Counted from the first letter of the stretch, positions 1 through 64,000 are shown. The stretch is 64,000 nucleotides of DNA from Marsupella aquatica (GCA_973895155.1 OZ316899.1:9484287-9548286), one strand, 5' to 3'. Notes: generated by a model from the sequence alone, not told the origin. Numbers and translations: made by a program.

Positions 1-598
1 TTTCCCCTCATCCTTCAGCCTCGGCGACAAGCTGCGCAACACTGGCCGGCACTTTTTGCGCGCTCGTACGCCCTCCGCCATACCAGGCCAGTCGTTGCCG
101 TGGCCCCGCCCTGACATCGTATGACCGGCCCTGCATGTGTACGCGACTGCATACGCATCCGCTCTATAACACCGCCCGAGAATCCCCAGGGCGTACTCCC
201 GGCCTTACGCCCTTTGGGCCCGCCAGTTTATACTGTATTTTTTGATTAGGGGCTTGAGCACCCCCTTTAGGGCCATTATTTTGCCTCTTTTTCTTCCTTA
301 TTGGTTTCCCTTTGTGCCAGGACCTGCCACCCTCCATTTTAACCGCTCCGACAGGGGGAACGGCCCCCTGTGAGACCTGCTGTACTATGCAAGAATATTC
401 CCAAAAAACATAGAGCTGTTTTTTGGCCGTTTGACAAAGATTCTGTCCGTTGAACGGTAACTTTTTTGGTTCTTTTTCGGTGAGGACGTTGCCACTGTAG
501 TTAGCAATGCGGCGCACCAATCACATCGCGATTTCGACGATGGTTTGTACTGGGTATTTTGGTTATTCTCCGAGGTGGTCAAAACGGGGGAGTTTCCC
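1..598. mobile_element. Probable right end of a Mutator-like (MULE) DNA transposon inserted in the copia 5' leader
   Basis: GC-rich, hairpin-rich segment (ACAGGGGG..CCCCCTGT; CCAAAAAACA..TGTTTTTTGG) ending GGGTATTTTGG...GTGGTCAAAACGGGGGAGTTTCCC, which resembles plant MULE TIR ends. The partner TIR and TSD are outside the window. Confidence 0.3.
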
Positions 599-765
599 AA
601 GGTTTTACCCACCCCAACCAAAATTTGAATAAGTTTTCCGTCGAATTTTGATTTTGATTTTGGCTTTCAGTATTTGACTCCTAGCTTTGTGGGCTATGTG
701 GCGGTGTTGAGTTTTGAGTTTTGTTAGAAGTTTCAAAAAAAGACATTTTTTTGTGATTGTTTCAT

Positions 766-1842
766 ATGAGTGACTCGAAGGATACTGGAAGAATTGGCGT
801 CGGTAGAGCTTTAGGATCGCGACGGTCAAACGGAGAGTCTGAGGAGGAGCTGCTACCGTTTGAGGAGGAACTTGTAACACCGGTACGATCACCATTGCGG
901 TGTGCAATGGAGGAAGCTGTGCTACTACCAGAGCTGTTGGTAGTGGGGAAGAAGAGGGAGATGACTAGATTTGGAGGAGTGAAGTTTGAGGTGGAGAAGT
1001 ACGATGGTCGTACTGATTACTTGCTCTGCGAGAAGCAAGTGAAGGGTGTCCTTTGGGCCATGGGCTTAGCTCATCTGCTTTCTTCGCGAGAGCAGTATGA
1101 TGGAGAGGAGGAGATTTCTGTAGGACAATGGAGACAGGAGTAGGTGATTGTTGTTAATGTAGTGATGCTTTATATCAAGCCACACATCATCAAGCAGCTG
1201 GATGATTATGCGGATTACGCATCATTGTTCAAGGCTCTAAGAGAGAAGTACTACCGGGAAGATACGTCAGACCAGTTGTACAAGAAGTCTCTCTTGATGA
1301 GTCTCAGGCTCAAGGAAGGGAGCAAGATGCAGGATCATCTAGATGAGTTTGACAGTCTAGCGGTGGATCTGTCAAACCTAGGAAAATGAGTTGAAGATGA
1401 GGATAAGGCCTTGCTTCTGCTAAGCTCCTTACCGCCATCATATCAGGGCTTGAAACAGGTGCTCTTGTACAGAGATCTGAAGTCCATTTCATATAATGAG
1501 GTGGTGAGCTCCTTGTTGTCTGATGATGCTCAAAAGAAGTTGGGTCAATCACAGACAGCATCTTCTTCTGGCACTGCGTTGAACGTGAACCGTGGGAGAG
1601 CAGCGCAGTGGTCAAATGGACAAAACAGGTTTAGATCTACATCACAGGGGAGATCTAAATCCAGAGGGAAATCGCAAGAGAGGAAGCCTCTTGCATGTTG
1701 GAATTATGGCAAGCCTGGCCACATGAAAAGGGATTGTCGAGTAAAGATCCCTACTGCATCTGCTAAAAAGGCATCGAGCTCGCATGAGGTAGATTTACTC
1801 GCTGATGATGACATATTGTGATGTCAAGGTTATGCTCTCAAT
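766..1842 (+). pseudogene. gag: Copia gag (UBN2/retrotransposon gag, zinc knuckle), with several in-frame stops
   Basis: KFEVEKYDGRTDYLL, MQDHLDEFDSLAVDLSNLG, LLLSSLPPSY, degenerate knuckle CWNYGKPGHMKRDC. Confidence 0.9.
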
Positions 1843-1893
1843 ATAAGCCTATTCATTAAAAGTGTATTTTCTTTTGTTCACAAATCAGCCCTG

Positions 1894-1975
1894 AAATGTA
1901 CACTTTTATGTCCCCAAATGTACACTTTACGAAGCCCAAATGTACACTTTTTGATACCTAAATGTACACTTTATA
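1894..1975. repeat. Left subterminal AAATGTACACTTT repeats of the Sola-like element
   Basis: Four near-palindromic AAATGTACACTTT copies; the same motif recurs at 23916-24240 and 58996-59075. Confidence 0.85.
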
Positions 1976-2232
1976 GGCCAAATCTTATTAGTATTATATT
2001 AATATATTATATTATATTAATTATAATAGTATTATATTACTTATTAGTTCACAAAGAACCATGGGATAGAGATCATACTTGTAAAAACATTTCCGCACAA
2101 AGAAGCCCAGGCAAGGACCATTGATTGACAATGTGTGAAAATAATTATATACAATTGTGTCCAAACTTACAATGAATATCCAGGGCTGGCACCCATTTTT
2201 ACTATCTAATGGGCTTAACATGAGTCAGATCT

Positions 2233-3236
2233 CTAAACAAAGTGCTCCTTACAATATTTATTTGAGCACGTGCCTTTGTCTCCTTTACTATCTACCCTAA
2301 TGTCACGGTTGCAACTCCCTTTATCTTCAGGGAGATGAAATTTGGTGGTGTTGTTCCTAACTGCTATAATCTCCCGCAAAAAGTGTCTGGGATTTTCTCT
2401 ATACAGACCTGAATATTCCCGTCCTACAAATGATCTAGCAAGTGAGGTGACAAGTGCATCGTCAAGTTCCACCTCGGGATGTAAGCTACATATACGGTGC
2501 TTCACAGCCCAAGGAATCTAATTGCTATTGAGGTCCAGCACACTATGCCTATATTGTGACTTCCAAATTTTGGCTGCACATCTCTTACTAAGTTGATCAT
2601 AAGTAATCTCATTTTTTGCCTTGTCTCTCTTAATGTGCAATAGAGACCACTTTGGAGAGTTAGGAGAAGATAACAATGAATGTCACTTGCATGTGACAGT
2701 TTCTCAAGACATGGCCAAAGAATTGTTAGAAGAAAATTGTCTCCACGATTGGCATGCGTGTAGGGCACTGGAAATAGTCCGGTCATGTCTGGGTTGGCAA
2801 ATGCCTTCAAGGGGGAGTCATCCACAAGGAGTGTGTTGGTTTCATCATATATATTTCCAAATGCAATTGTGAACATCATGTTCAACATTTTCACTGTTTG
2901 CGGCATCCCAGCACATGTCCAAATTGCAATGTCAAACCGATCAAAAACCAACTTTAGAAACTCATGGAGCCCTGGCCTCTCTATATACATGCGACTAGTT
3001 CCATTTGATCTATCCCAATGCACTCCACTTGAGGTGACAATCCTGGATGTGCCCTTGCTTTGGAATTCAATAGAATCCCAAAGTATTTTATTAAGGTCCA
3101 AAATCAGCAACTTCCGCTTGACGGGACCAGGTCTCGATTCTGCAAGTGCACCAAACACCATTCTCAGAGAAAAGACCAAAAGTGAACTTTGGATTAGGAT
3201 TGTCTCAGTCCAAAAATACAAGACAATGGCTGACAA
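2233..3236 (-). pseudogene. FCP1/NIF-family HAD phosphatase (TE cargo, copy 1; internal deletion and frameshift)
   Basis: KLLILDLNKILWDS, ERPGLHEFLKLVFDRFDIAIWT, NTLLVDDSPLKAFANP. It lacks about 43 aa present in copy 2. Confidence 0.85.
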
Positions 3237-3378
3237 AAAAGAAAATTAACCTACATACCGTTTTTAGAAGCCTCACAATGTGTAGACGGATATGGAGACT
3301 TTAATTGGTGAGTGCATTCTATGAGACCGAGAAGTATTTTAGATTGATATGAATAAATACAAAGTCAAAGGCTGAATT

Positions 3379-6300
3379 TCATTCCGAAATAAGGTCTCCA
3401 TATTCATCAATAATCATGTCAGCACCAAGCTCCTGTTGGATTTCAAAATTGACATCTGAAGTACTTTGTTCTACCCAATAAGGTGAAGTCCAAACAGGAG
3501 TTATCAACCCCAATTCTCCACTCTTATACTCCTCCTTATTGAGAATTGAAGGAGCAGCATCCAATGATATTTCTTGGCCTCGATTTGGCCCACTTTTCCA
3601 CACGTAACATCGTGCGTCGCATTCCAATGACCTCCATCCAGTTGATCCAACTCTATTTCCTTTCTTTTTTGAGAGCGGAAGGACAATAGGACTCCCCGAG
3701 TGTGAACGAACGAACACCAATTTGTCATCAAAAGCTGAAAAGAGTGTGTCAGGACAAGTTGAAGCACCTGCCTGGTTGTCAGCAGCCGTTGATGCATATC
3801 CTCCTGGATTGATCGGAATGTCAGGCAATCCGCCAGTCTCCCCCTCGGTCTCCCCCCGAGTCAATTCTTTAGTTTCAGCTTCATTTGAATCTCCAAGTCT
3901 TGTTGCGCCTTCATTGATCAGATTGGTTGAAGAAAGATGATCAAACGTATCAACCCTTGCTCCTTCCAGTTGCTCCATCTGTCCTCCCGACGTTGTTGGA
4001 TTGGGATCATCCTTGTCCAAGTTATCATCAACTTGAACTTCATTGGGCCCCGGAGGGATGTCATCTAAACCAGATGAACGGTTTGGTGCAAGTCCAATAT
4101 CATCATCTACATCGTAAGGCTCACCTTGACCAACACGGTCATCCAAATTCTTGACATATGCCTCCTCTGATGCCTCTACGCCTTCAGCCACTTTGTCAGC
4201 AACATCTTCAGACTCAGAACCATCGGATTCAATAGCGACAGCTATAGCCGCAACAATGGTAGCCCATTGTCGAGAATTTTCAGCAAGTGATTCACAATGA
4301 GCTTTAAGTGAGGGAACTCTCTCGCAAAGGTAGGAAGCAAAAGCTTCCACAAAATGCCTCTCGGAGTGAGAGTCACAATAAACAAAGCATTCCCTATCGC
4401 AAAAAAATGATGTCTTCATGACTTGGCCACCGGAGAAAAAATCTAGAACCAAATCTCCCGGTTCTGACAAGGATTCAATAATCCTTCGGATCATTCGCGT
4501 GGGTTTGGCATGAGGATTAACCCACCCTCCGCGACTGCCAACTGTCTCAAATCGAGGGGCCATATTCATAATCTTGACGGCCTCTTCCGGGTCCAAAACC
4601 ACTTTTAGGTCGTCGTTTTGTGTCCCCTCATCTGATTCCTTAGCCTTCCCCTTTCCCTTGGCGATCTTGCATACTTCGTAATCAACATCCTTTGCAGTAT
4701 ACAAGAATTTTGGCTTTGGATAGTTGGGCTTGAAAACTTCATTCCAATTGACGTCTTAGTCTCGAGAAATCCCCGCAAAGATAACTTCTTCAATCCCCCC
4801 ACCCCAACATGAGTCATGAGGGTGCGGTTGATCATCTCGAGAATAACTCCCATACTCAATGTGAATGGTCAAAGCTTTCTCTTGTCCCAGTTTACGAAGG
4901 GCACCATGGACATTCAATGCAAGTTGTCCAGGATGAACTGTTATCGTCACAACAATCGTGGGATTTTGTGGAAGCTCCACAATGTATTCAAAGAGAACAA
5001 GAATCTTTGCTTCAGTCCATTGTTTTTGCGGAAGCCGGCTAAAATCAACAATGGCAAGAGGGCAGGTCGGAGGAGCTTCTTGCAATGACTTTGGATCAAT
5101 GGTCTTCATGAGATTGTCGCTAAAAAATGTAGCCCATGGTAGGGTCCAAGAACATGATCCTCCGCCAAATTTCTGGCAGTATATATCATCTAGGCGGAAT
5201 GCCAATGTCGTCGGCAAGATTGCGCTCTCCCGCGTATGATTTGGTTTTAAAAGGTTGGCAAGATAGACCTCGCCAGCGACTCTTCGACACCTGTTGAACT
5301 CTGAATCAATTGCTAGCGTAGGAAGAACCTCCACTACTTTCCCCCAATTAGTATTTGTCGGGAAATTCATCACATCCTTGGTGCAATAGTAGTCTTCAAT
5401 AAGGGACTTCAGTTTCCGCACGATCTTCACATCTTTGGCCAACTCCTCTATAGATGGCATGTCTGATTTATTAGAGGCATCTTTCTTTAGCAATACCTTT
5501 CCTGACTTCACCCGCGTCAGTATTCTTGTGATGTCTCGTTGTGAGATCAACTCACCATCAAAACAACAAAACATGGCAACAGTAATTGCTTTTTCAGACT
5601 TCTCATTTCCTTCTACCCCAGCTCCATCGGGAAGTTTCCCATCCAACCACAACTGGCATACCAAACTCCATAACTCAAAAAGAGCATCGTCCGCAAACAG
5701 TAACCAGTAAAAATTTCGACAATCTTTCCTCCCCATGGTCATTCTTGCAAGAGCCAACCAATCCTACAATTGCAAAGGAAAGTCTGTTAGTTCTCCATAA
5801 CTCAATTGTTTGATAGCACTCAGGTGCGGATTGAGACCATCCCAGTCCAACACAGAACTAGACAGTATCAGTGGAAATATTCTATTGAATGTGCATGATT
5901 TAGTTTGGACTGGGACCATCCCAGTCCAGAACAAAAGTAGACAGTATTAGTGGAAAAATAATCTATTGAATGTGTATGAATCCATTTGGATTGGGACCAT
6001 CCCAGTCCAACGCAAAACTAGGCGATATCAATGGAAATATTCTACTGAATGTGCATGAATCCATTTGGACTGGGACCATCCCAGTCCAACACAAAACTAG
6101 ACGATATCAGTGGACAAAGATTCTACTGAATGTGCATGAATCCATTTGGACTGGGACCATCCTAGTCCAACGCAAAACTAGGCGATATCAGTGGAAATAT
6201 TCTACTAAATGTGCATGAATCTACGGTATTGTACCCATCAAGCAGTAACACTTTGTACCTGAAATTTTTGATTGTCTTGAGCGTTTGTTTTGTTGTCCCC

Positions 6301-7707
6301 ATGTTTTGGCCGGCTAGGTTTTCCACATTCCACAAATTGTCGCCTAGCATGAACTACTGTATCTTTGAAGCATGACTGAAACACCATCGTGCTATTGATC
6401 GCATTAGATCGCATTGAATGCTCAACTAATATTGACGATGGTGTTTGATGAGATAATATTCTTGACTTTTGAAATTCCAGCTTTTTCGCCAATGCTGTCA
6501 GCTTGGCATCCTTGTTTGCCCATTCTCAAATCCATCTGGCTGCTCTAGCCGGATGTTGACCGCTAATGGCAAGGAATTGAACCTCGCCCTTTTTCACGGC
6601 TGCTACAAAGTCCCTCCTATCTGATTCTGTGTTGTCATATTGCATTAGGTTTCTATGTTTTGTAGTGTAAGGAATCAAGTCTGCTATGTGTGGTTCATGC
6701 CCCGGATTTCTTATCATGGAATTGGCCACCTCCTTTACATGGTCTGCATTCAACATTCTGTAACAAAGTCTTGCCGACGCAGGGAAAATACTGTCTACAG
6801 GAATAGAAAATATCGAATTGATCCCAAACGTATAATATTGCTCCATTTGTTGCAATACCTCATTACCTTCTAAGACCTTCTTCTCCTCAAGAGTGTCCAA
6901 CTGCTCGTCCACATCTTGTGAATGCACTATCAGGTTTTCTGTAGTGTCATCCATGATGGCATTGTCAATTTTCTGTTTCTTCTTCTGTCTTGGTCTCTTT
7001 TCACTTGCACTCGGCTTCTCAACCGGACGTTTCTTCTCAACTGGCTTCTCAACTCAGCTTCTCGTACTCAGCTTCTCAACTGGCTTCTCAACTCGGCTTC
7101 TTGTACTCGGCTTCTCAACCGGAAGTTTCTTCTCAACCGGAGGTTTCCTTTGGCTTTGTTTTTGTTTTCCCACTGCTCTTTGAGAGGTCATTGCTGTAGT
7201 TCCCGCGGTCTCTGTTGTAGGTTCTGGAGCTTTCTTTGGCGCTTGCTTGGGCACAGGGTTTGTATTCACCGCTGGAAGCTTTCTCGTCTTGGACAAAGAT
7301 TCTATCCATTGCTTTGCTTTGACTAAATCAAACTTGGGAGCAAATGCAACATCCTTATCAATTAAAACACCAGGCTCCTCCAACTCCAACGATAACAATC
7401 CAGCTTTCTCAAGTAAATTGCTTAACGTCCAGGTAGTTGCAAAAGAAAAATTGCCTTGGTGCTTCATCATGTTGAGTTTCAAATATTAAAACCCATACAT
7501 AATGTCGACTGGAAGCATACCAGTTACCCCGACGACCAACTTCTTTGTGTCATAGGTCTTTGGAAAAAATCCCATTGACAAAACGCTCAATTCCCCACTT
7601 GCGTGCCATTCGACATTGAATTCAGAGGAGTATGCCTTTGACAGAAGGTTAACTTTAACCCAACAGGACTTATCGTGCATCTTGAGAATGACCGTATTCA
7701 TCCCTCT
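3379..7707 (-). pseudogene. 3' part of a multi-exon cargo gene: ParB/Srx-like domain, beta-class N6A/N4C DNA-methyltransferase-like domain, acidic tail
   Basis: ParB-like: IPVDSIFP..YRMLNADHVKEVANSM..FLAISGQHPARAARWI (~6540-6830). MTase motifs X/I/II: HAKPTRMIRRIIESLSEPGDLVLDFFSGG..DRECFVYCD (~4375-4515). Premature stops are present. Confidence 0.7.
5829..6216. repeat. Intronic tandem repeat, about five units of ~78-81 bp, each with the palindrome TTGGACTGGGA-CCA-TCCCAGTCCAA
   Basis: Read directly from the sequence; lies between exons of the ParB/MTase-like gene. Confidence 0.85.
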
Positions 7708-8038
7708 TGTCACACCATTATGAGTGGTAGTATAGGATATCGGACTATGTAGGTTTGAGGCTTTCATATGTGTGTTATCTAAGTGGTTTAGGGTTAGTGT
7801 ATGTTTGTGAGGGATAGTTATATATCTCTTTGTGTTGGCTCAAAGGTCTCATCTTTTGATGTTGAGCCTTTCGAGCACAAACTCTAGTGGCTATGGTGTG
7901 GCTGTCTAGGTTGTGTGTACGTAACGTGGATTCCTTGAGGCGCAAGGTGCGTTTGGCTTGACATAAGTGTGTGATCGCGTCAGACAAGATTGTGTGTTTG
8001 ATTGGCATCAATCGTTGTTCGATTATTCTTGAAGATTA
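7708..8038 (+). repeat. Repeat A1 (331 bp)
   Basis: Matches 16756-17086; I see two substitutions. Confidence 0.97.
7819..7862 (+). promoter_or_regulatory. Putative TATA box (TATATAT, 7819-7825) and transcript 5' end/self-primer (CTCATCTTTTGATGT, 7848-7862)
   Basis: The TATA lies 23-29 bp upstream of a 15-mer that is perfectly complementary to 8038-8052. Confidence 0.65.
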
Positions 8039-8052
8039 CATCAAAAGATGAG
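8038..8052 (+). promoter_or_regulatory. Self-priming primer-binding site (ACATCAAAAGATGAG)
   Basis: Immediately follows A1, has no TGG tRNA-type PBS, and is the exact reverse complement of 7848-7862. Confidence 0.8.
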
Positions 8053-8699
8053 CTTCAAACTCTGTTGTGCGGACTGTGCAGACAGAAGTTTGATTTCATT
8101 TTGGTTTTGTTGTTGACGATTCGTGGTAGCTCGGATCGGGTGTTGTTATTGAACGGATCGCTGGTATCTCGATCTATTGCAAGTTGGTGCGACGCTTGCG
8201 TAGTTCAAGTGAAGCTTCAAGTTGTTGTTGCTAAGTTGTGGTTTTGGAGTTGCGGTCTTCATCGATATGCGGTGTTGCATCGTGGAGGATTGATTGTGTG
8301 ATCGACAAGCGAATGTTGCTGTCGACAATTGTGTGTGAGACAGACGATGGTGTCTGGTCCTATTTTGTGAAGGGAAAGTAGTCGGATGTGCGACTCTTTG
8401 TGGTTTTGATTGAGGTGGTTCAATTGGGAGCCCGATAGTTGATTATGTTTACAATTTTTGTAGGATGCATTTCTGATTTGCATCAAGTTCCTTGTTGATG
8501 GATAGTGCGTTTCTATGAAGGAAACGACGTTGAATGTTGGTGAATTGTGTTGGCGGCGCGCGACAAGATAAGGCACCGCGGAGAGGCAAGGCGGCTGTGA
8601 CTTAGGGCACAAAGGAAATGACAAATACTGAATAGTGATTTTCCCGTCAATTGCGGCATGTTTAGCGCATGACTTGAGCAAAGAGAGTTTTGGTGGGGA

Positions 8700-9220
8700 G
8701 GCACCCACAGCCCGTGGCCTGTGACCAATTCATCTTGGTTGTGTGAGTTGGCACCCACAGCCCACGGCCTGTGACCTCTTGCAGCTTAGCTAGCACCCAC
8801 AGCCCACGGCCTGTGGCCTCTCATAGTTTGGTTGTGTGGGCTAGCACCCACAGCCCACGGCCTGTGGCCTCTCATAGTTTGGTTGTGTGGGTTGGCACCC
8901 ACAGCCCACGGCCTGTGGCCTCTTGTAGTTTGGTTGCATGGGTAGTCACCCACAGCCCATGGCTTGTGGCCGATTCATCTTGGTTGTGTGGGTTGGCACC
9001 CACAGCCCATGGCCTGTGGCCTCTTCTAGTTTGGTTGCGTGGGTAGTCACCCACAGCCCACGGCTTGTGGCCGATTCATCTTGGTTGTGTGGGTTGGCAC
9101 CCACAGCCCACGGCCTGTGGCCTCTTGAAGGTTGCGTGGGTAGTCACCCACAGCCCACGGCCTGTGGCTGATTCATCTTGTTTGTGTGGGTAGGTACCCA
9201 CAGCCCACGGCCTGTGGCCT
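8700..9220 (+). repeat. 5'-leader tandem array, 11 units of ~42-51 bp with the hairpin core CACCCACAGCCCACGGCCTGTGGCC
   Basis: Counted directly. Three more core copies lie in 63-bp units at ~13180-13370. Confidence 0.9.
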
Positions 9221-9297
9221 AGGGTTTTGGAATCACGGAGTCTTCCAATAATGCAAAGCTACTTGGTGAACAACGGACTGGTTTCACTCGAAGTGGA

Positions 9298-12200
9298 GTG
9301 CAATTTCGGCCAACGACATTGCTAGTAGATACTAGTAGAGCTTCAGATAGTGATTCTGACGAGGGCTCTGTAGTCAACTCTCCTCATCATCAGGTAGTTG
9401 CATCATTGTTGTGGGATATGGAGGAGACGTATGGGTCCACTAAGGGCCCTAGAAGATACTCTGGTGCAGTTGGCACAGTTGATTTGGATGATTTCATCCA
9501 AGAGTTTGATACGTGGTGTGATATGCAAACGATGCGTAACGCCACATTGTTTACACCTTTCATGGCATGGAAAGGGTTGTTTCAGCATTTGGAGGGTCCA
9601 CCCATGGATGATTACCATGAGTTTCGGAAGACCCATTTGGCTGATATTGAGATATGGAGACAACATTGGTCACCAAACTATGTGTCCATCACTTACGGCA
9701 CAAGTGCGGTTTCTCAATCTGTTGCCCCGGCTGTTGCTTCTTCTAGTAGCACTAGCCAGAGTGGCACTCCACCAGTATCCACTGTTACTCCTACCAGTGC
9801 AATTGTGGGTGGGAGTGGAGTTGTGCCAACATTTAACCCTGTGGTGAAGTTCTTTGATGTGTTGAAGCAGAACTACCAGGGTGTGAGAACTGATAAGTTG
9901 AAGGGTCTTCAAGATTTTCAGCGCAAGACTGGAGAGAGTCTACGCGAGGCATACACTCGTATGCAAAGATTAATTACAGTCACCAAGGGAGTGACAGAGG
10001 CCAAAGCAGTTCAATTTTGGTATGCAATTTTGGATAGAGAGTTGCGGCGTAGAGTAAGAGACGCCACTCTATTGAGGGATTCAGATCCCACATTGGCTAT
10101 TGTTTTTGCACTAGCCGAGCGCATTGAGCTCAATATGGTGAATGAGAAGGTGGTGACTTCCGGATTTGTCAAGGAAGGCTCACCAAAGGTTGCATCTACA
10201 CCCACACCGCAACCTACTATAAGGAAGAGCCAGAGGGAGAAGCCTACAACACGGGAATCTACTAGTCAGAGACCTGTGCCCTCCTATGCTGGACAGCAGT
10301 CAGGATGTTGGACTTGTGGTGGGGATCATGCACAAAGATATTGCCCGGATAATAGAGGGTCCGGAGGGGCATCTATGCCCGATCAACGATTATGTGATCA
10401 TTGTGGAGTTTCTGGTCACACCAAAGATAGGTGTTTTGTACTCCATCCTGAACTACGACGGGGAGGATCGCGTACATATGATCAGGGAAGAGGAGGTAGA
10501 GGTGGTGGTCGTGGACGAGGGATGCCACATGCAGGGAGACAACAAGGTGATGCTCCTGCCACTACCATAGATCCAAAAGATGCAAAGATTGCTCAATTGG
10601 AGCAACAACTAGCTGCCATGGCCAGTTCTCAGGTTAGACCTACTTTTGGTGATGGAGCTTCTACATCTTATGGAGCTGACGGAGACTTGGCCACCATGGG
10701 ATTCATGTGTGGCACTGCCCATGTTGACGCATCGGCAACTTTGACTAGAGGAGCAACCAAAGTCCTTGAGCCCCGAGGAGCAATGGTAGAGTTGGATCCT
10801 CAAAGGGGGGAGGCTCGTCAACAAACAAAGCTTCCTCAATCGTTTACGTTGTTAGAGGCAGTTCACACTACCTCTATGAACCCGGTTAAGACAAATCCAA
10901 GTGTTGATAAGTCGGTAAAATCGGATGATGTTGCAGCAGGTCTAGCAAGTACCTTGTTGGGGGCGGCCACTAACATTGTGCGCACCCCGTTATTTTCAGC
11001 AACAGATATATTGGCATTGGGAGTTAGTCCAGCTGAAGTGTTCAGATTGGCGGCCACATTATGTGAAGACACTCCAGTTGTTGCTTCTCGTGCAGAGACA
11101 ATGCATAAATCTGAAGTTGTGGAGTTGATTCCACCTATTGCTAGTGGTGAAACATGGCCAGCACCAGCGGCGAGGTTGATGGAGTTACCAGCACGCCCTG
11201 CCTTTGAGAGAACTAGGTTTAAACCTAGTGTGGTATCATTGGATAATCGGAGTGGTATCTTCCGATTAGTTGGGCCTTTTGGAGCAATATACCAGCCAGA
11301 ACGAGTGTTATTGGATACTGGTGCTCAGCCCTTGATGTTGGGTAAGTCTGCGATACAAGGATTGGGATTGTGTCCAGATGATTTGGAGGAGTGTCCTTTT
11401 CCCATTCAAACTTCATTGGGAGGACCTACACCCAAACAGCATATCACCAGACGAGCACTTGAACTTAGGATTCGAGAGGATCATCCAAAGGATAACTCAC
11501 GGATCCAGGCTCAAGCTATTTTGACTAAGGCTGAGTCGTATGATGTGTTAGTGGGATGTACAGTACTTTATCCTATGGGATTTGTTCTTGATTTTTGGGA
11601 TGAGTTGGTGTCGTATCGACCCGATTGGCAATCTGGAGATGCTCGATTGAGCCAATTGCCAGTGCGATTTAGTGGACCTGTGGGAGGTCCTAAATCTGCA
11701 CCATTGTCTTTGGCAGCATTCAGTAGTTTGATTACTGGATCTGATGAGTTGATTGAAGGTAATGCACATGCAGCAGATATTACGGCAATGGAGGAGCCAC
11801 GTGAGGAACACATGATGGGTGTATTACCTATTGATACCATTGTAGCACTAGTATGGGGTACTGGAGAGGCCTTGCAACAAAATGCGACCCAATTGATACA
11901 TGATGCCTGGCGTCATGCTTTTACACCGGAGTCAGGAGCACAACAGTCTTTTGCAGATGGACCGGTGACCCTTTCACCATTGGATACCACTCCTATTGTG
12001 TGGCAGTATCCAAAGGAGGGTATTTGTTTGTTGGATTTATTTGGTGGGATTAGCACTGGATTGGTTGCTATTCTTCAAGCAGGAATTCCTATGCGTCGTT
12101 ACTTGTACGTGGAAAATGATGAGATAACACGGAGGATCTCGCTACGTCATGTAGCGATGTTGGTGGAACGTTATCCACATTTGTTGCCAGTGGATGCCGT

Positions 12201-15200
12201 TCGTGGTTATCAGCATGCATTGCCTGCTGATATTTCATTATTGGGGGTGGATTATTTGGATCGTGTTGGCCCCATTGATTTGGTGATTGCGGGTTGGCCA
12301 TGTCAGGGTCAATCTCGGGCTGGAATTGGACATGGATTTCATGATCCAAGATCTGCATTATTTTGGGAGATGTTACGTGTGTTGCGCCATCTCCAGATGC
12401 ATCAGACACATTCTCCTGCATACATTTTGGAGAATGTCCCATTATTGGGTGACGATCGTCATCAAATTGTTGCTAGTGTTCATCAGGTTCGATCTTGGAT
12501 TGGACCTGCTGTGTTATTGGATGCTGCACGTGTGGGTTCTCGTGCACATCGTCCACGATTATGGTGGACTAACTTGTTACCATGTGAGGTCTTAAAGCGA
12601 GCATTTGATGGTGTACCTCGCTCAGCAACCTTAGTGGTGGATAGTATTTTGGATCCAGGGCGTCGTGCACAAAGTGTTACCCAATCTGATCGAACCCCAT
12701 TGGCAGTGGTGAATATTGTTGGGCGTCCGCGTTGTGCATTACCCACTTTTGTGAGCCATTCTGCTTCATACGCATTTCGAGCAGGTGGCACTGGACTTGT
12801 GTGGGATACAGCTCTACAACGATTAGTAGAGCCTACCGCTAATGAGAGAGGGCGGGCTATGGGATTTTTGACTAGCACCACTGCAGTGGCCTCGGTGTCG
12901 GAGCATTCACGTTGTCAAGTCCTTGGTCAAGCCATGGATTTGAATTGCTTGACTTGGATTATCAGCTTGGGATTAGCTGAACAATTGTGAATGCGCACTT
13001 CTAATGTTACAGATCGTCCATTGATGAGCTTGCGGCCTATTGAGACAGTAGCGGCCACAGCTGGGGGCGAGCAGATGATTGATGGACCTATGGCAAGATT
13101 GGCCAAGGTAGAACATATTGTTGAGCAGAAGGAGGTTGCTCAAACTATTGATAAATAGCAACGAGCGACTGACTCTTCCATCCATAGCCCACGGCTTGTG
13201 GCCTCTTCATCTCCAAAGGAAGACGTCACAGTTTTGATGGAGAGTCACAGCCCACGGCTTGTGGCCTCTTCAACTCCAACGGAAGACGTCACAACTTTGA
13301 AGGAGAGTCACAGCCCGCGGCTTGTGACCTCTTCAACTCCAAAGGAAGATGTCACAGCTTTGATGGAGAGTTGGGAACCACAGATTGGTCCTAAGTTGAC
13401 CTGGAGGGAGAGACGTTGCATGCATCAATTCTTGAAGAGTTATTGGAATTGTTTTGCATTTAGTATGAAGGATTTGGGGACATTGAAGGGTCCTGGTATT
13501 CAGATCGAATTGGCTAGTGATGCGCCAATCTTTCGACGACCGTATCGGTATAGTGACATGGAGAGGGCTTTGATCCAGAGTAGAACTCAGGATTTGTTGG
13601 AGGCTGGTTTGGTGGAGATCTCATACGGGGAGTATGCATCTGCCACAGTGATGCCAGCCAAGAAGGATGTGCATGGCAATTACACAGATAGGCGAATGTG
13701 TGGTGATTATCGACCTATTAATCGTCAGACAAAATCTGATCGATATGCCATGCCAACACCGGAGGAGATCTTTGATGCTATGGGGCATGCAAAGATATTT
13801 AGTTCGTTGGACCTCAAGGCGGGGTACCATCAATTGCCAATTAGGCATTCAGATAGATCCAAGACAGCATTTTGGGGAATTGATTCTTATGGCAAAGATC
13901 GTTTGTATCAGTGGTTGTTCTTACCATTTGGGTTGAAGAATGCACCAGCTGAATTCCAAAGAGTTATGGATCAAATTCTTGCAGGTTTGGATTTTGTGAG
14001 ATGTTACATTGATGATATTTTGGTCTATTCTTCGACTGTGGAAGAACATCAAAGACACTTGCAGATTGTGCTGGAGAGATTGAGAGAACATGGATTGAAA
14101 CTCCATCCTGGCAAATGTAAGTTCTTCCAAGACAAAATTGAGTATTTGGGCCACACTATCTACCCAGGAGGATTGGGTGTGCAAGAGACTAAGGTGGAGG
14201 CCATTACACAAATTCCTCGTCCTACTGATGTGAGTAGAGTACATGCATTCTTGGGATTGGCGAGCTATTATAGACGGTATGTGAAAGGATTTAGCCAACT
14301 TGCTAAACCTTTAACTATACTCACTAAGTTGGACCAGGAGTGGATTTGGGGTGACGACCAAGAGCATGCTTTCCAAGAATTGAAGGAAAGATTGGCGTCA
14401 ACACCTATTTTGAGAAGACCCGTTTCGGGACGACCATTTCAACTACACACTGATTGGAGTGGAGTAGGACTTGGAGCAGTGCTGACTCAGAAGGATGATG
14501 AGGGGAATGAGTTTGTTGTGGCATATGCCAGTAGATCAAACAATTCAGCAGAGGCTAAGTATAGCTCGTATGAGGGAGAGTGTTTGGCAGCTGTGTGGGC
14601 TGTGGCACATTTCCGTTGCTATTTGTTTGGTAATCCGTTCACCTTGATCACTGATCACCAGCCCCTCAAGTGGTTAATGGAGTCTAACAAGCTTACAGGA
14701 AAGCTTGCAGCACGATGGGCATTGTTGTTACAAGAGTATGATTTCCAGGTTGTACATAGGCCTGGTAAAGTGAACTTGGATGCGGATGGGTTGAGCCGTA
14801 ATCCATGTACCAGTCAAGAGGATGAGACTGGAGCTCGATGGCATGATGAGTCGGATAAGGAGAGTGTGCCAGGATGGCATGCATCTGCCTTTCTTTGTTG
14901 GGTTCCAACATATAGTGGATCTATGGACTCTACTTCATTGGATGGGGTAGACGTTGAGTCTTAAGATATGGATGTTGATGAGGTAGTTTTTGGGCAGCAA
15001 GATATTCATAACGACAAAAGAGTGTTGGAATATTTGCGTGGTGGCTCCATTGTTGGCAATTGTGATGCTAAGGAGCGCGATAGGGTTCTACAACGAGCCA
15101 AGAGGTTTCGATGGGAAGGAAACCATCTTTTGAGGATACTACGTGATGGCAAGGTGTTGGTTGTACCAAAACCGTCACAACGAGTACGTTTGGTGCGACA

Positions 15201-16443
15201 TGCGCACGAGGAGTTGGGTCACTTTGGTGTGAAACGCACATATAGCTTGTTGCAGACACAGTATTGGTGGCGTGGTATGCGCACTGAGGTCCAACAATTG
15301 ATTGCTAAGTGGGTGGTATGTGATCGAGTGCGAGCATCGTTCAATGCTCCCACTCCCCAATTGCATCCGCTATCGATAATGGGTTTGGGATATCGATGGA
15401 GTTTGGACTTTGCTGGTCCATTACCTCTTACCCAACGTCATAATCGATATATTTTGGTTATGGTGGAGCACTTCTCCAAGTGGATTGAACTAGTGGCATT
15501 GCCAGATAAAGCTAGTGGAGGAGTGGCTATCACATTTTTGGATCGAGTACTCAGTCATTTTGGAGCACCAGCTGAGGTGTTGACTGATCAGGGTACGGAA
15601 TTTTGTGGAGAGTTTGAGGGTTTGTGTGAGAAAGCTCTTATTGATCATCGTACTACTTCTCGTGATCATCTAGAGGCAGATGGATTGGCAGAGAGAGTTG
15701 TACAAACCGTGAAGAGAGGATTGCGTAAGTATGGCTTGCAGGTTGGTCATTTGGGAGATTGGGATCTCCAGCTACCTTGGTTAGCTATGGGCTACCGTTT
15801 TAGTCGACAAGCATCACTTGCATCCTTCTCACCTTATTTCTTGCTCTATGGTAGAGAGCCAGATTTGCCAGCGGCTATTCGTCGTGATGTGGCAATTGTT
15901 GTGGATTTGGACGATCCCGATGTTTTGGTCAAGGTGTGTTCAGAAAGGGCACGAGTTTTCGAGAGAGTCATGCCCATGGCCTTTGACAACCTTGCCATTG
16001 CCCAACATCGTGATACTTTGAGGTATGCCACTATTCGTGGAGGAGGTTATCGTGCGACGATTCGACGGTTTCATCCTGGTGATTTTGTTTATTTGCAGCA
16101 AACAGCACCCACGACACTTGATGTGACCACAGGTCGGACAATCTTACGTGTGCGTGAAGTGTTATCTTCTGGTGTCCTAATGTTGGAAGGACGTGATGGT
16201 ATGGTTTGGAAGGATCATGTGCGCAATTGTGCACCATGTCATCTTTCAAACATTGACGGTACTGTAGATCCAAGTTTGGCTCATGTTCGTGCCGGCTTGA
16301 AGTGTATGTTGTGTGGATCTGCTCAAGGAGCAGCCACTATGTTGATTTGTGATAAGTGTTCTAGAGGATGGCACATGTCGTGTTTAACACCACCATTAGA
16401 GGAGATTCCTAGTGGATCATGGTTGTGTCCTCAATGTCGGTGA
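9298..16443 (+). pseudogene. Single-frame polyprotein Gag-PR-C5 DNA methyltransferase-RT-RNase H-integrase-PHD, with three premature stops
   Basis: Knuckles CWTCGGDHAQRYC and CDHCGVSGHTKDRC; PR LLDTGAQ; DNMT LDLFGG, GWPCQG, YILENV, HRPRLWW, RAMGF, LGQAM; RT YIDD; RH LHTDWS; IN SLDFAG/LTDQGTEF/GLAERVV; PHD CMLC..CDKC..HMSC..WLCPQC. The ORFs at 9298, 13198 and 14968 share one frame. Confidence 0.95.
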
Positions 16444-16607
16444 AGCCGACTAGTTACCATTGGTGTTCTCATGGAAGGTATAGATTGCAGGAAGGTGATC
16501 GATGGGGCTCACTTGCACCCGGCCTCCTGATCTCCACACTTAAAAAGGTGTATATCAACCTTGTAGAACTTATGGCTAGCTAGAGTTAGGGGACCTCACT
16601 CCCAGCT

Positions 16608-16616
16608 AGGGGGGCG
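16608..16616 (+). promoter_or_regulatory. Polypurine tract of the DNMT-gypsy element
   Basis: AGGGGGGCG immediately before AT-TGTGAG (start of B1). Confidence 0.75.
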
Positions 16617-16618
16617 AT

Positions 16619-16753
16619 TGTGAGTTTTGGACATGTGTGGATAGGAGTTCCACTTGTACTCCATTCTCTTATGTTTGTAATGTTGATTGTGACTATGCTT
16701 AGATATGTGTGACAAGCGATGTATGTTGTGTAGCGATGTTTATGCGCACGACA
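16619..16753 (+). repeat. Repeat B1 (135 bp), directly after the PPT
   Basis: Matches 17088-17220 apart from a 2-bp GT indel. Confidence 0.97.
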
Positions 16754-16755
16754 GC

Positions 16756-17086
16756 TGTCACACCATTATGAGTGGTAGTATAGGATATCGGACTATGTAG
16801 GTTTGAGGCTTTCATATATGTGTTATCTAAGTGGTTTAGGGTTAGTGTATGTTTGTGAGGGATAGTTATATATCTCTTTGTGTTGGCTCAAAGGTCTCAT
16901 CTTTTGATGTTGAGCCTTTCGAGCACAAACTCTAGCGGCTATGGTGTGGCTGTCTAGGTTGTGTGTACGTAACGTGGATTCCTTGAGGCGCAAGGTGCGT
17001 TTGGCTTGACATAAGTGTGTGATCGCGTCAGACAAGATTGTGTGTTTGATTGGCATCAATCGTTGTTCGATTATTCTTGAAGATTA
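16756..17086 (+). repeat. Repeat A2 (331 bp)
   Basis: Copy of 7708-8038, separated from B1 by the dinucleotide GC. Confidence 0.97.
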
Positions 17087-17087
17087 T

Positions 17088-17220
17088 TGTGAGTTTTGGA
17101 CATGTGTGGATAGGAGTTCCACTTGTACTCCATTCTCTTATGTTTGTAATGTTGATTGTGACTATGCTTAGATATGTGACAAGCGATGTATGTTGTGTAG
17201 CGATGTTTATGCGCACGACA
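17088..17220 (+). repeat. Repeat B2 (133 bp), forming the right terminus
   Basis: Copy of B1 ending CACGACA and followed by the TSD CTCT. Confidence 0.97.
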
Positions 17221-17937
17221 CTCTCCCTCCAATGCCAACAGAGACCACAGGTCCGCAAACAAAAGTCAGGCTATCATTTCCTCTGCACTTTAAGGTCAAA
17301 ACAGATTCAATCGTGGTTGATGGCACTTCATTATTAAGTGGGGTTTTTGAGAACTCAAGCCCCCATCAAAAGCGTGGGGATCTCTCATCTAGTAAGAATC
17401 CGTCCAGGCAGTGGGTCGGTGCAATCGCGGGTTTGAAAACAACAAGATCGCTCCCTGCATCATAAACGTCATCCATGTTAGACTTAAAACCTTTAAAACA
17501 TTCGAATAACTCTTGTTGGATTAGGATGGTCCTAGTCCAACTTGAGATGGTTTTAGACTTGCTCCTACAATCGGGATTCAATCTCCTAGATGGATTAGGA
17601 TCATCCGAGTCCAACTTTGGATTGGGATCATCCAAGTCCAACTTTGGATTGGGATGGTCCGAGTCCAAGTTTGGATTTGGATGGTCCGAGTCCAAGTTTG
17701 GATTGGGATGGTCCGAGTCCAAGTTTGGATTGGGATGGTCCGAGTCCAAGTTTGGATTGGGATGGTCCCAGTCCTCTAAGACTTAGGGAGGATAGGTGAT
17801 GGATACTTACTAGGGATTCGTGATTGAAATTGTCTGGAGTCTTTGAGTGCCAGTTCCACATTGTCGCTCATAGAGGAGAGGTCAAACTCCTCCGTTTCTT
17901 CCACGTAGGACATTACAAGGACGCAATTCGCTTCCAT
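17221..17937 (-). pseudogene. 5' part of the same cargo gene (possible OB-fold-like segment), split by the gypsy insertion
   Basis: Removing 7708-17220 and one CTCT restores LTFVCGPVVSVGIGGR|GMNTVILKMHDKSCWVKVNL in frame. Probable ATG at 17937, with a repeat-filled intron at ~17515-17775. Confidence 0.65.
17516..17775. repeat. 30-bp tandem repeat (TTGGATTGGGATGGTCCGAGTCCAAGTTTG-type), probably intronic
   Basis: Imperfect-palindrome units related to the 5829-6216 core. Confidence 0.88.
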
Positions 17938-18979
17938 CTTTCTAACACATGGCAGTGTGACACGTGGCGTCTTAGCAGGCATCCGATCTAGGGCAATAAA
18001 AAATAATGGAGGTGGAAGGCGGAAGACGGAGGCAAGCGGAGGCGGGGAGGCGGAGAGAGAATGGAGAGCGGAGAGAGCGGAGAGCAGAGAGCAAGGAGAG
18101 CGAGAGGAGAGCGAGAGAGTGAGGAGGAGAGCGAGAGAGCAAGGAGTGAGAGAATGAGAATGAGGTCCTGGCTAGACCTCTCCGTCCCTTTACCCCCTCC
18201 TGCCTCACCCTGGCCTGTGTATGGCCGGTTGCCTCCTTCTACTGCGTACGGCCTGCTCCTGCATACGGCCCGTTGCCCTCACCTTGCATACGGCCTCCTT
18301 CCTTGATGTCCTGCCTACCTAACAGCCTTCCATGGTAGTCCCCGCGCAATTAGGCTCGTGAAGATAAGGTGTGTCCGCAAGCTAAGGTGAACGTGTACTC
18401 AACCCTTATCTTCACGCGATTTCCGGTTGAGCCGACTCGAGCGAAGGGTATAATTTGGGAGACGCCCACTTCGGAGCTCATTCTTGTTCTAGTTTCCCAA
18501 ATCTAAGCTCCATGTAATCCGGAGTGGAGTTTCTCTTAAAGTGTTATGTATTGAGCCACTTACCTTCATTGGGTCAGCTTAGCCAGCTTCTTGACTTTTG
18601 GAGTCCTCTCAGTTTATCTTTTACAGACATGTGTGGTTTAGGGTTCAGTTTGTTTTTTACTCCCAAGATTTAGTGGCATATAGCTTGTATTTCAAGGTTC
18701 TGGGAAGTTTTTACCATTATTCAAACAACAATGTATACCCCTTGGATGTGATATTCATCTTCTACCAGATCTTAATACTAAGGTGAGTATAAGGTTAATG
18801 CATTCAAATATAAGGTTCCATTATTTCATGAAACTGTATGTAGACATTAGGGTCCGCCTTAAGACCACGCAAACTTTAGGCTACACCATATCTAGGGAGA
18901 TCCGTAAAATACGGGGTCTTCCTAAATTTGGATTTTTTTTAGCTTAAGATGTTTGAAGTTTATCTCCCATTACATCATG

Positions 18980-19830
18980 GGTTGGTCTAGGATGGTCCTA
19001 GTCCAAGTTTGGATTAGGATCATCCGAGTCCAACTTTGCATTGGGATCATCTGAGTCCAACTTTGGATTGGGATCATACGAGTCCAAGTTTGAACTTGGA
19101 TGGTCCAAGTCCTAGTTTGGATTGGGATGGTCCGAGTCCAACTTTGGATTAGGATGGTCTGAGTCCAACTTTGGATTAGGATGGTCCGAGTCCAACTTTG
19201 GATTGGGATCATCCGAGTCCAAGTTTGAACTTGGATGGTCCGAGTCCAACTTTGGATTAGGATGGTCCGAGTCCAAATTTGGATTGGGATGGCCGAGTCC
19301 TAGTTTGGATTGGGATGGTCCGAGTCCAACTTTGGATTGGGATGGTCCGAGTCCAAGTTTGGACTTGGACGGTCCAAGTCCAAGTTTGGATTGGGACCAT
19401 CCCAATCCAAAGTTGGACTCGGATGGTCCAAGTCCTAGTTTGGATTGGGATGGTCCGAGTCCAACCTTGGACTGGGATGGTCCCAGTCCAAATCCAGAAT
19501 CGGAGGATCGTAGTCCAAATCCAGACTCAAAGGATTGCAGTCCAAATCCAGACTTGGATGGTCCCGGTCCAAATCCGGACTCGGATGGTCCCAGTCCAAA
19601 TCCAGAATTGGAGGATTGTAGTCCAAATCCAGACTCGGAGGATTGCAGTCCAAATCCAAACTTGGATGGTCCCGGTCCAAATCCGGACTCGGATGGTCCC
19701 AGGCCAAATCCAGAATTGGAGGATCGTAGTCAAAATCCAGACTCGGAGAATTGCAATCCTAATCCAGACTTGGATGGTCCCAGTCCAAATCCGGACTCGG
19801 ATGGTCCTAGTCCAAATCCAAAATTGGAGG
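18980..19830. repeat. Long array of the same 30-bp palindromic unit and derived higher-order variants
   Basis: Tandem TTGGATTGGGATGGTCCGAGTCCAAC units, a local inversion near 19385-19425, then GTCCAAATCC-based higher-order units. Confidence 0.9.
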
Positions 19831-19885
19831 ATAGTAGTCTGAATCAAAATTTGCATGAGTTTGGTTTTAATCCATTTTTTTCAGT

Positions 19886-22800
19886 GTGCAGGATAATAGG
19901 AAAAGGATGTCTCAAAGGTTTTCTAGGGGCGATTATGTTACCTTGACAATTGATGGTTACGACGTTGGAAATGGGACAGTTCAAAAGACAGATCCGCGAG
20001 AGAGTGTTCAAAATATTGTGTTGGGAGAGAATCAAATTGGGGTTCTCATTGAGAAGGCCTTTGGTGAGACTAGGAAGCTCCCTTTTCCAATGCCTAGGGC
20101 AGAAAATCTTCATGATGCCATTGACTCATGTGTCATTTGGGATATGTCATGTGCATATCGATCTGCGGATAAGATTACTCAAAAATGCATCAATATTGGT
20201 AGTTGTTCAACTTGAAAAGATAACAACATCCATAATTTTGCAAATGTAGAGGAGGATGCTTCGACCACCCTAAGGCCAGGCGATGAGGTTGAAATGTTTA
20301 TCTCTGGCCATTGTGTGGCCTTTGGAGTTGTTTTCAAGACCGATCCAATGGAGAGATGTCATAACATATTACTCGGTGAGTCTCGGGTTAGTGTAAAAGT
20401 CACAGATGTGATTCATGGTAGTAAGACTTTACCTTACGCACATGATGGAGCTGCAACAATTGAAGAGGCAAAGGGCTCCTGGGTTCTATGGGATGTGGTT
20501 GACGTCCACAATAAAGTATGGAATGTTGATATTGATGGGAGCAACAAATCTTCCTCTAAGAAGCAGAAGGACAAGGCAAATTTTGTTTCACAGTCTTGTT
20601 CGGCAAACACCACGGACACTAAGTGTGACTATTTTCATCGGGCAAACTGGATGTCAGAGTCGGTTGAACTCTACACTGGTTTGGATCAAACCAAAATGGT
20701 TGCCATTGGAACGATCACTGTCCCTCAAGTGACAGCAGCAGTTGATGATGAAATTCTTGGTGATGACCATGTTGGGATTGTTGTGAAAGATGTCGTGGCA
20801 GCACAATACTTTCCCAACATCCACAAGGGAGTAGTGAGTTTGATTCGATGGCGGATTGATTCAACAAAACTAGTTGCAAATGGAAAAATTTTGTCAAACA
20901 TTTTGGTGGAAGGTTCTGAGAGGATGGACTCAATGGATAGGGATGAACTCAATGCGGATGTAAGTGATAGAGGAGTACTGTGTTCAAGGCCGTACAATTT
21001 TAACAAGAGGAATCAAGTAGATCCGAATGAAAAGAAGAGGAGGTTGTTGGAAACCAAGGCAATTTCAAAAACAACAGAGGCGTCAATTGATGACGTGAAA
21101 AGAGAAAATTGTTGCAAGCAAAAATGTTGTCTCATTATGCCAAGGGAAAACATCGAAGATATTAGGATGGAATTTCATGGGATGTCAAGCGAGTCAAAAA
21201 TGTCACACATTTTCAACCTCTTTCACTATAGAGAGGATGATGTTCGTGATAAGGGACACCATGTTCTTAAGGGTATGGTCGTATGCAGACATGCATTTGC
21301 AATTATCCACGGTTTTAGCCACACCAAATATTATGATTACAAAAGGAGATACGTGGAGGGTTGCAAAATTGGGTTCCATGGCAATACGGGCTTGATGAAA
21401 ACAAGGGCAAATACCTTGCATGCACGAGCTCTGTTGGAGGCTTTTTTGACTTGAAATGCAGAGCCCATGCCTCATATGCCTTATGGAGGGGCACATGGGA
21501 CAGACTCTACTGAGTACCGTCTTCTGGCGTGTTACAAGAAGCTAGAGATTCTGGAAGATGTGAGAACAAAGATGAAGGAAAAAGGGCTTCCTCCTGTCAT
21601 AGAGAATACTCTCTACAAGATCTGGAGCAACTCATTTGCAAACTTCAGTTTTCATAAAGATGGTGCATTTGCCAAGTGTACTCTTTGTTGTGAATACAAA
21701 GACAGTTTGATGCGAGAAAGAAGGAAAAAAGAACGTGCTGAAATTGAAGAAAAGCGAGCGCAACATCTTCGTGAGCAAATGTCACGTAGATATGTTTACT
21801 ACGCTCATCGAGTGATGGCCAAACAACACCCAGGAGAATATCTTTGCGTTATTCACGACAAGATGGATCAAGCAAAGACATGGATTCCAAAAATGGTTAG
21901 TACTCCTAAATCTCTTTTGGGTCATGGAATGTCGCTACCTATTGCTCTCACAGGGATGTTGACCCACGGGAGGGATCCAGGAGAGTATGCACACTTTAGT
22001 GTCACTGGCCTTTGGCCAGGAGATGCCGATTTCACAGTTACATCCTTGGCTAAGTGTCTTCGAGACCTTGAAGAGTACAATGGAGACAAGACAGGTGACA
22101 TGTTGGATGGCCTTCATTGGGAACCTCACAGACCTTTCTTTGAAGCCCTACTTGACTTTGAAGCATTTTTGACGGGTTATTTGGAACCAAAGAATATACC
22201 GGTGAATACCTATTGGTTCTGAAGATGGAGCTGAGAGTCAGACTGAGACCGTCCCAAACCAACAAGATGAGGATGAAGGAGAAGACATGCAAGGAGAGCA
22301 AGGCAGTCCATCGTTCAAGCCCTTGCCAAGGCACCTAACATTGCAGATGGATAATTCAGCAAAGGACAACAAAAACCAGATTGTCATGGCATTTTGTAGC
22401 GAGCTTGTGAGTAGAGGAGTATTTGAAATTGTTCAAATGTCTTTTCTAATGGTTGGTCATACGCACGAAGATGTTGATGCACTCTTTTCAAAGGTATCAT
22501 ATCAAGTTCAACACAAAGAAGTTGCAACCCTCCTTGCTCTTATGGCAGAGGTATGGGAATGCGAGAGCATTCATCCAGTTCCCAGATTGATACAAGAAGT
22601 TGCATCTTACAAAGAATATCTTCAAACTTTCAAGGTGAAAGATATTCAAGGTCACTCAAAACCTGTATCATTTCTTTTCTCTATGAGAGATAATGTACCA
22701 ATATTTCAGTATAAGTCCCATGTAAAGCAAGCTTGGGCTCCAGTTGGTGGAAGGTGCATTTGGGCAACAGATCTGACAACAAATTCTCTTCTTTTACCTA

Positions 22801-23663
22801 GTGGAGAGCCCTTAGCTAAATCCATTGGAGAGATACACAAAAAATCTGAAGAGATTATCCCATTTCTTAACAAGTACCTTGATTTTTTGAGAAGGAGTTG
22901 CACTGATGAGACATCTATAGCATATAAGGAAAGATTTCCTCTTGTGAAATATTGGGAGAGAATTGTGGAGTTGTTGACAAATGGGCTCGCACTAGAAGGG
23001 GAGGGAAGTACTCAATTTCCCTTGAAAAACAGATTTTGGCCTAAGACCAACCACGGCACTGGTTACAAGGTCAACCAACCGGAACAAAGTGGTCCTCCAA
23101 GTGAAGATGAGGAGAATGCAGAGATAACAGCTCTTCAAAATGAGGTCTTGGAAGAGATGGAAGATCAAGCAACACCATTTGTTGGATCTCGAGCTGAGAG
23201 AGAACAAGGACGATGGATTCCTTTATAGGATATTTGTGAAGGAAACTTTGTATTTCTTCGACCCGAGGATGATTGGGAGAATAAAAATGGTGGAGGTCAT
23301 TTCTGGTTGGTGAGAGCTTTGGGTTTGGTGGACCCAAAGCATGAAGTCCCAACTACATCTTCAACAAACCCTTCTCTGCCTCGACAGTACGCTCCAATGT
23401 TCCCAGTTGAATGGTGGAGGCCTAAACACTCCAAACTTAATGTGACTGAGAGTGCGCGGTATCTAAATTGTTTCATGTCCACTAAGACATGGGAACGAGA
23501 TCCAGGGTTTGGTGAGAATACACAACATTGGCAGTATGCAAATTCTGCAATGTATGGTTTTAAATCTGGAATGAAAGAAGAAAACATGGCGGGCAGAGGT
23601 TTGAAAATCCCTCGAAATGTTCTACAAACTGTCCAAAATTATCTTCAAAGGATGGACAAGTAG
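19886..23663 (+). pseudogene. Sola-type DDD/E transposase with three N-terminal Tnp1/En/Spm-like domains; stops and frameshifts
   Basis: CCKQKCC, VCRHAFAIIHGFS, FAKCTLC, CVIHDKMDQAK, LTLQMDNSAKDNKN, SFLMVGHTHEDVDALFS. Confidence 0.8.
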
Positions 23664-23915
23664 ACTTAGTTGTTAGAAGCTATAATAATTAAATAGATAG
23701 TTACTAGTTTTTATGTAACTAAGATCGTCACTCAGTCAAACATAGTAATTTACGTACTAGTTATTTACTATTCTAATACTTTTAATTTGATACTATCTCC
23801 TCATTTTCTAAACTTTTGATCATTATGAATATTAATGTTTGCTTTTTCTACATAATTAAAAATATTTTTCTATTCATTCCTTTCTTTTAAATGATTATAA
23901 GAAGAGTTGGTAGGC

Positions 23916-24240
23916 AAATGTACACTTTTTAGGCCAAATGTACACTTTGTTGCACTAAAAGTTACACTTTCTAGACCAAATGCACTTAAATGTACACTTT
24001 TTAAGCCAAATGTATGCATTTTTCACTCAAATGTACACTTTCTAGGCCAAATGTACTCAAATTTACACTTTTAAAGTCAAATGTACCTATTTTGATGTTC
24101 AAATTTACATTTTTTATTACCCAAATGTACACTCTTTGGGCCAATTGTACACTTTTCTATCCCCAAATGTACACTTTTCATTGGCCAAATGTACACTTTT
24201 CTAAACCCAAAAGTACAATTTTCATTGCCCAAATGTACAT
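23916..24240. repeat. Right subterminal AAATGTACACTTT repeat cluster of the Sola-like element
   Basis: More than ten copies or variants of CCAAATGTACACTTTT just inside the right TIR. Confidence 0.85.
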
Positions 24241-24282
24241 AAATCAAATAATAATACATTTTTAATGAATAGGCTGATCAAT

Positions 24283-27200
24283 GTAATGTCAAATTCAGGT
24301 AGTGATGACTGGATTTTAGATAGTGCATGTACTTTTCACATTTACTCTAGGAAAGATTTTTTCAGTTCTTACACGGTTTCCAATGGGTCAGTGTTGATGG
24401 GAAATGGAATCCCATGTCAAGTTGTTGGACTTGGATCTGTAAAATTTCAGATGTTTGATGGTGCTGTAAGAACGTTGAGGAATGTGAGACACATTCCCAG
24501 CATGATGAAAAATCTCATTTCACTTGGAGTTTTAGAAGCAAATGGCCATAAGTGGATTTCTGCTAATGGTGTTCTTCAGGTTTCAACTGGTACTAAAGTT
24601 GTATTGAAGGGAAAGAGACATAGCAATCTATACGTTTTGGAAGGCAGTGTAGTCTGTGATCAAGCCAATGTAACCTTATCTCATGAGGAGACGGCCCGGT
24701 TGTGGCACTTCCATTTGGGCCACATGAGTGAAAAAGGTTTGGCTATTTTTCAGAAGAAATGATTACTTTCTAATTTGCAATCTTGTAAGTTGGAATTTTG
24801 TGAGCACTGTTTGCTAAGAAAGCAACACAGGAAACCCTTCAGAGTTGGAACTCACACCAGCAAGGAGGTACTTGAGTATGTACATAGTGATGTGTGGGTT
24901 CCAGCCCCTACTCCCTCACACTCTGGACGGTTATACTATGTCACGTTCATAGACAATTACTCAAGGTATGTGTGGATATACTTTCTACACAATAAGTCTG
25001 ATGTTTTTGCCACTTTTAAGAAGAAAGCCCAAGTTGAGAATCAGACTGGTAATAAGGTGAGATATCTTCGATCGGATTACGGTGGTGAATACAATTCTGG
25101 GGAATTTGGAACGTATTGTAAGGAGCAAGGGATTACCCGCTATCTCACAACAAGTTATACTCTTCAGCAGAATGGTGTTTCTGAGAGACTCAACCGAACA
25201 CTATTAGACCGCTTGAGGAGTATGTTGAGTCAATCATGCTTACCACATGAGTTTTGGGTTGAAGTTGTCAACACTGCAGTTTATTTGGTAAATTTTTCTC
25301 CATCCAGTTCTATTGGATTCAAGACGCCATTTGAAATGAGGTACGGGCGTCCAGCAGATTACTCACATCTGAGGATTTTTGGATGTGATGCTTATGTGCT
25401 TACACCTTCCCAGCTTCGATCCAAGCTGGAGTCCAAGTCAAAGAAGTGCATTTTCCTTGGCTATCAGAAAGGTGTGAAGGGTTATAGATTATAAGATCCA
25501 GTAACCTGTAAACTAATTGTCAATAGAGATGTGTCCTTTAATGAATCCAGATCATCAAAGGAGGGGGAGAGTTCTCAGGACTCCCATATTGACAAGGGGA
25601 AATCTCCCATCCTAGACCGGGTTGAGCAGGAGATTAGTCATGATGCTGTTCATGACAGGAGAGATGGAGAAGCTCCGGGCTTGGAGCTGGTTCTTGTGAT
25701 GGAACAAGAGGAGCAGATTGTTGCTGGGGTACCTCAAATTCAGCCAGTAGCAACAGCAGATCAGCCTGAGTCATCTACTAAAAGAACTTCCAGTCGTTCT
25801 ACTAGAGCTCCTACCAGGTATGGTCAATGGGCAGACTCATCTAAGCTAGATGATGTTGACATTGCACCTGATGATGATGATATGGCTTTGATCTTGGAAG
25901 AAGGAGAGTCTTCTTCGTACAGTGAGGCTTGTGCTTCAGAGCAAAAACATGAGTGGAATGTAACAATGCAGAGGGAGTTGAAATCTTTGAGTGACAACAA
26001 GACATGGAAGCTGGTGGAGCTTCCAAGAGGTCAGCAAGTGGTGGACAGCAAGTGGATTTACAAGTTTAAGGACAATCCTTCAGAGGGTGGAGATAAGATC
26101 TACAAGGCGAGGCTTGTTGCCAAGGGGTTCATTTAGGAGAAAGGAGTGGACTACAATGAGGTCTTTTCACCGGTGGCTAAGTATTCCACAATTCGGATCT
26201 TGTGTCAGCTTGTTGTTATTTTTTTTCTCTATGGCAACTTGGAAGAGTTGATCTTCATGAGACAACCACTAGGCTTTATGAAGAAGGGCCAAGAGAACTT
26301 AGTTTGCAGATTGCTCCAATCCTTGTATGGATTGAAGCAATCTCCCAGACAGTGGAACAAGTGGTTTGATGATTTCATGCTTGCTCAAAATTTTACAAGG
26401 ATGGTGTATGATCTTTGTGTGTATACAAAATCAGTCAAGAATGATGTATTTGATTTCATCATTCTCGTGATCTATGTGGATGACATGCTAATTGTGACTA
26501 AAGATCAATCTAAGGTTGACAGTCTCAAGGCAAAATTGAGTGTTGAATTCAGGATGAAGGATCTTGGTAAGACCAAGAGGATCTTAGGGATGGAGATTTT
26601 TAGGAACTCTGATACTGGACAGTTGTGCTTGAGTCAAGGCAAGTATGCAAGGAAGGGACTTGCACGATTCAACATGGAGAACTGTAAGCCAGTGAGTATT
26701 CCTTTAGCTTCACATTTCAAGTTATCATCGGCTTTCAATTCTCTCCTACGGAGGCTGTGGAGAAAGGTTTGATGGCTAAGATTCCTTATGAGAAGGCAGT
26801 AGACAGTCTGATGTATTTGATGACTTGTACTAGGCGTGACTTGGTCCTAGCGATGGACAAGGTTTGCAGATTCATGTCAAATCCAGGGAAGGTACATTGG
26901 GAAGTTGTGAAGTGGATTCTCAGGTATATGAAGGGAACATAGGACTATGGATTACTATTTGATAACAAATCAGATAGAACGTTAATTGGCTATGTAGATT
27001 CTGATTATGGAGGCTGTCTGGATACAAGGAGGTCTACAATTGGGTTTGTATACACTCTTGGAGGAGGATGTATCAATTGGAAATCTACCTTGCAAAAGTG
27101 CATTTCTCAGTCTCCTACAGAAGCAGAGTATGTTATAGCAGCAGAAACAGCAAAGGAAGCAATTTGGTTGGATAAGTTGATCGCGGAGATGGGTTTAGAG

Positions 27201-27446
27201 CATGGAAAAATGACTCTAAACTATGATAGTCAGAGGGCTCTTCACTTGGCTGCTAAACAGGTGATGGATAGCAGGGTGAAACACATTGATATCAGGTATC
27301 ATTTTATCAGGCAAGCAGTGTCTGATAAAACTTTTGAGCTAGTCAAGATTGATGGAAAGCTCAATCCCGCTGATGCCTTTACCAATGTGATTCCTTTGGA
27401 GAGTTTCTCAAGACATCGTGCTACTTTGCAGGTTTTGCAATTGTAG
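24283..27446 (+). pseudogene. pol: Copia pol (protease, GAG-pre-integrase, integrase, RT, RNase H), with many stops and frameshifts
   Basis: WILDSACTFH, LWHFHLGHMSEKG, YVHSDVW, LRSDYGGEY, QQNGVSERLNRTL, YKARLVAKGF, LYGLKQSPRQW, YVDDML, KHIDIRYHFIR, in the copia domain order. Confidence 0.95.
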
Positions 27447-27653
27447 CACAAGTAGAGTTATTTAGCAATGTGTGACTATTTGTATATGGATTACTCATTC
27501 CTGTTAGGCTACGGCTTAGTTCTAGTTAACCCTTAGTTAACCCTTGTGATTTTTAGGGAAAGACCTGGTTTGGTGATTTTCTAGAACTTCCCGTTGAGGA
27601 TTCCATATGGTAGCATTTAGTCCAGTCCCCAAGACAAGAGTCAAAGGGGAGTT

Positions 27654-28353
27654 TGTTAGATATTGCTCTAGTCTTGTGACTCATGAGCTAATCACAGTTA
27701 GTCTAACTCGGGTTAGGACTTAGCTAATGTTAGCGGTAGTGTTGTTGTGCATATAGCCAGGGCTGATGCCAGACCCTGGTGGAACTTAGGCTCATTGTTA
27801 CGGAGCTAGTTGAGAGATAGAGAGAGCTTGTGCTGTGGAGGGGTATTTACAAACGACAGGAAATAGCAAACAGTAACAGAAACAGAAACTTGTAACAGGA
27901 AAATGAGTGGTAATTTTTTTTGAAATTTTTTTGAAATTTTTTTGAAATTTTTTTTGAAATTTGGTTTTTGGAAAAAAAGTTTTTTTTTTTCAATTTTTTT
28001 TTTTTGCTAGCACTCAAAGCTAGCCAAAAAATGTTGTAACTTAGATTTTTTTGGAAAATGAGACTTTTTAGAAAATATTTTGACATGGTTATTTTGCCTG
28101 GTAACGGTAACTTTTTGCTGGTAATAGGAAAAAATTTCCTGGTACCAGTAAACCTGTTTCCTGTTTGCTGTCACGCGTGCCATACCCACTGTGGATGCTT
28201 GGTATGGCTAGTCGGCCTAGAGTGCAGTAAAGCTCTTGTGTGTTCCCTTGGACGTAGCCTCATGTGGAGGTGAACCACGTATTTATCTGTGTCGACTCTT
28301 GTGCGTTGGATGTTTCATGGGCTTGCCGTTACGAATGTTGTCTATGCTCAACA
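27654..28353 (+). repeat. Copia 3' LTR, containing a MITE at 27840-28188
   Basis: Follows the polypurine tract AAAGGGGAG; begins TGTT and ends AACA. Confidence 0.8.
27840..28188. mobile_element. Non-autonomous TIR element (MITE) of the local MULE-like family
   Basis: Imperfect TIRs GGGGTATTTACAAACGACAGGAAATAG / CTGTTTCCTGTTTGCTGTCACGCGTGCCATACCCA, AT-rich core, flanked by the direct repeat CTGTGGA (27833-27839 and 28189-28195). Confidence 0.7.
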
Positions 28354-28614
28354 GAAAAATGACAATTTAAAAATGTCTCCTAAAACATGTTATTTCCAAA
28401 AAACATTAACAATGCAACATTTTTGGCTAGCTTTGGGCGTTACTATTAGCAGCGCCGAGCGCTAGCAAAAAAAACTGGTCGACCGAAAAAAAAACTTTTC
28501 AAAAAAAAAATTCCAAAAAAATTCCACCCATTTTCCTGTTACCAATTTTTTTTCCTGTTACCAGTTTTTGTTATTAAATCTTGTTTCCTGTTTGTTGTCT
28601 TTTGTAAACACCTC
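28354..28614 (-). mobile_element. Half of a MITE (same family as 27840-28188, opposite orientation) into which the copia inserted
   Basis: Ends TTTCCTGTTTGTTGTCTTTTGTAAACACCTC, the reverse complement of the 27840-type end; internal blocks also match (CATTTTTGGCTAGCTTTG). Confidence 0.7.
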
Positions 28615-28934
28615 GTTGTGAAGGTTCCTTGAATCTATCATGAACATCATATTCATTCAAGAAATTATAATTTAACATATAAGTTTTTATTAGCGCCAGG
28701 CGCTAGTTAAATATTACAGTCTAGAACCTTCAAAAATTAACTTGAAGTTTCGTTAGCGCCTGGCGCTATCATAGGGATATGTCGTTATGGTATCTTTATC
28801 CTCTCATATATAACACCGAAGATAATATTCCTTCGAGAACAGAACATTTCTTTTCGAATAGTTTACTAGTGTCGAGCGCTAATAAAATTTAACCTGATAA
28901 CCGTTAAACTTATCGTTTGATTATTGAGTACTCC

Positions 28935-29080
28935 TTTGATAGCGCCTGGCACTAGCATTGGGAGTTACCGTTACGGACCAGATATGCATGATACATATTT
29001 GCTAGCGCCTGGCGCTAGCATTGGGAGTTACCGTTATGGACCAGATATGCATGATACATATTTGCTAGCGCCTGGCGCTA
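28935..29080. repeat. 63-bp tandem repeat containing TAGCGCCTGGCGCTA
   Basis: Two full units plus a third palindrome. A 69-bp tandem built on the same palindrome lies at ~31370-31530. Confidence 0.85.
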
Positions 29081-29352
29081 TCAAAGGGAATTTGGACAAT
29101 CGTGTCATCTGAGATGATGTTTGTCAAACCATACATTACTATGTGCATATGGAGCCCGAAGTTTTCATCTCACTTACTTAGCGCCAGGCGCTATTATTTG
29201 TGTGCCTTGAAATTTATGTTCAAATTTTGATCAATAAGCTTTTCTTGGTAGGTGCTGACATGTGTAATTCCGTTAGAAAACGACAAGCATTCATTGCTAA
29301 TAGGTCACTTTGTCGTATTCGTAACGGTTTTATTCGGCACAAATGAATTTAG

Positions 29353-32300
29353 GTGGCCTCACATTTCTGTACGCCATTTCCAATGGATTCACGAATTATA
29401 ATTTCTCGCTGTCCGCCTGGCGACCTCGTGACAATCCTTCTCACCGATCCTAAGAAAAATGATGAAATTTCTGAGGAATATCTTGCCACCAGGTTTGGAA
29501 TTCCTAGGGAAAGCATACAGCAAATAGTTATCTCGGGAGACGAAGTGGTGGTTGATGTTTATTTCATTGAAGGAGTTCGGTATTGGAGGTTGTGCGGTGG
29601 GGTAAAGTATGACATCGTTAGTTTGGGAAAATTTGAGGTACCATCCTCCTCAAAGGGGAAGCTGAAAGTCGATTTGATTGACCTTTCAGATAGTAGCGAT
29701 GATGAAGATTTGGCGAAGCTTCATCTTCCTCAGAACAACTTAAAGTGGAGACAGTCCATGGGTGGACAACCGATTCAGTTGTGTACCGGAGGAGTGCTCT
29801 TGATGCGATTCTACAATCATAAGGCCAGATTGAGATCTCTAGATTCATGCAAAGGAATGATTACCGATTTGAGCAAGTATCAAGCTTGCCTGGCACGTAC
29901 AATGAGAATATTGTTTTCGAACTACCTCCAGTTGTTGGAGTTTTCTCAAAAGGTGAACGCCTCCGGGACATGGATCGCGGCAAGGACTGCTACTATTGGA
30001 CTCGGATTGTCACGACTTCTGCAAATGTTCTCCCAAAAAAGGTGTGGGATTTTGGGAAAGTCTTTTGCACAGGTTCCCTGGAATGTCGTAACAATTCATG
30101 TTAGTTCTGGGCCGAACATAAAAGGAGGAATCCAAAGTTTTGGGCAAGAGTTCCTAAGATTTCTGGACCGCACGTAGTTGGGCAACTCATTCCTGAGGGT
30201 GGGATTGTCTGTCATTATTGTTGGGAGCACCCATTTTGTGTTGAGTCTTGTTCAGCGATGATGTTCTACATCTACGCGTCTTCCAAAGTTGATGTCGAGT
30301 CTGCTAAGCATATGTCGCGGCTTGCCATTCACATCGGAGATCATAACCATCCGAGCAAGCAAGTTTTTTCAAGAGAGGCAAAGAAAGTTGCAAAGATGCA
30401 CATGGAACAAAGTTTGACTTTAAATCCGCGTGCAACTGCGGCGGGTATGAAGAACACCGTCACGGGGTCTCTTTTTAAGGCAATGTGTGAGTCGTCAGTT
30501 CAAGACATGATCCCAATAGAAGAGACCAAGATTTTTGAATCTCTTCAAGTCATCTCAACGCGCGCCTCAGAAATTTGTGAACCTTCTGAGGAGTATCCGT
30601 CAAGACCAGAAAGGAAGAGGTGAATTGGAATTTCTGGTAAGCATGCAGAAGAACATTTCATTCCCATTTTTGCAAAGGTTCTTGTTGTCGGGACAAGGGT
30701 CTCGAGATGAGAGTGCACACATTTTCAAGATGTCCACTAAGGGTGAAGGCTGTGGTCTGGATCTTCTTCGAAAGATGAGTCCCGGAGGGCCTCTTGAGGG
30801 TGCGTGGGTAAGTTTTGATGTGATGCACTGAATGACAAAGGATTGGCTTACATTTAGTGTACATGTTTATGACCATAACTATCGTGCACTTTGCATGATA
30901 TTCACTTGCGAGTTGCGAGCAAAAGATACAAAATCCCTTGAGAGGGCTTGGCGTTTAATGTTGGAGGTGGCTGATGAGAACGGTCTTCACAATGTCCACA
31001 TTCATGGTTTTATGGCGGACAATGCTCAAGCTGGTTGGAATGCTGTGAGGAATGTGTTCTTTGGGGGACTTCCTGATCCCGAACGTGAGCGATCAGATGC
31101 ATTTCACTTCTTCCAGTCATTTCGGAGACACTCAATTGAAGGCATTCCTGAAGGAAAGCAGAGTGAACATCGTGCCCTCTAGGATAGGTTGCGGAATGCA
31201 AAGTCATTTATCGAGGCATATCGTATTTCTAGAGAAATTGATTCTTGGTGGAGGGCAGGGAATTGTTATCCTGGTAAATTATGAATGTTGCAAGGTTGGA
31301 TTTCATGGTGGGTTGTCCGCTGGCGCCAATGGGGAAACTTTATTCGATTGGTAAGTATTCTAAACAATCGTTGGTCAGCGCCTGGCGCTACTCAGACATG
31401 TTCAAAGTGATTACATATGCTATTGTTTCTATGTGTTCATTGGCTAGCGCCTGGCGCTACTCATACAGGTTCAAAGTGATTACATCTGCTATTATTTCTA
31501 TGTGTTCATTGGCTAGCGCCTGGTGCTATTCAACTCCTAAATCTAACCTTGTCGGGTGAATTCTGCAAAGCAAGAGTGCAGAAGAAGTGGCAATGATTCC
31601 AAATTGTGGTGGATCCGAGTCGTCTCACGCGTCGATGATTGCCTGGAAAACGAAGAAGAAGGTTGGAGTCTTTGAAGGGTGTGAAACCGACCAGAACAGA
31701 GCGATCTCTCAAATTGCAGCCTATACGGCCTACAAGAGAGGATTGAATAGAGGGAATGGTCAATCTGTGTTTGAGCTGGCTTTCCGCTCTGCAGATCTAG
31801 CGGGTTCCCCGCGGTTGTTTGAAGAAGCTTCAAACTTTTTCCTTTCCAATGCGGTTGAATTCAATTTGGAAAGGAATTCCCCTTTGAATGGGGATGTAAT
31901 ACCCGGTCAGTAAAGAGGAAGGGACATGCTACTGGAAATGTCTCTACGCAGGACTCCCACAAGCATGACACTATCCTCATTACGACCCCAAACACCCAAG
32001 GTTTGAAGCGAAGAAATCTCAATAGAACGGAATTCTCTGCAATTCCCTTTGAACCAGGTCCCCAAGAGAGTGTAGTCGTCAATATTTCAGAGAGCAATGT
32101 TTCAGCTAGTCTTGAAGAGCGAACACCTCCTCCTCCGATGGAGACAAGGTCATCTGCAACTCCAGTCACGCCCCCAGTACATGTTATTGAAGAAGTAACC
32201 CCCTCCGTGTTGGAGTCCAATGTTCCTTCTGGAGCATGGCATATTAGGAGAACTTCAAAGCATGGTGTTGGCCCAGTGTGCAATGGATCCCTTGGCAGAC

Positions 32301-33079
32301 ATGGAGATCGTGACGAATGTAGAAATCGATTGAAGAAAGTAGGGTACCGGACGTCAAACGAAGTCGTTGGTATCATAGTTTGAGCAGCACAAATTTTCAG
32401 AGGGGAACCACATCCAGAACTGATCTGGTTCTGTCCGAATAATGTTTGTTACAGAAGTCGTCCTTGAAAAGGTGTTGTGAATGTTCCGCCTCCTTGTGAT
32501 CACTTGCCCGTTGCATTGACTACAAATCTTTCTACTGCAAAGGTAGAGTTTCTGAAGGACAACGGAATATCGATCGGAGGTGAAGGTGATCGTGTAAGAA
32601 ATGCACCAAGTGGACTGGATCTTCGAATCGATGTCAATGTTTTCTTGGAAAGGATCAATCTACTTCAGTCGACAATTTGCTGTTTATCTCAAAATGGGAG
32701 GACGTGCCTACAGAGAGTGCATCTAATTAAATCGCACTATAAGAAGATTGAGGCAGCTGAGAAAGAAGAAATGAAAATAATCTGTTTCAGGGATGTTGCG
32801 ACAGGAAATGGATGGGGCAAACAATTTTGCATCCAAACACACATTGGTCACCACTCTGTCATTGCCTATTGGGTTCAGATTTGTTGCTTCCCGTGCTGTT
32901 CTTGCAAAGATTTCTATCGTCGTCATGCCCACCGCAAACCCTTCTTGCCTTGCAAACATGTGTATTGGATTTATAAGAATGTTTTCAAACTGGGCCTTCG
33001 AGAATCAACGTTGTCGAGTCAACCTATACTCACCGTTGGAGAAATACGTCTCTTGTTGGAACGACAAAGTTTAGGGTAG
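29353..33079 (+). pseudogene. MULE-type DDE transposase with a C-terminal SWIM zinc finger; frameshifts, stops and an intron near 31351-31570
   Basis: HIGDHNHP, WVSFDVMH, GFMADNAQAGWNA, ERSDAFHF, GGSESSHASM; SWIM CSCKDF..LPCKHVYWIY. Confidence 0.8.
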
Positions 33080-33546
33080 TATTTAAAGAGGTGTCTATTA
33101 TGTAGTTAACGTTAAATTGGTCAGTACTTTGTCATTTTCCAACGGCATTATCATAGATAGGAGCTTATTGAGAATGAGTGTATTAGACAATGTTTGGTTT
33201 TGTATAATAGGGTTGGATCATTGCTAGCGCCTGGCGCTAGTATTATTTACATATTTTGCTCTAAATCTGCCTTTTTAGGTTAGGGAAGTGCCCCGTTTTT
33301 TATAAAAATTGATTTTGAACACTCTTTTAAGTGGTTGGAGAGACTTGGCACTCCACTTTTCATGGAATTTTCAAATGTTTTTTATTGGTGTTGCTCACAA
33401 CAGTACGAATGATGACAATTCCTTGAATGTTTTTCCTGATGTGAGTAAAAACATTGCTGATAACAGTAAAACTTTCCTAATACGAGGAAAGTTTTTGCTC
33501 GTATCAATAAAAAAATCTCCTGTTTCCTGGCACGGTGTAAAGCCTC

Positions 33547-34572
33547 AATGAAAAGCCCAATGAAGTTTATCAAACAAGTGAAGTGGTGGACTACTTCTAT
33601 GAAGAAGCCCCAGAGATGGTGTACCAGATTTTGGGAGGCCCAAGAACTTTGCAAGGAAGACCAGCTCCACCCATGGCACCTCAACTTATGCCTGGTCTTC
33701 AACCAAGAATGGTGGATCAAATCGGACCTCAAGGACCCGGGGGAGTGGCAAGAACTACCATGGTGATCTGCTGGAACTGTAAAAAACCAGGGCACTATTC
33801 CAACACTTGCCCCGAACCAAGGAGGCAGGGACAAGGAGCTCCCTATCCTCTTTGTGCTGTTTGCAAAAGAGAGGGTCATGCCTCAGCCAACTGTCCTATT
33901 GGATCGGCTGCCAAGATGATGGTAGGAAGGGTGGAAGCCCCTCAACCAGTGGTTGCCAAAGCTCCTAATGAAGCCACAGTGAACTTCTTGAGTATGGAAT
34001 GGCAAGAGGAGACCAAAGATGGAGTGACACAATTGCTGGTGGGGAGTACCTGCCAGATCTACCGGGAATGGAGACACCTAAGGAGGAAGCTGTGTGTTAC
34101 AAGGTGTCTACCAGGTCCACAAGAAAGAAGGAAAGAGTAGAAGAGAGGAAGAAGAGGAAGGAAAGAAAGGAGCACTCAGTAGAGTCACCAACCAAAGTTG
34201 AAGTTGGAGCAGAAGTTCAAGTCCCACCAGCTGAAGATTGTGACTACAAGAAACCATCCAAAACTCTTCTATCCCAAGGTGAATGAGGAAGTCAAGAGGC
34301 AACTAGAGGAGATGGAGGCTAAGGAGCATCAAGAGGCCATCAACAAAGACCTGAAGGTTGCTAAAGCTTTGAAGGAAGAAGCTGAGGTGGAAGAGAAGAA
34401 GGAGACCAGCAAGGTACCCTCTTATGACATCAAGAAGGATGTAAAAGATTGTTTAGTTACTGCTACAGTGGGGCAGCTGATCAAAGACAACCCTTTGTAT
34501 AGGAGGCAACTGAAATAGATGTTGGTAGGAAGGAGAAGGAGGAAGCTTCCAAAGGTTGGGACCCCAGCTGAT
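33547..34572 (+). pseudogene. gag: Gypsy gag C-terminal fragment
   Basis: Two CCHC knuckles, YDIKKDVKDCLVTATVGQLIKDNPLYR; frameshifted. Confidence 0.8.
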
Positions 34573-35473
34573 CACTAGTAGAAACCGGGGGGTATTTAGA
34601 CCCCATTAAACGACTATTCAGTACCGTATAGGACTTGGAAACGACTGGGAAGGACTCCAGTCCTTTATAGGACTATGAGTCGTATGTTTTGTTACTAAAA
34701 TCAACTGAGTCCTTTATAGAACTGGTTTATAAGTCATTTTATAGACTGGATTTTCAGTCTATTGTAGTCTTTGTGTGGGTAGGTTTGGTGAGTCTTTTTC
34801 AGTCTTTTATGGGCTGTGATGGTGAGTCGTTGGGAACAACTCAAAAGGTTATGGAGGGTAGTCTTTAAATATACTTTGTGGGTTTATAAAATGACTAAAG
34901 TAGACACTTTGTGGGGGTTTATAAAACGACTAAAGTAGACACTTTGTGGGGTATGTACAAGTCTTTCATGTCAACTGGAAATGAGTGATGAAGACCCCAC
35001 TATACTACTTGGAATGAACTCACTCTTGTGCACAAATAACACATTTCATTCATGTTTTATTGTGTACTTGGAATGAACTCACTCTATAAGGTCACCATTC
35101 ACCATGTTAACATTAGAACCTCACACAAATTTTCAGAAAGCCATCTTCTATACCATGTACACTAATATGAATTCACAGATTCAAACATCATAGACTACAA
35201 AGAAGGTCACAAAGCATTCGTCTATACCATACACACTAATACTGAATTGATACAAAACAGATTCAAGTATCATAGACAATCACCATAGAGCCATAGTTTG
35301 ACATCAATCACTTGTTTCATACATACAGAATTCAGAAATATCAATGTCACACACAACGGCTCCTTCATCCTCTTTACCAAATGGAAAAATTGGTACAGAT
35401 ATTTCTTGGATTTTTCCAAGGCAATGTCAAAATGTAACACAATTCACATGATTCTATCTACACTTGTATTCAG

Positions 35474-38400
35474 TCACTGCAGACTAACACACTCTGATGG
35501 CCAGAGCACAAGAGATCCTACTGCATCTGCAATTATTTCTTGAGGTGGATCATCGTCTCTATTCGGAAATGGCAAATTACAATCAGATACAATCACTGTA
35601 GTCAACAACACTACTACATGGTCATCCGGGACCACTTTGCCATGGAATTTAGCATGATCCGGTCGCAAAATGCCTGTACCCACACATACCTGCGAGTCAT
35701 TCTCCCATGATAGAAGATTATGGACTGGCTCTGCTGTGGCTATCACCTCCACCTTACCCTGGCTATTTTTCTTGGCTTTCCTGGGTGGCTTATACATGAC
35801 ATTATTCATACCTTGGTTGCGAGTCATGACTTTGGCACGAGTGTTTTGTGCTGGTGATCGAGAAGTGGCTACACTCTTCTTCAAAGAATCTGCATCCATA
35901 TTTGACACTTCCGATTGTGTAGCAGGATTTCCCTGCGACATCATCTCAGTATCTGCTAACATTGTACTTGCTTCAATTGAAGCATCTACAATCTTACTTG
36001 CATCCAATGTTGCTCCCAAGTTTCGACGTCGCTTCACCCTGCTCCCACTTGGTTGAGAGTCTGTCAACTCTGCATCAACTACAATTCAATGCATTGTCCA
36101 ACATAAGTGAATCACTCATCACATGTGCGCCATGTACATGTCACCATCCACAAAGTTGTCACTATCTCCTTACCATTATGAACAGCCTTCTTCCCCTTCT
36201 TTGCCATTGCCATATCCTCCATGTCTGCTTCTGCTGATCAATAAACAGACCACAAGATTCAGGTTCAATCTATTAACCACTGAATTGTTTCTCAACAATG
36301 GTAGGAGAGGAATTTAAAGCATCAGCTTACCTGATACCTCCTTGGCTATGGTCACTGAGGCACTGGGCACATCTTTTTCATTGCTCTTTGAATCACCTGA
36401 TACATCAATCATGATGTCACTTCAATTCCCAGTTTATCCAACCAATTCTTACAGAAAAGATTACCTCCAACCGGCTTAAGCTTCACAAAACTCCATGCAC
36501 TTTTCAAATGTAATGTACTGGATCATAGCAGGTTACCTGTCTCAGCAACCTTTTTGCCATTCTGCTTACCGATTACAGGGTCCAGGTTCTCTGCCTCCAC
36601 TCTTCCTGCATTCAAACCATTCACTCAATTCATGAAAACTTACTTCTAACATTTGAACATAGGACACAATGAACAATGGGCCTCTCTTGTTTCAAAATCC
36701 TCATTGCATACCTGTGTCAGATTTGCCAATTCCCTTTTTTGTTAACAAGGGCACACTTTGTACAATGTTGCCCTCATTGTTTGGTTGGGAACCACCCAAT
36801 TTTTCAATCACAAGCTTGAAATTAGATTCCACTGATGCAAGAAGGTTCGCTACAGATGCCTCCACAATATCCAAACGATCAGCCAATTTACTTTCCACTC
36901 GAGGGAGTCCACACTCTAATGACTTCAACCGTTCAGACATCTTTGTGAGAGTTGTAACAGTTCCCTGTCATAACACAGTTTACATATCTCAGATAATTGT
37001 CCCCAAGAACTGGTTGCTTACTTCCTACTACAATTCTTTCTGATGCTCAAGGCCAAATAGTCACAGAACATATAGAATTACAACATAATCACCTGTTTGG
37101 AAGTCACACTTGTCACCTCACTCCTTTGTTTCATGAACTCCTCTCTCACTTCTTGTGCTGATGGTTCTTCACCTGTCAATTTCTTCTGCAGTCCACATCA
37201 ACATACATATGAATGAAACCAAGTGTTGATTGTCAATGAAAATGTAATAATGGTAGCAAGATGATAAGTTTGAGGCTTACTATTAGGCATGTCACTGCCT
37301 TACCAATTGTTCTTTCACTGGAGCATAACTTCCTCTCCCAGCCTGTGAAAGGTGTTTCACTTTGCCTCGAGCATTTGACATCAGTTCACTCTTGCTCTGT
37401 CCAGCCTCCGACATGAACCCTTTGATTAACCGTGTCCATTGATCCAGTTCCAATGATGGGGGTGGTGGCATTCTCCTGTTAGAACCATGTCTATCCACAT
37501 CCTTTTCAACCTATGCCTCTCTTGTTTCAAAATCCTCATTGCATAATCTGATATGCAATCTTCAACTGGGCCCTTACCATCATTACCAACATAGTCCCAC
37601 CGTTCAAGAATGTCCTTGCAGATAGCAGCCCAATCAGCTTTGTTCTGACTCCTAAACTCTGTAATGCTCAAATCTAACCAACGCAATACTTCTCCTCTTA
37701 GGTCAGAATGCCAACGGTTCTTACCATCACATGTGGGAGTTATCCAACCTTCGGAATTCACTTCTACTTTACCAAATTTGTTACTGTCTCCTGCCTTGGT
37801 ACTCCCTGAAGCGCTACTAGGTGTCCCTCCACGGCCTGGTGTCCCCCCACGGCCTGGGGTCCCTCCACGGCCTGATCTCCCCCCACGGCCTGGATTGCAT
37901 TGTCCAAACCTCCCTGGAGTCCCTGCACATTTACAGGATCCATTTACAGTCACTTACATTAGGTAAGTATGAATCATAAATCCTGCTGCCAAATATACAC
38001 TGGACTTCAGAGCAATTCTGCAATGACCAAGTTACCTCTCCCTTGGCGCATAGATAGTTCTGGACCACCTGTCCTATTGCTTTGTCTTGATGAATTAGGG
38101 CCGTTTCTCCCGCCTGTGAATGATTGCCGCCTATCTGAACGTGGATGGCCTTTGTTGTTTTCGTGATTGTCCCAATCAGAGTCTGCATACCAACAGGTAC
38201 ATGCCACACTCATGGACCTGTAAGATAAACTCTTTGCCCTAGCTACACATCAGATAAGTCCATATTGAGCTAAATCTCTACTACCATCACAAAATCACTA
38301 GCACAAGGCACTTACTTGTCCAATCATCCTCCTCACCTGTCCATTGCCCTCTGTACCCGTCTCTACCACGCTCTGGGTGTTCATATTCATCCCATCCATC

Positions 38401-38592
38401 TTCTGCTCCATCATAGTCATCATCATAATTATCAGGCGTCCCTTGCCAATAACTCTGGCTCCTTCTAGGGTATGGATTATGTGATTTCTCTCTAGCTGCC
38501 CACCTACCTGGGACTTGATGAGGGCCCTGTGCATCCTGCACAGGTGCATTTTTCTGTGATCCCCCTGCATCTGGGTCTCCATCCATATCCAA
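35474..38592 (-). CDS. CACTA TnpA-like multi-exon gene with a C-terminal Tnp1/En/Spm domain (exon structure approximate)
   Basis: Lies downstream of TnpD; RILKQERHRLK helix region; terminal VCVGTG..FHGKVVPDDHVVVLLTTVI..LPFP..IADAVGSLVLWP. Confidence 0.65.
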
Positions 38593-38835
38593 TCTTTCCT
38601 CTTCACCCCACTCTCAAGGCCCCATGTCTGTCTCCATGTCATCACCCTCTTCCCCCATAGCTTCTGCACAACACCCACAACCAAACAGGGAGAATCAGCA
38701 CACTAAATTCAAAGTATCAATCAATTTCATGCATATCCAACTATCCTAAACATCATTCCAGGCAGCAATTCCCGTTCTGTGACTCTGTGCAGGTAGTCAT
38801 CCTCAACCTCATACTTGCCAATCGCCAGCTGTTGC

Positions 38836-41800
38836 CTATTGCAAATCATCAACCTCATCATATTCCATTTGCCCAGGTTCATCATATGTCTCTCTCAATG
38901 TTAAGGGGATGTAGTCAGTCCCTGCCCGAGTTGGAAGTACAGTCTCATGACTAGGATGCTCGAATGCAGCATGGTCATCCAAACTGAACTCTACTTTACT
39001 TCCATCCATCCGCCTGTTCCGTGCTTGGCTATGGCATACCACCCTCCAGCCATGTGACTCCTCCACATCTGCAAAGAAAGCCTGTTCAACTTGGCTAGGG
39101 AAAACAAAAGGCTCAGACCATTCTGGTACTCTGGACCTAAAATTGGCCAACAAGAACCCATCATGATCACGCTTCATGGTGGCCCTTGGTCTCTGGCACT
39201 CTGATTTCACCCATGATCCCTTCATCAATATCACTGGGACACTTGTGTTACCATAATTCAACACCCAAATGTCGGTCAACTCCCCCACGTAACCCATCTT
39301 CATCCACCCCCTCTGTTCTTCAGAGGTTCTCTGCTCAAACACAGAAATCAAACCACAATCATATGATACACAATGGTCACCCTGCTCATCCCTCACTCGA
39401 TAATGATTTCCATAAGCTCTCATCCGTTTGTAGGTCAGAATAGACAATCGTGGTGGCACAGATAGAAGATACAAATCCTTCTCCATATCTGGGTGATGTC
39501 TACTATGCTCTCGAATTGTCACCCGAATCCACTGCTCGAACTGTGGGAAGGGATCCTGCTGCCCAGAGTGTGCAGCTTTTTGCATATCATATTCCCTGCA
39601 TTATGAGGTACAGGCATAGTTAGGTCTAAACAACACATGACAACCTAAGATCACCCTTGGAACAGACAAGAAGCATCACAACAAAGGCAAGTCAATTCAA
39701 TCACTCACCTCCACCATGGTTGCATAGGCTCTGTGTTTGCCAGCACATATGAATGAGCCTTGTCTCGAATCGCAACAGGCAGCTGAACAACACGTCCCAC
39801 ACCTTCAACAACCTCGCCACTCACTCCATCATCTTCACCAGATTTCCAAACTCTTGTCATAGCTTCACCAGACCCAGCCATGTACTCTGTTAGGAATCCC
39901 AACGTCTCATCCTTAATGTACCCCAATGCCATGGAAGCCTCTGGCCTGTAGTATGTTCTCACATGACCTTTCAACAACTTCATGTATCGCTCCATAGGGT
40001 ACATCCATCTGGTACTGACTGGCCCATACTGCCCTAGCTCTTCTACCACATGGATTAGGAGATGAGTCATAACATCAAAGAAAGCAGGGGGGAAGTATAT
40101 CTCCAAGTCACAGAGGACATAAGCAGCATCCTGCTTCAACTGCTCCAATCCTTGGGGATCCCACACTTTCACACATATACGGCGAAATACATTGCACAGT
40201 CGAAGAATGACATTACGGACTGGTTTCTGCATGAGACCTCTGAGGCATAGGGGCAGAATGTGCTGCATCAACACATGGTAGTCATGTGTTTTCATACTGC
40301 CAAGTTTATTCTTTGTAATATGCTTCTTGAAGGCACCAGCATAGCCAGAGGGCACTTTCAGACAGCTCAATCTATACAAGAATGTCTTCCATTCATCCTG
40401 TGTGCACACATAGGGAGCTTGGAACTTGAGAAGTACATTGGGATTGCTTGCATGGGGCTTCAACCAAAGGTGAGGGCGAATCCCCTTCTGTTGCATATCA
40501 GCTCGAACTGCTCCTGTATCTTTCTCACCCGACAAGAACTTCAGCAAGCTCTCACAAATATTTTTCTCAATGTGCATGACGTCCACATTGTGTTTGCTGG
40601 GCTCGAATTCCTGCACTCCACAAAGCAAAGAATTCAACAACAGAAACACTAATTAACCACATAGGAGGATTGTAACCAACATCAATCCACCATTGCTCCA
40701 ATCTAAAATTGCAATCATACAGGGGCTGGAGGCTAAGTACATTACCCTCCAGTACTCCAACTCCAAGTCCATCAAGGTCTATCTTTTCACACCGTGTTTC
40801 ACCACTGGATCCTCAGGTTCTCGATCAGTGGCACTTCTCTTGTCCCAATCAGCCTTCCTGGCTGCCCACCTCAGGACTTGCTCTCTGGTGACCCTCTGTG
40901 GTGGGCCACGAAGCTCTGTTTTGTTGTTGAAGTGTGCAATTTGAGACCGTGTGTGCCTGTAAGGATGATCAACAGGCAGATACCTTCTATGCCCCTGAAA
41001 TTTCATACTGTGCAGGGCATGCGACCACTCACTTGTCACATTTTTCCCACATGGTGTGCACCCCACATAGCCCTTTGTCACTCGTCCAGATATGATGCCA
41101 TGGCCTGGGTAATCTGCTATATCCAGCAAACAAATTGCATGCAGTCTAAAGGGGCTGGGTCGAAGAAGCCCCTTCAGAACATCATGGGTTAACACCCCTT
41201 CTATCCACAAAGTCTTCCACTCTTCCACTGCTGGAGCCAACATGATATCTATGAATTGCTCGGTCACAGAAGCTGGTCCAGGGATTAACAGCACCATCAT
41301 GACAAAAAACCTCTTTGTAGTCATCCATGGGGGAAGGTTGTAATTTAGCAGCGTAACCGGCCAACATGAATAACGGTTGTTTTTGTCTCCAAATGGGTTT
41401 ACTCCATCCAGTGATAGACCAAATCGAAAGTTCCGCTTCTCTGCAGCAAACTGTGGCCACCTCTCATCAACAAATTTCCAATGGTTGGAATCTCCAATGT
41501 GACGCTGCAGGCCATCACTGCTCTTGTTATCAGGAGTCCATGTCATCAGCTTGGAAATGGCAGGGCATCTAAACAGACGTTGTAGTCTAGGAATGAGAGG
41601 AAAATGACGAAGAACCTTGGCAGGGTGTGTACATTTCCCTACATTCTTGTACCTGTGCTTACCACAATGAGGGCATGTCAATTTATCTGCATGCTCTTTG
41701 CGAAAGAGAACACACCCATCAGGGCATGCGTCAATAGACACATAGTTCAGCCCAAGGTTAGACATCAATTTCCTAGCCTCGTACATATTTTTTGGAATTG

Positions 41801-42548
41801 AATTACCATCTGGTAACACATTTCGGCGCAGGAAGGTCAACAACTCTGTCACAAATATATTGGGAACATTGTGATTGCCACAGATGTTCAACAACAACAC
41901 GACAAAACCCAGCTTGGAGCAGTTCGACCCCTCGTAGATAGGAATGCAAGCTTCTTTGATGTGTTTTGGCCCCCCAAACACCCACTCCCTCTCTGCTGCA
42001 CCTTCCCCAATGTCAAAGTCAGGTTCAGCTTGGCCGTTGCCAATGTGTGGCTGCGGTTCATTGTCCTCTTCTGATTCCACTGTGTCGTAAAAAGCATCAA
42101 GGTCTTCAAAAATCTCTTGAACCATTCTTGGGACATCCATCCCACCGTCCTCAGTGACTGCCTCTGCATCTCCATCTTGGTCATCCACGTTCTCATGTTG
42201 GACCCCAGGACCATCCTCTGCACAGTCTATGTCCTGCTCTACGTAGTCTCTACGTCTAGCTGTATTAGAATCCACAAAGTCAGCTCTCCACTCTTCATCA
42301 GAGGAGTCTTCTTCTGCTGGTACATTCCAAACCCTCCACCGAGGGTGCCTTTCATGCCGCAGCAGGTGAAGGTGCACAGTGTTCAAACTCAATGACTTGA
42401 ATCCTTGGCACTGTGTGCATGGGCATCTCATCCTCCTACTCCTACCTTGGGCGGCCCGGGCTTGTTCACGCATCCACAATTTAGAATCATGATGCCTAAT
42501 CCTAAATGGGTTGTGAAGAGGCAACCTTGGAGCCATCACTATACACAC
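38836..42548 (-). pseudogene. CACTA transposase (TnpD/Tnp2: Transposase_21, DUF4218, DUF4216), three exons, one premature stop near 40780
   Basis: MRCPCTQC, IDACPDGCVLF, FGLSLDGVNPF, NYNLPPW, HNVDVMHIEKN, GSMKTHDYHVLMQ, RWMYPMERYMK, EPFVFPSQVEQAFF. Confidence 0.93.
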
Positions 42549-42862
42549 GCACTCAGCACCCTGTCATTTTATTATGCAAGTGAAAAATACACTTCCTGTT
42601 AAGGATTTCACCCCCGACTGTACTTGCCAAAATACGTAACGTTCCAAAAAAACAAAAAAACAAAAAATATAGGTGCCTGAGTCATGTACCTATTCTCAAG
42701 TGAATGAGACAAAATTCCTAAATGTTTGAGGGTGTCAACTCCTCCGCTGTCCTCACATGTACTGCCTCTGCACGTACATCCATGACCATATCAGAGTCCA
42801 ATCATGTATAGTCATAGACACAGGTGCCAGGTGCGAGACCGGTGTGAGATGTCCTCATCTTA

Positions 42863-43432
42863 CTACCACATCAAATACGGATACCAATCTTGTTGTCGAT
42901 GCCACTCAGCCCTGAGGTACTCAGGCATGTACATTAAGTCATCAAGGTCTAAACCCTGCTCATGCCATGGTGGTCTTCGATCCATGCCTACAAGCAGTGG
43001 CAGCAGTGCCCTCCATGGTGCACATGTTGCTACCAAGTCCCTCCACTGGGTACTAATTAGTCTATATTTGCAGATATCTTGTGCGCCAGACACCACAAGA
43101 ACCCTCGGCCAGACATGTGTAAGAACTATATCATCTGCCAAATCAGGCAACAAGGAACCACCTACAGCATCGTGCTTGTCTAACTCATCTGCTGAAAAGT
43201 AAATGTCCTCTTCCGACTGTGCATCCTCATTCACCACAGCATTCACAACACATCCAAGGTCTGCAGGCATTATCTCGGATGGAGCTACACTCTGTCTGGT
43301 TACCAATCCACACAAGTAAGCCCAAGCAGTAGCCATGCACGATGCAACCCGTAGGAGGACCCTACACAGGGCCTGACGGTCTGGAAGAGGCAGCATACCC
43401 ACCAAAGTCTTCAGCCAAACAGAGCCCAGCAA
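42863..43432 (-). CDS. F-box-like protein (CACTA cargo)
   Basis: SLLPDLADDIVLTHVWPRV..KYRLISTQWRDLV resembles a plant F-box motif. Confidence 0.5.
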   Translation of the reverse strand: MLGSVWLKTLVGMLPLPDRQALCRVLLRVASCMATAWAYLCGLVTRQSVAPSEIMPADLGCVVNAVVNEDAQSEEDIYFSADELDKHDAVGGSLLPDLADDIVLTHVWPRVLVVSGAQDICKYRLISTQWRDLVATCAPWRALLPLLVGMDRRPPWHEQGLDLDDLMYMPEYLRAEWHRQQDWYPYLMW

Positions 43433-43572
43433 GTAGATTCACAGTCACACCCCACGCAGCAGGAAACAACAATCACTTCAACTGCGACCAACCATGACAA
43501 GATGAGTTAGTTCAAGGATCACATTTATTACAAAATTGTGATTTATACAAAAATATGAGGGACTCCTACTCC

Positions 43573-44436
43573 TCACTCTCTCCCACCTTTGCTAAGCATA
43601 CATCTCCGCTGAATCTTGGAGGGCCAGGCCTCAAAAATATCAAAGTCCCAAGCATTCTGTCGCTTCCCTCTAGCTGCTGATTCCAGAAGCCAATCAGGGG
43701 AAAGCACCCAAAGATTGTTGTTCATGACAAAATCACGCACTGTTGTCTTAAAGAATTTTCTGCATATTTTCATGTATGACAGACCTACAACATGAGTGGA
43801 GGTTTCTGTTAGACTCTCCTCCACTGTCCCACCTAGCTCAACAACTATAGACTTGTACAGTCTGCACTTAGTCTCCCCAATTCCTTCTTCTGCAAATACC
43901 ACACTGAACCCCTTCATAATGGTATTTCTCTCCTTGCCATGCTCATTCAATATAGCATCTGCACGCATAGGATGGTGTCCTATGTTGACAACAGGTCCAT
44001 ATTGGACAGAAGCAAAGTTGGGTTTCTCTGCCGCTGCTTCATAGGCTTCCTTTTCAGCCAAAGCCTCTGCAGTGGCCTCCTCACTCTCCCACAACTCATA
44101 TTGCTCAGTACTCTGTACACACCTATGTTTAACAGAATCGGTCAGCCAAGAGACTTCAACTACTTTTAGACCTTGGTTGGTAATGGCAGAATCAATGAAG
44201 GACCATGACCACTTGTTCATCACATCCAACCATGTCCCCGCAACAACATGTGTAGTCTGTGGAGTGATGTCCTTGACTTCAGTCCCATGGAACTCTGAGA
44301 ATCGTTTTTGTACGATTGGCCAACTCACTTGGGTGAACCCATAGTGGCCAGGAATCAAAATGGCTTTGATTCCAGCCAACAGAGGCGGGTGGTCAACATT
44401 TGTACGTTTCCTAGAGGCCATGTACACACGGGCCAC
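43573..44436 (-). CDS. Tandem BRCT-domain protein (CACTA cargo)
   Basis: Two BRCT repeats: TTHVVAG..VVEVSWLTDSVK and LGGTVEESLTETSTHVVG..VLSPDWLLESAARGK. Confidence 0.8.
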   Translation of the reverse strand: MARVYMASRKRTNVDHPPLLAGIKAILIPGHYGFTQVSWPIVQKRFSEFHGTEVKDITPQTTHVVAGTWLDVMNKWSWSFIDSAITNQGLKVVEVSWLTDSVKHRCVQSTEQYELWESEEATAEALAEKEAYEAAAEKPNFASVQYGPVVNIGHHPMRADAILNEHGKERNTIMKGFSVVFAEEGIGETKCRLYKSIVVELGGTVEESLTETSTHVVGLSYMKICRKFFKTTVRDFVMNNNLWVLSPDWLLESAARGKRQNAWDFDIFEAWPSKIQRRCMLSKGGRE

Positions 44437-45021
44437 CTAATCACTGCAGACCGGAAGATAATGCGTTCACCTGATAATCGGAGGGCCCTTAAAATGCTGC
44501 GTTTATAACTTGGTCCAGTCCAGTCGTCTGGTGAGTCTCTGCTCCGATTCCAAACGGGAGAAATATTGGGACAAACGTACTAGACACCTGCAAGCATGCA
44601 CTTCATAGTTTGAATATGTGCCTTCACAATATTGAAGGTGACAAGTGCAATTGTTTTGTGATGCCACATACAGATGTTTCGTATGGGGGCAGACATTCAA
44701 TGAGAATACAAAATGTTGGTACACTTTAAGGGAATTCTCGCAAATTAAATAGCCTTGTAACTTATATGCTCATAATGAGAAGTCCTGATTTAATTTAAGC
44801 AGTGTCATGTAAGTCGTGATCAAAATGATTGCAGAGTTAAAAAAGTTCCTAGAAGGCTTAAGGGGAGATTTTGAAGGCATGTACCCAGGAACAAGTAATG
44901 AACTTAGGGTACTTGTTGCCTAAGCATCCTCTCCTACAGAGGTCCTTCTTCTCAAAATTGGAATGTCTGCAATCTCCAAGGTATCCACATCAGGTGCACT
45001 ATGCATGTACATTATTCAGGT

Positions 45022-45702
45022 TCAAAGCCAAGAAATGTGATCTCTCATGGGAGTGTGCAAAGTAGGATCTATGGCATGGCGATGACAATAGAAGATCCAT
45101 CGATCAACACCATGTGCAGAGTGATCATAGATGTGTCTGTCACAAGCATAGCCTTCTGCTTGACGCTCCTTCAAACAATGAAAGTGCCACATGGTGGGAC
45201 ACCTAACACAGTGGACTATGTCCACCCAGAAATCTTCATCGTGCTGACCACATGCCTTGCACTTATGAAGTGGGCAAGCTGTGGCAAGATCGGGCAAACA
45301 TGAAAAACAAAAGAACCTCACACAATATCTGTCAGGGCATTTCCTAACAAGTGGTGGAGCATCAACAGAGCCCTCATAAGACCCCAACTTCCCACACTGT
45401 GCACACTTAGCCTGCTTCTCCAAACAATCAGTGCACATCCAGCCTCCTTGGTGTGCTGACGGGAGGCCCACCCCTGGACAGTTGTTTTCTGCAGCAAGGT
45501 CAGACTCCGGGTTGAGGTGGAAATGCCTCATGCAAGGGCCCTCACATATGGCTAAGTCACCACCATCGTCACAAATGGCACAACAATGAGCTGCCTTCTG
45601 GAAAATCTGACTTGCGGAGAAGTTACTACCATCTGGCCCAACTACACCTGTGTTGCTCACCTCTGTCCCCCGCTTCTTGGCTCGGATTTTAGGGCGTGCC
45701 AT
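45022..45702 (-). CDS. Stand-alone EDM2-type composite PHD-finger protein (CACTA cargo)
   Basis: CAICDDGGDLAICEGPCMRHFH, CAQCGKLGS, CPLHKCKACG, CVRCPTMWHFHCL, IFYCHRHAIDPTLHTPMRDHISW are collinear with the PHD region of plant EDM2. Confidence 0.85.
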   Translation of the reverse strand: MARPKIRAKKRGTEVSNTGVVGPDGSNFSASQIFQKAAHCCAICDDGGDLAICEGPCMRHFHLNPESDLAAENNCPGVGLPSAHQGGWMCTDCLEKQAKCAQCGKLGSYEGSVDAPPLVRKCPDRYCVRFFCFSCLPDLATACPLHKCKACGQHDEDFWVDIVHCVRCPTMWHFHCLKERQAEGYACDRHIYDHSAHGVDRWIFYCHRHAIDPTLHTPMRDHISWL

Positions 45703-48700
45703 GCCTACGCATGAGACAGATAGTACAATTTAGCAGAGTGCACAGACAATACAATTTAGTGCAGTGTACAAAAAGTACAGTGTAGCATATAGACTAGAGT
45801 GGCAATTGCTACTGCAATGAAATGTTCACACACATGTGCAGAGTAGACATACTTTTTGGTTTGTTGAGCCCACACTAAAAACTGATCCCCTCGTACAATA
45901 GCTCCACCTACACCTCAATTTTGTGGCTATGATTCACCAAAGGAGATCTGCAACAAGATTTAATGCATTTGAATCACATATAACAGTCGTGACATGTAAA
46001 ACAGGCATTTTTTGAACAGGATTGGTATCAAGCAGTGTGATCAGGGTTGTAATTTATACATCCTAAATAGGCTATGATAGTGAATGAGACAAATAAGTTA
46101 GGCATAAATCACTTTTTCCAGGTTATCACATGGCCCATTAATTCCAGTCTTTGAAAGGAGACTTTTAAGTGAGCTTGCTAGCCTCTTAAATTAGGATATT
46201 GTACTTAGTGCAGCCATAATAGGATAAGTTATGTACTGTTGACCCTAAACCCTGGACCCAAAATTGGTCATAATTCAAAATCTTAAGTAAATATCCTCTC
46301 TGTTCAAGTCAAAGTGTTAAGTTATAGGTCAATGGTCTCTGGTTTGTGCATGCGGTGTGACAAGTGGTCCTCTAGAGCGTGTGATCCAAACATGTGTAGA
46401 CACCAAAGTGACCGGTGGTGGGGTCTGGGAGGGCAGGACAAGTGACATCGCTAGGCACACTGCAGGATGGCGAGTGGTTCCAGATGATACATTGTGCTCT
46501 GTGAAAAAACCGACATCCAAGAGAACGGTCATCCAACTCTAGGCCAGAAGCCCTACAGGCAGGACAGTCATATTGGCAACTGTGCACACACCCTTGGGCC
46601 CTAATTTGTGGCGGGTCATGTACAAGAGACAGAAATACCAAGGATGTTGGGAAGGGTGGAGAAGCAGGTACAGGCCGGCTGTAGTTGTTCCTGGCAACAA
46701 CTGGGTACTCAAAGTACCATGCAGACTGGGCTGGAAGGATCCCAAGTCTGACATACTCAAGGCGCAACATCTCTGCCTTGCGTGCAAGCCGCACATGTTC
46801 AGCGTTGCGGGTCCTCACCATAAGTGTTGCTTTTGTGGAGATGTCGTGTGTTCACGTCCTCTGATAAGCACCTTCGATCAGCAAGGTGAGCAGGAGCTGT
46901 ACTTGCCTCACCAACAGCAACCAACCTTAAATTATCAGTTCCCACTCACTGTGTCATTCCATTGGTTCCAGCTAGGGGTCACAGTGTAAACATAGCATGA
47001 AACACTCCTAATCAACTTGCTTACAAACTACAATATCCAGAAAGAGTGAAAGTCTCACCCTCCAGTGAGCAGCAGAGAGGTAGTTCACTAGATGTGTTGA
47101 TGTGCAGTTAAACCTCCACTATTGCTTACTTCTGGTGTATGCTGCTCAGAAGAAGACATATTAGTAGCAGCAAATTGCAAATAATGGCCATAAGCAAACC
47201 GTGAGAGTTTGCAGAATGCTACGACAAATCCATCACAGCAGTGCTCCACAGGAATGAAACCAAGCAAAATTTGGTGACCTCGGCCAATGACAAGGCCAAT
47301 GTAGTGAACAATCCTTGACCGATCAGGATATGGATTGGAATTACAATTAGTCAGCTCTTCTTCTTTGTTTTCTAACTCTGGGGGAAATGAGCATGACCAG
47401 GGAATTCTCTGAGAAATAGAAGTGCACAGGGAAAATGAAATTGGCTCATTCAGCTGCGCAAGACCGACCATTGCAGCATACTTGGACAGTTGTTCCGCAA
47501 TACATAAAATACCCTGACTTACATGCAATCGATACAATCTGCTTCTGTTGGCTGTCCTACAGCTCATGGCAGTGCCGTTGGGATAGGGTAAGTGAATCTA
47601 TGAATCTATGAATCTATGACTCATGGACTAACAAAATGATTGGGTAGCATGGCAAAAGGAAAGACAAATTTCAAAATGACAACATGGCCCGTTTCCGCCA
47701 TTCATTTGACATTGCTAGGTGTCCGTAAGATGACTGACCCACAGACAATCCCGACAACCTCATCTGACAGACTGCTTTTCTAGTGTGAAGAAATACATGA
47801 TTACAAGCAACACCATGCCTCATCCAAGCAGGGAATTGAAAACATAACCATGTCATTCCTGTATTGGACAGTGTCCTCTGCCATTGCACTGCATAGTTGT
47901 TATTCCATGTTGGTTGTCAACAGTTTGTTGGCTTGCCACAGCCTAGATAGAACAATAAAATACTGTATATGAATACAACAAGAAAAATCTGCATACAGCG
48001 ATGGCCTGGTCACTTGAGGAAAAAACAAAACTAAGAAGGCAGGCACACGGGCAACCGAGAAAAAAAGCTAGTGGCGCCTCGCGGAGAATCCAGAATGGTA
48101 ATGCCCTTGCCCAGAAGCTTGGGAAACAAAAGAGAAAAAAACAAAAACGAGCTACCGACCACCGTCTTGACCAGGCCCGACATCCAAGGTATGGCTGGAG
48201 GCTGTGGTCCCCCCCTTAGTAAAGAAAAGGATGCAAGTCGGAGCACGGGGCACAAGGCATGTTTGGATCCAGGGAGGAGCAAAACAGTAATGTCAAGCAA
48301 GAAGTGTGGAGAGACCAAATTCAGTAAACAAAAATAGGGGAGAACAAACATACATCAGCAGCAGCAGGAAACGAGAAAGTTGATTTGGGAGGGATTGTAG
48401 GGAGAGAGCTTTCGGTGGGCTCGGCTATGCATGAAATATCGGGAGATAGATGTGCGAGAGAGTGAAGAGGGTGGCAAGCGGAAGACAGGTTGGGACTGGT
48501 CCCTTGGTGCCGGGGGGTAATATATGGGGTTTCAATGAACAATGGGCCAGTTTGAGGAGGATTAAGTAGCGCACACCCCATGTTCTTGGGTGGTGGTTGG
48601 GTGGGGTTTTGTTTGATTGAAGAAGAAATCACCATTATCTTCTGGAAGAAAGAAAATCGCAGGAAACAGTGGACGGGAGAACAAGGCATGTAATAGAGTA

Positions 48701-51470
48701 CTCGCGGTTACTCTAACGGTGCACGAACACTCACCTCTGTCTTCCGCTTTGTCAATGTGGCCGATAAATCCCAGAGCGCTGCCAAGCTTGGTCGTTGCTC
48801 GATGGTTGAAAGTGCGCAGCTCAGGTCCCTAGCTGAATGTTCAACTCAATGTGGGATGCGGCATCTCCTCTTGGTTGACAACGCGCAATAGCGCTTGATG
48901 GTTGACAGTGCGCAGCTCAGCTTCGAGTTCCAACGTTACGATGCACAACGTTACGAACACACAACAATGGGAGTAGGCGGCGACAGGAATATCAACTCTG
49001 AAGTGCAACCTTCACAGCTCACGCACATTCCAAGACTGTAAAAAAAGTCCGGTTCATGTTGTTACCGATTCTCACACCACATAAAGTCCACAATCCATAA
49101 AACACCCGTAGCGCGCCCGTAGAATAGATGCAACCCGCATGCAGCTTCACCAGCTGCAAATGGTAAGCAACAATAGAGGTAGTGGCAAGCAGAGAAAATA
49201 GAGAAGGCCAAGCATAGGCGACTTCAACTCTAACCTCCTTGCTTGACCCAGGCCTGAATGTCAGTCCACAGTGACCTCCAATCTGTTCGATCCCTTCCGC
49301 AAGCAGCCGAGCGGCAGACGACAATGTAGGGATCAAGAACCAAGTGCCAGGCGGACATTGCACAAAATGAGGAACGGGGGCATAGACAAAATCTACCGAA
49401 ATGTACCGAAATCTACTCCCTGGGGTCCAGCCCACGGATGGACATCATGCAAGGTGGTCAAAAATGGTAAGTGCAATCATTGGAGAGCTGTAGTCGCGAT
49501 TACTAACGGTGCATCCACAAAATGCGTCGTCAAGTTGTCGGTGCGGCCGCAACAATTTTGACAGTCTCAGGATCACAGGTCCACAAACAAGTTGCAAATG
49601 AAGACACGCAACGTCCAGGAGGGAAAGTCCGCAACACTAACCCTTTGTAAAGCCCCCGAGCTTACCTTCTAGCTGCCGACGCAAAGAGAAAACCTACTTG
49701 GACACTGAAGCAACCCTAAACTCAGAGTCTCACCTTAGCGCAACATCTCCTGGATTGGATTCAGCTAGCGTTGGCCCACTCTAAGCTCCCGCGCCGCTCC
49801 TTGTTGCTTCACCGTGTCCTCCCCAATGCCTCCTTTGGAGTCGCATGTAGTCTGCAGCTCACGACTCACGAACGTTAGGCCCACAACCTTGCACAAGACA
49901 CAAACGGCATTCACTATGTTCACCCAATGCCTCTGCACAGGTGCTATATTCGGGTCGATCCTGCATTCAGCGATGGCGGTAAAAGGTAAGGGGCAATCTT
50001 CAATCGTCACAAGACAGCGCTACACATTCAACCAGCACAGGGAGTAGACGCTAGCAGCTTTGCATTTGAACGCTTGGCAGATCAATGCACTTACAACAGG
50101 AGGATGCAACTGCTCACAGCTCGCGTGAGGTGCTCGGGATGGCAAGAGTGTATACACTTAGAGCAGCATGACGCTTGGACTGATCGAGAAAGCTCATTGT
50201 CAATGAAAAACCCTTTGGCAAAACCCCGAACACCCAAGACCCCACCACCTTGTTTCGACCACTAAGTCACGAAGAATTCTCCCGCGCCTTGCCCATGTAG
50301 TTTAGTCCGGCCCAAAAGTTAAGCGTAAACCCTTAAACAGAATTAGGGGAAGGAATTTACAAAGCCCTAACCGTTGGGGTGAGCCGTTGAGCACAGAAGC
50401 ATATGTTCTGTAAACACTAGTGGACTCCAACAAGGCAAAAATGGCCTGGCAAATTACCCTAAGAAGGCAATGAATGGTCATATTTGCACATACATGGTCG
50501 GCACATAGTGGCATTCTATTGTGCCATAATCAGGATTAAGGTTGCCCAACATTAAATCCAGTCCTAAAATGCAATATTCCTAATTTGCTATGATGACCAA
50601 AGCACGTACAGTCACCCTAACCCAAGACTTAGTGCAAGCAGTCATGTAAGCTCGTTTCCGTTGAGGTGACCCGTTGAGCATAATAAGTACGTCCGCGCCA
50701 GAGTGTTAGGCAACAAAAGACACAAAACTAACACGGGTTAAGGATAACTTTAAATAAAATCCTTTGGTGACAAAGTCATGGCCACTTAATTAGTTGTGCC
50801 CCAACCTAACCCTCCCCCCCCCCCCCTTGTGGAATTAATCTTGGATCAAAAGGCACCATCATTTAGACTAAAATCAATCACGGGCTAGACTGTTCATTGT
50901 GCCAATTAGTGGCCATGACCCTATTAAAATGACACTAGTTGGCAATGCGGAATATATCATGGTGTGGGAGTTGTACCTAGCTAGGGTTATAGTGATGCAT
51001 TAGTTCCGGTTCCGGTTAGAAACCACCCTAAGCCCTCCAGTACAGTTGTACCCTAAGTTATGAAAAGTACCCGTTACATGGATATTTACGGTGCAATGTT
51101 AGTTAAGGTTGGTGATATATACAAGGCATGTCCTTAAGCACTTAGGCCAAAAAGTAGCATGTCACCGGTCCTTCTTAAGTATACTCTTATCATGAACCCT
51201 TGTAAGACTTTGTATTATACTAGTCTTTGTGTGGACCTTTAGAGTGATTCCAAGAACAAAACCCATGATGTCCTAGAGTGTTCACCCTTCACAAAGTAGC
51301 AAGGTTACTTTTCATAGTCTTTAACTAAACCGGAAAACACTCAAAGTCTTTTATAGTCTTTAACAAAACCTTGGCAATGGATGCGAGTCATTTAAAATAT
51401 GGAAGAAGGACTTAGTGGGCTTAGTCCTATAAGGTATGGTCTAAATTACCCCGATTTCTACTAGTGTGAT

Positions 51471-54400
51471 GTGATGATAGTTTGTGAAGACCTTGGAGCA
51501 CCTGAGATTGATGTTCAAGTGAATGGGTGTGTACTCTCGTATGTACCAGTTGATGGAGGCTCAGGTGTGAATATCATGATTGAGGCTACTGCCCAGCAAC
51601 TAGGTTTCAAAAAACTTCAGCCAACAGCAAGGACAATGAGGCTAGCAAATGGAGCAAGAGTGCTACCGGTGGGGACTCTTACTCAAGTACCCACTCTCAT
51701 TGGGGGGCAGGAATTCTTGTTGAATTTACTTGGTGATGAGACCAGCAAGGCCATCTACTTACCCAATCTTGATTGGAAGGCCTTGGTTGTATGGAGCCCA
51801 AGTGGTAACTGATTGGGGCAAGAAGGAGTTTAGATTTGGCAAACCTGCCACTTCAGTTTCATGGGGTCATGACAAGCATCAAGGAGAGACCACTGATGAG
51901 TTGGAAGAATATGATTCTGAGCTTTCTGATGAGTTGAGTACCAAATCTGAGGATGAGGTATACATGTTGAACATGGTGAGCCAATGGACTGAAGAAGACG
52001 TGTTTGGAGAGGAGCAAGAGCAGGGGGCTCTTACTAGCCATTCACCTCTGCCTAGTATCAGTGAAGTGACCAGTCTAGAGGAGGTGAAGCAGGCTGCCAC
52101 CTCATCCAAGGAGAACAACAAAGAAGACACTATCACCGTGGCTAAGGAGGCTGATCAGACCAGCAAGGGTGCTCCCCAAGTTGAGATGACGAAGGGGACT
52201 CATGACCAGAGGGTGAAGGCTAAACACTTGGCCTTGTTGAAGCTCAAGATAAAGGAGCTGGAGGACCAATTGGGGGCTGCAAACTTAGAGGAGGATGAGA
52301 CTCAGGAAGACCAGCATTCAAGCAAGGAGAAGGAGGAGTTAAGTGCTGAATATGCACCAGTCTACGGAGGCATGAGATTGGCACAACTTGAAGGCACTTT
52401 TGACTCCACAATGAGGAACAAGATGGAGGTGATTCAAGCTTAGCAGTACAGAACCATCTTTGTCCAGAAAGACAAGACCTTCAACTTGGGAAATGCCTTG
52501 GGATCAGGTGAAGAGAAAACTATCCAAGATTTGCTAGGTGAATATGTGTATGTGTTTGCTTGGAGTCACTTGGATCTTACTGGTGTAAACCCTGAACTTG
52601 GTGAGCATAGAATTGACTTGATGCTAGGAGCTTCACCTGTGAGACAAAGACTATATAGGACCCAAGTACTCCTTGATGGTGAAAGAAGAGATAGACAAAT
52701 TGTGGAAGCAGGTTTCATCTATCCTGTGTTAAATAGTGAGTGGGTTTCCCCAATTGTCATTGTACCAAAGAAACCAGGCTTGGATGGTAAGCCTAAGATC
52801 CAAGTTTGCCAAGACTTTAGGAAACTCAATGAGGCCACTAAGAAGGACCACTATCCCATTCCATTTACTGATATGGTACTTGACTTAGTAGCTGGTTGGG
52901 AAGTGTATAGTTTCCTAGATGGGTACTCAGGTTACAACCAGATTTGGATAAGGAGGACCAGTTGAAGACAACCTTTACTACTGAGTGGAGGATTTATGCC
53001 TTTCGGAGGATGCCTTTTGGTCTTTGTAATGCCCCTGGTATGTTCCAAAGGTTGATGATGAATATCTTTCATGACTACTTGAGAAAGTTCTTGGAAGTAT
53101 TCATAGATGACTTTGCTGTTTTTGGAAGGAGGAAGGACCATGTTGAACATTTGAGGATGACCTTCCAAAGATGTAGGGAAGTTGGTTTGAAGCTTCACCC
53201 AGGGAAGTGCTTCTTTGGTGTGGAAGAAGGGATACTACTTGGTGACAAGGTATCCAAGAAAGGCATCGAGGTGGATCAAGAAAAGGTGGCTGTTTGGATG
53301 GCTGTCCAATTTCCAACTTCAGTAACAGAGTTGAGGGGATTCTTGGGATGTTTAAACTACTATAGAAGGTTCATTAAGGACTTTGCTAAAGTAGCTTTAC
53401 CCCTAACCAGCATGCTTAAGAAGGGGGCTGAGGTCAAACCCTCAGTTGAGAGGCTAGCAAGTTTCCAGGAGTTGAAGAACAGGTTGGTTGAAGCTCCTAT
53501 CTTGATAGCACCTGATTGGAGTAGAGAATTCCATGTGTATGTGGATGTGTCTGGTTTTTGTATTGGTGTGGTGCTCAGTCAACTTGATGACCAGAATAAG
53601 GATCACCCTATCTACTTTGCAAGTAGACTTTTAGCACCAGCTGAAAAGAATTATTCACCAACCGATAGAAAAGCTCTAGGCATCATCTACTCTTGTAAGA
53701 AGTTTAGGCACTACTTGTTGGGCTATAAGGTGGTCTTCCATACTAATCACAATGCTCTCAAGTATATGGTGAATAAACCTGATGTAACTGGTAGAGTGGC
53801 AAGGTGGATCTTGTTGCTCCAAGAGTTTGATTATGAGGTGAGGTCGGGCCTGGTAAGAAGCATGGGAATGCAGACTTCTTCTCAAGGATTGAAGGAGAAG
53901 AGGACTTGAAGGAGGTGGATGATTGTTTCCAGATGAAGCCCTCTTTCATGTGGGAAGTGGAGGGGATACATGGTACTTGGATATCATCCAATTTCTTCTC
54001 ACAACCCGGCTACCAAGAGATTTGAACCAAGAGGAGGCTGCTGTTTTCCTGCAAAAAATCAGACCCTACTTATTGGTGAAGGGTGTCCTTCACAAGGAAG
54101 GAGTTGATGGGAGACTAAGGAGGTGTTTGGAGAAGAAGGAAATCTCCATTGTGATGAGAGCTATGCATGAGGAGGAGGCTGGTGCCCATTATGCAAGTGC
54201 AACAACAGCAAGGAAGATCCTTGATGCAGGGTATTGGTGGCCAACACTTCATAAGGATGTAAGTCTTTTTGTGAGGGGATGTGACCCTTGCCAAAGGACA
54301 GGTAAACCAGCTCACTCCGGGCATCACCCTCTTACCACCTTTTCACCTCTTGCACCTTTTGAGAAATGGGGTATAGATTTCATAGGTCCCATCACTCCTG

Positions 54401-55230
54401 TGACCAAGTCTAGAAGGAATCAATACATACTTCTTGCGACTGATTATGCAACTAAGTGGGTAGAGGCAAGACCAACAAGCAAGGACAATGATCTCACAGT
54501 AGCAAGGTTCATGTATCAGCAGATTTTTACCAGATTTGGGCCACCTCTTGAATTGGTTAGTGATAGGGGAACTCACTTCTTGAATGAGGCCGTGTCGGAG
54601 CTCACTACTCAGTACTTGATTAAGCATAGGAAGACCACTCCCTATCACCCCAAGGCAAATGGATTAACGGAGAGAGCTCATGGCATCATTGGCAAGATCT
54701 TGAACAAAATTGTGGCGGCACACAAGACTAATTGGGATGACAAATTATACTCAGCTGTGTACTCCTACAACCTTGCTTTCAAGACCACAACCGGCCATAG
54801 TCCTTTCTACCTAGTATTTGGACAACACTCACTTGTACCTGTTGAGTTTGAAATGCCTACTTTGAGGGTGAGTGTGGAGGAGAGAATGGAGGCTGACCAG
54901 AGTTTGATGGAGAGAGCTTACCAGCTAGAGGAGTTGGAGGAAATCAGGGAAGAAGCAAGTAAGCAAGTGAAGAAGAAGCAAGCTCAAGTGAAGCAACATC
55001 ATGACAAGACCTTGAAGAAGCCGACTTCTTTACTTGCTGGACAGTTGGTATTACTCTATGATAGTAGGTATGCTCATTTTCCAGGAAAGTTGCATACTCG
55101 ATGGTTGGGTCCTTATGTTGTTCACCAGGTTTATGCTAATGGGTCAATCCAGCTTGCTACTCTTGAAGGAGAGGTGTTTTCTACTAGAGTGCACCATGAT
55201 CGATTGAAGCGATATTATAATCAGGAATGA
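51471..55230 (+). pseudogene. pol: Gypsy pol (PR, RT, RNase H, integrase), frameshifted
   Basis: VDGGSGVNI, FLDGYSGYNQI, MPFGLCNAP, FIDDF, YVDVSG, WGIDFIGP, VSDRGTHF, NGLTER, PGKLHTRWLGPY. Confidence 0.95.
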
Positions 55231-55270
55231 GTGTGTTTGTGGGGACGTTGCACACTTAAGTAGGGGGCTA

Positions 55271-57803
55271 TGTGGAATGGCTTGATATAGATTTATGTAA
55301 GAAATTTGTCATTTTTTTGGTTTTTTGAACAAGGAATAGTAAGAAAGATGTTTTAGTGTTAGCAAAGTATTTAGGGTTTGCAACCCTAAGTAACTAGGGA
55401 AGGCTAGTAGGAAATTATGTAAGGGAGAAGATATGATGTTTCAAGAAAGTGTCAAGGGATAACTAAGGTCTTTATGGTAGGGCAGCAAATGTTCCATCCT
55501 TAGTTAGAATAGGCGACTAAATTGGGCCAAAAAATGACCCGACACTTGAAGTCTTAGTTTTGGTTAAAGATTTTTCTTATAGGTGCTAGGAGGTCCTTAG
55601 AGCACCCCTGTGAAGTATAACGTCAAGTGGGGTCTCAACCTAGGGTTTCCTTGTGTTTTGATGGGACTTAAATTAACAAAATAGCGGGTCTTGGGAAAAA
55701 TAGCTGATGGGAAAAGGTAGGGGTTCCAAGTTGGAAAGTAGGTTAAATATGGTCCACTCTATACCTGGAAACTTGTGGGAGAACTTGGTTACCTTTGGTT
55801 ACTTTTTGGGAGCATCTCAAAGTTGAGAAGAATTTTGGAAAACATAAGAATTAACCCTCTTTACATAATTTTAGAAAATTGTTTATAAGGTTTTATGTAG
55901 ATATTAGTAAACCGGGACATAGTCCTATGTCTAGAGAATCTGTGTGGAATCATGTGTGAGTTTTTGGGGCGGTCCAAAATGGCATGGAAATAGTGTTTTT
56001 CCAACAAAAAAATCCAAATTTTTTTCTTAGTGTCAACCGCGTCGGCAGCGACCACGACTTAAGCACGAGACCGGGGAGACTCAAGCACGAGGTCAGGAAC
56101 ACCATAAGGGTCAATACATGAGATGCTTGCTTTGAATTGGGATCAAGAGGCAACTACAAAATTGAATTGAGCTGCTAGCTTCAGGCATGGGATGCTGATC
56201 AGAATTGGTTGTCTGCCTCGATGCTACTGATTGGAATAGAGATGCTTGCTATGGAGAGATAGGCTGCTGCTGATCAAGAGATGGCTGGGCTACAAAATTG
56301 AAGGGCTGGCAGCTGATCAGACTGACTGCTGCACCAGAATTAGAAGGGCTAGCTTCAAGCACGAGATGTTGAGTGTTGGCTGATTAGTAAGTATGCTGCA
56401 AGCTCAATAGTGTTGTTGCTCTGCTAGCTACGAAGTTGAGAAGGGTGAGCTATGGCTGGCTGCTGGAGAATAGAGCTAGACTGCTAGCAAATTGATTGAA
56501 TGTAGTAGCAAAAGAACCAGGCGCAAGGAAGAAATTAAGAGGGCTAGCTGCGAATTGGTGGGCTATGGCTGCTGCAAAATTCTACTGCAATTTTGAATCA
56601 CTTGCGAGGATGGATGGATGGCTATGGAGGTGGACTGAGAAGGCTGCTGCAAACCTGGTTGAGCTGTCGATTGACCTGCTGCCATTCGAATCCAACAGAG
56701 AATGCTGTCGTTTCAGATTGAATTCAAGAGAGAGGAAAATGGTTGCAAAAATTGATGTCCTTATCAAATTCTTCATAAGAAACGTGAGTATAATGAGAGT
56801 ACTCTCCCCTGGTGACACCTGGAATCTCCATAAGGGGCGTGTAAAGAGTAAGTGTAATCGGGTCGCCGCTTATACTCGCTTTACACCAAAAACAAGCCTT
56901 GGGAGAATGGGCATAACTTTGGCTAGGGGTATCCGTTGGGGCCCAATTGTTTTTGTGCTGAGTTAGGGGAAGGTAAGGCACCCCTTGGTGAAGTTGGAAA
57001 CCCATAAAAAGAACCACCCAAATAGATTTTTAGCCGAGGCCACGAGGGGGTCCCGATAGCTTGCAAACCGGAGCCGACATAGCGGAATGAACACCAGATT
57101 TAGGGACTGACTTTTCTCGCACCCATACCACTTTAGTTAGACTCTAGGGAAGGGTACTTACCTTTGGTCAAAGGTGTAAGGCCATCAAGTTAAGAGAAAT
57201 AAATATAGGGGGTAGTTTACTTAGGGTAGTAAAAGGGTTACAAGTAAAATAAGGCCAACTTTGACTAGGCATAACTTGAGACTCATCACTCTTTTTGCAA
57301 GCTTTCAAGTGGGTTGGAAAGATGATGAGGAGGATCATATTTGGGAGAAGTTTTGGAGGTCAAAGGATGCAACTCATGTGTGGCATATTCCAGGGCTTGA
57401 AAGGAGGCAAAATAGCAAGTAGTAAGGTGGCCTATGAACTATAGAGTTGGACTTTGTGTGTTAGGAGGACTTGGGGGAGGTATAGTTGGACCCCAGGTTG
57501 AGCTTGGTGTAGTGTGGAAGGAGAATAGTATAAAAGGAGGAGTTTTCCTTTGTTAGGGACCAGGAGTCTCATCTCTTAAGTGGAATCTCTACCTTGCCAA
57601 GGTAGGGCTAAGCTTGAGAACTCAAGGGAGAGGTGGTCCATGCTTAGTGTGGAGAATGTGTAGTAAACTTTTGTTGTAAAGATGATGCAATAAAAGGAGA
57701 CTGGTGGAAAGCATGATTGAGGGGTACATAAAAAGGATCTCCAAAGTCTCCACCAAAAGGAGTGAGTCCTCATGAATTTTGCAATAAATTGGGGGGTGTT
57801 ACA
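55271..57803 (+). repeat. Probable long 3' LTR of the second gypsy (right boundary uncertain)
   Basis: TG start after the purine tract AAGTAGGGGG; TATAAAAGG at ~57529; AATAAAA at ~57689; ends GGGGGGTGTTACA. There is no second copy in the window to confirm it. Confidence 0.5.
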
Positions 57804-58304
57804 CTCAAGGGCCAAGATGTATAAGGATCAAATCAAAGGCTGGATTTGAACATCAATCAAAAATGCATTAAGTATTCATTTGGACCGGTTGAAGTACAAT
57901 CTATGCGTAATTCCTATCTTGGACTTTAGAAAGGACGACGTATAAATGTTCTCCTTGGATCCTGTGACATTGAATAGAGCAAGTTGTGGCTTGCATTGTG
58001 TTTATATATTTGTGCCTACTAATGTCTGTAACATCATTTGCATATCAGTGTTTACATATGTTCATGACTAAACACCTTGTGGATCGTCAATTAGTTACTT
58101 CAAGATATAAGTGTTTAGCGCATTATGTACTCAAATATAATGGGGGGAAATAAACCCTAAACATTTTCAGTGCATTCAGTGTGACCCTCTCCTAGGTAGC
58201 GTACCCGCTTATGGTAACAAAATGTGATCCAATAGAAGGAACAACATAAAATCATTTGTGAATCTGCAATTGCTCTGGTCCTTGGTTTGAAACGGTGCAA
58301 GAAA

Positions 58305-58944
58305 CGGGCATCACCACCAAGACAGGAAACAGGAAAACAGGATTCCTCTTAATAAGAAAACAGGAAGTGGTACCAGTTAACATATGAAGTTTTCTGCCCA
58401 TTTTTTATGGAAAGGTAAGACTTGATTGGGTTCCTTGCAACAACAAAATTCAAATGTTGTATCTGTAATTGAAATACTTCTCCACCAAATACGCGTAAAC
58501 CATTGAGTGGGTCCCACTATACACAGGCTACTGAGATGAGGCACACTCAAAATGATACCAATCTTAAAAATATCATTGAAATCGGAACGGTACTATGTAA
58601 TAGTGCTAGGCGCTAACAAAAAAACAAAAAACAAATTTTTTTAACCCTTTAATATCAACTTCTTGCAAATTGACATACTAGTGTAAGAGTTTGAGATGAG
58701 ACCAAATCGATTGAACGGTGTTCCTAAATCCATAATTAAGTACACTTCAACGAAGTGTGAACTGGTTCAAGGGGTAGATTTATATCCCACGAGAAGAACT
58801 CAAATATAGGAAAGTTTGGAAATAAAAATTCCGTTCGCAAAGATAAGTACTGGAAAGCATTCGGACCATGAAATCAAACAGATACACTCAGAATGGGACA
58901 AACTGAAGCTAGCACCCGGCGCTAGCCATATCTAATAACCAAAT
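58305..58944 (+). mobile_element. Left end of another member of the MULE-like family
   Basis: CGGGCATCACCACCAAGACAGGAAACAGGAAAACAGG matches the 28188-type MITE end; degenerate TAGCGCCWGGCGCTA at ~58601 and ~58910. Confidence 0.55.
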
Positions 58945-59411
58945 ATCAGCCTATTCATTAAAAGTGTATTTTCTTTTGTTCACAAATCAGTCTTGAAATG
59001 TACACTTTCATGTCCCCAAATGTACACTTTAAGAAACCCAAATGTACACTTTTTGGTCCCTAAATATACACTTTATAGGTCAAATCCTATTAGTATTATA
59101 TTAATAAATAATACATATTATATTATTTATTAATTCACAAAGAATAATAGGATAGAGATCATTAGTTAATATTAATTCACAAAGAATAGTAGGATAGAGA
59201 TCACACTTATAAAAACATTTCAGCACAAAGAAGCCCTTGAATATGTGTGAACAAAATGACATAACTTCAAATAGATTATAGAATAATATACAATTATCTC
59301 CAAATTTACAATGTATTTCTTATATCTAAGGGGCTTAACATGATTCAGATCTCTAAACAAAGTGCTCCTTACAATGTGTATTTGAGCACGTGCCCCTGTC
59401 TCCTTTACTAT

Positions 59412-60512
59412 CTACCCTATTGTCACGATTGCAAGACTCCCTTTATCTTCAGGGAGCTGAAACTTGGTGGTGTTGTTCCTAATGGCTATAATCTCCCGCA
59501 AAAAGTGTCTGGGATTTTCTCTACACGGACCTGAATAGTCTCGTCCTACAAATGCTTTAGCAAGTGAGGTGACAAGTGCATCATCAAGTTTTGCCTCAGT
59601 ACGTAAACTACATATACGATGCTTCACGTTCCAAGGAATCTCATTGCTATTGAGGTCCAACACACTATGCGTAAACTGTGACTTCCAAATTTTTGTTGCA
59701 CATCTCTTACTAAGTTGATCATAAGTAATTTCATTTTTTACCTTGTCTCTCTTTATGTTCAATAGAGACCACAGCGGAGAGTTCAGAAGAAGATAACATC
59801 TAATGTCACTTGCATGTGATAGTTTCTCAAGACAAGGCCAAAGAATTGTTAGAAGAAAATTATCTCCACGATTGGCATGCATATAGGGCACTGGAAATAG
59901 TCCGGTCAATCTTGGGTTGGCAAATGCCTTAAGGGGGGAGTCATCCACAAGGAGCGTGTTGGTTTCATCATATAGATTTCCAAATCCACTCCATACCACC
60001 CAAAAATCCTTCAGTAGCACATTTGCTTTTCCGTTTGTAATGTCACGCCTTTGAATGCCTGTGTCAAAGGCTTCCACCTGTGTGAATACAAACTTAAGTT
60101 TCAACCGCTCCTCAACAGTGAACATCATGTTCAACATTTTCACTGTTCGTTGTACCCCAGCACATGTCCAAATCGCAACATCAAATCGGTCAAAAACCAA
60201 CTTTAGAAAGTCATGGAGCCCTGGCCTTTCTGTATACATGCGACTAATTCCATTTTTTCTATCCCAATGCACTCCACTTGGGGTCACAACATTTCTGGAT
60301 TTGCCCTTGCTTTGGAATTCAACCGAATCCCAAAGTATTTTGTTAAGATCCAAAATCAACAATTTGCGCTTGATGGAAGGTCTTGGTTCTGCAAGTGCAA
60401 CAAATACCAATCTTAGAGAGAAAACCACATTTGAAGTTTGGATAGAGATCATCTCAATCCAAAAACACAAGTGGCCAACCACAAAGAAAATCTGCATACT
60501 GACAGTATTCAT
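59412..60512 (-). CDS. FCP1/NIF-family HAD phosphatase (TE cargo, copy 2; core domain uninterrupted, 3' end shifted relative to copy 1)
   Basis: KLLILDLNKILWDS, ERPGLHDFLKLVFDRFDVAIWT, LLKDFWVVW, NTLLVDDSPLKAFANP. Confidence 0.85.
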   Translation of the reverse strand: MNTVSMQIFFVVGHLCFWIEMISIQTSNVVFSLRLVFVALAEPRPSIKRKLLILDLNKILWDSVEFQSKGKSRNVVTPSGVHWDRKNGISRMYTERPGLHDFLKLVFDRFDVAIWTCAGVQRTVKMLNMMFTVEERLKLKFVFTQVEAFDTGIQRRDITNGKANVLLKDFWVVWSGFGNLYDETNTLLVDDSPLKAFANPRLTGLFPVPYMHANRGDNFLLTILWPCLEKLSHASDIRCYLLLNSPLWSLLNIKRDKVKNEITYDQLSKRCATKIWKSQFTHSVLDLNSNEIPWNVKHRICSLRTEAKLDDALVTSLAKAFVGRDYSGPCRENPRHFLREIIAIRNNTTKFQLPEDKGSLAIVTIG

Positions 60513-60636
60513 TGAGAAACCATAAAGAGGAAATGGATATTGATATTTATGCTCTAATTGTTAGGCTTGAAGTATAATTATACAGACTATATTATATCAA
60601 ATTGATAAGGTCACATGGCTAAATCTTAGCCCTTGG

Positions 60637-63025
60637 CTAACAATGAGATCCATATTCATCAATCAAGATATCATCACTGAGCTCCTGTTGGATCTCATAA
60701 TTGACATCGGAGGTACTCTCCTCTACCCAATAAGGTGCAGACCAAACTGGAGTTATCAATCCCAATTCTCCGCTTCTATAAGCTGGATCTTTCTTATGCT
60801 TTTTGTACGAGTCATTGTTCAAAATTGATTGAGCAGCATCCAACGGTACTTTGGTTCCTACATCTGGTCCACTTTTCCACACGTAACATCGACAATCATA
60901 TTCAAGTGACTTATATCCCATTGATCCTACTCTCTTCCCTTTCTTTTTTGAGAGCGGAAGGATAACAGGACTTCTTGATTGTGACCGAACAAACACTAAT
61001 TTGTCATCAGAAGCGGAAAAGAGTGTATTGGGACAAATTGAAGCACCTGCCTGGTTGTCAGCAGTCGTGGATGCACTTGCTTCATTGACGGGAATGTCAG
61101 GTACTTGGATGGTTTCTGGTCTCAATCCCAATGTGTCAAGTTCATTGGACTCACCATGCCTTGATTGAGAAGGTTGTTTGAAGAAAGTTTCTCAAATGTA
61201 TCAACTTCTGATTCTCTCATTTTCTCCATCTCTTGTCCAGGCACTTGTGGATGGAGACCATCTCTATCCAAGTTATCATCAAATTGGCCTTCGTTGGGGC
61301 CCATGGGGGCAACATCTGTAATTGGTGAACTACAAGGTGCAGATCCAACAATCATGTCGTCTTCCACAAGGTCAATATCTTCACCCTCGCCAACTCGGTC
61401 ATCCAAATTCTTCACATATGCGCACTCCGATGGCCCATCACCTTTGACTGATTGGTCATCTCCATCTTCTTGATCACCATCTGATTCATCATGAATAGCA
61501 ACAACGGCAGTAGAGGGTTCCCAATGTCTAGAACTTCCACCGCCATAGCGATCATAGCAATCTTTGATGGTGGGAACCCTCTCGCAAAGGAATGAAGCAT
61601 ATGCTTCCACAAAATGTCTCTCATGTTGAGAGTCACAATAAACAAAACATTCACGTTGAAAAAAAGGGATGTCTTCATCACTTGACTGCCAGAGAAAAAG
61701 TCAAGAATCAAATCCCCCGGTTCAGATAATGTTTGGATAATCTTTTGGATCATCCGGGTGGGTTTGGCATGAGGATTTACCCATCCACCGCGAACCCCAA
61801 CAGTCTCAAATTGAGGTGCCATGTGCAAAAGTATTGCCGCCTCTTCTGGGGTCATCACAATTATTCGTAGATCTTCATCCATTGACTCCTTGTCCATGTC
61901 CTTTCCCTTTGCCGTTCCATTCTTTTTTATCTTCTCAACCACAAAATCAGTATCCTTTTCCCCATACACCCATTTTGGCTTCATTTGGTTGGGCTTGAAC
62001 ACTTCATCCCAGCTGACGTTTTCTTCGCAAGAAATTCCGGCAAAGATAACTTCTTCTATTCCTCCCTTCCAACATGAGTCATGAGGGTGAGGTTGATCAT
62101 CTCGGGAATAACTCCCATACTCAACATGAATGCTCAAAGTTTTTGAATGTCCTAATTTACGAAGAGCGCTTAGGACATTCAGTACAAGATAACCCGGATG
62201 GACAGTTATCATCACAACGATGGTGGGATTTTGTGGTAGCTCTACTACATATTGGAAGAGGACCAAAATCTCTGCTTCAGTCCACTCCTTCTGTTGAAGT
62301 TGGCTGAAATCAACAATCGCAAGAGGGCATGTTGGAGATTGTTCTTCCAACGACTCCGGATCCACTATCTTCATTAGGTTGTTACTAAAAAATGTGACCC
62401 ATGGCTGAGTCCGAGAACTTGTCCCACCGCCAAACTTTTGACAGTAAATATCATCTAGACGCATCACCAATGTCATTGGCAATATCTCACTCTCCTTTGT
62501 ATGATTAGACTTCAATAAATTTGTCAACCATACTTCACTAACCGCTCTTCGGCACTTGTTCAACTCCGACTCGGCACCTAACAATGGGAGGACCTCAATT
62601 ACTTTAACCCATTGAGTATCTGCTGGGAAGTTTTTTGGATCCTTCTTGAAGTAGTAATCTCCAATAAGAGACTTCAATTTGATCAATATCTTCACCTCCT
62701 TTGCAAACTCCTCCATCGTTGGAACATCTGCCTTATTTGTCGGATCCTTCTTCAATAAAACTTTACCTGACTTCACCTTGTTCAAAATTCTGGTCAAATC
62801 TCTATTTGAGATTTCACCATCAAAACAACAAAACATTGCGACCGTTATCGCCTTTTCGGACCTTTTGTTTCCTTGTGTACCAGCTCCGTCAGGAAGATTT
62901 CCATCAATCCACATCTGGCACACTAACCGCCATAACTCAAAAAGATCATTCTCGGAAAAAAGCAACCAGTATACATTTTTCAAGTCTTTTCTCCCCATGG
63001 TCATCCTTGCCAATGCCAAATAATC
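60637..63025 (-). pseudogene. Beta-class DNA-methyltransferase-like exon, copy 2 (two frameshifts)
   Basis: Homologous to 3379-5760; HAKPTRMIQKIIQTLSEPGDLILDFFSGS; same splice-acceptor position as copy 1. Confidence 0.75.
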
Positions 63026-63155
63026 CTGCAATAAAAAATTGTGGGGAATGTCGTGAGTTATCAAAATAAACCAAAAGTCTGACTCTTGGACAGAGACCAT
63101 TTCCATCCAAGTCAAAACCAAAAGTAGAATGAAGAGAAATCTCTAGAATGGACGG

Positions 63156-64000
63156 TGTCGCGAGGACTTAAAGTTAGGGGCTCCTTGGGCAAACTACACA
63201 TTTCTGGCTGCGATCGGGACAGGTGACAAGCACTTTTCGGAGCAAACTCTCACTCCTTTATATTTTTTACTTTTCTCACAAAGGTTACAATAGGTGCCCT
63301 CGAGTAAGCTTGCCCGCAAGAGTCTGGTAGCTGGCCCTATGGCAGGCCGCTACCTCTAACTTGTCGGGTAGAACTCCTCGAGTGACTAACTACTCAAAAT
63401 CTGACGGAACACTATCCTCCTTAGCTCACAAAACCAAAAACTCGACTAGCTACTCCACTAGTCTAAAACAGCTCGCACGGAACTTGGGCCTGGATCAACA
63501 AGGCTCCAAACTTGAGAAATCCCCGCCTGGATCAACGAGACTCTAGACTCGAGAAATTCCCCATCTGGATCAAAAACTCCCCCCACCTGGATCGAAAACT
63601 CACTCAGAACTCCAAAACCGCCGCACAACAGTCGAGTTCCACAGAACGGAGCAAAACTCACAGAACGCAACTCAACAAATCTCAATAGACAACCGCCAAC
63701 CTCAATGAGCCAAGGCTCAAGTCTTAAGTAGCATCAGAAACCCAACCATCCAGCCTGAGCCAGCTGCCAACAGCGAGGCTCATCCAAACTCCAAGCCTGG
63801 TGACTCACCCAAACACCAAACCTGGTGACGACGAGTCACCCAATCGCCAAACCTCAATCCATCCAACCAAGCAGCCCCTCCAAGTCAGCATGCACGCAAC
63901 CCAACCGGGAGGCCTCGCCCATCATCCCCTATAAAAGCCATTCCTGAGCCAAAATCTTTCGGCACAACATCCTCCCCCATTAAACCTGAGCAACTTCCGG
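63156..64000. mobile_element. Probable further insertion (LTR-like) in an intron of Sola copy 2
   Basis: Compositional change starting TGTCGCG, no similarity to copy 1, short internal repeats. No partner repeat is visible. Confidence 0.3.

Follow-up and report, generated by a model that had tools for sequence, protein, structure and literature searches.

A gypsy-type retrotransposon with A…B-A-B repeats in Marsupella aquatica and its probable integration through a site within the LTR

The window, by which we mean the whole 64,000-nucleotide stretch of Marsupella aquatica DNA analysed here, contains a gypsy element at positions 7708-17220, whose repeats, according to comparison within the window, are arranged in the order A1-internal-B1-GC-A2-B2 (coordinates refer to the plus strand unless stated). 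A1 (7708..8037) is repeated as A2 (16756..17085) with 2 mismatches in 330 nt (7770 G/A and 7888 T/C; 99.4% identity), the sole difference between B1 (16617..16753, 137 nt) and B2 (17086..17220, 135 nt) is a 2-nt TG slip, and no additional copy of A or B was found elsewhere in the window. The first bases of A1, TGTCAC, form one integrase end and the start of the element, and both B1 and B2 terminate in the other integrase end, CGACA. The TG…CA termini are flanked by a 4-bp target-site duplication (TSD), CTCT (left copy 7704..7707, right copy 17221..17224), in line with canonical Ty3/gypsy elements, where TSDs are 4-6 bp; the identical LTRs that such elements carry at both ends are not present, the termini being A and B, and the split direct repeats A1…B1A2B2 are a feature of DIRS/PAT/Ngaro elements. 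The GC spacer between B1 and A2 (16754-16755) lies within the palindrome GACAGCTGTC (16750..16759; GACA-GC-TGTC), in which the two integrase ends abut with a 2-nt spacer, and A2 is joined precisely to B2 at 17085..17086, where …GAAGATT is followed by ATTGTGAG…. An earlier note on this DNA had given the A…B-A-B layout, the TG..CA termini and the CTCT TSD correctly to the base. When the element and one CTCT are removed, a minus-strand frame of 120 codons is open across the site by in-silico translation, as expected from the note's statement that removal restores a host reading frame; however, its status as a host gene is unsupported, since neither half of the frame, searched separately, matched a Pfam family and the flanks of the element are TE-rich. 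No uninterrupted paralogue of the target site was found in the window.

In the 5' untranslated region, tandem repeats with units of ~51/101 bp (repeat families D2 and D3) occupy 8693..9230, and the gene order downstream is Gag-PR-DNMT-RT-RH-IN-PHD. The first ORF (9298..12990), which stops at an in-frame TGA at 12988, encodes Gag with zinc knuckles (10306-10344 and 10393-10434), a protease with the motif LDTGA (11311-11325), and a C-5 DNA methyltransferase (motif I at 12034, PCQ at 12298 and ENV at 12430), whose domain (PF00145, E = 2.4e-11) sits between the protease and the reverse transcriptase (RT). At least 15 Marchantia gene models contain homologues of this methyltransferase, and no K. 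nitens protein is present among the methyltransferase-domain matches in the length-filtered list. RT and RNase H (RVT_1 and RT_RNaseH, 13198..14964) are encoded in the same frame as the first ORF, with the RT motif YIDD at 14005-14016, in-frame stops nearby (TAG at 13156 and TAA at 14962), and three 63-bp in-frame repeats at 13183-13371. The DDE integrase (Integrase_H2C2 plus rve core) follows at 14968..16443; the domain search found no chromodomain at its C-terminus, which instead carries a PHD finger (16303-16437). Tyrosine recombinase (PF00589) had no match in the three long ORFs. The earlier note likewise gave a DDE integrase, a polypurine tract (PPT) and no tyrosine recombinase. The window element is a young copy, now with stop codons.

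The PPT, TAGGGGGGCG (16607..16616), adjoins B1, as it does in every copy compared, and it is conserved throughout the relatives. A tRNA-type primer-binding site (PBS) was rejected, since no TGG-initiated match follows A1; ARAGORN found no tRNA genes in the window. The predicted PBS, ACATCAAAAGATGAG (8038..8052), lies immediately 3' of A1 and is the perfect complement of CTCATCTTTTGATGT (7848..7862), the predicted 5' end of the transcript, which would serve as self-primer. A TATA-like box, ATATATC (7820..7826), is located 22-28 nt upstream of this predicted start, and a similar motif is found ~22-33 nt upstream of the self-primer site in relatives. None of 500 shuffles gave a pair as good as that of the window copy. 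Perfect complementarity of 10-17 nt between the sequence at the A1 end and positions 113-170 of A is present in 12 of 18 copies, of which 11 gave 0/500 in the shuffle control and one (L063) 5/500, and the pair covaries, with five distinct sequences across the subfamilies. Folding of the predicted RNA (7848-8060) places its 5' end against the PBS (z = -4.1). By its sequence, priming is probably of the Tf1 type; the positions at which transcription starts and poly(A) is added are predictions. Self-priming has been predicted for the plant Tcn1 clade, which is related to Tf1/sushi (PMC6317226). As in Tf1/sushi/Tcn1 elements (PMC6317226), the PBS is predicted to complement the 5' end of the element's own transcript and not a tRNA; however, those elements have conventional LTRs and a chromodomain, whereas the window element has permuted ends and a PHD finger in the chromodomain's place. 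The methyltransferase domain, the PHD finger and the nature of the PBS were absent from the earlier note.

If the repeat unit is taken as B-NN-A, the PBS stands beside the 5' LTR and the PPT beside the 3' LTR, which supports B-NN-A as the LTR made by reverse transcription, in agreement with the B+GC+A put forward before. A1 and A2 are then the portion 3' of the integrase site, containing the distal U3 with the TATA box followed by R-U5, and B is the 5' part of U3. An LTR composed of A+B, with a truncated 5' LTR, was rejected, as the PPT adjoins B, the PBS adjoins A, and the layout recurs in relatives.

PAT/Ngaro/VIPER/SymbioDIRS elements have the same A1…B1-A2-B2 arrangement, in which a redundant B-A unit restores the ends, but they encode a tyrosine recombinase, lack a DDE integrase and a protease, and generally have no TSD; the window element differs from them in its DDE integrase, TG…CA ends and 4-bp TSD. 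This likeness, exact for PAT, Ngaro and SymbioDIRS, would be explained if a single-stranded or circular cDNA were completed on an internal B-A template and inserted by a non-DDE recombinase. We consider such a route very improbable, since a tyrosine recombinase is absent from the three long ORFs, a 4-bp TSD and TG…CA termini mark integration by a DDE enzyme, and the PPT and PBS occupy the positions usual for LTR elements, even though DIRS-1 is reported to use linear single-stranded cDNA (PMC7192593).

We compiled 17 complete copies from Marchantia, Calypogeia (a long-read assembly) and moss-type metagenome contigs, together with 3' ends from Klebsormidium and Riccia. Ten have the structure A-int-B-NN-A-B (the window copy; L086 from the long-read Calypogeia assembly; L089 and L090 from Marchantia; and L011, L043, L055, L063, L073 and L082), one is A-int-BA-BA-B (L092), and six are A-int-B (L001, L006, L035, L061, L066 and L091). 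All complete copies begin with TGTCA and terminate with GACA, and 14 of the 17 are flanked by perfect 4-bp TSDs, every one of them different. B-NN-A-B is also seen at about 20 more 3' ends, among them those of two Klebsormidium nitens loci and of Riccia. L001 and L002 (Calypogeia and Marchantia, respectively) displayed no repeats in self-comparison, L001 being later resolved as A-int-B with family probes, and L087 is a nest of other elements. The ends and 4-bp TSDs that the earlier note predicted for independent insertions were thus recovered, and its view that the arrangement itself was inserted is supported. Conventional BA…BA LTRs, which it expected to predominate if its model were wrong, were looked for and found in none of the 17 complete relatives, leaving the model standing. 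Among the forms it foresaw, A-int-BAB (10/17) and A-int-B (6/17) were encountered, but ABA-int-B was not (0/17). With a single copy in the window, an assembly artefact, a rearrangement at the locus or an isolated aberrant integration might have been suspected; this is already refuted by the relatives and hardly credible, as assemblies made independently for at least four other taxa, the long-read Calypogeia assembly among them, show the same layout, ends and spacer, and the layout is reported for Klebsormidium in PMC5890265.

The six A-int-B copies, five with perfect TSDs and one in a long-read assembly (L001), could suggest that A-int-B is the primary product, formed by cutting both internal LTR sites in a linear cDNA or the one site that a 1-LTR circle has, and that B-A-B ends arise later. 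L091 carries little weight here, since it is 100% identical to L090 over 8,048 bp at the same locus coordinates (Marchantia v3.1), and single-B 3' ends in short-read metagenome contigs were left out of the evidence, because assembly from short reads can pass over the A loop that lies between two identical copies of B. However, A-int-B has no second A from which to rebuild B-A-B and cannot template another round, since it has no 3' copy of R. Moreover, the youngest copies by identity between their A copies (99.4% in the window, 99.4% in L086 and 99% in L089) are all A-int-BAB, and unequal exchange between B1 and B2 accounts for the n=0 and n=2 forms. We regard A-int-B as an improbable primary product.

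The claim that no described gypsy family behaves in this way does not hold, since the Klebsormidium family KnitGypsy-Dnmt3 had been noted by de Mendoza et al. in 2018 (PMC5890265), where the legend of Fig. 4c gives it repeats as in DIRS and domains as in Gypsy. Our literature search for other accounts of this layout in integrase-bearing elements returned only that paper, the main text of which, in the passages covered, has no TSDs, PBS/PPT, PHD finger or integration mechanism. The window element shares with KnitGypsy-Dnmt3 a gypsy-type polyprotein (PR-RT-RH-DDE IN) with a Dnmt3-type C-5 cytosine methyltransferase inside it, and A-coding-B-A-B repeats; with the K. nitens loci L003 and L004 it further shares the CGACA-GC-TGTCA junction and IN-PHD. 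Its IN-PHD is 51-52% identical to K. nitens proteins, with an identical B-GC-A-B junction. The window copy differs in coming from a liverwort-like genome, Klebsormidium being an alga, and in its IN, which has only about 51% identity to the K. nitens proteins, against 76-79% to proteins of Calypogeia, Marchantia and Riccia.

At the internal site, the CA-to-TG spacer is always 2 nt (GC, AC, AA or GT), without any indel in 31 relatives, Klebsormidium included. The ends used for integration are those of this conserved CA-NN-TG site, which accords with the earlier proposal of integration through a site within the LTR, and we propose that the palindrome is the place where both strands are nicked 3' of CA. 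The A2|B2 joint, where the end of U5 meets the beginning of U3, corresponds to the LTR-LTR junction of a circle, and it shows indel variation both among close relatives and within the complete copies. In one subfamily, the end of U5 and B are separated by 1-3 nt (A, AT, AAT or AAG), of which A and AAT match the beginning of the PBS; in L073 the joint carries a deletion, and in L010 an insertion of 19 nt repeats A sequence from close by. On the tree of the copies the joint types are scattered, and two tight sister pairs have a common joint type, so that some joints may be inherited. This variable joint, an indel hot spot, resembles an end-joining scar and supports end joining de novo, but is not proof of a closed circle.

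Our main reading, which we hold at a probability of about 0.6, is that the window element is a copy of a streptophyte Ty3/gypsy family of the KnitGypsy-Dnmt3 kind, which integrates via the internal LTR site from joined-LTR DNA. Minus-strand synthesis would be primed by the transcript's own 5' end at the PBS directly after A, as in Tf1, and plus-strand synthesis would start at the PPT before B, producing an LTR inside which the integrase ends …CGACA and TGTCA… would abut 2 nt apart. First, the U5 end of the linear cDNA, BA-int-BA, would be joined to its U3 start, which would yield a tandem LTR with an A|B joint, the counterpart of a 2-LTR circle. In the PBS-proximal LTR, integrase would then nick each strand of the CA-NN-TG site 3' of CA, directly producing recessed CA-3'OH ends with 2-nt 5' overhangs, and the permuted A-int-B-NN-A-B would finally be inserted at a 4-bp staggered cut. 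An integrase site inside the LTR implies integration from joined-LTR, circle-type DNA, and A-int-B-NN-A-B alone could replicate again, because it is the only permutation with the promoter and R at the 5' side and a full U3-R at the 3' side. The intermediate, circular or tandem, is inferred, as are the chemistry of nicking and the explanation for the use of just one of two LTR sites; all evidence on intermediates comes from integrated copies. If a closed, symmetric 2-LTR circle were cut at random, ABA-int-B and A-int-BAB would be expected in equal numbers, and with 0 of the former against 10-11 of the latter among the complete copies, an extra bias must be assumed, a possible source of which is that the PBS-proximal LTR becomes double-stranded first. 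A-int-B and A-int-BABAB can be explained by post-integration unequal recombination between B copies, and are therefore silent on 1-LTR or multi-LTR circles. The model of a circularised cDNA integrated through a site inside one LTR is largely supported, with the circle itself as a plausible intermediate.

The tandem LTR might alternatively be made by the reverse transcriptase, with the plus strand, once at the 5' end of the minus strand, jumping end to end onto the left LTR and recopying B, possibly in a rolling manner, and the integrase then acting on the CA-NN-TG site or sites of the extended molecule. This is distinctly less likely than our main reading, although its inherent asymmetry could explain the lack of ABA-int-B copies, and the features of the joint (1-3 PBS-derived extra nt, possible microhomology in L082 and the templated 19-nt insertion in L010) fit template jumping as well as end joining. 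L092 with its one additional BA unit would also fit, but unequal crossing-over explains it equally; the joint deletion in L073 is more like end joining.

Abutted ends as substrates of DDE enzymes have parallels elsewhere. IS3/IS30/IS911-type insertion sequences integrate from circles with abutted ends, the enzyme, a DDE type from the same superfamily, working on two ends 2-3 bp apart; they differ in being DNA transposons, whose circle is made by transposase and not by reverse transcription. An older circle model of retroviral integration is reportedly due to Panganiban and Temin. The abutted LTR ends of retroviral 2-LTR circles (PFV and HIV-1) likewise form a CA…TG palindrome, which retroviral integrases can cleave, nicking both strands and regenerating integration-competent ends (PMC1180852, PMC1905944, PMC4372172). 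In retroviruses, however, the palindrome arises by circularisation and as a side path, whereas every LTR of the family described here carries it as a built-in feature with a 2-nt spacer, and the circularisation joint is A|B instead.

More broadly, we consider it slightly better than an even bet that a Klebsormidium-liverwort-moss lineage of DDE-integrase LTR retrotransposons obligatorily integrates via abutted ends hard-wired in the LTR, for which a joined-LTR (2-LTR-circle-type) intermediate would be needed. If so, the circle-junction pathway, which retroviruses take only as a side route, is natural and routine for this lineage, and the lineage is a structural bridge between LTR and DIRS/PAT elements, suggesting a way in which layouts of the DIRS/PAT type can evolve out of ordinary LTR elements or convergently with them. 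In this family the ends made by reverse transcriptase are distinct from those used by integrase, which makes the old question of whether joined-LTR DNA is a regular integration precursor testable in a natural system; the tractable model Marchantia has young, 99%-identical copies. Standard LTR finders will miss the family or mis-call it as a ~331-bp 'LTR' pair plus a stray B, and annotations of bryophyte and charophyte genomes therefore probably understate its abundance. That the element encodes a cytosine methyltransferase of its own and a PHD finger of the histone-reading type also bears on the interaction between transposons and host silencing.

A repeat search and a BLAST comparison of the region with the whole window reproduced exactly the A...B-GC-A-B layout that the earlier note had described for the element at 7708-17220, with A1 at 7708-8037, B1 at 16617-16753, A2 at 16756-17085 and B2 at 17086-17220; the GC spacer between B1 and A2 (16754-16755) lies within the palindrome GACAGCTGTC, and the BLAST search found no further copies of A or B within the window. 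The element starts with TGTCAC, ends with CGACA and has CTCT on each side. B1 and B2 differ solely by a single 2-nt slip, and A1 and A2 are mismatched at 2 of 330 positions; with this 99.4% identity of the A copies, the insertion is recent. Taking out the element and one CTCT yields a minus-strand frame that stays open for 120 codons; since its two halves, searched separately, matched no Pfam family and the surroundings are full of mobile elements, the claim that excision restores a host reading frame stands for an ORF rather than for a gene. This ORF, which has no family match, sits between repeats, namely, ~80-bp repeats on the left (5828-6221) and 27-bp tandem repeats immediately right of the insertion (17564-17806), which occur again 1.2 kb further on (18982-19600).

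A single frame (9298-16443) encodes a Gag carrying two zinc knuckles, an aspartic protease, a C-5 cytosine DNA methyltransferase (DNMT; 12034-12990, PF00145) in which motifs I, PCQ and ENV are all present, reverse transcriptase (RT) with RNase H, and a DDE integrase (IN; H2C2 and rve) with a PHD finger at its C-terminal end (16303-16437); no tyrosine recombinase was found in this coding content. The methyltransferase, located between protease and RT, and the PHD finger, which takes the place of the chromodomain at the integrase C-terminus of chromoviruses, were both absent from the earlier note. Three in-frame stops (TGA at 12988, TAG at 13156 and TAA at 14962) interrupt the polyprotein, and the window copy is unlikely to be autonomous. 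The 5' untranslated region contains a tandem array with units of ~51/101 bp (8693-9230), and three in-frame 63-bp repeats lie between DNMT and RT (13183-13371); both contain a motif (…CACAGCCCACGGC.TGTGGCC…) with the potential to fold into a short hairpin.

Homologues of the IN-PHD protein number in the hundreds, and many are on JGI metagenome contigs. Those of the liverworts Calypogeia fissa, Marchantia polymorpha and Riccia sorocarpa are 76-79% identical to it, those of Sphagnum 61% and those of Klebsormidium nitens 51-52%; none matches at 100%, so the species of the window is not represented among them. DNMT-domain homologues occur in at least 15 Marchantia gene models, and such homologues are annotated there as ordinary genes, e.g. 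Mp_4g09160 and Mp_8g17980. We fetched 92 related loci (L001-L092) and mapped the A and B units on them, obtaining 17 complete copies including that of the window. Ten have the form A-int-B-NN-A-B, where int is the internal region and NN a 2-nt spacer, with the target-site duplications (TSDs) CTCT (window), AAGG (L011), CATA (L043), ATGT (L063), ATAA (L082), GTCA (L086, from a Calypogeia long-read assembly), GGTT (L089, on Marchantia chromosome 4) and CCGG (L090, Marchantia), a match of 3 of 4 bases in L073 and none in L055. One copy (L092, Calypogeia; TSD AGGT) is A-int-BA-BA-B, and six are A-int-B, with TSDs CCCC (L001, Calypogeia), TACA (L006), TGTG (L035), CCAA (L066) and GATT (L091, Marchantia), and none in L061. 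All complete copies start with TGTCA, or one substitution away from it, and end with GACA, and the 3' end B-NN-A-B was found at about 20 more loci, including two of K. nitens (L003 and L004) and one of Riccia (L088). Single-B ends on short-read metagenome contigs, which may be assembly collapses, were left out of these counts. The recurrent ends with 4-bp TSDs that the earlier note had predicted for the A-int-BAB form are thus present in relatives including Calypogeia and Marchantia, and conventional BA…BA LTRs, whose prevalence it had named as the finding that counts against its model, were seen in none of the complete copies mapped. The permuted layout is the normal state of the family in genomes.

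Insertions with identical flanks, a few transitions apart, recur between metagenome samples (L009, L018 and L032; L016/L027; L038/L039; L072/L073), so these contigs are not all independent copies. L090 and L091, both from Marchantia assembly GCA_003032435.1, are 100% identical across 8,048 bp of the element and have the same locus coordinates, yet both of their ends differ, and L091 carries a 1-kb tandem duplication spanning flank and A; an assembly effect is the probable cause.

The LTR unit can be delimited from its priming sites. A polypurine run adjoins B1 directly 5' in every copy. The liverworts share AGGGGGGCG with one moss group; another group has TGGGGGGGG, and K. nitens has GGAGGGGA. 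A tRNA-type primer-binding site (PBS) was ruled out, as no TGG start directly follows A1; the window contains no tRNA genes. In 12 of 18 copies, the first 10-17 nt after A1 form the perfect complement of a site at A position 113-170, and shuffled sequences were never as good in 500 trials for 11 of these 12 copies (5/500 in L063); the other six have no significant perfect match at the A1 boundary. The site inside A reads CTCATCTTTTGATGT in the window, AGTTCTCTAAGT in Calypogeia, CAGTTCTTCGAGT in Marchantia, AACATAGTTCTTTGAGT in L011 and L025, and AGTTTTTCTAGAATT in L055 and L073; with five different pair sequences in five subfamilies, the complementary pair covaries. A TATA-like motif lies ~22-33 nt upstream of this site, and in the RNA predicted from 7848-8060 at least the first 15 nt fold onto the PBS (z = -4.1). 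This complementarity predicts Tf1-type self-priming, an arrangement for which the plant Tcn1 clade provides another predicted case (PMC6317226). Because the polypurine run adjoins B1 and the self-priming PBS adjoins A1, the LTR made by RT is B+NN+A, in which the predicted U3 comprises B, NN and A up to about nt 140, and the remainder of A is R-U5, in support of the B+GC+A unit proposed earlier.

The integrase ends, by contrast with this LTR unit, lie where A begins and where B stops, because the TSDs sit there, and both abut inside every LTR as …CGACA-NN-TGTCA…. The spacer between CA and TG is 2 nt (GC, AC, AA or GT) in 31 of 31 aligned sequences covering all subfamilies, K. nitens included, with substitutions and no indel. 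If integrase nicks both strands of CA-NN-TG just 3' of CA, as we suppose, the resulting CA-3'OH ends would be recessed, leaving 5' overhangs of 2 nt. Integrase 3' processing normally yields such ends, and the proposed step resembles the action of IS3/IS30-type transposases on abutted ends in circles. It has a precedent in retroviral integrases, which cut the palindrome at the junction of 2-LTR circles (PMC1180852, PMC1905944, PMC4372172).

Ordinary reverse transcription from the PBS and polypurine tract (PPT) of the element would give only BA-int-BA. For A-int-B-NN-A-B, the U5 end would have to be joined to the U3 start, making an A|B joint, and the PBS-proximal LTR of the joined molecule would then have to be cut open at its CA-NN-TG site; as the A|B joint is never transmitted via RNA, it would be remade every cycle. 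The joint is indeed variable. In one subfamily (13 3' ends), it consists of the U5 end, an added A, AT, AAT or AAG, and the start of B; the additions A and AAT are the first nucleotides of the PBS, a pattern as if primer removal were variable. Four complete copies of this subfamily share the A1/PBS boundary and have different joints, and in a tree of its copies the joint types are scattered, with two tight sister pairs each sharing one type. L073 has a deletion at the joint. In the other moss group, L010 has a 19-nt insertion duplicating nearby A sequence (L010:2669-2689), and L021 has one extra base. The join is precise and blunt in the window, Calypogeia and L043. Unlike the joint, the B-NN-A site and the PPT|B boundary are free of indels in the same sequences, and this contrast is the main, indirect evidence pointing to end joining or an end-to-end RT template jump. 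B2 of L010 begins 3 nt further into the polypurine tract. In the moss-group contigs L011, L018, L020, L021 and L032, of which L018 and L032 have a flank in common and appear to be a single insertion, the start of B2 has A in place of the first G(s) of B1 (AGTTGTG versus AATTGTG or AATTATA); plus-strand priming may have had this effect at the terminus, or the transitions may have arisen later.

In a closed 2-LTR circle, the CA-NN-TG site is present in two identical copies, and if integrase chose between these at random, ABA-int-B and A-int-BAB should arise equally often. However, the ABA-int-B form, which the earlier note had thought possible, is absent among the complete copies mapped (0 versus 10-11; probability ~0.001 or less at equal odds). 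Although ABA-int-B could not replicate, every integration would leave one copy regardless, so the bias must be mechanistic. Possibly, integrase engages the PBS-proximal LTR first, this LTR being double-stranded long before the PPT-proximal one; alternatively, RT may make the tandem LTR by running past the end of its template, a process that is asymmetric in itself. The A-int-B form, predicted from 1-LTR circles, does exist, but unequal exchange between B1 and B2 is expected to give A-int-B and A-int-BABAB as reciprocal products, so these forms do not by themselves indicate 1-LTR or 3-LTR circles. In the A-int-BABAB copy (L092:6855-16429, Calypogeia fissa), arranged A-int-B-GC-A-B-GC-A-B, the two BA units are 2.2% apart, about the same as A1 and A2. 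The circle-integration interpretation is largely right as to the ends, the LTR unit and the relatives, while the circles themselves are something we infer.

The claim that this arrangement has no precedent was mistaken, since KnitGypsy-Dnmt3, a Gypsy element whose Pol contains a Dnmt3 domain, has already been recorded in the charophyte K. nitens (de Mendoza et al. 2018, PMC5890265); according to the Fig. 4c legend, its domains are those of Gypsy and its repeats are laid out as in DIRS. With IN identity of ~51%, it has its domain set, layout and junction sequence in common with the window element, which appears to belong with it as a liverwort-type addition to a kind already recorded once. The main-text passages searched in PMC5890265 make no mention of TSDs, PBS or PPT, a PHD finger or the integration mechanism, and a full-text literature search found no other description of the A…B-A-B layout in integrase-bearing elements. 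In the literature searched, the breadth of the family (Klebsormidium, liverworts and moss-type contigs), its TSDs and self-priming PBS, its conserved 2-nt-spaced internal integrase site and its variable joint appear to be undescribed. The window element is like LTR retrotransposons in priming and DDE integration and like PAT/Ngaro in repeat layout, but differs from DIRS-type elements in having TSDs and no tyrosine recombinase, and from canonical Gypsy elements in lacking two identical terminal LTRs. The family is a natural system whose integration seems, as a rule, to start from joined-LTR DNA.

The window as a whole is rich in repeats and also harbors a Copia element (rve, RVT_2; 24775-26772), a CACTA transposase (tnp2, DUF4218, DUF4216; 38836-42548), a second Gypsy element (RT-RH-IN; 52944-55230) and, among the other mobile elements, a DUF7869 ORF (22287-23228). 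Two paralogous segments (1840-5770 and 58942-63032), 72-84% identical and in the same orientation, each contain minus-strand ORFs with a NIF-type phosphatase domain and an N6/N4 DNA-methylase motif; they possibly represent a further repeated element or else a gene family.
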